The translations under genes and the position numbers were made by a program. A stretch of DNA of 64,000 bases from Squalus acanthias (Eukaryota), in assembly GCA_030390025.1 (NCBI GenBank), contig CM059432.1, positions 12,958,001-13,022,000 of the forward strand, read 5' to 3'. The number at the start of each line of letters is the position of its first letter. Within the stretch, counting starts at the first letter, position 1. The notes under the pieces are model-generated. The model did not search any database. It was not told where the DNA came from and saw only the letters and a list, made by a program, of their open reading frames with translations. Below, in pieces: positions 1-64,000 of this stretch.

Positions 1-34
1 AGAAACAAGACCTGGAAACAAGAATTTTACATAC

Positions 35-181
35 ATAACCGATAGATGTGGCGTTCTTCCTTCCCAGAATACACCCTGAGCTCTTGTCAATTTCCACATT
101 GTTGTCAGCATCGAGCAAATCATTCCCATCATGTTTAGTTTTTTGGCAAAGTTATACATTGCAAAGATGTGAAAGCTGACA
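35..181 (-). CDS. Candidate host-gene exon (147 nt, phase 2-2), possibly encoding a signal-peptide-like N-terminus
   Basis: Minus-strand acceptor ggttttactttttccag ends at 182 and donor gtatgt is at 34-29. Length is a multiple of 3. Only one frame is open: VSFHIFAMYNFAKKLNMMGMICSMLTTMWKLTRAQGVFWEGRTPHLSV. The sequence is non-repetitive. Confidence 0.55.
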
Positions 182-344
182 CTGGAAAAAGTAAAACCTA
201 TTAACTAATCGAGGCAAGGGCTGAAAGCTGTCTGGAACTGCTTTGGAAAGATGTGTGATCATTCTGAGCAATGGAAGTGGAGAAGGGCAATAGTCTTTTC
301 CCTTATTGAACTACTGTACTTAAAGGGCTTTTGACTGAAATATC

Positions 345-695
345 AGATGCAGGAAGGATGTTCCCGATGGCGGGGGAGTCCAGAACCAGGGGTCACAGTC
401 GAAGGATAAGGGGTAAGCCATTTAGGACAGAAATGAGGAGGAATTTCTTCACCCAGAGAGTGGTGAACCTGTGGAATTCTCTACCACAGAAGGCAGTAGA
501 GGCCAATTCATTAAATAGATTCAAGAAGGAGTTGGATATATTTCTTCAGGCTAAAGGGATCAAAGGATATGGGGAGAAAGCAGGGACAGGGTACTGAATT
601 TGGATGATCAGCCATGATCGCATTGAATGGCAGAACAGGCTCGAGGGGCCAATTGGCCTACTCCTGCTCCTATCTTCTATGTTTCTATGATTCTA
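345..695 (+). mobile_element. CR1 LINE 3' fragment
   Basis: ORF2 C-terminus FRTEMRRNFFTQRVVNLWNSLP, a 3' UTR stem-loop and a (TTCTATG)n-type tail. Confidence 0.9.
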
Positions 696-943
696 TATAT
701 AGGCCGGAATTTTGCCGGTCCTCAGAGTGCAGGGTTGGAGGCGGGACCGCTGTCAAAATCGCAAAGATTGACAGCGGACAGGAAACCCGCTGTCAACCCG
801 CCTCCAATCAATCTTCCCAACTAACAAACAGGCACCAGCAGGAATAAAGTATCCTGCGTGTCGCAAGAAGTATACAAAATAAAAAATTAACTCATCCAAT
901 TTATAGCCATTAAGGTGCTCCCTAGTCTATCATTTTTATAAGA

Positions 944-1222
944 ATGAAAGACTTGTATTTCTATAGCTCCTTTCACGACCTCAGGATGTCCCAAAGCGCT
1001 TTACAGCCAATGAAGTACTTCTGCAGTATAGTCACTGTTGTAATGTAGGAAACACGGCAGGCAATCTGCGCACAGCAAGCTCCCACAAATAGCAATGAGA
1101 TAAATGAGCAGATCATCTGTTTTAATGATTTTGGTTGAGGGTGAATATTGGCAAGGGCACTGGGAAGAACTCCGTGCTCTTCTTCGAAATAGTGTCGTGG
1201 GATCTTTTACATCCACCTGAGA
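944..1222 (-). mobile_element. tRNA-derived Deu-domain SINE (SacSINE1-like), partial
   Basis: Reverse complement of the core GGAGCTTGCTGTGCGCA..TTG and the L2-like 3' tail shared with the other copies. Confidence 0.8.
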
Positions 1223-1481
1223 TTTATGCAAGTGTCTCACTCACAAGGTCAGTATTATCACTTAGCCCTGGAGTTAGGGTTCTAATGTCGTTTTTTTTAT
1301 CATCTTTGTAACCACTGGATGACTTCAGTCATAAGTTTCATTCCTGATAAATGCATCCTTTCATTTCAGCCCAATTTTATATGCAGATAGAAAATTCAAA
1401 AGAATGGAGCCACATCAAGTGTACATCCTCAAATGGTTCTTAAGTGCACACTGAATAAGGAAAAAGACTTGATTTGCATTT

Positions 1482-1625
1482 ATTGCTCCACCATTGGTGG
1501 CCGTGCCTCCAGCTGCCTAGATCCTAAGCTCTGGAATTCCTTCCCTAAATCTCTCCACCTCTCCACTTCTCTTTCCTCCTTTAAGATGCTCCTTAAAACC
1601 TACCTCTTCGACCAAGCATTTTTCT
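1482..1625 (+). mobile_element. L2 LINE 3' fragment
   Basis: Translates to LWNSFPKSLHLSTSLSSFKMLLKTYLF, the L2 ORF2 C-terminal motif. Confidence 0.7.
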
Positions 1626-1980
1626 GACTTTTCCTTTCTGTCTCTTTTTTCTCTCTCTCTTAATCCAATCTTCTTTTCCCTCTCTTTATTCCTCTTTATG
1701 TGCCTGATTTTGACATTGAATTCATCCACTCTAATTTACACTTCCTTTTCAGTCCTTCCGCTATTTATTTCTCAATCCTTCAATCTGATTGGTTTGGGAG
1801 ATACCCTGTTGCTTGTCCTGTTCACTCAGGTCCCAGATGCCCTGTTTCCCTCGCTGCGATGTTATCCGCTCGCACTTTCAGCAACTTAGTGGGCAAACAT
1901 TTTTTGAGCTGAAGGGTGCGGGGTCATGTCTAACTAACGGCAGACACCATTGGATGCCCTGCTACAGCAAAATGTGGCCC
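1626..1980. mobile_element. Harbinger-like MITE fragment (same family as 24408-25194 and 25561-26305)
   Basis: Shared internal sequence cctgattt(t)gacattgaatt and terminal gcaaaatgtggccc. Confidence 0.6.
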
Positions 1981-4369
1981 ATAATGTATGGTTCCAGTAT
2001 ATAGAAAGGGGAAGGCTACAAAACTCTTCTTCAGGCAGCACCAGTGGACAGAGCGAAAAGTGGCATCTCATAAATATGTTTTTGTTTTTAGTTTCTGGTG
2101 AATTTTGCACTGATCAAAGTGAAACGTTTCATTGCTGAGGTTTGGCACATTGCTGTCTTTTTTTGCAACTGTCAGCTCTTATATGCCGGGTGTATCATAG
2201 ATCGCATGGTAAGGGTAAAGCTGCATCTCCTCTACCCCAATGTGTCTTAATCACATCCTGACCAGTGCACTCCTTCCTGCTCTATAATGTGACGCTTTCA
2301 TTTCCTGCCTCATCCATCCTTGTGGCTACTTTGATTGAGTTTACCAATCATGCCAATTTGTGCTGAATCTTTCTGCTGCGGCCTCACGCACATTGGAAAC
2401 TGGGTCGCGATTGCTCTAAACTCATTTCACTTAGAGCCCTTGCAGCCAGAAAGGGACTGGGCTGAATTCATACCAGGGTTCTGAGGATGAAAGGATGGCT
2501 CTCTAATCCACTGCCCATTAAGGCCCCTTGAACTTACTTCCTTTTCAGCGCGTATCCTTAGAACCACATGTGGCATAATACATAGGATATTAGTTGGAAG
2601 AACTGAATAGCATTTAGCACTTCTTTAGCATATACCCAATCAACATCTTGCACAGCAAAGATCAATGATGCAAAAACTCAACGTAAGAACACCACCAGTG
2701 ACAGAAATTGCAGTCTGGACTGTCACGATGACCTGTGGAGCGGCAATTATCAAGATGCACCATCTCGATGTTAGTTTGGATTACATTCTGATCTCTCATT
2801 GTCAGTTTAAACTAACTGTGAATTAAATTGTTTTGGACAAGACTGGTGAGAATGGCAAAGTCTAAAATCCTGCTCAGTTGCCATCCTCCTGTACAACACA
2901 GTACATGTCACTTGACACCACCCATTGCTCACCCTGATTCATTCATAGCTAAGTGTAAACAGTAGGCAGATTGACCTCAATGCGGATCAGTGTGATCAAA
3001 TTGAATTTATTCCCCAGAGTGAAGGTATTTATTCAGATTAAAGTTCAGCGCCCTAACCAATACTTCCTCCCTGAACCCCTGCTAACTATTAAACTGCTCC
3101 CTACGGCCCTGGTGTAAACAAGATATACCAGCAGGACAGGCTATCCCGGTTACACATCTTCCCAATAAATAAAGTAAATTATTACAGGATGTTAGTTTAT
3201 CTTGACTCTATATCCACTATAAGTAACTGCATGTGTTTCTGGGTTGGTTTTCTTGGAACCTTGGGCTTATTCCAGATTTTATGAATTTTGTGATGTTCAG
3301 CCAACTTTCATGAGACTTAACACTCTGCTTATCTATAAAATACTCTAGGTGCTCAAGGCCCCGATCCAGCTATAAAAAAAAAGGGCAGACAAGTCATTTT
3401 AATACATTTAGATCCCAAATGGAAAAAAAAATTCATTAAATTACATACCAATTTCACTAAGGAAACCACTTTCGGAAAGAACGCTGTTTAATATACTTCC
3501 AATTGCCAATCAGCTTAAGACCCTTCACCCACAATAATCTTGTGTTTACTATCTGTGTTTTTGAATCTGTTTATCCAGCACAGGGTCGTTTAAGGATTTT
3601 TTTTAATACTTAGTTGGTAACTGTAGTGTACATATTGAGGACTGTACGTATTACGGCTCCATATACATTGGCAAACTTGTTTGCGAATTTTATGCTCGTC
3701 AAGGGAAGGAATGCTGTGGAATATTTGGCACAGTGTCACCATCAAGTACTCCCAAATTAAGTAATCAGAGTAAAGCCCCCTTTATGCTGTCCTCAGCCTC
3801 GGAAAACCACCGCCTTCTCCATGACGGCGACTTTTTCACTCCCCTTCACCAGCAATGATTTCAGCCTCTCTGGGTGAGATTATCAATTGGTGCCAAATTA
3901 CGCGCAGTTTTGTGCTGTGGACTCACAATAAACATTTTTGGCACAGCGGATTTCTGCAGCCGACCTCCCGCCCATCCACCATAATTTCAACAGAAGAGCC
4001 GTGGCAAGTCCAGGAAATTCACCCTCTTAAATTCATTTCATTTCAGACGCTTACTTACAGCTGCAGAGACAGAAGACTTTTATCACATCAGTTTGCTTTT
4101 GGATTTAAGTCCAGGTCCCCGAAGCGGGAAAAAATAGTGCTCTAATGTAATAACCCATCCACCTATTCCCGTTATCTACACTGATATCCTCAAATAAATT
4201 CCATTCAAGCATGGCCCACCCTCTACAAATCCGGACTGGCTGTGCCAGATTAGCTCATGCCTTTCTCCGTCAGGGTGATTTATTTGTCCATTTTAATATG
4301 CAAGACCATCTGTGCTTTATGTGGAGCAGGCACTTTGTGTGCAGGTCACGTAATTAGAGCCTGCCTTAA

Positions 4370-4640
4370 GATTCTTCCTGTCGTTGTTCAGCAGCATTTC
4401 TATAGGCTGAGTGCTCACCTCTGCCAATGGTGGCAGCTCGCCCTCCTCTTCCAACTGGTCCGTGGTGATGCCTCTTGTATGATTGTGCAAATTGCAACAG
4501 GCCATGGTGAGCTTTGATTGGGGGGGCTCAGGGCCTCTGTGCTCTTACATGTGACATCAGCAACACCCTGTACTTTGCAGAAACCTACTGCCATGTCGAA
4601 AACGTGCAGTGATCTTGCGTGCTGCTGCCTGATTTCCATG
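4370..4640 (-). mobile_element. Possible degraded PIF/Harbinger transposase C-terminal fragment
   Basis: Minus-strand translation LTMACCNLHN followed by an acidic stretch resembles the ACCxLHN motif of HARBI1-type transposases; frameshifted. Confidence 0.35.
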
Positions 4641-5023
4641 GGAAAAGTGATGAGGGAGTGGGCCGAAACCCAAATTAGTGACTTCTGTGATGGAAAAATA
4701 TATAAAAAAGCACCTCGCTTTATTATTGCAGCAAAACGAACCTATGAAAGTAATAATGCACCTTCAAGAGTGCATTTCCAAAACGATTGTCCGGTCCTTC
4801 TCTCTAACGCATGTTTAAAATGATCACTCAAAAAAACATTGGTGCATTCCTGGCAAATAACACAGAAAATGACACTCCATTTGATTGGATTGAATCATTT
4901 CTGGGCCTTAAAGAACAAGAGCCGTCTGTGCTGAAATCAAGACCTGAACCAGGCCTAAGCCTGATTTTCCATTGATCAGAGGAATTGGCACAGTGATCGC
5001 TAGTATTTTTATTAAATATAAAA

Positions 5024-5456
5024 GTGTCAGCTGTGGCTCAGTTAGTAGCCTCTGAGTCAGAATTGGTTGTGGGTTCAAGTCCCACTCCAGGGACTTGAGT
5101 GCAAAAATCTAGGCTGACACTCCCAGTGTAGTACTGAGGGAGTGCTGCACTTCGGAGGATGAGATGTTAAACCGAGGCCCTATCTACTCTCTCAGGTGGA
5201 CTATTTCAAAGACGAGCAGGGGAGTTACCCCCGGTGTCCTGGCCAATATTTGTCCCTCAACCAACATCACTAAAAGAGATTATCCGGTCATTATCTCATT
5301 GCTGTTTGTGGGAGCTTGCTGTGCGCAAATTGGCTCCCACATTTCCAACATTACTACAGTGACTACACTTCAAAAAGTACTTCATTGACTGTAAAGCGCT
5401 TTGAGATGTCCGGTGGTCATTAAAGGCGCTATAGAAATGCAAGTCTTTCTTTCTTT
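5024..5456 (+). mobile_element. tRNA-derived Deu-domain SINE (SacSINE1-like)
   Basis: A-box TGGCTCAGTTAG, B-box GGTTCAAGTCC, central GCTTGCTGTGCGCAAATTGG and a (CTTT)n tail. Confidence 0.85.
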
Positions 5457-7511
5457 TAAACATCATTCACTATCAGGCAATTTTGAGGCAATCAGACAAT
5501 GAGGTTGCACTACTGACGTGGTGCATTTAAGGCCTCATTTAAGCATTGAAAATGATTGCTGAAAGATTGCTCACTGCACTAATCTAGCAGGGATCTGTCA
5601 AAAGAGATTCAACACCTGATTTCCCAACTCCCACTTACAAGTTCTGCACTGGCCGGATTGATACTGCGGACTGGAAAATACACCTTTTTGTGTTAAACTA
5701 TTAGTGAGATAGACAAAAACCCACTGCTAGGTCATCAGGGATTTGGCACAAATCAACCTGAACCAGCAGGGAATCAGACATAGCAACATAGGAACAGGAG
5801 AACATTCAGCCCCTCGAGCCTGTTCCACTATTCAATTAGATCATAGCTGATCTGTGTCTTAACTCCATCTACCCACTTTGGTTCTGTAACCCTACAGTGT
5901 GTAATCCTACAATGTGTACAGGATTCCTTTCTAACACAATATGTAAAAAATCCAACAAGGGAGGATTCGCTATTGGATCTAGTAATGGGGAATGAACCAG
6001 AGCAGATAAGAGAAGTAAAAGTCGGGGAACATCTAGGCAATAGTGATCATAATATAATACTCTTTAAGATAATAATTGAGAAGGACATAAGTATGACAAA
6101 AATCATGGTAATAGATTGGAGAAAAACTGATTTTGAGGGGCTGAGAATAGAACTTGGGAAAATAAAATGGACAACAATATTGGCAAACAATGACATCGAA
6201 CACCAATGGGAAACATTTAAAATGGTATTCAACAGAGTCAAGGAAAAATATATTCTGCTAAAAAACAAGAACAAACTAAACACCAATGAGACACCATGGA
6301 AGAATAAAGCCATAAGTGAAAAATTGAGGGTAAGGAAAGAGGCATACATTAAGTACATGGACAGCAGGGGAGAGCATGATAAGGGAGAATATGAAGAGAT
6401 TAGGAGAGAAGTCAAAAAAACAATTAGGAAGGCAAAGAGGAACTATAAAATTAAATTATCAAGGAACATAATAGTAAAATATTTTACAGGCACATAAATA
6501 AAAAAAGGAAGGTCTGGATAGGAATAAGACCACTAAGGGATGGACAGAATAATACCACAGGCAACGATAGAAAGATGGCAGAAATATTAAATAATTATTT
6601 TGCTTCAGTATTTACCAGGGAGAAAGAACAGGTGGACATGACATCAGATGATGAGATTAGTAATGAGATAACTGCATTTAAAATAAAAAGAGGAGATATA
6701 CTAAATAAACTAATCAAACTCAAAGAGGATAAAATCCCTGGTCTGGATGGATTACATCCGCGCATTTTAAAAGAATCTAGGGAAGAGATAGCAGAGGCAT
6801 TACTACACATATTTAATAATTCACTAGTACAAGGTGTAGAGCCAGAGGACTGGCGGATAGCTAACGTAATACTTATATTTAAGAAGGGAGATAGAACATG
6901 TCCAGGGAACTATGGACCAGTCAGCTTAACATTAGTGGTAGGAAAAATAATGGAATCCCTACTAAAGGAGAAAATAGAAGAACATCTAGAAACCAAACAT
7001 ATAATAATGAATAGCCAGCATGGATTTCAAAAGGGAAAATCTTGCTTGACCAATCTCATTGAATTTTTTGAAGAGGTAACAGAGCAGACAAGGGTAATGC
7101 AGTAGATGTAATTTATCTAGATTTTCAAATGGCCTTCGATAAGGTACCGCATAACAGACTAATGAATAAGGTCAGAGAATACGGAGTCAGGGACAAGTAG
7201 CAGGATGGATAGCTAGCTGGCTTCAAGACAGAAAGCAGAGAGTGGGGGTAAAGTGTAGCTATTCACAGTGGCAGAAGGTGGGAAGTGGTGTTCCACAAGG
7301 ATCAGTGCTGGGACCACTGTTGTTCACAATTTATATTAACGATTTAGACTTTGGAATCAAAAACACAATTTCTAAATTTGCAGATGACACCAAATTGGGG
7401 GGGGAAGTTAATACTGAGGAGGACTGCAACAAATTACAGGAAGACATTAATAAACTTGCAGAATGGGCATATAATTGGCAAATGAATTTCAACACAGATA
7501 AATGTGAGGTA

Positions 7512-8074
7512 CAGGTTGCGCGTCCTGAATCCGGCAACCTTGGGACCGAGGCTGAGCCGGTTTTCGTGTTTTTCCGGACTTCGGAACGTGTTTCTGATGT
7601 CCGAAGTTCGGAAATATTGCAACCTGGGCTCGGTCATTTCCGGACTTCGGACATCAGAAACACATTCCGAGTCCGGAAATGCCTGGGCCGCTCCGCGTAG
7701 CGCTGACGTGTTTCTCCACCCCTCCCCTTCTGTTAAAGGGGAGGGACGCTGCGAGCTCTGCAGAGCATCTGCTGGCCCACACTAGGCCACCAGGGCGGCG
7801 TGGTGCCGTGGCCGCAGCCTGGCGGAAACACTTAGTGGAGCTGTGCAGATTAAGGAGGATAAAACACAACACTAAAGTTTTATTGCATCACTCGCATTTT
7901 TCATAGGATTTTTCAAAAAAAGACAACAAAAGTTAATGGCTTTTTGAAGTGCAGGTTGAGCGTCCAAAATCCGGAGTTCCGGATTCTGGAACATTTTACG
8001 GATTCCGGACAACCCTGCCACCAATCGTCCCGGAGTCCGGATTCCGGAACTCCGGATTTTGGACTCTCAACCTG
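7512..8074. mobile_element. Tc1/mariner-pogo (Tigger-like) non-autonomous element containing an internal 123-bp MITE-like unit (7952-8074)
   Basis: TA duplicated on both sides (7510-7511, 8075-8076); TIRs CAGGTTG.G.GTCC..AATCCGG; splits the CR1 reading frame at KCEV|LHFG. Confidence 0.85.
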
Positions 8075-8532
8075 TATTACATTTTGGTAGGAAGAATAGG
8101 GAAGTCACTTATTACTTGGAGGGTAGGAGTTTGGGTGGGATAGAGGAGCAAAGGGATCTCGGAGTACAAATACACAAATCACTAAAAGTAGTGACACAGG
8201 TTAACAAGGCCATAAAAAGGCAAACCAGGCGCTAGGGTTTACTTCTAGAGGGATAGAATTGAAAAGTAGTGAAGTTATGCTAAACTTGTATCGAACCTTG
8301 GTTAGACCACACTTGGAGTACTGTGTACAATTCTGGTCACCATATTATAAAAAGGATATAGAGGCACTGGAGAGGGTGCAGAAAAGATTTACAAGGATGA
8401 TACCAGAAATGTGAGGTTATACCTATCAGGAAAGGATGAAAAGGTCTCTTTTTCTCTTGAAAAGAGAAGGCTGAGGGGTGACCTAATAGAGGTCTTTAAA
8501 ATTATGAAAGGTTTTAATAGAGTAGACACAGA

Positions 8533-9221
8533 GGCCAAAATTTTCCTTTAAAAATACGGGTGGGGTTGGAGCGTGGGGGCAGTTAAAGTATTAAAAGTGG
8601 GATTCCTGACCTGATCCCCCTCCAACCCGCCCACTCCGGTTTTGCCAGAGGTGGGGCGGGGCGGGCGCAACCAACCCGCTCCCAGGGGGCGTTACCTCAA
8701 TTTAAATATTGTAATGAGGCTGGAAGCCTCTATTTTTCCCTCCAGTTTGAATTTAACTGCCTGTGGACGGGTTTCACACAATTTGTGAAACTCAGCAGTT
8801 AAACCGAGATGGGGACTGCTGCATCCAGGAGGTAAGTGGATTTTTACCTACCTCATGGATCCAGGGTCCCAGCCTAACTCAACCCCTGCGATTGGAGATG
8901 TCCCCCCCCCAGGGCCTCCAATCGACTTCCCAGGCCTTCCGCCCGCCCCCACCCCCCCCCCCCCCCCCAAGGATGGTGATGAGGTCGGCCATGATCCTCC
9001 AGCCCCCCCTGCCGATCCTCCGCCCAACCCAATCCCTGGCCGACCACCCCCCCGCGTGATCCCCCATCCCCCCCCACGATCGACCCTTCGCAACTGAGGC
9101 CTTCCCCACCACCTCCCTTCCAAGCTGGCGGGTTGTGGGTGGGAAACCGAGGCATCCTGGGTTTCCAGCCCGCCTCGGAGGCCCCCACCCCCAACCCGCC
9201 TACTCGAAGCAAATTCTGGCC
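8533..9221. mobile_element. PIF/Harbinger-like MITE
   Basis: TIRs GGCCAAAATTT / AAATTCTGGCC; 3-bp TSD AGA (8530-8532, 9222-9224); interrupts the CR1 at RVDT|ERMFP. Confidence 0.75.
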
Positions 9222-9987
9222 AGAGAGAATGTTTCCACTTGTGGGGAAGAGCATAACTAGAGGCCATCAATATAAGATAGTCACCAAGAAATCCAATAGG
9301 GAATTCAGAAGAAACTTCTTTACCCAGAGTGGTGAGAATGTGGAACTCACTACCACAGGGAGTGGTTGAAGCGAATAGTATAGATGCATTTAAGGGGAGG
9401 CTAGACAAGCATATGAGGGAAAAGGGAATAGAGGGTTATGCTGATAGATTTAGATGAGGAAAGACGGAAGGAGGCTCGAGTGGAACATAAACGCCGGCAT
9501 GGACTGGTTGGACCGAATGGCCTGTTTCTGTGCCGTATATCCTATGTAATCCTATGTAACCCTTTCATAACAAAAATCTATCAATCTCAGTTTTGAACTT
9601 TTCAATTGACCTAGCCTCAACAGCTTTTTGAGTTCCAGATTTCCGCTACCGTTTGTGTGAAGAAGTGCTTCCTGACATCACCTCTGAAGGCCCTAGCTCT
9701 GATTTTAAGGTTCTGCCCCCTTGTTCTGAACTCCCCCACCAGAGGAAATGTTTCTCTCTATCTACCCCATCAAATCCTTTAATCATCTTAAACACCTCAA
9801 TTAGATCACCCGTTAATCTTCTATACTCAAGGGAATACAAGCCTAGTCTATGCAACCTGTCCTCATAATTTAACCCTTTTAGCCCAGTTTCATTCTGGTG
9901 AAAGACACAAACCTACTACTGGAATCATGCATAAACTTACCACTGTAACAACAGTAGCAGGGATAAATCCACCACCAGACCAACTTA

Positions 9988-10650
9988 AGACATAAACTCA
10001 CTACTGGACCAATAGGAATCAGACATAAACTCACCACTGGACCAATAGGAATCAGACATAAACTCACCACTGGACCAATAGGAATCAGACATAAACTCAC
10101 CACTGGACCAATAGGAATCAGACATAAACTCACCACTGGACCAATAGGAATCAGATATAAACTCACCACTGGACCAATAGGAATCAGATATAAACTCACC
10201 ACTGGACCAATAGGAATCAGATATAAACTCACCACTGGACCAATAGGAATCAGATATAAACTCACCACTGGACCAATAGGAATCAGACATAAACTCACCA
10301 CTGGACCAATAGGAATCAGATATAAACTCACCATAAGACCAATAGGAATCAGATATAAACTCACCATAAGACCAATAGGAATCAGATATAAACTCACCAT
10401 AAGACCAATGTGAATCAGACATAAACTCACCACTGGACCAATAGGAATCAGACATAAACTCACCACTGGACCAATAGGAATCAGACATAAACTCCCCATA
10501 AGACCAATAGGAATCAGACATAAACTCAACACTGGACCAATAGGAATCAGACATAAACTCACCATTGGACCAATAGCAACGTGATATAAACTCACCACTG
10601 GACCAATAGGAATCAGATATTAACTCACCACTGGACCAATAGGAATCAGA
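9988..10650. repeat. 33-bp minisatellite, about 20 copies, with degenerate flanking units
   Basis: Unit AGA(C/T)ATAAACTCACCACTGGACCAATAGGAATC repeated head-to-tail; 11-aa periodic ORFs confirm the 33-bp period. Confidence 0.95.
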
Positions 10651-11574
10651 TGTAATCTGGACCATCGAGGAAATCAGACATATACGCTTAGATAATCACC
10701 AGGGAATCCAACACATATCAACCTGGACTTTCCAACAAAATGGACACACATCCAGCACTGGACTATCAGGAAAGTCAGGCATAGCCCCACCTGGTCCAGC
10801 AGGGATTCAGAAGCAGACCCACCATGGCAGCTTGGAAATAACTCTATATAAAATTCAGTGCTTTGAATGGAGCTGGGTCAGGATTAACCGATCCAGGCAA
10901 GTTCACTTGCTGGATATATACTCGCTGCATTGATCACAAGGTGGTGCTTTACAGCTGCTGAAGTAATATGGAGAAAGATTAGGGGCCCATTTTTTTAAGC
11001 TGCATTTTGCTCTGAAATCAGTGGCCCTGAAAACCTGTGGTGCTTTAACCAGTTGTGCACCGTAACTTCTGCGGGAGACAGGTGGAGCTCACCGGAAAAT
11101 GGCAAGGACCCAATTGTATTCGGTCCCCTGCCATTGCTGGGATTTTCCAGCCTGCCTTGTAAGGGGCAGAATCTCTACTTGTCCTATCAAAGGCAATTGT
11201 CAACAGGGGACTGGAGCCAGGGGCAAGGAGTTCCTACATCGGGAGTTCCCACTTCCTTGACTCAGTCGGGCCCCACATGATACTGAAGGCTGACATACTG
11301 AGGGAGATGAGGCATACCAGCCTTCAGATGGGCTGTAGTGGGTCCCGTGAGGAGCAGGGACGGGGGTGGGGGAGGGGGGGGGGGTTGGGTGCAGTGGGGG
11401 TGAGGAAAGTTTCAGGCCAGGGAAGCGACCTGGAACCCAGAAGAATGCCTCAAATGTTATTTTAAAAAATTGAGATTCACATCTCTGGAAAAGGAGGAAG
11501 TATCCATGGGACCTGGGAAGGGTGGGGGCATGGACAGCCTCTCCCCACTCGACCACCCATTGGATTTTCTGGCT

Positions 11575-12013
11575 GCATTTTTTTTTATATTCATTTACGG
11601 GATTTGGGCGTCGCTGGCAAGGCCAGCATTTATTGCCCATCCCTAATTGCACTTGAGAAGGTAGTGGTGAGTCACCTTCTTGAACCGCTGCAGTCCGTGT
11701 GGTGAAGGTACTCCCACAGTGCTGTTAGGTAGGGAGTTCCAGGATTTTGACCCAGTGGCAATGAAGGAACGGCGATTATATTTCCAAGTCAGGATGGTGT
11801 GTGACTTGGAGGGGAACTTGGAGGTGATGGTGTTCCCATGTGCCTGCTGCCCTTGTCCTACTAGGTGGTAGAGGTCGCGGGTTTGGGAGGTGCTGCCAAA
11901 GAAGCCTTGGCGAGTTGCTGCAGTGCATCTTGTAGATGGTACACACTGCAGCCACGGTACGCCGGTGGTGGAGGGAGTGAATGTTTAAGGTGGTGGATGG
12001 GTTGCCAATCAAG
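11575..12013 (-). mobile_element. CR1-superfamily (Zenon-like) LINE 3' fragment
   Basis: LNIHSLHHRRTVAAVCTIYKMHC; 3' end GGGCAATAAATGCTGGCCTTGCCAGCGACGCCC followed by an A-rich tail. Confidence 0.8.
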
Positions 12014-12144
12014 CATGGGGTACCGGAGTTGCAACCATAGTTGGCACTTTCACCCCATGTAAATCAGCTGCCCTCCCACGGACGTCACCAACTCCCACAG
12101 ATTTTCAGGGAACGGTGTTTTTTACTTCAGTGACATCCTACAAC

Positions 12145-12402
12145 TAGGGTTGCCACCCTCCAGGATTGCCCTGGAGTCTCCGGGAATTAAAGATTAATCT
12201 CCGGGACACTGCTGGGAGTAACCCCGGGAGAAAAATCACAGGGGCATCAAGAAAATTTGTGTGTGGGGTTTTTTTTTCAATTTCTTGGAACACTTTTGTT
12301 TATTGGTTATAAAAGTATTTAAGATGGGAAAAAAGGCTGTTTGAGCGGGAGATCATGTGGTGAATCCTCCAGCGACACGTCCAACCCAAGTTGGCAAGCC
12401 TA
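12145..12402. mobile_element. hAT-superfamily (Blackjack-like) MITE
   Basis: TIR TAGGGTTGCCA / TGGCAAGCCTA; perfect 8-bp TSD CCTACAAC (12137-12144, 12403-12410). Confidence 0.85.
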
Positions 12403-13140
12403 CCTACAACTACCTACTTTAATTGTTACAATTTGAAATTCCATAGCATTCTTGTATTTTACACTTTAATTCCAGAAGCACTTTTTTTTGGCTATGTTTC
12501 ACGAATCTTTGACCTAGCTCTGAATTCAAAGAAAGGGGGATTACCTGAAGATACCCTTGGAGGTCAGATATGCCCATTTATTTTAACTAAGTTTGAGTCT
12601 TTGCTCAGAGTGTTTTAGGATATGTGTGGTCTAAAAGTGATTAAATAACTGCAAAGCTTTCGATTAGAAGCAACAGAATAATATAAACAAGAATGTAAGG
12701 TCATGACACTAGGATAGGGAGAAAGCTCACATTTTCTGAAACTTCTAATGGTTCTTACTGAGCGAAGCCCTTTGATAAAATCCTGCCATTGACACATAAT
12801 ACTTATTGTAGCCAGAATATGTTTTTTGACTAGAGTGCAGCTGTCCTTTGTTGACAGGGACATGTCAAAGGAATCAGTTGAAGGACGGTTTGAATTTCTT
12901 TCATCTAAGTGAGAGTGATGGACAGCAGGATAGTGCTAAGGAGAGATGGGACTGAAACTGTCCTCCCTTTTTGAACCTATATTCACCAGTGGCTAATCAT
13001 TTCCCTAACCCTTACCATTTGCTTTTAAAGCCATGAATACAGTAGCTTGATTGCACGTGTGGGCACAACAAATACACTGTGTCACGGAGCAGTGAGACCC
13101 TGGTTTATATCAGCAGTTCCCAATGCTTCATATTCTCAAA

Positions 13141-13592
13141 AATGAGAAGTCGCAAAACACCAGGTTATAGTCCAACAGTTTTATTTGAAATTACGAGCTT
13201 TTGGAGCGCTGCTCTCCTTCGTCAGGTACAGTGAGGGAATACAAATCGGTTACAAAGTATATATAGACAGAGAACAATGTGTCTGCAGAGATACAATCCG
13301 TCAGGGAGGCATTACATCAAAGACACAGCAGAGTACAGCTAAGACAATGAGGTGGGGTCACAGGGGGTCCAACGTGTCAAATGCTGCAGTCTGCAGTTAA
13401 GCTTTTTACTTTTTTTTAAAAACTGGAAATCACACCTGTGAACCAGACAACGATGTCGAGTCACGTTCTGTAGCGTGACATGAAACCGAGATCCCGGTTG
13501 AGGCCGTCCTCATGGGTGCGGAACTTGGCTATCAGTTTCTGCTCGATGATTTTGCGTTGTCGTGTGTCTCGAAGGCCGCCTTGGAGAACGCT
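13141..13592 (-). mobile_element. Penelope-like element 3' fragment
   Basis: Homologous to 15405-15870; ORF C-terminus ..LIAKFRTHEDGLNRD; hammerhead motif with GAAA changed to AAAA at about 13191-13229. Confidence 0.85.
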
Positions 13593-14114
13593 AATTCATA
13601 TTCTCAGGCACAGGTATACTGTCACAGTACCTGCTGAGCGGAGGCAAAGGAAACCTCTCAATTGAGTCAAAACGCTCCTCCTCTTGGTGAATTCAAGACC
13701 AGCATTGACAGAGGCTAGGGAGCAGCTTTTTCGACCAGCCTCCTAAAGGAAAAAGCTACGGGCGAATTATTAATCCGCCGATGCAAGGCTGATTGTAAAA
13801 TTTGCAGCAAATTTGCTAATCTTCTAATTTAAGAAGGAAGTTCAAAACTTTATTTTATTCACTTTCAAAAACTGATTTCCTCTGTTAATCTATTTGCCGT
13901 CTGCCACATTTATTTCATAATTTAAAGTTCCCAAGTTGATTTTCCATCAGATTATCGCACTGCAGAAAGAATGTTGCATGTTTTTTCTTATTCATTCAAA
14001 TTATGTCTGCTGCCCTCGTCCTTCTAGGTGGAAGAAGTCATGGGTTTGGGAGGTGCTGTCGAAGAAGCCTTGGAGAGTTGCTACAGTGCATCTTGTAGAT
14101 GGTACACAGTGCAG

Positions 14115-15404
14115 GAGACTGGGGGGGAAAGAAGAACGCCGCCTCCATGGGGTAGGCTTCGCCATAAAAAATGAACTAATTGGGCGTCTCAGAGACTCTC
14201 CTAGTGGTATAAACAAGCGCCTCATGACTCTTCGGCTCACCCTAGCCCGGAACCAGTGTGCTACGGTCATCAGTGCGTACGCCCCAACACTGGAAGCCAC
14301 AGACGAGACCAAAGAGGAATTCTACTCCAGCATCGAACAATCCCTGTCCCAAGTCCCAACGGGCGACAAGCTGATCCTCCTTGGTGACTTTAACGCCAGA
14401 GTTGGAAAGGACACAGACCTCTGGGGAGGTGTGATCGGCAGAGAGGGGGTAGAGAAAGCCAACTCCAACGGTACCCTCCTCCTGTCGAAATGCTTAGAAC
14501 ATGGCCTTGTCATAACCAACACCTTGTTCCGTCAGAGAGACAAGTACAAGGCTTCTTGGCAGCACCCTCGCTCCAAGCACTGGCATCTGCTGGTCTACAT
14601 CATCGTCCGAGTGAGGGACCACAAGGACGGCCGCATCACCCGCGCCATGACAGGAGCTGACAACTGCTGGACAGACCACAACCTAATCCGCTCTGTCATC
14701 TCCATCAATGTAGCCCCAAAACAGCGACGGCAGCAGAAACAATGCCGCAGGAAAATCAACACTGGAGCACTCAAAGACCCTGCTAAGAAACCCTATTCAG
14801 CCTGCGCCTCACAAACAACCTGACGACTCCCAGTGATGCAGAGACACAGAGTGTCCACAGCGCCTGGTCTGCACTCAAGGCCTCCATAATCAGCACCTGT
14901 GAAGAGATGCTCGGTCACTCGACCAGGAAACACCAAGACTGGTTCAACGAGAACGACCAGGAGATCCAGGTCACATCGTCCACATGCCCGATACGAGACT
15001 CCCAAAACAAGCTCTCTACTCGGAGCTCCGACACGGCAAGAGAGCCCCAGGTGGGCAGAGGAAATGATTCAAGGACACCCTCAAAGCCTCCTTGAAAAAG
15101 TGCAACATCACCACTGACACCTGGGAATCCCTGGCCCAAGACCGCACAAAGTGGAGGAGAAGCATCCGGGAAGGCGCCAAACACCTCGAGTCTCTTCACC
15201 GGGAGCAAGCGGAAGCCAAGCGCAAACAGCGGAAAGAGGGCACGTCAACCCAAGCACCCCACCCACCCGCCCCTTCAACCACCGTCTGCCCCACCTGTGA
15301 CAGAGACTGTAGGTCCCGCATTGGACTCATCAGTCACCTGAGAACTAATTTTGAATGTGGAAGCAAGTCATCCTCGGTTCCGAGGGACTGCCTAAGAAGA
15401 AGAA
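14115..15404 (+). mobile_element. RTE (BovB-like) LINE with the RT domain internally deleted
   Basis: APE motifs ISAYAPT, LLGDFNARVG and WQHPRSKHWHL; jumps at about 14970 to the C-terminal GHIVHMPDTRLPKQ; C2H2-like CPTCDRDCRSRIGLISH; (AAG)n tail. Confidence 0.85.
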
Positions 15405-16456
15405 AAATGAGAAGTTACACAACACCAGGTTATAGTCCAACAGATTTATTTAAAATTACAAGCTTTCGGAGCTGTCGCCCCTTCCTCAGGTAGAGTTACT
15501 GTGAGACAATCTACCAGAATTCACAGAATATAAACACAGAGAAAATGCAGAGATTCAATCTATCCCTACATCAAAGACATACTAAGAGCACAGCCAAGAC
15601 AATGAGATGTGTCCCAGGGGGTCCAACGTGTCAAAACACCTGCTGGCTGCATATCCTCTCCATTTGGGTTTGTTTCTTGTGTTTGTTTCTTGTGTTTGTT
15701 TTTTTAAAAAGCTGGAAAGACCGGCAACGATGTCAAGTCACGTTCTGTAGCGTGACATGAACCCGATATCCCGATTGAGGCCGTCCTCATGAGTGCGGAA
15801 CTTGGCTATCAGTTTCTGCTCGATGATTTTGCGTTGTCGTGTATCCCGAAGGCCGCCTTGGAGAACGCTTACCCGCAGATCCGAGGCTGAATGCCCTTGA
15901 CTGCTGAAGTGTTCCCCGACTGGGAGGCAACCCTCCTGCCTGGCGATTGTTGTGCGGTGTCCGTTCATACGTTGTCTCAGTGTCTGCATGGTCTCGCCGA
16001 TGTACCATGCTCTGGGGCATCCTTTACTGCAACGTATCAGGTAGACAACGTTGGCCGAGTCACATGAGTATGTACCATGTACCTGGTGGGTAGTGTCCTC
16101 ACGTGTGATGACGGTATCTGTGTCCATGATCTGGCATGTCTTGCAGAGGTTGCCGTGGCAGGGTTGTGTGGTGTCGTGGTCGCTGTTCTCCTGAAAGCTG
16201 GGTAATTTGCTGCGAACGATGGTACTTTTGAGGTTAGGCGGCTGCTTGAAGGCGAGTAGTGGAGGCGTGGAGATGGCCTTAGCAAGGTGTTCGTCGTCAT
16301 CGATGACATGTTGAAGGCTGCGAAGAACATGGCGTAGTTTCTCCGTTCCGGGGAAGTACTGGACGACGTAGGGTACTCTGTTGGTTGTGTCCCATGTTCG
16401 TCTTCTGAGGAGGTCTATGCGGTTTTTCACTGTGGCCCGTCGGAACTGTCGATCGA
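15405..16456 (-). mobile_element. Penelope-like element: GIY-YIG endonuclease region plus 3' pLTR
   Basis: ORF 15738-16430 contains NVVYLIRC...WYIGET...LRQRMNGH; TSD TAAGAAGAAGAA (15393-15404, 16457-16468). Confidence 0.9.
15457..15492 (-). ncRNA. Minimal type-I hammerhead ribozyme (Penelope-associated)
   Basis: Minus-strand sequence UAC CUGAGGA A GGGGC GACA GCUCC GAAA GCUU GUA. Confidence 0.7.
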
Positions 16457-17374
16457 TAAGAAGAAGAAGAAGAACACACTGCAGCCAAGGTGTGCCGGTG
16501 GTGGAGGGAGTGAATGTTTAAGGTGATGGATGGGGTGGCAATCAAGCAGGCTGCTTTGTCCTGGATGGTGTCGAGCTTCTTGAGTGTTGTTGGAGCTGTA
16601 CTCATCCAGGCAAATGGAGAGTATCGCATCACACTCCTAAATGTGCCTTGTAGATGGTGGAAAGGCTTTGGGGAGCCAGGAGGTGAGTCACTCTCCGCAG
16701 AATACCCAGCCTCTGACCTGCTCTTGTCGCCACAGCATTTATGTGGCTGGTCCAGTTAAGTTACTGGTCAATGGTGACCTCCAGGATGTTGATGGTGGGG
16801 GAATCGATGATGGTAATGCTATTGAATGTCATGGGGAGGTGGTTAGATTCTCTTTTGTTGGAGATAGTCATTGCCTGGCACTTGTGTTGGACGAATGTTA
16901 CCTGCCACTTATCAGCCCAAGCCTGAATGTTGTCCAGGTCTTGCTGCATGCGAGCATGAACTGCTTCATTATCTGAGGAGTTGCGAATGGAACTGAACAT
17001 TGTGCAATCATCAGCGAACATCCCCACTTCTGGCCATATGACGGAGGGAAGGTCATTGATGAAGCAGCTGAAGCTGGTTGGGCCTAGGACGCTGCCCTGA
17101 GGAACTCCTGCAGCGATGTCCTGGGGCTGATTGGCCTCCAACATCCACAACCATTTTCCTTTATGCTATTTATGACTCCAGCCAGTTGATTCAGTCCAGA
17201 CGGGTAATTAGGTAAAGGCATAAATCTATGATTTTGCCTTTCTTTTAGAAATTCCATTCCATCACTATTAACTTTTTTTTCAAATGCATCACCAATGGTC
17301 TCCCACACAAAATCTCCCACTGCTAATCTACAAAAAATCTACCCCAGTTGATCTCTCAGAGCAGCACTGGGATG

Positions 17375-17512
17375 ATCATAGAATCATTGAAATTGATGGC
17401 ACAGAAGGAGGCCATTCAGCCCATCGTGTCTGTGCTGGCTGAAAAAGAGCTATCCAGCCTAATCCCACTTTCCAGCTCTTGGTCCATAGTCCTGTAGGTT
17501 ATGGCACTTCAG
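17375..17512 (-). mobile_element. CR1 3' tail fragment
   Basis: Tail repeat (ATCATAGA) and GGCCATTCAGCCCATCG; homologous to 60034-60560. Confidence 0.7.
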
Positions 17513-17647
17513 TTTGCCTATCCATTAAGTATACAATTCTGTGGTATTTGGGAATTTTTTTTTGTAGATCAAAACTACTTGAAAAGCAATTAATATTTAG
17601 TTAGTGCAAACTGGAACACTACATATAAACAACTTTACTATGGAGAT

Positions 17648-18842
17648 GTTGGATTTCCAGAAGGCATTCGATAAGGTGCCACATAAAAGGTTACTATACA
17701 AGATAAGAGCTCACGGGGTTGGGGGTAATATATTAGCATGGATAGAGGATTGGCTAACTAACAGAAAACAGAGAGTCGGGATAAATGGGTCATTTTCAGG
17801 TTGGCAAACTGTAACTAGTGGGGTGCCACAGGGATCAGTGCTGGGGTCTCAACTATTTACAATCTATATTAATGACTTGGATGAAGGGACCGAATGTAAT
17901 GTAGCCAGATTTGCTGATGATAAAAGATAGGTGGGAAAGCAAATTGTGTGGAGGACGCAAAGAATCTCCAAAGGGATATAGACAGGCTAAGTGAGTGGGC
18001 AAAAATCTGGCAGATGAAGTATAATGTGGCAAAACGCGAGGTTATCCACTTTTGTAGGAAAAATAAAAAAGCAAATTATTATTTAAATGGGGAGAGATTA
18101 CAAAATGCTGAGGTACAGAGGGATCTGGGGGTACTTGTACATGAATCACAAAAAGTTAGCATGCAGGTACAGCAAGTAATTAGGAAGGCAAATGGAGTGT
18201 TGGCCTTTATTGCAAAGGGAATGGAGTATAAAAGTAGGGAAGTCCTGTTACAACTGTACAGGGCGTTGGTGAGACCACACCTGGAGTACTGCGTACAGTT
18301 TTGGTCTCCTTATTTAAGGAAGGATATACTTGCATTGAAGGCAGTTCAGAGAGGATTCACGAGGTTGATTCCGGAGATGAAGGGGTTGTCTTATGAAGAA
18401 AGGTTGAGCAGGTTAGGACCTATCCTCATTGGAGTTTAGAAGAATGAGAGGGGATATTATTGAAATACATAAGATTCTGAAGGGGCTTGACAGGGTAGAT
18501 GCAGAGAGGATGTTTCCCCTCGTGGGGGAATCTAGAACTGGGGGGCATAATTTCAGAATAAGGGGGCACCCATTTAAATCGGAAATGTGGAGGAATTTCT
18601 TCTCAGAGTGTCGTGAATCTTTGGAATTCTCTTTCCCAGAGAGCTGTGGAGGCTGGGTCATTGAATATATTTAAGATGGAGATAGACAGATTTTTTAAAG
18701 GTAAGGGGCAAGGGTTATGGGGAGCGGGTAGGGAAGTGGAGTTGAGGCCAAGATCAGATCAGCCATGATCTTATTGAATGGTCGGAGCAGGCTCGAGGGG
18801 CCAAATGACCTACTCCTGCTCCTACATCTTATGTTCTTATGT
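17648..18842 (+). mobile_element. CR1 LINE ORF2 3' half with tail
   Basis: LDFQKAFDKVPH, GVPQGSVLG, RFADD, VRPHLEYCVQFWSP; (TCTTATGT)n tail. Confidence 0.92.
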
Positions 18843-19283
18843 ACCAGTATTTACATCAATATCCTAACAGAGAAGGGAGCAATTGAGATATTTTAAATGT
18901 GCATCTAGCCTCCAGTGACTTGTTACATCAGCATCACCGTCTATCACCCATTTCTCTAAGTGAGAAGTGGAGCTTTTTTTTTAAATCTTGCTTGGCCCCC
19001 CCACCCTCAGAGCAAGTTGACTTGTTACTGAGGTGTGGTTCCAAACGCAATGCCCACTGCTAGATAGTGTTCAGGAGCCACGCCCGTGAGTACTCAGGCC
19101 CCAACTGCGATCAGATAACTCTACACAGACTAGTGATTGAACCATACGACCATCCTGGTCTGCACATGCTCAGCTACTACACTGCCTTAACCAGCTGATG
19201 TGGAGATGCCGGTGTTGGACTGGGGTGGACAAATGTGAGAAGTCGCACAACACCAGGTTATAGTCCAACAGCTTTATTTGAAA

Positions 19284-19320
19284 TCACAAGCTTTCGGAGC
19301 GCTGCTCCTTCATCAGGTGA
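19284..19320 (-). ncRNA. Minimal hammerhead ribozyme
   Basis: UCAC CUGAUGA A GGAGC AGC GCUCC GAAA GCUU GUGA. Confidence 0.75.
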
Positions 19321-19408
19321 AGTGAAGAGATGCATATAGGCACAGCATATATAGTCAGAGAACACTATATATGACTATATATGCTGTGCCTATATGCATT
19401 TCTTCACT

Positions 19409-19445
19409 TCACCTGACGAAGGAGCATCGCTCCGAAAGCTTGTGA
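19409..19445 (+). ncRNA. Minimal hammerhead ribozyme
   Basis: UCAC CUGACGA A GGAGC AUC GCUCC GAAA GCUU GUGA. Confidence 0.75.
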
Positions 19446-20959
19446 TTTCAAATAAAGCTGTTGGACTATAACCTGGTGTTGTGCAACTTCTCACATTTAA
19501 CCAGCTGAGCCATCACAGAGTGACTGAAACTGGTCCGCTGGAATATTTCACTGCTCGAGCGATTGACTATACTGACGTCATGAAAAGATTGTGTGGCAAC
19601 AACCAGGCAGTGGTGGTCATCCCCCACCCCCCCAGGTTTTGGAAGATCCCACTTTCCCGGAGCTACTTTCCACAACCCCCATTTGCTTTTATCTCAATTA
19701 ATGTACGTAAATAAAACAAACAAAAATTGCCTCCCCCCCCCCAAAGAGCTCATGGAAGAGTTGCTCTTCCTTTTCCTCATCAGCATCTATACAACCAAGC
19801 GAATGAAAATTAAAACCACCTAGAGCCCAATTCATTCCATTTCCAATTCAATCGCCTGTGAGCCAAAGTCCAGTAAAGTGCAGTGAGGCGGGGGGTGCGA
19901 AGACTTCACTGATAGATGAAATACTCCTCTATACCAAGGCAGCTCTACTCCTTTGTAAACTGAACATTCCTTTGTGACAGTAGCAATTTTACTTTTATAA
20001 TATATTTGTTTCATCTTACAGATGTTTTAGAAATGGTGACACAGGAGAGTGCTTTTTAAATGGATAATGTTTGTACATTTAACACATTCCACAGTTAAAC
20101 GAGTCCAAATGAATAAAACTGGAAATGCTGAACTCAGAACTTCTGATCCGTGTCGGCTTTTATTTTTGTTTATTTTGACTTGACAGTTGCAATTAAATTC
20201 AGAAACGATTTAAAGAAGCATTTCTTTCCTCCGGATAAAGTTTCTGCATCATGTGTTTGGTGGTATCATCATGACACCTTGGGTAGCCTGCATTGTAAAT
20301 TTTGGAAAACATTGGATGTACTGTAATCAGTCAGTATTTATCGTACGGGAACTGCAATCTTAAACAAAACATCAACTGGAACCAGCCCTGGGGGTATTGA
20401 GATCTGTTCTAGTGCTTAGCTTATAGCTTGCCATGACAGCCCAGTATAATATTTGGGGACTTGGCACCACATCAGAGACAATGGTAAGCTACTTGTCTTG
20501 CAACCAGCAGAATTTTAATCGGGAAGTATTGGTTGGGAAATTTCCTCAGAGCCGCTGCCAGTCCAACGCCCGAACTTCACCCGAAGTGCTGCAAAAAGCT
20601 TGTTTCCCTGCATAAGCAGAGTTTCTGCCGCACTTCCGGTGACGTTACAGCAGCAGAGTGGGGAGCAGCTCCGAGGAAATTCCCAGCCATTGTCTGAGAC
20701 ACCAAGGAGCAACCCAAACATAGGAAAGTACAGGACTGGAAAAGACTCTGCGGTCCATCATCAATCGCAAAAACTAATACCTCTCAATTGCTCGCTGCCT
20801 CAAATAATCTATCAAATTCTTCCTTAAATTTTTCCGCACTATCTGTCCCTCCCTGAGCAATCCATTCCACACATTCAGCACTTTCACTTTTCTCAGCTTG
20901 AGTCCATATTCCCTGGTTTTAGAATTTGTGTCAATCTTGAACTTATTATTGGGATTCAA

Positions 20960-21075
20960 TACATTACAACAGCGACTGCACTTTAAAAAGTCTTTCATTG
21001 GCTGTAAAGCGCTTTGGGACGTCCGGTGGTCGTGAAAGGCGCTATATAAATGCAAGCCTTTCCTTCTTTCTTTTC
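20960..21075 (+). mobile_element. Deu-SINE 3' fragment
   Basis: CATTGGCTGTAAAGCGCTTTGGGACGTCC...GGCGCTATATAAATGCAAG tail. Confidence 0.75.
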
Positions 21076-21094
21076 AATGTATCTACTCCCTTAA

Positions 21095-21830
21095 GAATCT
21101 AGAATACCGGAATAATAGCCATTTTTTTTGCGATCAGCCGCGAAGCAAAGGCGTCGCCGCTGGCCTCGAAGAAAGCTGGCCACAAGAAGTTTGCCTGTTG
21201 CGACGCGCAAGTGATTTCAGTGCAATATAATGGGGAATCCCTACCGCGATCTGCTGTGACGCCAACAAGCTGTCTGAACAACCGATCACATTGCAGGGTT
21301 CTCACAGAAAGGGAAGCAGGAAATGAGAACCTGCTTTTATCCTGACTTTTTAAAAATGTTACAGAGAGCAAAACAAAGATTGGGGCTCTCACCTGGGGAT
21401 AGGGTAAACCTGAAATAAGTATGAAGAAACTTTTTTAAAAATGGCAATTTTTGTCATAATGGAGAAATTTGACACTCCACAAAATTAAAATGAGCTTTTC
21501 AGGGCCAGAACTTTAGTTTAGCAGGCAATACGCTGTTAAAACCCCAGTTACACCTAATCCAACAAGGCCTAACATGTAATGGGGTATTTAACAGCGATAT
21601 TACCTTGGAAAAGTTTTCGTCAGTTTCACTGATTGCACCTATTACACTGATTGCCGGCTATGGGATGGAGGGGTCCACAGCACAGCCCGTGTCGGAGCAG
21701 GGAATGACTGACTGCAACCTCAGCATTTTCACGTTTAGATGTGCCTGCGCTATATCCTGAAGTTGCGGTCAGTTGCAAAGGGGTAATAACGCTGTTAGTT
21801 TGCCGTCAGTAGCCACCGCAAATTCCAGCC
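21095..21830. mobile_element. Harbinger-like MITE (related to 24408 and 25561)
   Basis: Terminal gcaaattccagccc; internal similarity to the other MITE copies. Confidence 0.5.
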
Positions 21831-21834
21831 CAAT

Positions 21835-22460
21835 GTTTTTGCTGAAACTTCTCTTCTCCAAAATGAACAATCCTGAGCCCTTCAGTCTCTTTAGAGTGCT
21901 GATGCCTTAAGCTAGGTATCAGTTTGGTTCCCCTTTTTTGCACAGCCTCCAATATCTGGATATCCTTGTTGTAATACTGTGACCAGAACTGTACATAATA
22001 CTCTAGGTGTGGCCATACCAGTGCCTTGTGCATACTCAGTATCACCTCTTGGGATTTGTGCTATTTCTAACTATACATCCCAAGATCTGACTAGCTTTCC
22101 TTACTGCTGCTGCACAGTGTGCTGGTTTCAGTGAGCTATCAACCAATATTCTCAGATACCTCTCCTGTGTGTTGTTCTGTAGCCTACAACCACTTCGTTT
22201 TTTTTCTCACTGTTTATTTTCCTTCCCTAGTCTTATTGTCTTGCATTAATCTGCATTAAATGTCTTTTGCCATTCATCGACCTACCTATCCAGGTCTCTT
22301 TGCAGTGGGTTTACCTGTTCCCAACTGTTTGAACCCCTGCCACCTCCCCCCCCAACCTTCCTCAATATGGTGCTAACCGGAAACTGTTCCGTTCCTGTCC
22401 TCCGCCCCATGTCATTCATTTATACAGTGAACAGCAATGGCTCAGCATTGATTCTTGTGC
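21835..22460 (-). mobile_element. Old degraded CR1 ORF2 fragment
   Basis: KALVWPHLEYYVQFWSQYYNKDI. Confidence 0.7.
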
Positions 22461-22604
22461 CATCCCACCAATAACTCCTTACCATGTTGACCCAGCTCCA
22501 TCTGTGACTCCCTTTCACTCACCTCAGAAGCTTTCTTCCTATTCTATACCTTCCTACCTTTCCTTCACTTTTTTTCTCTCAACTTCTCCCCCTGAAGGTA
22601 GCCC

Positions 22605-22800
22605 AAATTATCTGATCACTATCGCATTGCTGTTTGTGGGAGCTTGCTGAGCGCAAATTGGCTGCCGCATTTCCTACATTACAACAGTGACTACAGTTCA
22701 AAAAGTGCTTCATTGGCTGCAAAGGGCTTTGAGACATCTGGTGGTCGTGAAAGACGCTATATAAATGCAAGTCTGTCTTTCTTTCTTTCTTTCTCTCTTT
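22605..22800 (+). mobile_element. Deu-SINE 3' half
   Basis: Core and tail match the other copies. Confidence 0.8.
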
Positions 22801-22897
22801 CTCTTTATCTCTCGCTTTCTTCAGTTGAAGATGCATTAACACCCATTAAAGAACACAAGGTGGGTGAAAGTGTGTGCTTGTCAAGGCAAAGTCATTG

Positions 22898-23275
22898 AAA
22901 GAAAGAAAGAAAGACTTGCATTTATATATCATTTCATGACCTCAGGATATCCCAAAGTGCTTTACTGCCAATGAAGTACTTTTGAAGTGTTGTCACTGTT
23001 GTAATGCAGCCAACTGCGCACAGCAAGCTCCCACATAATGGCCAGATAATCTGTTTTTTGTTATGTTGATTGAGGGATAAATATTGGCCAGGACACCGGG
23101 GATAACTCCCCTGCTCTTCTTCGAAATAGTGCCGTGGGATCTTTTATGCCCACCTGAGAGAGCAGACGGGGCCTCGGTTTAATGTCTCATCCGAAAGACA
23201 GCACCTCTGACAGTGCAGCACTCCCTCAGTACTGCACCGGAGTGTCAGCCTACATTTTTGTGCTCAAGTCTCTGG
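22898..23275 (-). mobile_element. Deu-SINE
   Basis: (GAAA)n tail; core and tRNA-adjacent region in reverse complement. Confidence 0.85.
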
Positions 23276-23349
23276 TGAGAATGGTTTTTTTCCCCCTAAT
23301 TTTGCTACCCAAGCACTTTCAGGTCATATTTTAGCACATCATAGAATTA

Positions 23350-24185
23350 TTTTCAATTCATTCATGGGATGTGGGCATCGCTGGCAAAGCCAGCATTTAT
23401 TGCCCATCCCTAATTGCCCTTAAGAAGGTGGTGGTGAGCCGCTTTCTTGAACCGCGGCAATCCTTGTGGTGAAGGCACTTCCACAGTGCAGTAAAGGAGG
23501 GAGTTCCAAGATTTTGACCCAGCGATGATGAAGGAACAGCGATATATTTCCAAGTAAGGTTGGTGTGTAACTTGGAGGGGGACTTGGAGGTGGTGGTGTT
23601 CCCATGCGCCTGCTGCTCTTGTCCTTCTAGGTGGTAGAGGTTGCGGGTTTGGGAGGTGCTGCCGAAGAAGCCTTGGCGAGTTGCTGCAGTGCATCTTGTA
23701 GAGGGTACACACTGCAGCTACGGTGCGCCGGTGGTGGAGGGAGTGAATGTTTAAGGTGGTGGATGGGGTGCCAATCAAGCAGGCTGCTTTGTCCTGGATA
23801 GTGTCGAGCTTCTTGAGTGTTGTTGGAGCTGCACTCATCCAGGCAAGTGGAGAGTATTCCATCACACTCCTGACTTGTGCCTTGTAGATGGTGGAAAGGC
23901 TTTGGGGAGTCAGGAGGTGAGACACTCACCACAGAATACCCAGCCTCTGACCTGCTCTTGTCGCCACAGCATTTATGTGGCTGGTCCAGTTAAGTTTCTG
24001 GTTAATGGTGACCCCCAGGATGTTGATGGTGGGGGATTCGGTGATGGTAATGCCGTTGAATATCAAGGGGCGGTGGTTAGACTCTCATTTGATGAAGATA
24101 GTCATTGCCTGGCACTTGTGTGACGCAAATGTTACTTGCCACTTATCAGCCCAAGCCTGAATGTCGTCCAGGTCTTGCTGCATGT
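23350..24185 (-). mobile_element. Zenon-like CR1 LINE 3' part
   Basis: ORF 23410-23925 reads LSTIYKAQVRSVMEYSPLAW...IQDKAACLIG. Confidence 0.85.
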
Positions 24186-24407
24186 GGGCATAATAGAATG
24201 CAGAGCAAAGTTCCAATATGCTTTAACCCCAAGCTCAGAAAGGCTTCCCATCTTTCACAGGCATGATTTTTTCACTTCCTTCGCCAGTTTTCCTTGTAGC
24301 TTCTCCAAGTCAGAGTACCATTTTAGAACCATATTATAGGCAGTTTTGTGTTGTAGTCACTCACTCACTAAGAAATTATTTTAGAGCCAGCAGAGAGAGG
24401 AGATATT

Positions 24408-25194
24408 GGGCCTGATTTTGCTGTAGAAATAACAGTGAGGCTAACAGTGCTCACCGTTGTTAAAGTGTAAATCAGACAGAAACTTCCGACGACCGCACAT
24501 GCGCAGGTAAAAGTGAAAACCAGGACATTGCTATCCGAGTTGCCCTGCTCCTCCAGAAGCTGCTCTATGCTGGTATCTCGCCCAGAGACTCGGCATTGAA
24601 ACACATGGAACGGCGTGAAATTGCTGCACTCACCTGATATATACCCACTAAACTCGCCAGAGAAAGTTAGAGCTTGTCCTTTCCAGTGTAATTAAATTTT
24701 TAGCAGCGTGATAAGTCTTAATTACTGCCAAATGACCTCTCTGGCACTGAAAATTAACTTTAACAAATGTGGAGTCTCATTCCTTCAGATTTTAATTATT
24801 GTTGGAGATATTTTTAAAAAATTTGCATTAAACATTTTTTTACTTTTTCTTTCTGTCTCTTTTATCTCTCTCTCTCTTAATCCAGTCTTTTGATCCCTCT
24901 CTTTATTTTGCTTTCTGTACCTGATTTGACATTGAATTAAATATTCTAACAGACACTTCCAGGTTCAGACTGTGTGCTGCTCATTAATGATTCTTCACTC
25001 TGATTGGTAAGGAGATACACTGTTGCTTGCTCTGTTCACATGGGTCCCAGATACCCTGTAGAAGGTGCTGCACCAAAATGGCTTTCCAATCACAGCAAGT
25101 TCCAATGCAAAAGCCCACAGAAAGTCTGTCGGCAAGTGCAAGTGTAATGAACAGCTGGTGCCGTTAGTTCGCCTCTGAGAGCAAGATACAGCCC
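24408..25194. mobile_element. PIF/Harbinger-like MITE
   Basis: Imperfect TIRs GGGCCTGATTTTGC / GCAAGATACAGCCC; 3-bp TSD ATT (24405-24407, 25195-25197). Confidence 0.7.
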
Positions 25195-25560
25195 ATTTTG
25201 TCCCATCAGTCTGGGCTAAGTTCCAACCTTGGCCCTAAATCTACAAGAACTGCCTATTAGTTCACTGCACCACCCTGTGACTGCCTTCCCCCCTCTGTCC
25301 AACTTTATAGCTGAATTGTTTCTAACTACGTGATCAGCAACAGGATGAAGTCATTGCACCATAAATTGTATCAGCCCTGCAGTGTAATCAAATATGCTGC
25401 ACTCGATGTAATATCCTGAATGTTTGTTTTTTGCCACATCATTATAAATTATTAGAGCCACACATTGTGCGTCATTATGCCCCACAACCTAAAGCCTCTT
25501 AAGAATATTGCCAGCTGCATTTACTTACTGGGAAAAAAATAGCCCTGCCAATTATCTATT

Positions 25561-26306
25561 GGGCCAGATTTTGCTGGAAAAACTATGGCGTCTGAGCGAC
25601 GTATGCCTCTATTAATGCACAAATCGCCCAGCGACTTGTAGCGACGGAGAGATACCCCGTGAATTGCAAATCGCCACGTGTTGCTGGCCGATTTGCGCTG
25701 CTCCGCCGTTAGCGTCACGAAAATGACATTTTGCCCTTCACCTCCCCGTGATTTTCATTAAGTTGCTGTTTTTGCAGATTATATAATTGGCTATTAAGCA
25801 CACTGTAGTAAGTTAAGTCTGGTGATTAATAGCGTAAGTACCCTTTTAACTAGGTGATAATTGTTAATGACTGCCAATCAACCTCTCTTGCCCAGAAAGT
25901 AAACAATTATAAGTATGGAGTCTCATTCCTTCAGGTTGTGAATTGTTTTAAGAGATTTTTAAAATATCAAATTACTAATTTACATGTTTTTCCCTTTATC
26001 TCTTTTTTCTTTCTCTCTTAACACAATCTTTCTTTCCCTCTCTTTATTTCTCTTTCTGTCCCTGATTTGATATTGAATTCACCCACTCTAATTCACCCTC
26101 CTTCTCAGTCCTTGCTCGGTTTATTTCTCAATCCTTAAATCTCATTGGTTAAGGAGATACACTGTTTGTCCCGTTGTTCACCAAGGTCCCAGATGCCCTG
26201 TTGCCCTCGCCGCACCGTTATCAACTCGCACTTTAAAACCTAAACGTGCACGAACAAGTCTAACTAACGGGGCATGCTGCGAGATGCCCCACTCCGGCAA
26301 AATCTG
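25561..26306. mobile_element. PIF/Harbinger-like MITE
   Basis: GGGCCAGATTTTGCTGGA ... TCCGGCAAAATCTGG; internal homology to the 24408 copy. Confidence 0.7.
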
Positions 26307-26344
26307 GTTTTGGGTTTTTAAAATGGAGCATAAGTTAGCAATGA

Positions 26345-26675
26345 TCCGTCTTTCAGATGAGACATTAAACCGAGGTCCCATCTGCTCTCTCAGGTGGACA
26401 TTAACGATCCCATGGCTCTATTTTGAAGAGGAGCAGGGGAGTTATCCCTGGTGTCCTAGCCAATATTTATCCCTCAATCAATATCACTAAAAAAAACAGA
26501 TTATCTGGCCATTATTACATTGCTGTTTGTGGGAGCTTGCTGTGTGCAAATTGGCTGCCGCGTTTCCTACATTGCAACAGTGACTACACTTCAAAAAGTA
26601 CTTCATTGGCTGTAAAGCGCTTTGGGACGTCCGGTGGTCGTGAAAGGCGCTATTTAAATGCAAGTCTTTCTTTTC
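26345..26675 (+). mobile_element. Deu-SINE, 5'-truncated
   Basis: Core and tail motifs. Confidence 0.85.
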
Positions 26676-27224
26676 TATTATTTAAATATTGATTTCACTT
26701 TGTACTTCACTGTCTTATAAGTTGTGTAGTACCAGTTTCAAAAGTATTAAGTAACAGACCATGACATGGTTGTAATTCACCAGACTCTATAGTTCCTTCA
26801 AACAGATCTTCTGATAATTTCCACTTCTGAAGTATCATTACAGAATTACTCACTATGATCAAACATTAACTTATTTCCTTCCTTAATGGTTTCAAAAGGA
26901 ATCTTTTGGTATTTTAGGGAAACTCCAACTGCAGCCAAGTCTAATTGTACTCTAACTTTTAAAACGTGTTTTCTTTTCTATATTTATTGCTTAGTTTGAT
27001 AGTAACACTGACACCTTTCTGTTCTATGTTTTATCTTATTAGTTATTTTCAGCTGCTGATTATGCGTTGATGTAATCTTTGTCTATATTATTATAATAGC
27101 TATAGCTCAGTGGGTAACTCTCTTGCCTCACTGAGTCAGAAGTTTACAGGCACTCACAATTACTCTTTAATTGAGTCTACAAGTTTACAAACAGCTGCAG
27201 TTACTTCCCAGAGGTAGTACTCCA

Positions 27225-27670
27225 GCAGTGGCTCAGTTGCCTTCTGAGTCAGAAGGTTGTGGGTTCAAGTCCCACGCCAGAGACTTGAGCACAAAATCCA
27301 GGCTGACACTCCAGTGCAGTGCTGAGGGAGTGCTGCACTGTCGGAGGTGCTGTCTTTCAGATGAGACGTTAAACCGAGGGCCCATCTGCCCTCTCGGGTG
27401 GATGTAAAATGGCACTATTCGAAGAAGAGCAGGGGAGTTCTCCCCGGTGTCCTGGCCAATAGTTATACCGCCTCCAACATCACTAAAACAGATGATCTGG
27501 CCATTACCGCGTTGCTGTTTGTGGGAGCTTGCTGTGCGCAAATTGGCTGACACGTTTTCTACTATTACAACAGTGACTACACTTCAAAAGTTCTTTGTTG
27601 GCTGTAAAGTGTTTTGGGACGTCCTGAGGTTGTGAAAGGCGCTACATAAATGCAAGTTCTTTCTTTTCTG
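27225..27670 (+). mobile_element. Deu-SINE, near full length
   Basis: GTGGCTCAGTT, GGTTCAAGTCC, core and tail. Confidence 0.85.
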
Positions 27671-27827
27671 TCTTTAATATGTAGTTTGAGATATCTGACC
27701 TGTGGCCTCATTGACACAACTCTAATTGAAAACTCACTGTGGTAACTAATTGAGTTTTACCATGTATACTCCTACATTACGATAGTGTTTACACTTACAA
27801 AGTACTTCATTGGTTGTAAAACACTTT

Positions 27828-28161
27828 TTAAAAATTCGTTTATGGGATGTGGGCGTCGCTGGCAAGGCCAGCATTTATTGCCCATCCTTAGTTGCCCTTG
27901 AGAAGGTGGTAGTGAGCCACCTTCTTGAACCGCTGCAGTCCGTGTGGTGAAGGTACTCCCACAGTGCTGTTAGGGGGGGGGAGTTCCAGGATTTTGACCC
28001 AGCGATAAGGAAGGAATGGCGATATACTTCCAAGTCAGGATGGTGTGTGACTTGGAGGGGAACTTGGAGGTGATGGTGTTCCCATGCGCCTGCTGCCCTT
28101 GTCCTTCCAGGTGGAAGAGATCGCGGGTTTGGGATTGCCGAAGAAGCCTTGGTGAGTTGCT
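27828..28161 (-). mobile_element. Zenon-like LINE 3' fragment flanked by a 114-bp direct duplication
   Basis: Same 3' end as 11575-12013; flanks 27714-27827 and 28162-28275 align without gaps. Confidence 0.85.
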
Positions 28162-28584
28162 ACACACCTCTAATTGAAAACGCACTGTGGTAACTAATTG
28201 AGTTTTACCATGTATATTCCTACATTACGATAGTGTTTACACTTACAAAGTACGTCGTTGGCTGTAAAACACTTTGGGGCGTCCTGAGTTCATGAAAAGC
28301 GCTATATAAATGCAAGTTCTTCCTTTTCTTTACAAAGATTTTCACACTCAATTACAGAATTCTCTCTCTCTCATACACAAACTTCCAGTTACAATGGGCT
28401 GGATTTTCCTCCCTATCTCACCCCTGTCAGGACAACCCCATTGCCGCCATCTGTCACATGCAAATGCCAGCAGGGTGACAGGGCCTGCATTAACCAATGG
28501 ATTTCCCTCCCATCTGTCCTCTTACCACTGCTGCCAGACCACCAGAGAGTTGGCAGTAAGCCCAGGGTATGGATGGTAAGGGTA

Positions 28585-29050
28585 CAGTAGCATAGTAGTT
28601 ATGTTATTGCACTAATAATCCCGAGGTCTGGACTAATGATTCTAGTAGATGTGAGTTTAAATCCCACCATGGCAGCTGGGGAAATTTAAAATTCAGTTAA
28701 TTAAATAAATCTGGAATTAAAAAGCTAGTATCAGTAATGGTGACCGTGGAACTATCGGATTGTTGTAAAAAACCCAACTGGTTCAACTAATTTCCTTCCG
28801 GGGAGGAAACCGGATCTGGCCTATATGTGACTCCAGACCCACAGCAATATAGTTGACTCTTAACTGCCCTCTTAAATGGCCCAGCAAGTCACTCAGTTTG
28901 TACCAAGGACAGCACTGTGGGAATACCTTCACCTCAAGGACTGCAGTGGTTCAAGAATGCAGCTCACCGCCACCTTCTCAAGGGCAATTAGGGATGGGCA
29001 ATAAATGCTGGTCTTGCCAGTGATGCCCACATCCCATGAATTAAAAAAAA
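28585..29050 (+). mobile_element. tRNA-derived SINE sharing its 3' tail with the Zenon-like LINE
   Basis: B-box-like GAGTTTAAATCCC; body TGACTCCAGACCCACAGCAAT; tail GGGCAATAAATGCTGG...CCCACATCCCATGAAT plus an A run. Confidence 0.7.
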
Positions 29051-29460
29051 GTTCCAAAATTCTTTTAATGCAGCGAAAGTTCCTAGTAGTCCTCTCCTTC
29101 CATTTCAGCCACGATGCTTTACCTTTTTAGGCCGCAGTCACAGCCAAATCCTTCCAAGATCAAACCCTGGCTTGAAAATGTCCCCAACCCAGGGGCCAGA
29201 ATGAAGGGTGGAAGTCCTGCCCCATTAGCTGCTCTGTCTCATAAAATCCAGCTCCATATCTCAGTAATTAAAGAAAATTGGAAGATGATTTTTAACCCAA
29301 TTAATGGTCATTTTGGGAACTCCTTTAGAATGGCCCTCTTTTTATTTTATTTTTCTCCTCTTTCTCCACTTTTCTTTCCTTTTTACCCTGCTTTCCTATA
29401 AAACATTAGTCGCTCATCATTCTAGAGGCTGTTCATGTTAATAGTTCTATAAGAACAAAA

Positions 29461-29931
29461 GAAAGAAATAAGAAAGAAAGACTTGCATTTCTATAGCGCT
29501 TTTCATGACCACCGGACATCCCAAAGCGCTTTACAGCCAATGAAGTACTTTTGAAGTGTAGTCACTGTTGTAATGTAGGAAACACGCAGCCAATTTGCAC
29601 ACAGCAAGCTCCGACAAATAGCAATGTGATAATGACCAGATAATCTGGTTTTTTTAGTGATGTTATTGAGGGATAAATATTGGCCAGGACACCAGTGGTA
29701 ACTCCCCTTATCTTCAAAATAGTGCCGTGGGATCTTTTCCATCCACCTGAGAGAGCAGACAAGGCCTCAATTTAATGTCTCATCCGACGACACCTCCGAC
29801 AGTGCAGCACTCCCTCAGCACTGCACTGGAGTGTCAGCCTAGATTTTTGTGCTCGAGTCTCTGGAGTGGGACTTGAACCCACAACCTCCTGACTCAGAGG
29901 CGAGGGTGCTACCAACTGAGCCACGGCTGAT
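29461..29931 (-). mobile_element. Deu-SINE, full length
   Basis: A and B boxes in reverse complement (ACCAACTGAGCCAC, GGACTTGAACCC), core and (GAAA)n tail. Confidence 0.9.
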
Positions 29932-31008
29932 AAAGTGTACATCCACTTATATTTTAATTTTCCATAGTTGTTTTATCCCAATTCAGCTGGAACTTACATG
30001 CTTGCTTCTTGTAGTTCTTTCAATCTTTATGAGTTCACTGTCAGGCAGTTTTGCATTGGTAACTGAATCATAGAATCATAGAATGGTTACAGCATGGAAG
30101 AAGGCCATTCGGCACGTCGAGCCTGTGCTGGCTCTCTGCAAGAGCACCTCAGCTAGTCCCACTCCCCCGCCCTTTCTCCGTAGCCCTGCAAATGTTTTCC
30201 TTCAGGTACTTATCCAACTCCCTTTTGAAAGACGTGATTGAGTCTGCCTCCACCACCCTTTCAGGCAGTGCATTCCAGATCCTAAACAGTCGCTGAGTAA
30301 AAAAGTTTTTTCTTATGTCGCCTTTGGTTCTTTTGCTAATCATCTTAAATCTGTGTCCTCTGGCTCTTGACCCCTCTGCAAATGGGAACAGTTTCTCTCT
30401 ATCTACTCTGTCCAGACCCCTCATGATTTTGAACACCTCTATCAAATCTCCTCTCAATCTTCTCTGCTCTAAGGAGAACAACCCCAGTTTCTCCAGTCTA
30501 TCCACGTAATTGAAGTCCCTCATCCCTGGAATCATTCTCGTAAATCTTTTCTACAGCCTCTCTAAGGCCTTCACATCCTTCCTAAAGTGCGGTGCCCAGA
30601 ATTGGACACACTACTCCAGTTGCGGTCGAACCAGTGTTTTATACAGGTTCATCATAATTTCCTCGTTTTTGTACTCTATACCTCTATTCATGAAGCCCAG
30701 GATCCCGTAAGCTTTTCTAACTGCTTTCTCAACCTGCCCTGCCAACTTCAACGATTTGTGCACATAGATCTCTGTTCATGCACCCCTTTATAATTCCTCT
30801 CCTCATTCTTTCTACCAAAATGTATCACTTCACACTTTTCTGCGTTAAATTTCATCTGCCATGTGTCTGTCCATTCCACGAAACCTGTCTATGTCCTCTT
30901 GAAGTCTATCACTATCCTCCTCACTGTTCACTATACTTCCAAGTTTTGTGTCATCTGCAAATTTTGAAATTGTGTCCTGTACACCCACATCCAAATCATT
31001 AATATATC

Positions 31009-31100
31009 CGCCAGATCAGCCATGATCTCATTGAATGGCGGAGCAGGCTCGAAGGGCTGAATGGCCTACTTCTGCTCCTATTTCTTATGTTCTTATGTTC
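31009..31100 (+). mobile_element. Short CR1 3'-UTR-only insertion inside element A
   Basis: GATCAGCCATGATC...CCTATTTCTTATGTTCTTATGTTC; TATATC on both sides. Confidence 0.75.
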
Positions 31101-32149
31101 CTTTATATCAAGAAAAGTAGTGGTCCTAGTACCAACCCCTGGGGAACACCGCTGTATACCTTCCTCCAGTCCAAAAAACAACCATTCACCACTACCCTTT
31201 GTTTCCTGTCACTTAGCCAATTTTGTATCCATGCTGCCACTGTCCCTTTTATTCCATGTTTTTCAACTTTGCTGGCTAGCCTATTCTGTGGTACTTTGTC
31301 GAACGCCTTTTGGAAATCCATGTACACCACATCAACCGCATTGCCCTCATCAACCCTCTGTTACCTCAACAAAAAACTCAATCAAGTTGGTTAAACACGA
31401 TTTGCCTTTAACAAATCCATGCTGGCTTTCCTTAATTAATCCACACTTGTCCAAGTGACTGTTAATTTTGCCCTGGATTATTGTTTCTAAAAGCTTCCTC
31501 ACGACCGAGGTTAAATTAACCGGCCTATAGTTGCAGTATAGTTTTGAACAAGGGTGTAACATTTGCAATTCTCCAGTCCTCTGGCACCACTCCCATTTCT
31601 AAGGAGGATTGGAAGATTATGGCCAGTACCTCCGCGATTTCATCCTTCACTTCCCTCAGCATCCTAGGATGCATCCTATCCGGTGCTGGTGACATCTACT
31701 TAAAGTATAGCCAGCCTTTCTAGTACCTCCTCTTTATCAATTCTTATCCCATCCAGTATCTTCTCTACCTCCTCCTTTACAATGTCTATGGCAGCATCTT
31801 CTTCCTTGGTGAAGACAGATGCAAAGTACTCATTTAGCACCTCACCCATACCCTCTGCCTCCATGCGTAGGTCTCCTTTTTGGACCTTAATCGGCCCCAC
31901 CCCTCCTCTTACTACCCATTTACTATTTATATGCCTATAAGAACATAAGAAATAGGAGCAGGAGTAGGCCATTCGGCCCTTCGAGCCTGCTCCGCCATTC
32001 AATGAGATCATGGCTGATCTTCTGCCTCAACTCCATTCACCGGCCCTATCGCCATATCCCTTGATGCCCTTACTAGTCAGAAATCTATCAACTTCTGTTT
32101 TGAATATACCCAATGACTGAGCCTCCACAGCCCTCTAGGGTAGAGAATT

Positions 32150-33676
32150 CTAAAGATTCACTACCCTCTGTGTAAAGAAATTTCTTCTCATCTCAGTCCT
32201 GAATGGCCTACCCTTTATCCTGAGGCTGTGGCCCCTGGTTCTAGAATCCCCAGCCAAGGGAAACATTCTCCCAGCATCCACCCTATCAAGCCCTGTAATA
32301 ACTTTGTATGCTTCAATGAGATCCCCTCTCATTCTTCTGAATTCAAGAGAATACAGGCCTAGTTTACTCAATCTCTTCTCATACGACAGTCCCGCCATCC
32401 CAGGAATCAATCTTGTGAACCTTCGTTGCATGCCCTCTATGGCAAGTATATCCTTCCTTAGGTAAGGAGACCAAAATTGTACACAGTACTCCAGGTCTTG
32501 GAGTAAGACTTCTTTACTCCTGTACTCAAATCCTCTTGTAATGAAGGCCAGCACACCATTTGCCTTCCTAATGGCTTGCTGCACCTGCACATTCACTTTC
32601 AGTGACTCATGTACAAGGACACCCAGGTCCCTTTGAGCATCTGCATTCCCCAATCTTTCACCATTTAGGAAATACTCTGCCTTTCTGTTTTTTCTACCAA
32701 AGTGGATAATGTCACATTTATCCACATTATATTCCATCTGCCATGTTCTCGCCCACTCACTGAGCCTGTCGAGATCCCCTTGAAGCCTCTTCACATCCTC
32801 TTCACAACTGACACTGCCACCTAGCTTTGTATCAGCAGCTAATTTGGAAATGTTACATTTACTCCCCTCATCCAAATCATTGATATAGATTGTGAATAGC
32901 TGGGGCCCAAGCACCGATCCTTGCGGTACCCCACTAGTCACAGCCTGCCATCCTGAAAAAGACCCATTTATCCCTACTCTTTGTTTTCTGTCTGTTAACC
33001 AATTCTCAATCCATGCTAGTATATTACCCCCAATTCCATGTGCCCTAATTTTGTTCACCAACCTCTTGTGTGAGACCTTATCGAAGGCCTTCTGAAAATC
33101 CAGATACACCACATCTACCAGTTCCCCTTTGTCTACTCCACTAGTTACATCCTCAAAGAACTCCAATAGGTTTGTTAAACAGGATTTCCCTTTCATAAAT
33201 CCATGTTGGCTCTGCCCAATCTTACTATTAGTTTCTAAGTGCCCAGTTATTGCATCCTTTATAATAGATTCCAGCATTTTCCCAACTACTAATGTGAGGC
33301 TAACAGGTCTGTAGTTCCCCGTTTTCTCTCTCCCTCCTTTCTTAAATAGCGGGGTTACATTTGCTATCCTCCAATCTGCAGGAACCGTTCCAGAATCTAT
33401 AGAATTTTGGAAGATGACAACCAATGCGTCCACTATCCCAATGGCCACCTCTTTCAAAACCCTAGGATGTAGGTCATCCGGTCCTTGGGATTTATTGACT
33501 TTTAGTCCCATTAATTTTGCTAGTACTGTTTTTTTACTAATAATAATTTCTTTAAGTTCCTCATTCTCGCCACACCCTTGGTTTTCTCGTATTTCTGGGA
33601 GGTTTCTTGTGTCTTCCTCCGTGAAGACAGAAACAAAGTATTTATTTAATTTCCCAGCCTTTTCCTCATTCCCCAT
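32150..33676 (-). pseudogene. CR1-B ORF2 reverse transcriptase region (inactivated)
   Basis: 508-aa ORF; the catalytic FADD reads LAAD, and the LYRALVRPH segment is missing before LEYCVQFW. Confidence 0.85.
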
Positions 33677-34140
33677 TATAAATTCTTCCGTCTCTGACTG
33701 TAAAGGACCTACATTTTCCTTTTCACATACCTATAGAAGCTGTTACAATCCATTTTTATATTTTTTGTTAGTTTGTGCTCATGTTCCATTTTCCCTTTCT
33801 TTATCAATTTCTTGGTCCCCCTTTGCTGATTTCTAAAAAGATCCCAATCCTCAGGCTGACCGCTTTTTCTGGCAACTTTATAAGCTTCCTCCTTTGACTT
33901 AATACTTGCTTTACATAAGAACATAAGAAATAGGAGCAGGAGTAGGCCAATTGGCCCCTCGAGCCTGCTCCGCCATTCAATAAGATCATGGCTGATCTGA
34001 TCCTAACCGCCAATCTACTATCACAGAACCATCTCCTGAACCTAACAGAATTGGACACATGAAATAGGAGCAGGATCAGGCTACACGGCCCCTGGGCCCA
34101 CTACGCTACCCACAGGGCCATGACCGATCCGAACCTAGAC

Positions 34141-35862
34141 TCATGTCCAAATTCCTGCCCGCTCCCCGTAACCCTTAATTCCCTTTACTTCTAGGAAACT
34201 GTCTATTTCTGTTTTAAATTTATGTAATGATGTAGCTTCTACAGCTTTTTGGGGCAGCATATTCCATGGACCTACCACCCTCTGAGTGAAGTAGTTCCTT
34301 CTCATCTCAGTTTTGAAAGAGCAGCCCCTTATTCTAAGACTATGCCCCCTAGTTCTAGTTTCACCCATCATCGGGAACATCCTCCCCGCATCCACCCGAT
34401 CCAACCCCTTCACAATCTTATATGTTTCAATAAGATCACCTCTCATTCTTCTGAACTCCAATGAGTAGAGTCCCAATCTACCCAACCTCTCCTCATATGT
34501 CCATCCCCTCATCCCCGGGATTAACTGAGTGAACCTTCTTTGTACTGACTCGAGAGCAGGTATGTCTTTTCTTAAGTATGGACACCAAAACTGTATGCAG
34601 TATTCCAGGTGCGGTCTCACCAATACCTTGTACAACTGAAGCAATACCTCCCTATTTTTATATTCTATCCCCTTAGCAATGAAAGCCAACATTCCATTGG
34701 CCTTCTTAATCACTTGCTGCACCTGCATACTAACCTTTTGAGTTTTGTGCACCAGGACCCCCAGATCCCGTTGTACTTCAGTACTTTCCAGTTTCTTGCC
34801 ATTTAGATAATAACTTGCTCTTCTATTTTTCCTGCCAAAGTGCATAACCTCACACTTTCCAGTATTGTATTCCATCTGCCAAATCTCTGCCCACTTACTT
34901 AGCCTGTGTATGTCCCCTTGCAGATTTTTTATGTCCTCCTCACTCACTACTTTCCCTCCCATCTTAGTATCATCTGCAAACTTTGATATGTTACACTCGG
35001 TCCCCTCCTCCAAATCGTTAATATAGATTGTAAAGAGTTGGGGACCCAGCACTGACCCCTGCGGAACACCACTAGTTACTGATTGCCAGTCTGAGAATGA
35101 ACCATTTATCCCAACTCTCTGCCTTCTGTTAGATAGCCAATCCTCTATCCATGCCAGAATATTACCCCCAATCCCGTGATTTTTTATCTTAAGCAATAAT
35201 CTTTTGTGTGGCACCTTGTCAAATGCCTTTTGGAAGTCTAAATACACCACATCCACTGGTTCCCCTTTATCCACCCTGTGTGTTACTTCCTCAAAGAACT
35301 CCAGCAAATTTGTCAAACATGACTTCCCCTTCATAAAACCATGCTGACTTTGTCCTATTAAATTATGATTATCCAAATGTCCCGTTAGTGTCTCCTTAAT
35401 AATGGACTCCAAAATTTTACCTACCACAGATGTTAGGCTAACCGGTCTATAGTTTCCAGCCTTCTGTCTACTGCCCTTTTTAAATAAGGGTGTTACATTA
35501 GCAGTTTTCCAGTCTGCCGGGATCTTTGCTGAGTCCAGGGAGTTTTGGAAAATTATTACCAATGCATCCAAGATCCCTACCGCCACTTCCCTCAAGACCC
35601 TAGGATGTAAGCCATCAGGTCCAGGTGATTTATCCGCCTTGAGTCCCATTATTTTACCGAGTACCACTTCCTTAGTGATTTTGATCGTGTTTAGCTCCTC
35701 CCCCCCTTTAGCCCCCTGTTTGTCCAGTGTTGGGATATTCTTAGTGTCCTCTACTGTAAAGACTGATACAAAATATTCATTCAGTGTATTTGCCATCTCC
35801 ATATTTCCCACCATTAATTTCCCGGTCTCATCCTCTAAGGGACCAACATTTACTTTAGCCAC
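34141..35862 (-). pseudogene. CR1-C ORF2 RT and C-terminal domain, 573 aa uninterrupted
   Basis: Intact YLDFQKAFD, GVPQGS and KFADD; an upstream in-frame TGA and the 5' truncation make it non-autonomous. Confidence 0.88.
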
Positions 35863-36563
35863 CCTTTTTCTTTTTATATAACTATAAAAACTCTTACTAT
35901 CCGTTTTTATATTTTTTGCTCATTTACTTTCATAATCTATCTTCCCTTTCTTAATCAATCTTTTTGTTATTTTTTGCTGTCTTTTAAAGTTTTCCCAATC
36001 CTCTATCCTCCCACTAGATTTGGCTACCTTATAAGTCCTTGTTTTTAGTCGAATACTATCCTTAATTTCTTTACTTAGCCACGGATGACTGTCTTTTCTT
36101 TTACACCCTTTTCTTCTCAGTGGAATATATATTTTTTGGAAGTTGTAAAATAACTCCTTAAATGTACACCACTGATCATGTATCGTCTTACCCTTTAATC
36201 TATTTTCCCAACCACTCTACTAAATTCCGCTCGCATACCTTCATAGTCTCCTTTATTCAAGCTTAGCACGCTTGTTTGAGATCCAACCTTCTCACCCTCT
36301 AATTGAATATGGAATTCAACCATGTTATGGTCACTCATTCCAAGGGGATCCTTAACTAGGACATTATTAATTAATCCTGACTCAATACACAGGACCAGGT
36401 CCAAGGTTGCTTGCCCCCTTGTAGGATCAGTTACATACTGCTCAAGAAAACCATCCCTAATACACTCAATAAACTCTTCCTCAAGGCTGCCCTGCCCAAT
36501 TTGATTTGTCCAATTAATATGATAGTTAAAATCCCCCATAATCATAGATGTTCCCTTATTACA

Positions 36564-36868
36564 GAATCACAGAATCTCCACAGTGCAGATAGAGGCCATT
36601 TCAGCCCATCGAGCCTGCACCGACACATATCCCACCCTATCCCCGTATTTAATCCCCCTAACACTAAGGGTCAATTCATCATAGCCAAATCAACCTAACC
36701 CGCACATCTTTGGACTGTGGGAGGAAACCGGAGCACCCGGAGGAAACCCACGCAGACACGGGGAGAATGTGCAAACTCCACACAGACAGTCACCCGAGGC
36801 CAGATTCGAACCCGGGTCCCTGGCGCTGTGAGGCAACAGTGCTAACCACTATGCCACTGTGTTGCCCT
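36564..36868 (-). mobile_element. HE1-like V-SINE inserted in element C
   Basis: tRNA head (GGGCAACACAGTGGCATAGTGGTTAGC, GGTTCGAATC), V-domain TGTGTGGAGTTTGCACATTCTCCCC, CR1-type tail; TSD TTACA (36559-36563, 36869-36873). Confidence 0.9.
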
Positions 36869-37033
36869 TTACAAGCCTCAACTATTTCCTGATTGATACT
36901 CCGTCCAACAGAGTTGCAACTATTCGAGGCCTATAGACTACGCCCACTAGTGTTTTTTTCCCCTTATTATTCCTTATCGCCACCCAAACTGTTTCATTAT
37001 CCTGATCTTTTGACCCAATATCATTTCTCTGTA

Positions 37034-37933
37034 TTACTTAATTTCTTTTGTTAGCCATGGTTGGATCACTTTTCCTTTTGGGTTTTTATGCCCTAGAGGA
37101 ATATATGTTTGTTGCAAATTATGCATTATTTCCTTGAATGTTAGCCATTGTATGTCCACCTTCATACCTTTTAGTGTAGTCTCCCAATCTACCATGGCCA
37201 ACTTGTCCCTCATACCCTTGTAGTTTCCATTGTTTAGATTGAAGACCTTAGTTTCAGATTGGACTACATCACTCTCAAACTTAATGTAAAATTCAATCAT
37301 ATTATGATCAGTTGTCCCTAAAGGCCCCTTTACCACAAGATTATTGATTATCCCTTTCTCATTACACAGTACCAGATCCAGAATCACCTGTTCCCTGGTT
37401 GGTTCCTCCACATACTGATCCAGGAAACCATCTCGCATGCATTCCAAGAATTCGTCCTCCACACCATTAGTGGTAATTTGATTTGCCCAGTCAATATGTA
37501 GATTAAAATCCCCCATGATTACCGTATTGCCCTTGTTACATGCACTTCTAATTAATTGATTGATACTGTGCCCTACATTACCACTACTGTTTGGTGGCCT
37601 ATACACAACTCCCACCAATGTTTTCCGCCCTTTGCTGTTTCTTAGCTCCACCCAAACTGATTCCAGTTCTACATCACGATCTGTCGAGCCAAGATCTTTT
37701 ATCTCTACCGTACCGATCTCATCCCTTATTAACAGCGCTACGCCACCTCCTTTTCCTTTTTGTCTGTCCTTCCTAAATGTTGAGTACCCTGGAACATTCA
37801 GTTCCCAGCTTTGGTTACCCTGCAACCATGTCTCTCTAATGGCAATTACATCATACCCATTTACTTCTATTAGTGCCATTAATTCATCCACCTTGTTGCG
37901 AATGCTACGTGCATTTAGATAAAGTGCCTTCAA
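37034..37933 (-). pseudogene. CR1-B ORF2 apurinic-like endonuclease domain
   Basis: YLNARSIRNK, ETW, GGGV, VYRPP, MGDFN, LDLVL, TDH. Confidence 0.9.
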
Positions 37934-38089
37934 CTTTGCCTGTTTAATATTTTCTGCACTTTGACCCTCTTTACTGTTGGCCTTTGTTTCTGCTCCCTAC
38001 TAGTTTTGCTGACTACTTTTCTAACTTGCACTTCCAGCTTTGTTTCTCTCCATTCTGGGTTCCACTTAGGTTCCCAGCCCCCTGACAAA

Positions 38090-39040
38090 CTAGTTTAAAT
38101 CCTTCCCAACAGCACTAGCAAAGCCCCCTGTGAGGATCTTGGTCCCGGTTCTGCCGAGGTGTAATTCGTCCAGCTTGTACAGGTCCCACCTTCCCCAGAA
38201 TCGGTTCCAATGCCTCAGGAATTTAAATCCCTCCCTCCTACACCATCTCTCCAGCCATGCATTCATCTGGTCTATTCTCCTATTTCTGCTCTCGCTAGCA
38301 TGTGGCACTGGGAGTAATCCTGAGATTACTACCTTTGAGGTCCTGCTTTTTAATTTATTTCCTAGCTCCCTATATTCTGCTTGCAGGGCCTCATCCCTCT
38401 TTCTACCTATGTCGTTGGTACCGATATGGACCACGACCTCTGGCTGTTCACCCTCCCCCTTCAGAATGTCCTGCAGTCGCTCAGTGACATCCTTGACCCT
38501 GGCACCAGGGAGGCAACATACCGTCCTGGAGTCACGTCTTCGGCCACAGAAACGTCTATCTGTTCCCCTTATGATAGAATCCCCTATCACTATTGCTCTC
38601 CCACTCTTTTTCCTCCCCTCCTGTGCAGCTGAGCCACTCGTAGTGTCACAAACTTGGCTCTTGCTGCATTCCCCTGAGAAACCATCTCCCCCAGCAGTAT
38701 CCAAAACAGAAAATCTGTTGGAGAGGGAGATGGAGAAAGGGGACTCCTGCACTACCTTCCTAGTTCTTTTACTCTGTCTGGCAGGTCACCCATTCCCTTT
38801 CTGCCTGTGCACTCTTTACCTGCGGTGTGACCACGTCGTTAAACGTGCTATCCACATAGATCTCAGCCTCGCGGATGCTCCACAGTGACTCCAGCTGCCG
38901 CTCCAGATCCGAAATGCGGATTTCGAGTAGCTGCAGCTGGAGACACTTCCTGCACATGTGTTCGCCCTGGACACCGAAGTGTCCCTGACTTCCCACATAG
39001 CACAGGAGGGGCACTCCACGCTGCCGAGCTGTCCTGCCAT
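38090..39040 (-). pseudogene. CR1-B ORF1: zinc finger/leucine zipper plus SGNH esterase (frameshifted)
   Basis: CPSC...CRKC, LLEIRISDLERQLESL, IGDSIIRG, CLPGA, HIGTND, DELHL. Confidence 0.88.
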
Positions 39041-39433
39041 TTCCTACCCTTAATTTACTTCCTTTACTTCCTCTAAATTAAAGAATATTAAATATACTAG
39101 GGACCTTACTTCACTTTACACACTACTTACTCTAAACTAGAGACCTTACTTTTACTTTAACGACTGGACTGTAGAAATACTCACCAGGTCCTACTTACCA
39201 ATCAGCTCCTTCCCTGGTTGTGACGTCACTTTAGTGGTTTTACAGTTGTTGTTGTTGTTGTTTGACTGCTCCCGCTCTCGGACTCTTTCCTTGGTGTAAA
39301 GTAAGAACCAATTCCTACAGGGTGAAAAGTTAGGAAAAGCAAAGGCGAAGCAAGGGAGCTCCTCCTCCCACTCCTCACCTAACTCCCTCACTCACCCAAC
39401 TCCAGCACTCTGTTCAAACCGCACTTTGTGCAA

Positions 39434-39959
39434 ATCCCTGTTTATCCCTGCTAAAGGCTAGGAAATTTCGATTTTAAACAGTAACAGTAAATGTGAAACA
39501 AACAAACATTTGATTTTTAGAAAACAGTTAAGACTCCCTCACTCACCCAACTCCAGCACTCTGTTCAAACCGCACTCAATGCAAATCGCACTGCAAAGTC
39601 TGTTTTTATAGGCCCTGAAACAAAGGAGCTGGCTGAGCCCTGCTACAGGAAAACCAGTTTAATCTAGTTTCCCTAATTAACTGCCTTCAGCTGCTCTGAA
39701 TTGTAGGCCTTGTATATCCCTGTTTATCCCTGCTTAAGGCTAGGAAATTTCGATTTTAAACAGTAACAGTAAATGTGAAAGAAACAAAAGTTTGATTTTT
39801 AGAAAACAGTTAAGACTCCCTCACTCACCCAACTCCAGCACTCAGTGCAAATCGCACTGCGAAGCCTGTTTTTATAGGCCCTGAAACAAAGGAGCTAGCT
39901 GAGCCCTGCTACAGGAAAACCAGTTTAATCTAGTTTCCCTAATTAACTGGCTTCAGCTG
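39434..39959 (-). repeat. Tandem monomers of about 282 bp in the CR1-B 5' UTR, each with a TATA box
   Basis: ATCCCTGTTTATCCCTGC recurs at 39434 and 39716; minus-strand CCTATAAAAA at 39603-39612 and 39869-39878. Confidence 0.85.
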
Positions 39960-40886
39960 CTATAGAAGACTTTTGGATTACCTTTTATGTTAGCTGCCAT
40001 TCTATTCTCAAACCCTCTCTTTGCCCCTCTTATTTTCTTTTTCACTTCTCCTCTGAACTTTCTATATTTAGCCTGATTCTCAGATGTATTCTCAACCTGA
40101 CATCTGTCATATGTGCTCTTTTTCTGCTCCATCTTACTCTCTATCTCTTTCGTCATCCAGGGAGCTCTGACTTTAGTTGCCCTACCTTTCCCCCTAGTGG
40201 GAATGTACCTTGAATGTACCCAAACTATTTCCTCTTTAAAGGCAGCCCATTGTTCCACTACAGTTTTGCCTGCCAATCTTTGATTCCAATTTACCCGGGC
40301 CAGATCATTCACATTCCACTGAAATTGGCCTTCCTCCAATTAAGTATTTTTACTCTAGATTGCTTCCTGTCCTTTTCCATAGCTAATCTAAACCTTATGA
40401 TACTATGATCGCTGTTCCCTAAATGTTCACCTACTGACACTTGCTCCACTTGACCTACTTCATTCTTCAGAACCAGATCCAGCAATGTCTCCTTCCTCGT
40501 TGGGCCGGAAACATACACTTCAGAAATTCTTCCCCCTCCCTGCCCTTTACACTATTACTATCCCAGTTTATATTAGGATAGTTGAAGTCCCCCCATTATC
40601 ACTACTCTATAGTTGTTGCATCTCTCTGTAATTTCCCTGCAAATTTTCTCCTCCATATTTTTCCCACTAGTTGGTGGGCTATAGAATATAACTAGTCATG
40701 TAATGGCACCTCTATTATTTCTTAACTCTAGCCATATAGATTCTGTCCTTGACCCCTCCAGGACATCCTCTCTCTCCAGCACTGTAACATTCTCCTTAAC
40801 CAATACTGCCACACCACCTCCTTTCTTTCCTTCCCTATCTTTCCTGAACACCTTATATCCAGGAATATTTAATACCCAATCCTGCC

Positions 40887-42117
40887 TGTAAGCGGTTTTG
40901 ATCCTAGCCCAATTGCTAGACGGACGGTTCGAATCGCCTCCACCTTACAAAAGTTCCATACCCGGGAATTATTATTCTGAGTGTAAATGAAATAACTCAC
41001 GGACAGGAATGCTTCGGTGAAAAATCATACTTATATTTATTTGGTCTAACATACACTGGCTAAAACATGCACTACTAAACGAAATCACTGTCTCTGTGGA
41101 GAATAAGATCCAGGTTACAAACAACATACATACAGTATACAACTGGGGACTGTAACATGCAGTAATTCCCTTGTTGCTATGGTGGACTCTAACTCCACCC
41201 CTACCAACGAATTACCCAGTCGCATAAGCCCCTTCGCCTGGCTGAACCAAACGAAGCTTCCACCCTCGGAATAGCCCAAAAAAACTTCACTTCTGAGAAA
41301 AACCCTGAGCCCTTACACCTCACCCAGCTTGCCTGGGATATCTGGTTACCGGCTTGGGACACTCGAGACCATGCTTACCATCACACACAGTCGGTCTCGA
41401 TCACTCCGCTCAGCTGTGGGAAGTCACTGCCTGGAGGCCGTTCCCTGTGAGGGGTATGCGGTCTCAGTCTCAGTGGCTTCTTCCTCTGGTACTTCTTCTT
41501 GTTAGGTCGATCTTGGTGGAGCAAGAGTGAGAGAGAGAGAATGGTGGAAAAAGATTATCTTTATAGGAGTCTTGCTACCCCTATCTTTCCCGCCAATCTT
41601 TAAAATCCTTTTGTTTCTAAGCACTCCAGTGCTTAGTCAGTGATGGGCCATCACCAGACCCATGTGCATTCCGTGATTGGACTAATGGCCCTAAGTCTGG
41701 GACATATCTCGGTCTTTGTGTTGGGAAAAACTGGCTCCTCTTCGGCTGGCTAGGCTAGTGGGTTCATTGTTCTGCTTCTCTTCTGAGATGGAGGTGAGAA
41801 ATGCTTTTGCATATTAGAGTGGCTTTCTAATAGGTTCAAGTTAACAGGTGCCTCAGGGTCCTCAGCCCCTTCGTCAATGCCCCCCCCCCTTCCTTTTTCC
41901 TGGACTGTCGGGCGAACCCATACATTCTGGATGACTGACAGTTCTTTTGTCACAGCCAACTGCCATGCGTTCTCTGGAGTTTTAACAAACCAGTTTTTCA
42001 CGTATCTGCACAGGGTGATCCCATCACAGGGAAAATACCCTCAGAAAAATCTCATAAAGTCCACAAAATATTCTCGACTGAGTCCATTCTTCAAACAGAG
42101 ACTTTGCGATCTCTTCA
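40887..42117 (-). mobile_element. Solo LTR, 1231 bp
   Basis: TG...CA termini; 4-bp TSD TGCC (40883-40886, 42118-42121); minus-strand CCAAT (41676-41680), TATAAA (41560-41565) and AATAAA (41036-41041) in U3-R-U5 order. Confidence 0.8.
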
Positions 42118-43153
42118 TGCCCTTTCTTGAGCCAGGTCTCCGTTATTGCCACGACATCATATTCCCATGTGGCTATTTGCACCTTCAGCTCACAAACCTT
42201 GTTTACTATGCTTTGTGCGTTCACATACATACACTGTAAACCTCTCTTAGACCATCCTGTGTTCTCTTAGTCTGACCCCACCTAATACCTTACTATTTCT
42301 TGCTTTAGTGCTATCTGTCTCTCCCAATCCTTTGTGCCCTTTGTTTCTCCTTTCTAATGCTACATCTTGGTGCCCATCCCCCTGCCAACTTAGTTTAAAC
42401 CCTTCCCAACAGCACCAGCAAACCTTCCCGCGAGGATATTGGTACCGGCTCTGTTGAGGTGCAACCCGTCCGGCCTGTACAGGTCCCACCTCCCCCAGAA
42501 CCGGCCCCAATACCCCAGGAATCTGAAGCCCTCCCTCCCGCACCATCTCTCCAGCCACGCATTCATCTGCTCTATCCTCCTATTTCTATACTAACTCGCG
42601 CGTGGCACCGGGAGTAATCCGGAGATTACTACCTTTGAGGTCCTGCTTTATAATCTCTTTCCTAGCTCCCTAAAATCTGCCTGCAGGACCACATCCCTTT
42701 GTCTACCCATGCCGATATGGACCACGGCCTCTAGCTGTTCACCCACCCCCCTCAGAATGTTCTGCAGCCGCTCAGTGACATCCTTGACCCTGGTACCAGG
42801 GAGGCAACATACCATCCTGGAGTCACGTCTGCGGCCGCAGAAACACCTGTCTGCTCCCCTAACTATCGAATTCCCTACCACTATTGCTTTCCCTGTCTTC
42901 CTCATCCCCCCTTGTACAGCTGAGACACACGTGGTGCCATGGACTTGGCTCTGGCTGTACTCCCCAGAGGAACCAACTGGGTTTCAGAAGAGCAGCAATC
43001 AAGGGGTGATTCATGCCCTCTAACTGCTGTTCTCTCTTTTGTTTACTGTTCCTGTCTGCTGCTGGTCCCTGTTGGATGGTCAATCAAAAAAAGTGCTTGT
43101 TTTACAAATTGCTAGTAATTCAAAACTCCACCACCAGCTTTCGATCCTGCACT

Positions 43154-43627
43154 GTGTCAGCTGTGGCTCAGTCGGTGGCACCCTCACTTCTGGAGTCAGA
43201 AGGATTGTGGGTTCAAGTCTCACTCCAGAGACTTTGAGCACAAACATCTAGGCTGACGCTCCAGTGCAGTACTGAGGGAGTTCTGCACTGTCGGAGGTGC
43301 CGTCTTTCAGATGAGATGTTAAACCGAGGCCCTGTCTGCTCTCTCAGGTAGATGTAAAAGAGCCCATGGCGACTATTTCGAAGAAGAGCAGGGGTGTTCT
43401 CCCTGGTGTCCTGGCTAATATTTATCCCTCAACCAACATCACTAAAAACAGATTATCTGGTCATTATCACATTGCTGTTTGTGGGAGCTTGCTGTGCGCA
43501 AATCAGCTGCTGCGTTTCCTACATTACAACAGCAACTACACTTCAAAAAGTACTTCATTGGCTGTAAAGTGCATTGGGACACCCTGAGGTTGTGAAAGGC
43601 GCTGTATAAATGCAAGACTTCTTTTTT
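43154..43627 (+). mobile_element. Deu-SINE, full length
   Basis: A-box TGGCTCAGTCGG, B-box GGTTCAAGTC, core and tail. Confidence 0.9.
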
Positions 43628-44416
43628 GAGTCCTGTCTCTCTATGGCCTTGCCTCGCCCTATCTCTGGAACCTGATTTGGGCCTATGTCCCAGCGCAGAT
43701 TATCCGCTTCCCCACTTGGTCTCCTTTACATCCCCCCTCTTTCTGCTTCACCTTCAGCAGCAAAGCCCTTCAGCCATCTTGTCCCCACACTGTAGAACTC
43801 GCTCCCCAATTCCCTCCACCTTGCTTTCTCTCTCCGCTCCTTCAAAAGTCTCCGCAAAAACCTAACTCTTTAACCTTGCCTTAGCTCATCATACTTAAAA
43901 CCTTTTCCCCTCACTGCTTTGGCAATTGTTATTTTTGTGCTTTTGGACGTGTTTGAGTGTATGCCTGTATGAGAGTGAATGAGTAGAGATGGAAGGCATA
44001 ACAAGAGAAGGATGGGTGAGGCTTACAGGTTTACCCTCCACCATATTCCCTATGTTCTTAATGCCAAGTGCTTAATGATGGCCAGGAACAACAACAACTT
44101 GCATTTATATAATGCCTTTAATGTAGCAAGGCACTTCACCGGAGCGTTATCAAACAAAATTTGACACCGAGCCACATAAGGGGAAATTAGGGCAGATGAC
44201 CAAAAGATTGGTCAAAGAAGTAGGTTCTAAAGAGTGTCTTGAAGGAGGAAAGAGAGGTAGAGAGGAGGATAGGTTTAGGGAGGGAATTCCAGAGCTTAGG
44301 GCTCAGCCACCAATGGGAAGTGATTAAAATCGGGGATGTGCAAGAGGCCAGAATTGGAGGAGCGCAGCTATCTTAGAGGGCTGGAGGAGGTTACAGAGAT
44401 AGGGAGGGGCGAGGCC

Positions 44417-45848
44417 GTTCCATTTCCCGCACTTCTGCACTCACCCCTTCTCCCTCCCAGAACCATGATTCTGGAGGCAGTTCACAGACGATTCACTAGG
44501 TTAATTCCAGAGATGAGGGGGTTGACTTATGAAGAAAGGTTGGGCCTATACTCATTGGAATTTAGAAGAATAAGAGGTGATCTTACTGAAACATATAAGA
44601 TACTGAGGGGGCTCGACAAGGTAGATGCAGAGAGTTTCCCCTCATGGGGAAATCTAGAACTCGGGGGCATAGTTTCAGAATAAAGGGTCGCCCTTTTAGA
44701 ACTGAGATGAGGAGGAATTTCGTCTCTCAGAGGGTCGTAAATCTGTGGAATTCTCTGCCCCAGAGAGCCATGGAGGCTGGGTCATTAAATACATTTAAGG
44801 TGGAGATAGACAGATTTTTGCAAGATAAGGGAGTGAAGGGTTATGGGGAGCGGGCAGGGAAGTGGCTTTGAGCCCAAGATCAGCCATGATCTTATTGAAT
44901 GGCGGAGCAGGCTGGAGGGGCCAAGTGGCCTATTCCTGCTCCTATTTCTTATGTTCTTATGATAGGGTTCCCCTTGTCCTCACCTTTCACCCCACCAGCC
45001 TCCACATTCAATGGATCATCCTCCGCCATTTCCGCCACCTCCAGCGTGATCCCACCACCAAACAAATCTTCCCCTCCCCTCCCCTTTCAGCATTCCGAAG
45101 GGACCGCTCCCACCGCAACACCCTGGTCCACTCCTCAATCACCCCCAATCAGCCCCTCTCCCTCCCCACGGCACCTTCCCGTGCAAGCACAGGAGATGCA
45201 ACACATGCCCTTTTACTCCACCCTTCCCACTGTCCAGGGCCCCAAACACCCCTTCCAGGTGAAACAGTGATTTACTTGTACTTCTTGCAATTTAGTATAC
45301 TGTATTCGCTGCTCATGATGCGGTCTCCTCTACATTGGGGATACCAAACGCAGATTGGGTGACCGCTTTGTGGAACACCTCCGTTCAGTCCGTAAGGGTG
45401 ACACCAAGCTTCCGGTCGCTTGGCACTTTAATTCTCCGCTCCACTCCCACTCTGACCTCTCTGTCCTCAGCCTCTTACACTGTTCAACGAAGCTCAACGT
45501 AAGCTCCAGGAACAGCACCACATCTTTCGATTAGGCACTTTACAGCCTTCTGGACTCAACATTGAGTTCAACAATTTCAGACTATAACCCCTGCCCCTAT
45601 TTTACCACATGGCAGCTATTGATGATTCTGCCATCCCCATTTGCAACATTTAATCTCTCCTGCCTTCCACCCTATCACAGACCTTTCCTTTTGTTCTTTC
45701 TTCCCCTCCCACTTTCCCTGCCTCTGCACCTGCTTAAAACCTGCTACATCTCTAACTTTTTCCAGTTCTGACGAAGGGTCACGTTAACTCTGTTTCTCTC
45801 TCCACGGATGCTGCCTGGCCTGCTGACTGTTTCCAGCATTTTCTGTTA
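44417..45848 (+). mobile_element. Penelope-like element (second family) with GIY-YIG, split by a CR1 fragment
   Basis: NHD|RVPLVLTFHP; LVYCIRCS*CGLLYIGDTKRRLGDRF; remnant hammerhead CTGACGAAGGGTC at 45768-45780. Confidence 0.85.
44470..44958 (+). mobile_element. CR1 3' fragment inserted in the Penelope element
   Basis: TSD ATGAT (44465-44469, 44959-44963); LGLYSLEFRR...LWNSLPQ; tail. Confidence 0.88.
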
Positions 45849-46346
45849 TTTAAGAATTTTAAAATTGAGGCATGGCCAGTGTAGGTCAGCGAGCTACGAT
45901 GGATGAACGGGACTGGGTGTAAATTAGGATACGGGCAGCAGAGTCTCGGATGAGCTCAAGTTTACGGAGGGTGCAAGGGGCGAGGCCGGCCAGGAGAGCA
46001 TTGGAATTGCCATGTCTAGAGGGAACAACGGTATGGATGAGGGTTTCAGCAGAAGATGAGCTGAGGCGGGGCGGAGACGGACAAAGTTACGGAGGTGGAA
46101 GTAGACAGCCTTGGTGATGGAGCAGATATGGGGTCGGAAGCTCATCTCAGGGTCAAATAGAGCACCAAGGTTGTAAACGGTCTGGTTCGTCCTCAGAGAG
46201 GGCTGGAGTACACATCAAGACCTTGACCTCTCTGTACGTTTCTCCAACATTGCTATGTTCCATTCTGTTATGATCCAGTAAGGTTAGAAGAAAACACTTT
46301 GTGGCATGAATCCTTCGGACAGCTAGTTGGTACAGAAACTGTTCAG

Positions 46347-46591
46347 TCATCCTAAGTTGGCAGTTTCCTTCAGGTCTTCCATCTCCATCTGCATTTGCAG
46401 CCAGATCCTCCAGGTGCTGCAGGCAACATTTACCTTGTTCACTAATTGTTGCCAGGCATTGTGTCTGACTCCTTTGTGGAGAAGATGCCTTGATGTGCCA
46501 AACAAGGCTGTCCTCCTTTTCCTCACTTCAGCCACATGGCCTCAAGGACTTCTTCCATAAATTTGGGCGTACACTGTCTAGAAGCCTTCAT
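46347..46591 (-). mobile_element. Degraded Harbinger Myb/SANT-like DNA-binding ORF (NAIF1-like domain)
   Basis: Across one frameshift: MKASRQCTPKFMEEVLEA/VAEVRKRRTALFG...AWQQLVNKVNVACSTWRIWLQ...DLK; TIR-like aacctggccc at about 51470 on the far side of the Gypsy element. Confidence 0.55.
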
Positions 46592-46834
46592 TTCACTGCA
46601 GTCCTAATCTTCAGTAATCAAAACTTCCTGTTTAGTCCAGAACGCAGCCCTTTAAAAGACTGCAGCAGCACACGTGCTTAGACAGCCCACTTTGCAAGCA
46701 AGTGCTCACCATTAATTAGTAATTCAGTCCAAACCTGAAAATCTGTTGGGAACTGCCGCGTGGTACAAGTCACCAGAGCCCCCTCGAGCATTCTGTTCTT
46801 CCCAATAATATGTATCGCAAAGAATGTTTTACAC

Positions 46835-47081
46835 TGTTGAGGCTGCCGCGAAACACGAATTAAGACTGAATCCATGTGTGTAAAACAAAGGCTTTTTAAT
46901 ACCACTGCATGGTCCAAAATGGCTGAACAGACTGCTCCCAGAATTCTCTGGAAAAATCCTGAGGCCCCGCCCACTCCTTTTCTCCTGCCTTAAAGGCAAG
47001 GTGCCTTAAAGGCAAGGTGCTCGATATATTGTCCACGGACGGAAAAGTGGATAATGCCCGTTTAGGTGGCGATCCGCCACA
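46835..47081 (-). repeat. 3' LTR (247 bp)
   Basis: Matches 50956-51203 with 4 transitions and 1 indel; preceded on the minus strand by PPT GGGGGGGAG (47085-47093). Confidence 0.95.
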
Positions 47082-47225
47082 CAGCTCCCCCCCAGAATCC
47101 GCTTAGGAGGTGTGGACGAGACAGTGCGGCGGTCTGATGGGCCGGCCGGAGCGGCTCTTGTAGGACGCCGGTGGACATGGAACGGCCGGGCGTGGAGCAG
47201 CCGGGTGAACCGGCTTGAGGGCAGG

Positions 47226-50200
47226 TCAGCCACGTGGCGGTGGACAAGCTACAGGGACCTGCTCACCGGGCTCCGACTGTGCTGGCTTGAGTCGGTCAAC
47301 CGACACTTTTTCGGTCCTGTCGCCCACTTGCAGGGTCAAAAATTTGTCCCCAGCCTGTAGCACCTTGTAGGGCCCGTCGTATGGGGGTTGAAGGGGTCCG
47401 CGGTGGGCGTCGTGCCAGACGAAAATGAACCGTGCCTGGTGCAGGCTTAGTGGGACGTGTGAGGTGGATTCGCCGTGTTGGGCAATGGGCACCGGGGCGA
47501 ACTGCAGTGCCGGTGAGGCGAAGTCGTGGCGCTGCTGGTCGGCTGACCAGGGTGTCGTGGCAGTGGGAGGAACTCGCCGGGTACGCGCAGCGGCTGACCG
47601 TACACGAGCTCTGCTGCCGATGCGTGGAGGTCTTCTTTAACCGCGGTGCGCAGGCCGAGGAGGACCCATGGAAGTCGGTCGGTCCAGGCGCCGTCCTGGA
47701 GGCTGGCTCGAAGAGATGCCTTCAAGGATCTGTGGAACCGCTCACACAGTCCGTTGGCTTGGGGGTGGTATGCTGTGGTGCGGTGAATGGTCACCCCGAG
47801 ATTGCGTGCGACGGCGGTCCAGAGTTCAGAGGTAAATTGCGGACCTCTGTCCGACGTCATGTCGGAGGGGACGCCGAACCGTGCGACCCAGGTGCTGACG
47901 AAGGCTCTGGCGATGTCAGCGGTGGTGGTAGAGGTCAGTGGAATTGCCTCGGGCCAGCGCGTGGTGCGGTCAACGATCGTCAGCAAGTGCGTGTGGCCTT
48001 GCGACGGCGGCAGGGGCCCGACGATGTCCACGTGGATGTGGTCGAATCTCCGTGAGGGGACGGTAAACTCCTCGAGGGGTGCTTTCGTGTGTTGCTGTAC
48101 CTTGGCCCGTTGGCAGGCTAGGCAGGAGTTGGCCCAAGTACGCACATCCTTGCGAAGGCCACGCCAGACAAAGCGGTTGGCTACCAATTTGATGGATGCG
48201 CGGGCGCCGGGGTGGGAGAGGTTGTGGAGAATGTCGAATACCCGGCGGCGCCAGGACGCTGGGACGACGGGCCGAGGTTGACATAGGGATATGTCGCACT
48301 TGACCGTGACTGAGGTCGGGCCACAGGCGACGTCGGCCAGGCGTAGCCCTGGTAGGTTGGTAGGTGCGGAGAGCAGATCAGGGTCAGTGATCTGGTCTGC
48401 TGCGAGTTGAGCGTAGTCGACTGCCAGGTGTGCGGCGTGGATGGTGGGGCGGGAGAGGCAGTCGGCTACCACATTGTCTTGGCCGGAGACGTGTTGGATG
48501 TCCGTGGTGAACTCAGACACTGCCGCGAGCTGGCGCTGCTGCCTGGCAGACCAGGGGTCAGTTGTCTTTGCCATTGCGAATGTCAGGGGCTTGTGGTCGA
48601 CAAACGCAGTGAAGGGGTGGCCCTCAAGCAAAAACCGAAAATGGCGGACCGCCAGGAACAGCGCGAGGAGCTCGCGGTCGAAGGTGCTGTACTTGACCTC
48701 CGGGGGGCGTAGTTGGCGGCTGAAGAAGGCAAGTGGTTGCCAGGCGCCGTCGACCCACTGCTCATACACGGCGCCGACCACGTGGTCGGAGGCGTCCGTG
48801 GTGAGCGCTACCCTGGCATTGGGCCGTGGGTGCGCGAGCAGGGTGGCGTTGGCGAGCGCGGTCTTGGTGGAGTCGAAGGCGGCGGACGCGTCTGCCGCCC
48901 ATTCGACCGCCATCTTGCCGCTCCTGCCCCAGAGGGCTTCATACAGGGGCCTCATGAGGGACGCCGCTTTGGGGATGAAGCGGTTATAGAAATTCACCAT
49001 CCCGAGGAACTCCTGGAGGCCTTTGATGGTGGTGGGGCGGGGAAATTGTTGGACGGCCTGCACCTCGGTGGGCAGGGGAATGGCCCCAGCATGGGTGATG
49101 TGGTGGCCGAGGAAGTCGATCTTGTCCAGGCCGAACTGGCATTTGGCTGGGCTGAGGATGAGCCCGTGGTCGCTGAGGCGCCCGAACAGGATGCGAAGGT
49201 GTTCGAGGTGTTCCTGCTTGGAGGAACTGGCTACCAGGATGTCGTCCAGGTAGACGAACAGGAACTTCAGGTCCCGAAGAACCGAGTCCATGAGCCGTTG
49301 GAATGCCGGGGCCGCATTTTTGAGGCCGAAGGGCATCCGCAGGAACTCGAACAGGCCGAAGGGGGTGATTACGGCCGTCTTGGGGACGTCCGCGGGGTGG
49401 ACGGGGTCTTGGTGGTAGCCGCGCACCAGGTTGACCTTGGAAAAGACTGAGCGGCCGGCCAGTCTAGCCGAGAAGTCCTGAATGTGCGGCACGGGGTACT
49501 GATCAGGGGTGGTGGCATCGTTGAGGCGGCGGTAATCCCCGCAGGCGCGCCAACCCCCGCCTGGTTTGGGGGCGATGTGGATTGGGGAGGCCCAGGGACT
49601 GTTGGAGCGGCGGATAATGCCGAGCTGTTCCATGGTGGCAAATTCGGTCCGCGCGATCTCCAGTTTGGCCGGGTCCAGCCTGCGGGCGTGGGCGTACACT
49701 GGGGGGCCTGTGGTGGGGATGAAGTGTTCCACCCCGTGTTTGGCAGCCTCCGCGGAGAAGGTCGGATTGGTAAGGGCCGGGAATTCGGCCAGGAGTGCCG
49801 AGTCGTCATCCGTGGCCCGGGCGTGGCACTGTGACGCCATGTCGGCGGGTTGACAGGGGGCCATGGCGCCCAGGATGGGGGACATGGTGTTCATGTCCAC
49901 GAGGCAGTGACGAGGGATGTCTACCAGTAGGCCGTGGGCGCACAGGAAATCTGCGCCGATGAGAGGGGAGAGCACCTTGGCAGTGATGAACTCCCATCGG
50001 TAGCGGCGACCAGCGAGGTCGAGGGTGACTGTCCGGGTGCCGTACGTCCGGATTTCCGAGCCGTTAGCAGCAGCCAGCGCCGGTCCTCGTTCGCCCTTTT
50101 GGATGTCGAGGGAGGAGGCCGGGATGATGCTGTGCTGAGCTCCAGTGTCGCACAGGAACCGGCGGCCGGTTTTGTCATCCGTGACGTACAGCAGGGAGCC

Positions 50201-50330
50201 CGCGTGGCCCACGGCCATCGCGGGGGCTGGTATGGGGGCGGACTTGAAAGAGCAGGGAGGTGTGCACCGTTGTGCCCTGGCGCCGAACCGTGCGTGGTAG
50301 TAACAGTGGCCCAGGTTAGTGGGGCACGAA
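47226..50330 (-). pseudogene. pol: Gypsy pol (Gag CHCC knuckle, protease, RT, RNase H, integrase, GPY/F module)
   Basis: CYYHARFGARAQRCTPPC; FLCDTGA; YLDD; TDAS/RELLA/DHKPL; HNLSH..CLAC; HVDIVGP..SDRG..ERFH; frameshift near 47560 before PLQPPYDGPYKV. Confidence 0.9.
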
Positions 50331-50915
50331 GGACCCCGTGGGGCTGGTGGCTGGTCCTTGTGGCCGCGTGGTGGCCGGTGAGGGGCGCGCCCAGGCATTG
50401 GCTGCCAGGTCCGGAGTGACGTCGCGGCTGGAGTGAGCGGACAGCAGCTTGTCGGCCTCATCGGCCAGGGCTTCCAGGTTCGTGAGGCCTGACGCCACGA
50501 TCGCTGGGCGGATGCTGAGAGGGAGCTGGCGGATGAACAGCGTGCGGAAGAGGGATCCGGGTGGGCTCTCGTCGGTGAGGGAGAGCATGTGGGAGAGGAG
50601 GTCTGACGGTGAGGCATCACCGAGGCCTGGAAGGTCGAGGAGGTGGCAGTTTCGCTGATATGCCGAGGCCGTAAATTTTTTAAGGTGCGCTGCCTTAAGA
50701 CGTGCATACTTGCCTTCCTCTGGTGGGTTCTGCAGCGCTGTCCAAATCTTCGAAACTGTGGCGCTACCGAGTGATGTGACGAGGTAGTCGTACTGCGGCC
50801 CATCTTTGGTGATGTTTCGCAGCCGGAAGCGGGATTCAGCTTGGAGAAACCAGGCTTCAGGCTGGTTTTCCCAAAACTCCGGCAGTTTCACGGAAACTGC
50901 GTTCGTGTCCGCCAT
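50316..50915 (-). CDS. gag: Gypsy gag N-terminal ORF (199 aa)
   Basis: ATG in gcaATGG context; VKLPEFWENQPEAWFLQAESRF motif typical of CsRn1/Kabuki-type Gag. Confidence 0.85.
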   Translation of the reverse strand: MADTNAVSVKLPEFWENQPEAWFLQAESRFRLRNITKDGPQYDYLVTSLGSATVSKIWTALQNPPEEGKYARLKAAHLKKFTASAYQRNCHLLDLPGLGDASPSDLLSHMLSLTDESPPGSLFRTLFIRQLPLSIRPAIVASGLTNLEALADEADKLLSAHSSRDVTPDLAANAWARPSPATTRPQGPATSPTGSFVPH

Positions 50916-50940
50916 TGCAGTGCTCAGAATACGTTCTGAG

Positions 50941-50954
50941 CGTCGGGGTCACCA
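50941..50954 (-). promoter_or_regulatory. Primer-binding site complementary to the 3' end of tRNA-Trp
   Basis: TGGTGACCCCGACG lies 1 nt downstream of the 5' LTR. Confidence 0.9.
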
Positions 50955-50955
50955 A

Positions 50956-51203
50956 TGTTGAGGCTGCCGCGAAAACACGAATTAAGACTGAATCCATGTG
51001 TGTGAAACAAAGGCTTTTTAATACCACTGCATGGTCCAAAATGGCTGAACAGACTGCTCCCAGAATTCTCTGGAAAAACCCTGAGGCCCCGCCCACTCCT
51101 TTTCTCCTGCCTTAAAGGCAAGGTGCCTTAAAGGCAAGATGCTCGATATATTGTCCACGGACGGAAAAGTGGATAATGCCCGTTTAGGTGGCGATCCACC
51201 ACA
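50956..51203 (-). repeat. 5' LTR (248 bp)
   Basis: Near-identical to 46835-47081. Confidence 0.95.
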
Positions 51204-51492
51204 ACACCAAATAAACAGCTAACAGATCTCTCCTGACAGAGCTCACAGTACTCGACAGCAATGTTTCCGCTAAGCTGCACGGTCGCACTAATGAGAAAGG
51301 TCCCACGCAGGTCGCTCACCAGCTTTTACATTGGAAATACCGTGCATGCACAGAAATTTAAAGGGACCGCACATTAAAAGAAACAGGCCGCGCAGAACAA
51401 AGCGCAGCTCACAGGGAGCATTGCTCCAGAGTTTGGAGTATGGTTGTGAAGTTAGCTGCTAACCTGGCCCGACCCTTTATAAGCCAATGCTG

Positions 51493-51927
51493 GAAAGAAA
51501 GACTTGCATTTACAACCTTTCACAACCTCAGGACGTCCCAAAGCGCTTTACAGCCATTGAAGTACTTTTTGAAGTGTAGTCACCGTTGTAATGTAGGAAA
51601 CACAGCAGCCAATTTGCCCACAAACAATGTGATAATGACCAGAAAATCTGTTTTTTAATGGTGTTGATTGAGGGATAAATATTGGCCAGGACGCCGGGGA
51701 TAATTCTGCTGCTCTTCTTCGAAATAGTGGCATGGGATCTTTTATGTACACCTGAGAGGGAGCAGGCAGGGTCTCAGTTTAACATCTCATTCAAAAGACA
51801 GCATCTCCGACAGTGCAGCACTCCCTCAGCACTGCACTGGAGTGTCAGCCTAGATTTTTGTGCTCAAGTCTCTGGAGTGGGATTTGAACCCACAACCTTC
51901 TGACTCAGAGGCAAACTGAGCCACTGC
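51493..51927 (-). mobile_element. Deu-SINE
   Basis: Tail, partly deleted core, B-box and A-box in reverse complement. Confidence 0.85.
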
Positions 51928-53509
51928 TGGAGTACTACCTCTGGGAAGTTGTCTAAACAGACAAGTCTAGGTAACTGCAATTGTTTGTAAACTTGTAGAC
52001 TCAATTAAAACTTCGAGCACCAGGACGAGACAGGCTTTATTTATCTTCTTTTTAAAAAAAGATTGTTTTGCGTCTACGACAAAGTTTAACACTTTGAAGC
52101 ACGAATGTAACATCTGGAGTGTGACTGGCATGTGCTAGACACAAACGTTTATATATAATAGATTGGAATAAATTTATAGAGTCACTTCTCCGCTAATAGC
52201 AATTATTACAGTAGACAGGAATGAGCCTGCTAAGATTTTGCACTAAATATTGCAAATAGTTTGGCAACAGGCTGTTCATAACAATGCATTGCAATACAAC
52301 GTATCCCTGATTGGGGGAGGGGGGGGGGGGGTTAAAACCAATATGTGAAATAGATATTAATTTACTTAAGTTACTTTGGCCCTGGGCTAATGGCACACAG
52401 TTGATCTGATTTTGAACCTATGACAGTTTATGAACCCATATCACTTACAGCCTTCAAGGAGTGTTTTAGTCGACACACTCTCTATGGGTACAGAGTAACA
52501 ATATCACTCAGCTGGATCAGTGACCAGGAATGTAATCCTATCAGTGTACGGTATCAAAAGTGGCATTTTCTATTCATTCTCCCAACCCTTCAAAGTCCAA
52601 GCTGTTTTCTAGTAGAAATATGAAGATATGTAATGATGACTGGGAAGTTTTTCTTTACCGTGCCAAATCAAGAGGAACAAACTCGATTACCAATGGTAGC
52701 ATTGCGCTTTCTGGAACTGACCGAACCAAATATAAAATGACAGCCTTTGAATCTGCATCCATGCCTCTGGGGCATTGGAAATGAAAGCCTTTCTTTTTAA
52801 ACAGAGTGAAGTAACCTCGGTAGATATGAGCGCTGATAGTTATTTAGTTATAATGTAAAAATCTGCAGTTATTGCAGTTGCCCAGCTTTAAGAAATAATG
52901 GAAACATCTGGAATTTCCAGCGAGGGGAAACATTGCATTTGGATTCAATAAAGTAATTTAAATCTTCTAGATTATTCCGTTCATTATCTGTCTTTCGCAT
53001 GTCATGGAACAAAAGAAACCAATACCACATTGTGTCGACTTACAGATGATTTTATTTATGGGAGGGGAGTGGGTACTGAGAGCTTTCGTGCAACTTTATC
53101 CCAACATCAGGTAAAGTGCTGCTCAGTGCCTGACCTGCATTTCACTAATAACATCTGCTTGATGTCTTCATACTTCTCTTGAGTTAAATGCAGCCACTCA
53201 ATGTCCACTGAATTGTAATGTTTTATTCAGCACTGGTGTGGGCATCTGCAGCGCTCTTAACATCTTACAGCTGCTCAAACCACAAGTGGACCTCCCTTGG
53301 TGTTGCACAAGGTAAGTTAAAGCATACACTTTGTTACAAGGACGGGAGCACAATGGGGGTCGAATTCCCCAATCGTCCACCACAACTTTGTCGGAAGATC
53401 GCCACAGAAACCCCAGAGGAAGGGCATTCTCTGTAGTTTCTCCTGGATCTTCTGACAAAGTTCTGGCAGAGGATGGGGAACCCTGCACCCAACCCCCGCC
53501 GCCCCCCCC

Positions 53510-54065
53510 CTGGATATTCAACCCGGTTGTGCGTCACTATAACTCCCGGGCGTTATCTTGATGCTGCCCGTCAGCTGCCTGCCTGAAACGGATGGGAAGC
53601 AGCAGCCAGACAGCAGGTTGGAATAGAATTCCGTGCGGCAGGAACGCACTGGCCGACACCAAAGGAACGGTTGCCAGCAACAAGGTAAGTTGGTGGAGGG
53701 GAGGGGATTTTTTGGGGGAGGAGGAGGAGGGGGGAGCCCGAGGCAGGGGAGCCCTAAACTCTGCTTGGAGGAGCAAGGGGAGCGCTCCTGCTCCTCCTGG
53801 CCCCACAAGGAAAGTTTAAAAAAACAAGTGGAAAAAAAAACCTTACCTCTTCAGGCTTCTTCTGGCCCTGGATCTCCTCCCCACTATCTCCACCTGGGCG
53901 GGAAAGCTACAATGGCTTCCCCGCTCAGGCCAGAGTTAAGTTTGCAGTTGGGGGCGCTCGATGACGTTATCAGACCCCGATATGCAAGGTGAAAGAAGGA
54001 CACCGCTGGATTCAGGCAGGCCTCCGAATTTCAACTGCCCGCCCACCCGATTTCGGCCGCCTCAG
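53510..54065. mobile_element. GC-rich MITE-like element related to 8533-9221
   Basis: CpG-rich; similar CCCGCC subterminal motifs and central AGGTAAGT / CTTACCT; termini unclear. Confidence 0.4.
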
Positions 54066-54230
54066 CATTTTACGATTGTTTCGGATCTAAAAAAGTGAGA
54101 CATCTGGTGTGTGATGTCTGGTGTTTGATATTTGCATTTCGTAGATGTACTGTTGTTAATATTTGTATATATTAATCGGTACATGGAAATTAGACTACTT
54201 CCCTCACAGGGAATACCTGCAGTAGCCTTA

Positions 54231-54546
54231 AAGAAAGACCTGCATTTTCATAGCGCCTTTCACAACCTCAGGACGTCTCAAAGCGCTTTACAGCCAATGA
54301 AGTACTTTTGAAGTGTAGTCACTGTTGTAATGTAGGAAACACGGCAGCCAATTTGCGCACAGCAAGCTCCCGCAAACAGCAATGTGATAATGGCCAGATA
54401 ATCTTGTTTCAGTGATGTTGGTTGAGGGATTAATATTGGCCAGGACAATAGTGCCATGGAATCTTTTACATCCACCTGAGAGGGCAGACGGGGCCTCAAT
54501 TTAACATCTCCTCTGAAAGACGGCACCTCTGACAGTGCAGCACTCC
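54231..54546 (-). mobile_element. Deu-SINE, 5'-truncated
   Basis: Core and tail. Confidence 0.85.
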
Positions 54547-55057
54547 AGGCCAGGTGAGCAACCGTGCTCCAGCTCCAAGACTACCAGTGAGCAACACCAA
54601 AGGAGACCAGCTCTTTTTCTTTCTCTCTCTCTCTGTATATACTGTTTGTGTGAGTGTATATACAGATAAGCTTCTCCATATACTGACACAGGCATGATGG
54701 ACCTACTTCTGTGCGCTGTCATTCTATGATATACACACAGCTTTTGCAGATAGTCTTCTCATATAAGAATGTTTAAGAATGATTTAACTCTCAAATTTAA
54801 ATGTCATATTCAGGCTTTGCCTTTATTTTGATGTCTCCTCCACAGTGTTAGTGCTGACCACCAATTCAGTAGTATGTTGGGCTGGGAGTAGTGTGATTAA
54901 AGAACCAACATCCTCACCACTTTCAATGTCAACCTCCCCTTGCTCAAAAAATATCCTTCTGACTTTCTGTTTTCCGTATAAAGCAGCAGAATCATATTTT
55001 AAAGTATTGAGGTATCCTAAACTTATAACTTTTCAACAGTTATGTTTCTGGTTGGGC

Positions 55058-55660
55058 TCTGGAATTCCCTCCCTTAAACCTCTCCACCTCTCTCTCTCTC
55101 CTCCTTTAGAACATAAGAATTAGGAGCAGGAGTAGGCCATACGGCCCCTCGAGCCTGCTCCACATTCAATAAGATCATGGCTGATCTTCCACCTCAACTC
55201 CACCTTCCAACACTATCCCCATATCCCTGGATGCCCCTAGAGTCCAAAAATCTATCTATCTCAGCCTTGAATATACTCAAAGACTCAGCAGCCACAGCCC
55301 TCTGGGCCAGAGAATTCCAGAGATTCACAACCCTCAGTGAAGAAATTCCTCCTCATCTCAGTCTTAAAAGGCCAACCCCTTATCCTGAAAATATGCCCCC
55401 TAGTTCTAGACACTCCAGCCAGGGGAAACAATCTCTCAGTATCTATCCTGTCAATCCCCCTCAGAATCTTAAATGTTTAAATTATATGTTCAATATGTTT
55501 TAAGATGCTCCTTAAAACCTATCTCTTTCACCAAGCTTTTGGTCTCCTGTCCTAATATCTCCTTTTATGTGGCTCGGTGTCAAATTTCATCTGATAACGC
55601 TCCTGTGAAGTGCCTTGGGATGTTTTACTATGATGAAGGTGCTATATAAATGCAAATTGT
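55058..55660. mobile_element. L2 3' end (plus strand) interrupted by a CR1 3' fragment (minus strand, about 55108-55480)
   Basis: TCTGGAATTCCCTCCC...CTCCTTTA|...|TTTAAGATGCTCCTTAAAACC; CR1 tail AGAACATAAGAA. Confidence 0.75.
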
Positions 55661-55684
55661 ATTTGGAAACTAGGGTAAAAAAAA

Positions 55685-56197
55685 ATTATTAGTTCCTGGG
55701 ATGTGGACGTTGCTGGCAAGGCCAGCATTTATTGCCCATCCCTAATTGCCCTTGAGAAGGTGGTGGTGAGCTGCCTTCTTGAACTGCTGCAGTCCATGTG
55801 GTGAAGGTACTCCCACAGTGCTGTTAGGGAGTGAGTTCCAGGATTTTGACCCAGCGACGATGAAGGAACAGTGATATATTTCACAGTCAGGATGGGGTGT
55901 AACTTGGAGGGGAACTTGGAGGTGGTGGTGTTCCCATGTGCTTGCTGCCCTTGTCCTTCTAGGTGGTAGAGATCATGGGTTTGGGAGGTGCTGTCGAAGA
56001 AGCCGGTGGTGGAGGGTGTGAATGTTTAAGGTGGTGGATGGGGGGCCAATCAAGCGGGCTGCTTTGTCCTGGATGGTGTCGAGCTTCTTGAGTGTTGTTG
56101 GAGCTGCACTCATCCAGGCAAGTGGAGAGTATTCCATCACACTCCTTACTTGTGCCTTGTAGATGGTGGAAAGTCTTTGGGGAGTCGGGAGGTGAGA
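55685..56197 (-). mobile_element. Zenon-like CR1 3' fragment
   Basis: IYKAQVRSVMEYSPLAW. Confidence 0.85.
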
Positions 56198-57244
56198 CAA
56201 TTTAATGTGAAATATCAAGTTCTGAGGCTCGATACTCAGTTTTGGCAAAGTCTTGACACAAGTTGAATCTTCAGATCATGATTCAGAGGAAAGCACTCCG
56301 TTAGAGACAAAAGCTAAATCATTCAAAGTGAGAAAAGCCAATTGAATTAAAACAGACGGTGGTTGAAGTTAATTTAAGACAAGCTCTGCTATACCAGTGA
56401 GAAAAGCTGTCGGGTAGTTTAACCCCCTGCCTTTTCACAGCCCCGATCTATTTCATACTTTCGAGCTCTTGAAATTCCATCCATTCGAACGCCTGGAGAC
56501 AAATTTTTAAACTAAAACAAAAACATGTCAGGAGTTGTTACATTTGAAAGAAAACCGAGGAACCGCACATATCCAAACAAGGGTTTCCATAATTCGGGTT
56601 AAGTGGGGAGAGGGGGTTGGGCGCTAAAGTTAATTGCAGCCGGGTTAAAACAGTCTCATTGAGCCCCAGTCTCGGTTGGCAGTCGTGTTACTTTTTACAA
56701 AGTAATCCGAGAGTGACCCGAGCGTGTCCAGGAAACCAGCACTTGGCATCGTTTGATAGAATTATTGTCACTATTTAACGTGGCTGGGGGAAACTGGACA
56801 ACCTGGAATCGTGTAGGAAAACAAAAATCCCTGAAATAGAGTCCACCTGGAACGTGTAGTCTCGCCTTGTGCTCGCCGCTAACTGTTATTACACTTGGGG
56901 ATTTCCAAACATTCGATAGCAGTAATCATTTTTTTTTAACAGCAGATCCTAAAAACAACAATCTCCTAATCCCTATGTGTCTTTCTGCAAATACAGGGAG
57001 CCTCGACAGCCTTTGTCTGTGTGTGTGTGTTTTTTCTCTCAGTATTATTAGTATCTTATTTGTGTAACTGACTTTTAGGGGTGTGCAAAACTGGAGTTTA
57101 ATCCGTCAGTATTAACATGGGTGATATTTGCAGTCTCAGTTTACACTGCACTGCGGATTGCTGTGAAGTTCGAACTGCCCTTATAAGATGCTGCAGTTCA
57201 ATGTGTCATTTTCCAACAATTCAATCCCCCGTTTTAAAGGAATA

Positions 57245-57433
57245 GAAAGAAAGACTTGCATTTATATAGTGCCTTACACAACCTCAGGATGTCCCAAAGC
57301 GCTTTACAGCCAATGAAGTACTTATTGGAGTGTAGTCACTGTTGTAATGTGGGAAACGCGGCCGCCAATTTGCGCACTGCAAGCTCCCACAAACAGCAAT
57401 GTGGTAATGACCAGATAATCTGTTTTAGTGATG
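57245..57433 (-). mobile_element. Deu-SINE 3' half
   Basis: Core and tail. Confidence 0.8.
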
Positions 57434-57574
57434 TCGATTTTGATAACATCGTCCCATCTTTAGAATGACCCATTAGGTATTAGTCTGGCACACAAGTAGA
57501 ATAGGGCAACACCAAGCTTACCCCACAGAAAGGAAGTGCGTCAGACTTCTACATGCCAGCTATAACCTTATCAT

Positions 57575-58120
57575 TATGTACAGTTTTGGTCTCCTTACCT
57601 AAGGAAGGATATACTTGCCATAGAGGGAGTGCAACGAAGGTTCACCAGACTGATTCCTGGGATGGGGGGATTGTCCTGTGAGGAGAGATTGAGTGGACTA
57701 GGGCTATATTCTCTAGAGTTTAGAAGGGGATCTCATTGAAACATACAAAATTCTTACCGGGTTTGACAGGATAGATGCAGGGAGGATGTTTTCCCCTGGC
57801 TGGGGAGTCTAGAACCAGGGGGTCACAGTCTCAGAATAAGGGGTTGGCCATTTAGGACTGAGATGAGGAGAAATTTCTTCACTGAGAGGGTGGTGAATCT
57901 TTGGAATTCTCTCCCCAGAGGGCTGTGGAGGCCCAGTCATTGAGTATATTCAAGACAGAGATCGATAGATTTTTGAATATTAAGGGAATCAAGGGATATG
58001 GGGATAGTGCAGGAAAGTGGAGATGAGGTAGAAGATCAGCCATGATCTTATTGAATGGCGGAGCAGGCTCGAGGGACCAAATGGCCTACTCCTGCTCCTA
58101 TTTCTTATGTATGTTCTTAT
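57575..58120 (+). mobile_element. CR1 3' fragment
   Basis: VQFWSPYLRKDILAIEGVQRRFTRLIPG; tail. Confidence 0.88.
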
Positions 58121-58307
58121 TCCTTCTTTACTTTCCACTGGTGATATAGAGTACTTTCATCGGCATTTAATTCTGTTCTCACTACACGCCCCGTGTCAAA
58201 ACTCCAAGGCCTTGGTACCTGGGCTACAGTTTGGAAACGGGTGGGTTGCACCCCAATATTTTACATCCATATATATATATAGCACCTTATAATATAGCAA
58301 AACTCAC

Positions 58308-58700
58308 CCGTTGTAAGTTTTCACTCTCAGCTGTGCTGCTGGGAAGAGGCCCAAGGAACCACTCACAGACAACAGAAGAACATTAAGCAACACGAGTCCA
58401 TCTCCCCTGGTTGCACAGGGGGAGGGGTCGGTCGGCCCGACTGCCTGCCTCTCTTTCGCGCCCGGGTGTCCCTGGAGATGGAGCATGCTTGAGGGTTTCC
58501 GTGACTGGAGTGCTTCATCAGCCCGCAAAACAGAATTTTGATTTAATTTGTTAAGTTGCCTTTAAATTTTGTTTTAAGTTACAGTTTTATGGGTTGTGCC
58601 CCTTTAAGAAGGGGGCACATGCTGGCTCCTAATTGGTGATGACATCAGTCATCAATTAAGTTGTAACCAATAAGAAGTTGCACAGAGGGGTCAGCGCCAA
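58308..58700 (-). promoter_or_regulatory. Candidate first exon (ending at donor GG|gtgagt, 58308) and proximal promoter of the minus-strand host gene
   Basis: Unique sequence with local CpG enrichment; CCAAT boxes in both orientations (about 58632 and 58667); CRE-like TGACATCA (about 58640); strong splice donor. Confidence 0.4.
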
Positions 58701-59029
58701 GTGTAGTCTTCAGGTGAAGCGGGTTTCGAGGGTAGCGGATAATTAGGCCAGGGTGTGCACTCGTAATTCATACCCCATTTTAAAGTCATACCTTCTGACC
58801 TTATTTTTATATTTCCATTATAAATATTATATATGTCCACGTTTGGAATGGAAAATGCCTATGTAAACTTGACACTCTGCAATTACAGCCTCCTGCAGTG
58901 CTACTGCAGCGCCTCCATTGATTGGAGGATGTAACTACAGGTCGCAAGTTTGCATTGAGAGTTTCCATTATAAATGTGGACCTAGGAATGTAGAATGGGA
59001 AAACTGACAGCAAGTGTGCGCAAACATAA

Positions 59030-59557
59030 TATTTGGGCACCACACTTTAGGAAGGATGTCAAGGTCTTGGAGCGGGTGCAGGGGAGATTTACTGGAATGG
59101 TACCAGGGATGAGGGACTTCAGTTGCATGGCGAGACTGGAGAAGCTGCGATTGTTCTCCTTAGAGCAGAGAAGGTTAAAGGGAGATTTAATAGTGGCGTT
59201 CAAAATCATGAAGGGTTTTGATAGAGTAAATAAGGAGAAACTGTTTCCAGTGGCAAAAGGGTCATTAACCAGAGGACACAGAGGTAATTGGCAAAAGAGC
59301 CAGAGGTGAGATGAGGATCGTTTTTTTTACGCAGTGAGTTGTTGTGATCAGGAATGCGCTGCCTGAAAGGGCGGTGGAAGCAGATTCAATAGTAACTTTC
59401 GAAAGGGAATTGGATAAATACTTGAAGGAAATAAAATTCCAGGGCTATGGGGAAAGAGCAGGGGAGTGGGATTAATTGGATAGCTCTTTCAAAGAGCCAG
59501 CACAGGCACGATGGGCCGAATGGCCTCCTTCTGTGCTGTATGATTCTATGATTCTAT
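59030..59557 (+). mobile_element. CR1 3' fragment
   Basis: WAPHFRKDVKVLERVQGRFTGMVPG; (CTATGATT)n tail. Confidence 0.88.
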
Positions 59558-60124
59558 ATAGCTGTTGTTCCAACAACATGTTCCAACAAGTCTGTCCGTG
59601 TTGATTGATCTCAGTCCCACTTACTAAATCCCTGCACGCCTCTCTCCAGAAACACAGTTGCCTCTGTTCACTTCAGTGGCCTTTCCTGGTAACTTGTTCC
59701 ACAATTCTATCACCCTTTGTGAAAATCGTTTCTGTCTGATCTTTTTCTTCTCCTCGCTTCCCAATTTTTAACTTGTGTCCCTTAATGTTTGAAGAAGGAA
59801 AAACTGGAGGAAAAGTCAACACCAGATTGCTCTCGCTCGCCACCGAGCAACACTGATAGAGGACTTGGAACCAGGACTCCCACCTGACTTCTAGCTCAAC
59901 AATTCATTGGTTACAAAGCACTTTGGGAGGTCCTGAGGTCGTGAAAGACATTATATAAATGCAAGCCTTTATTTTTCTCAATACTCTATGGTTATAGGAG
60001 ACAATTCATGCTTGCTGTGTGAAAAATCATGGCATCATAGAATCATAGACATTTACGACACAGGAGGAGGCCATTCGGCCCACCGTGTCTGTGCTGGCCA
60101 AAAAAAAGAGCTATCCAGCCTAAT

Positions 60125-60484
60125 CTGTCTGTGTGGAGTTTGCACATTCTCCCCGTGTCTGCGTGGGTTTCCTCCGGGTGCTCCGGTTTCCTCCCACAGT
60201 CCAAAAATGTGTGGGTTAGGTTGATTTGGCTATGATAAATTGACCCTTAGTGTTAGGGGGGATTAAATATGTGGGGTTATGGGGATAGGATGGGATATGT
60301 TAGGGGGAATTAAATACGTGGGGTTACGGGGGTAGGGTGGGATATGTGTACTGTGGGGATTAAAGCAGGGACAGGGTACTGGATTTGGATGATCAGCCAT
60401 GATCGTATTGAATGGCGGAGCAGGCTCGACGGGCCGAATGGCCTACTCCTGCTCCTAGATTCTATGTTTCTATGTTTCTATGTA
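60125..60484 (+). mobile_element. 5'-truncated HE1-like V-SINE fused to a CR1 3' UTR, inserted in a minus-strand CR1 tail (60034-60560)
   Basis: V-domain TGTGTGGAGTTTGCACATTCTCCCC; the tail matches the CR1 at 345-695; host sequence rejoins at CCTAATC|CCACTTTCC. Confidence 0.8.
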
Positions 60485-61228
60485 TCCCACTTTCCAGCTC
60501 TTGGTCCATAGCCTTGTAGGTTACAGCACTTCTCAAGTGCATATCCAAGTACTTTTTAAACTCTCTCATACATTTTGATCTGTCTTTCCATTTCTTCCCC
60601 ACATGATCACTTGTTTCCACATATATTCCAACTGAGTCCTAGCATCTGAATGAGCAAGTGTGGATCACACTGCAGACAACATCTGATACCCATCTGCCCC
60701 TTATTCACACTTCAGTGCCTTAAAAATACTTTTCTAAATTGATGTGCTTAAACATAAGAATGGCTTTTTGTTATCCTCTTAAAATAAAGTGCGTAATGAA
60801 GTGAATGTTGAACAATAATGTCAATTGGTCATCAATCACCTCTACTGCCTCACACGCTTCTGAAGTTTAATATTACCATGAAATATGCATCTGAGTAGTG
60901 TGTGGTGCAGCAAATATAACATTAATAACATCTGCTATGATAGATACCACATCTACTTCAGCATAAACTTTCCTCGGCATATAACATGGCTGCTCGGAAT
61001 TGATTTTCTTTTAAGCAAACTAGTTCCCCAGAATAGGGACTGCTCAAAAAATTTCCCAAACTTGAATGCTGCCTCTCTAAAAAGATAAATGCATATTCTA
61101 CTAAATTGTCACATCATTCTACATGGAATAAACAGAGATACCCATACTTTTACTGTCTTTCCATCAACTTTTGTGACCATTTTAAAACTGCTAGTTTGAA
61201 GCAGGTCTGAAGCAGACATTTTGTGCAC

Positions 61229-61247
61229 AGCTCCCCCTAGTGTGACA
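61229..61247 (-). promoter_or_regulatory. Candidate CTCF-binding site
   Basis: Reverse complement TGTCACACTAGGGGGAGCT resembles the CTCF core CCAC(T/C)AG(G/A)GGGC. Confidence 0.35.
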
Positions 61248-61486
61248 TCAGGAACTTCCATCCCACCGACAGCAATAATGGGGAGTGTTATCTAATGCCC
61301 ATTCGTGAAATCACTGGAGTTGACGTGTAAGTACGTGCATAAAGCCCTCTGCATCATTTTAGGTTTATGTAACAGTTCAGTAGAATGCACATCCACTTTA
61401 ACAATAAATGCTTTGTATCACTATGATACAAGATTTGGCAGCATTAGCTTAAAGGACTAAATCCTCTTGCAAATCAGGCCTCTATT

Positions 61487-61730
61487 AACAACAACAACTT
61501 GTATTTATGTAACACCTTTTAACGTAGTAAAACCATCCCGAGGCACTTCACAGGAGTATCATGAGCCACCGAGCCACATAAAGAGATATGAGGGCAGGTG
61601 ACCAAAAGCTTGGTCAAAGATGTAGGTTTTAAGGAGCGAATTAAAGGAGGAGGGAGAGGTAGAGAGGTGGAGAGCTTTAGGGAGGGAATTCCAGAGCTTA
61701 GGACCTAGGCAGCTGAAAGCACGGCCCCTA
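61487..61730 (-). mobile_element. L2 3' fragment
   Basis: (TTG)n tail; homologous to 44087-44310. Confidence 0.8.
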
Positions 61731-61799
61731 TCAAAACATCAAAAAATAACTTGCATTTTTAGAGCACTTTTAACATAATAAAAATCCCAAGGTGCCTCA

Positions 61800-61970
61800 C
61801 ATTTTTTTTAAATTATTTCATGGAGTGTGGGCGTCCCTGGCAAGGCCAGCATTTATTGCCCATCCCTAATTGCCCTTGAGAAGGTGGGGATGAGCCGCCT
61901 TCTTGAACCGCTGCAGTCCGTGTGGTGAAGGTACTCCCACAGTGCTGTTGGGTAGGGAGTTCCAGGATTT
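61800..61970 (-). mobile_element. Zenon-like LINE 3' end
   Basis: Same 3' sequence as 11575. Confidence 0.8.
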
Positions 61971-62791
61971 AACTTAATAGTTAATAGTTCATCCATCCAC
62001 TGAGCCAGGAATTAAACTTTTAAGAAGAAACATGGAACAAGAATAGTTTCATATTCTGTTAACTATGTACTCCTGGTTACACCATCTTTTTCAAAAATGA
62101 TGAAGCGGTTAAAGTGAAACTTAAATATATTTTTAGCTACTTTTGCACCACTTTGAGCTGATTCACATAATGCACCACACGCCACATATGTTCCTCTGCA
62201 GCACTGCAGTTTGCAGAGATTAAGCCATTTTGATCATAGCCAACAAAATTTACTGTTGCAGCACTCATGAATAATGTGGCCTATTCCACTCCGTTATTTT
62301 CTGTACTCCATGCAGTCTCTAGCATGTATCCTTTATCTGTGCCAGCAGTGTTTGATATGTCCTAGAACTAGAACATAAAAATAATGATCACATATTCCAG
62401 TGCGACATGAAATTTATTAGATGGTGGGATGACAACATGACCAGAACTATTTCTCCCTTCCAGCAGCTGTAAATCTGGCATACCAAGATGTTCCACAGCT
62501 GTATTACTGGAGGTGTGGAGCTACACTGGTGCGAATGGGTTTTCGTTGAATAATTATTGGCATGTTTCATAACTTGCATTTTGTTCTTCTATACAAATCG
62601 TGGGGCTAACCATTCATACCTGCTTCTTGGCATTTTAATGAAGGAAACAGTATTTTAGGCTGGCAGTCTGTTCTTCTGCCAAAGAGGATTTTCAATATAG
62701 TGATTTACATTTAGAGAGAGGTGAGAAGACACCCAACAGAGCATAATATAAAATTGCAAATTATTTACTTTTAAATGGAAGTAAACATTTA

Positions 62792-63041
62792 ACCACCACC
62801 TCCAAGTTCCCCTCCAATTCACACACCATCCTGACTTGGAAGTATATCACCGTTCCTTCATCGTCGCTGGGTCAAAATCCTGGAATTCCCTCCCTAACAG
62901 CACTGTGGGAGTACCTTCACCACACGAACTGCAGCGGTTCAAGAAGGTGGCTCACCACCACCTTCTCAAGGGCAGTTAGGGATGGGCAATAAATGCTGGC
63001 CTTGCCAGCGACGTCCACATCCCATGAACGAAGAAAAAAAA
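62792..63041 (+). mobile_element. Zenon-like LINE 3' end
   Basis: Same 3' sequence with an A-rich tail. Confidence 0.8.
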
Positions 63042-64000
63042 TGTATGTATAGTGAGAACTACAATTAAGTCTGCCTTACCTGAATAATCTCCTCAAGGTC
63101 CTCAAAAAGTATCTCATTAACAGTGAAGGTGCTAGAATGTCACCTGACGGCCATTTTCACTGAGATCATTCAAGCCAGACAAACTTTATAGTAATATTTA
63201 TTATCAATGCAGTTTGTATATTCTGTACCACAGACTGTCATTTTTTTGTTACATGATGGGAATTAAAAAGATTATGGAACTCGGGAGATTCCTTAGCTCT
63301 GTTAGGAAGTCCAATTTATGACAGGTGAAAAGAAAACTGTGACTTCTTGAAAGTTGAAATAAAATCAAAAGATGTTGGGAATATGCCCAAAACATTAACC
63401 TCTCATTCTCTTTCAAATGCTAATTTACGGCCTGTGCCTTTTCAGCATTATTTACTCCTATTTATTTCAATTTGCAAGTACAGCCTGGAGTTTTCATTTA
63501 AAATGAAATGATCCCAACACTTAGGGTATTTACAAATGGACAATGGGGAAAATTGAAATGGCCAATTCGTTAAGCTGATGAGAAAGGCTTTCATATGTAA
63601 CTATTGTCACTCATGAATTACCAGACTCTTCTCATTATTTAATAATTTAAGTATGGTCCTGTCCCCTCACTCTGCATCTCCTATGGAGTGAGGTTCCTTT
63701 GTTAATATTTTAATTTTTCAGTAAAATTATCAGCAAGAGAATTTCATTTCTTATGTATCCCATAATAATTATCCTTATCTGTGAGATAAGCCTTAATATG
63801 ATTGATTGAGCTTTTCAAAGGAAAACAACATCTTATAAGAAAAGTGAGCTAATCAGGGGATATCATTTTGTAATATATGCTAGAGTGGTGTTACACAATT
63901 GAAGCAGGTGTTTTCTTAATGATAGCAATGGTACGGGGAAAAGATAGCTGGGCAGGGGCGTTCAGGGGCTCCCCTGCCTTGTCTTTGAGTAGGGTTGGGT

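What the first reader, a model, noticed from the sequence alone, without database searches (positions are those of the whole stretch)
46835..51203. Young, GC-rich CsRn1-clade Gypsy retrotransposon in a shark-like genome: horizontal-transfer candidate
Seen: a complete LTR-PBS-gag-pol-PPT-LTR element with an ACAC TSD. The LTRs differ by 4 transitions and 1 indel in about 247 bp. The interior is far more GC- and CpG-rich than its flanks. The PBS is TGGTGACCCCGACG and the Gag knuckle is C-x2-H-x9-C-x3-C. Established: a tRNA-Trp PBS plus the CHCC knuckle characterise the CsRn1 lineage, first described from trematodes and insects (CsRn1, Boudicca, Kabuki). Inference: compositional foreignness and youth suggest a recent invasion, possibly from an aquatic invertebrate or parasite.
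Basis: partly seen in the sequence, partly recalled or inferred. Interest (0 to 1): 0.7.

Follow-up and report, generated by a model that had tools for sequence, protein, structure and literature searches.

The report
Dead fish-type CsRn1 retrotransposon in shark
This is a broken copy of a well-known kind of jumping gene (CsRn1 group) in a likely shark genome; its closest named relatives are in bony fishes, not parasites, so it likely reflects an old exchange or shared ancestry with fishes rather than a recent invasion from an invertebrate.

Summary
The anatomy is confirmed: LTRs with 4 transitions and 1 indel, ACAC target duplication, tRNA-Trp-type primer site, CHCC knuckle, PR-RT-RH-IN, GC 0.64 against 0.43-0.45. 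The copy is broken, though: two frame breaks and a substituted RT catalytic residue. It belongs to a many-copy family, and the host looks chondrichthyan. CsRn1 is already known from teleosts, frogs and molluscs. No protein relative is closer than 73%. On RT-RH-IN it groups with teleost elements (100/99) and not with a skate CsRn1 (AU p 1e-63). Fourfold sites are near saturation against the nearest DNA relative, and those relatives are GC-rich too. At shark rates the LTR divergence means about 8-40 million years. Runs under seven other organism labels hold the family at about 98%, but together with trace shark-type repeats, so mixed DNA is the likelier cause. A recent invertebrate or parasite donor is not supported. 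An old exchange with ray-finned fishes, or shared descent, remains open.

The parts
46831..46834 (.). target site duplication ACAC, left copy
46835..47081 (-). 3' LTR, 247 bp, with a 16-bp tandem duplication at 46986
47085..47093 (-). polypurine tract just before the 3' LTR
47229..47566 (-). integrase C-terminal tail with GPY module, out of frame with the rest of pol (break near 47.57 kb, private to this copy)
47732..48265 (-). integrase: HHCC zinc domain and D,D,E core motifs
48509..48901 (-). RNase H (DAS motif at 48788-48799)
49097..49570 (-). reverse transcriptase; YLDD at 49241-49252 present, first catalytic aspartate position (motif 49415-49444) substituted
50141..50149 (-). aspartic protease DTG motif, in the same open frame as the knuckle and RT
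50252..50305 (-). CHCC Gag knuckle (C-x2-H-x9-C-x3-C)
50337..50915 (-). Gag N-terminal part (Pfam PF23055/DUF7041), out of frame with the knuckle (break near 50.33 kb, private to this copy)
50941..50954 (-). primer binding site of the CsRn1 tRNA-Trp type
   Evidence: consensus in PMC2582038 section 6
50956..51203 (-). 5' LTR, 248 bp
51204..51207 (.). target site duplication ACAC, right copy

Best explanation
This is a full-length but broken copy of a CsRn1-type Ty3/Gypsy retrotransposon whose protein groups with bony-fish elements; its family likely amplified inside a cartilaginous-fish genome millions of years ago and likely came from an old exchange with ray-finned fishes, too old to date, not from a recent invertebrate or parasite donor. 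How it works (established for the family, inferred here): an LTR-driven RNA is translated into one Gag-Pol polyprotein and packaged. It is reverse transcribed from host tRNA-Trp at the primer site and from the polypurine tract, then integrated by the DDE integrase, which leaves a 4-bp duplication. After insertion this copy decayed, mainly at CpG sites, gaining two frame breaks and a substituted RT residue, so it is predicted to be unable to move by itself. Shown: anatomy, breaks, CpG-biased decay, tree position, many copies in the best-matching run. Inferred: fused Gag-Pol in the family, age, origin. Identity as a dead CsRn1 copy about 0.95; the number given is for the origin.
For: Of 120 listed Pol hits, 16 carry a species name: 14 teleosts, 1 skate, 1 flatworm; best identity is 72%, and 73% among shorter proteins. 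In a 121-row tree the element is sister to a 51-row clade whose 17 named rows are all teleost (support 0.997). IQ-TREE gives 99 and 100/99 for element plus teleosts. A clade with the skate element is rejected (AU p 1e-63). Shark-teleost identity (68-75%, 17 rows) lies inside the teleost-teleost range (67-90%); 74 of 136 teleost pairs are less alike than the element's best match. Fourfold sites differ at 190 of 292 against the nearest DNA relative, L006, so no known relative is a recent donor. The nearest loci have GC 0.57-0.62 and GC3 0.60-0.70. Of 25 listed transitions where this copy has A or T, 20 are in CpG context (background 0.28, p 8e-8). Ray-finned fishes take part in 93.7% of 975 vertebrate transfers (PMC7070016, passages).
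Against: The position inside the teleost clade is unresolved: teleost-only support is 48, and 28% of bootstrap trees keep teleosts together. Nesting, and so direction, is not shown. An RT-only tree (264 columns) leaves the element in a polytomy that also holds invertebrate rows. Of the 51 rows in the sister clade, 34 have no host name. No other shark genome could be searched, so vertical descent was not tested directly. CpG o/e of 0.92 is above the nearest relatives' 0.49-0.68.
Confidence: 0.48

Rival explanations
1. Plain vertical descent: the lineage has been in jawed vertebrates since sharks and bony fishes split, kept conserved by selection on transposition, with a later burst in this host.
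For: The fast tree puts the element as sister to, not inside, the teleost clade. Fourfold sites are near saturation. LTR elements show the lowest Ka/Ks among vertebrate elements (PMC7070016, passage). Run X18 holds a second type about 11% diverged (122 of 1120 letters), which could be an older subfamily.
Against: Shark-teleost identity is no lower than many teleost-teleost pairs. The only other named chondrichthyan element (skate) is on a different branch. The Pol and Gag protein searches gave no chondrichthyan member of this branch, though shark repeats are poorly annotated.
Confidence: 0.27
2. One reading: a recent invasion from an aquatic invertebrate or parasite that is not yet sequenced.
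For: CpG o/e is 0.92 (higher before decay), like several more distant loci (0.9-1.2) and above the nearest ones (0.49-0.68). Contigs in seven runs differ from this copy at largely the same places, which points to a uniform family, as after one burst. An unsampled donor cannot be excluded.
Against: Named invertebrate relatives are farther (flatworm 66%) and lie on other branches. GC richness and GC-rich amino-acid use are shared with teleost relatives (GARP 0.33 against 0.31-0.34 in six named teleost rows). The likely age is 8-40 My.
Confidence: 0.15
3. Recent spread across several species: the runs labelled as other organisms carry the family in their own genomes at about 98% identity.
For: Fifteen runs outside organism A, under nine other labels plus unlabelled ones, hold 0.40-0.45 of the words. 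All 7 that I laid cover the interior at 1.7-2.1% difference.
Against: The same runs hold the flanking shark-type repeats in the same proportions as organism A (Spearman 0.97, 0.85, 0.97 over 20 flank bins in 3 runs), at 400- to 39,000-fold lower depth. Element depth tracks host-repeat depth across the 7 runs (rho 0.95, p 0.0008; second repeat rho 0.81). No long piece of unique flank is listed for them. This fits trace shark DNA in mixed libraries. Summed contig depth is a rough measure, and the labels are coded.
Confidence: 0.08
4. Assembly artefact or foreign contig joined into the window.
For: No listed contig bridges either junction; CsRn1 contigs do stray into unrelated assemblies.
Against: Exact 4-bp duplication and paired LTRs; CpG-type decay expected in a methylating host; run X1 holds both the element and unique flank pieces at about 99%, though X1 may be the source sample.
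Confidence: 0.02

Closest known systems
Teleost CsRN1 elements (Takifugu CsRN1-1/-2 in PMC11117352; medaka and stickleback families in PMC4746887)
   Same: Length 4369 bp against 4337-4552 bp; LTRs 247 bp against 174-302 bp; no env. RT-RH-IN is 72% identical to a Takifugu rubripes protein of 1069 aa, the length given for CsRN1-2 Pol (a length match only; the supplement holds no sequences).
   Different: Host is likely chondrichthyan. The knuckle is in frame with protease and RT, whereas the teleost-branch loci checked (L002, L006) have it in another frame. GC3 is 0.78 against 0.60-0.70, and CpG o/e is higher.
CsRn1 (Clonorchis), PwRn1 (Paragonimus), AgCR (Anopheles), Kabuki; Boudicca recalled
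   Same: tRNA-Trp primer site, CHCC knuckle, 4-bp duplication, GPY module, no env or chromodomain; single fused gag-pol as in CsRn1 and PwRn1 (PMC2582038 section 6).
   Different: Reference sequences could not be obtained, so distance was not measured. None appears by name among the 240 listed Pol hits.
Skate (Rhinoraja longicauda) CsRn1-like Pol XP_078264112.1
   Same: Same clade type, chondrichthyan host, 65% identity.
   Different: A different branch: sister to a cluster holding porcelain-crab proteins; one clade with the window element is rejected.

Membership tests
Ty3/Gypsy LTR retrotransposon | Paired TG..CA LTRs with target duplication, primer site and polypurine tract | tested here: met
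Ty3/Gypsy LTR retrotransposon | pol order protease-RT-RNase H-integrase | tested here: met
   Pfam RVT_1, RT_RNaseH, Integrase_H2C2 and rve in this order after DTG
CsRn1 clade | Primer site of tRNA-Trp type (TGGTGAG/CCCCGT/A) | tested here: met
   50941-50954 fits the consensus in PMC2582038 section 6. The host's own tRNA gene was not available.
CsRn1 clade | CHCC Gag knuckle C-x2-H-x9-C-x3-C | tested here: met
   50252-50305
CsRn1 clade | 4-bp target duplication; GPY/F module; no env or chromodomain | tested here: met
   ACAC; GPY motif; no env or chromodomain Pfam hit, and about 135 bp between the pol tail and the tract
CsRn1 clade | RT phylogeny with reference CsRn1, Kabuki and Boudicca | not testable with these tools
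   No reference sequence came from any tool. Indirect only: it groups with teleost elements that include a Takifugu Pol of CsRN1-2 length.
Autonomous (active) element | Unbroken Gag-Pol with intact catalytic residues | tested here: not met
   Two frame breaks and a substituted RT catalytic position
Horizontal transposon transfer (criterion of PMC7070016) | Element synonymous divergence between hosts far below that of orthologous genes | tested here: inconclusive
   Against the nearest DNA relative 190 of 292 fourfold sites differ, which gives no recent-transfer signal. That contig's host is unknown, and no host-gene comparison was possible.
Horizontal transposon transfer (criterion of PMC7070016) | Patchy distribution or nesting within donor-clade elements | tested here: inconclusive
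   Groups with teleost elements and not with the skate element, but nesting is unresolved.

The most novel reading that the evidence does not exclude
One CsRn1 family has recently swept through several marine species at once: this shark and some of the nine other labelled organisms whose runs hold it at about 98% identity. That would be a near-contemporary cross-species LTR retrotransposon invasion involving a cartilaginous fish, with partners already sequenced.
Probability: 0.08. Interest if true: 0.7.

Novelty: new member of a known kind. Interest (0 to 1): 0.22.

Why it matters
As it stands this is one more decayed Gypsy copy, in a genome where the scan already holds 283 notes that fit 'Gypsy LTR'. 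Its modest value is that chondrichthyans appear to carry at least two unrelated CsRn1 branches, one allied to teleost elements and one to crustacean elements. I found no paper holding both 'CsRn1' and 'shark' (the library lacks most subscription papers). If an old fish-shark exchange were shown, it would extend the known ray-finned-fish transfer hotspot to sharks. If the multi-species reading held, it would give a datable recent invasion.

Tried and rejected
No host genome is held, so copy number, solo LTRs, empty sites and host tRNA could not be checked. The window holds only this copy, no tRNA gene and no Rfam match in 46500-52500. A search for a host exon as a control was only an ORF listing of 52200-64000; I saw none by eye. 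The Gag search gave 2 unnamed hits at 43%. Viral contigs gave one chance primer-site match (not studied) and no Pol relative. The supplement of PMC11117352 holds profiles and a table, with no element sequences. Using GC as a donor signature was rejected, because GC spans 0.42-0.65 across 24 related loci and is high in the nearest. Missing cover of unique flanks in the seven other runs is not taken as absence. The roughly 15,000-fold summed depth in X1 is not taken as a copy number; it shows only many copies. The RT-only tree was uninformative. Earlier-finding searches by sequence, words, genome and relatives found nothing on this element.
Full report
Observation. The LTRs (46835-47081 and 50956-51203) start TG, end CA and are flanked by ACAC. 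They differ by 4 transitions and 1 indel (K2P 0.0165; Poisson range 0.004-0.041). Interior GC is 0.636 and CpG o/e 0.91, against 0.43-0.45 and about 0.40 in the rest of the window. On the minus strand the order is 5' LTR, primer site (50941-50954), Gag (PF23055), CHCC knuckle (50252-50305), protease, RT, RNase H, integrase with GPY tail, purine tract and 3' LTR.

The copy is broken. The Gag N-part is out of frame with the knuckle, and the integrase tail is out of frame with the core. Contigs of other runs differ in length at both places (3 of 4 runs each), so both breaks are this copy's own. The first catalytic aspartate position of RT is substituted, where 116 of 120 listed relatives keep it. 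Knuckle, protease and RT share one open frame, so the family likely encodes a fused Gag-Pol (inference). That is one of three arrangements already known in the clade (PMC2582038, passages and section 6). Among 39 differences I took from the tools' lists (the best-supported rows only; many more were not shown), 25 are transitions where this copy has A or T, and 20 of these are in CpG context (background 0.28; p 8e-8). That is the decay expected after insertion in a methylating genome.

Host and age. No whole genome is held. Of 10 hits looked up for a flanking CR1 LINE protein, the most identical (67%) is from Callorhinchus milii; turtle and bird hits are at 51-54%. An earlier scan note calls a nearby gene shark-type (unchecked). 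A chondrichthyan host is therefore likely. The rates and generation times quoted in PMC9826928 (passages) work out, by my division, to about 1.6e-10 to 1.1e-9 per site per year. At 2e-10 and 1e-9 the LTR divergence gives 41 and 8 million years, with a full range of 2-104. The pedigree rate of 7e-10 per generation (PMC10587355, passages) gives about 12 million generations. The copy is young by divergence but not recent in years.

Relatives. The Pol search listed 120 hits, of which 16 carry a species name: 14 teleosts, one skate and one flatworm; the best identity is 72%. Three more top clusters contain Gadus or Culter proteins. Shorter proteins reach 73%, and Gag alone gave two unnamed hits at 43%. 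Both Pol searches scored only the roughly 8000 best candidates, and shark repeats are thinly annotated, so these are not proof of absence. On 723 RT-RH-IN columns the element is sister to a 51-row clade whose 17 named rows are all teleost (121 rows, support 0.997). Smaller IQ-TREE runs of 28 and 18 of those rows give 99 and 100/99 for element plus teleosts, but leave its place inside that group open. A clade with the skate element is rejected (p 1e-63); the skate element is sister to a cluster with crab proteins. Against my reading, an RT-only tree of 33 rows does not separate the element from invertebrate rows, and 34 of the 51 sister rows have no host name. Shark-teleost identity (68-75%) lies within the teleost-teleost range (67-90%).

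Composition. Of 24 related loci with a segment over 500 bases, GC spans 0.42-0.65 and CpG o/e 0.19-1.48. The loci on the teleost branch (L006, L011, L021, L002; hosts unknown, mostly stray contigs) have GC 0.57-0.62 and GC3 0.60-0.70, against 0.635 and 0.78 here. GC richness is thus a trait of the lineage. Against L006, DNA identity is 68% over 2.3 kb and 190 of 292 fourfold sites differ, so no relative I could see is a recent donor.

Sequencing runs. Five runs of organism A hold 0.63-0.71 of the words. Fifteen others, under nine further labels or none, hold 0.40-0.45. I laid X1 and seven of the fifteen. In X1 the summed depth over the interior is about 15,000 times that of unique flank, which shows many copies but is no count. 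All seven others cover the interior at 1.7-2.1% difference, largely at shared places, so the family is uniform. They also hold the flanking shark-type repeats in the same proportions as X1 (Spearman 0.85-0.97, three runs), at 400- to 39,000-fold lower depth, and element depth follows host-repeat depth across them (rho 0.95 and 0.81). I read this as trace shark DNA in mixed libraries (inference). The labels are coded and contig depth is rough, so real carriage by other species is not excluded; it is my novel case. No listed contig bridges a junction.

Comparison with what is known. Primer site, CHCC knuckle, 4-bp duplication, GPY module and lack of env match the CsRn1 definition. CsRn1 is recorded in medaka, stickleback and pufferfish (PMC4746887, PMC11117352; passages, Table S1 rows), in a frog (PMC4131045, passage) and in molluscs (PMC6238403, passages). 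Pufferfish elements have the same size and LTR length. A tree with the reference elements could not be run. A search for 'CsRn1' with 'shark' gave 0 papers, and 'CsRn1' with 'horizontal' gave 19, seen as a listing only. Transfers involving ray-finned fishes are common (93.7% of 975 events; PMC7070016, passages). Boudicca's membership is recalled, not read.

Verdict. A real, dead copy of a many-copy CsRn1 family on the fish branch: a new member of a known kind. Origin odds: old exchange with ray-finned fishes 0.48, vertical descent 0.27, recent unsampled invertebrate or parasite donor 0.15, recent multi-species spread 0.08, artefact 0.02. Interest 0.22.

Noticed in passing
protein P0101 (skate) and P0092: The Rhinoraja CsRn1-like Pol is sister (98/99) to a protein whose 90% cluster holds Petrolisthes porcelain-crab proteins. 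This is a better lead for an invertebrate-chondrichthyan transfer than the window element.
   Followed up: partly
proteins P0050 and P0004: Stickleback Pol is 89% identical to a Pol whose cluster includes a cyprinid (Culter) protein; a likely transfer between distant teleosts.
   Followed up: no
window 47379-50454, run X18: A second type, about 11% diverged and with 10-base gaps, at depth 3-10 beside the 98% type: an older subfamily, or copies of that run's own organism. Unexplained.
   Followed up: partly
window 47900-49700, runs X8, X16, X20: Short conserved patches at depth 500-3500 with unlike loose ends show that these runs hold another, more distant family of the same clade at high copy.
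   Followed up: no
L006:1504-3678 and L011: Animal CsRn1 elements sit as stand-alone 4.3-kb scaffolds in two bacterial isolate assemblies (Thalassococcus profundi, Alcanivorax profundi), and their proteins are filed under those bacteria: database contamination.
   Followed up: partly
window 30000-39000: Long CR1-type LINE frames on the minus strand (32150-33730, 34141-35919, 37034-37996, 38090-38785) with strong C skew; one frame's most identical looked-up hit is from Callorhinchus.
   Followed up: partly
window 9879-10695: A tandem array of a roughly 33-base unit, open in two frames; looks like a minisatellite.
   Followed up: no
window 15738-16517: An open frame resembling a Penelope-type GIY-YIG endonuclease tail (recognised from memory, not searched).
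   Followed up: no
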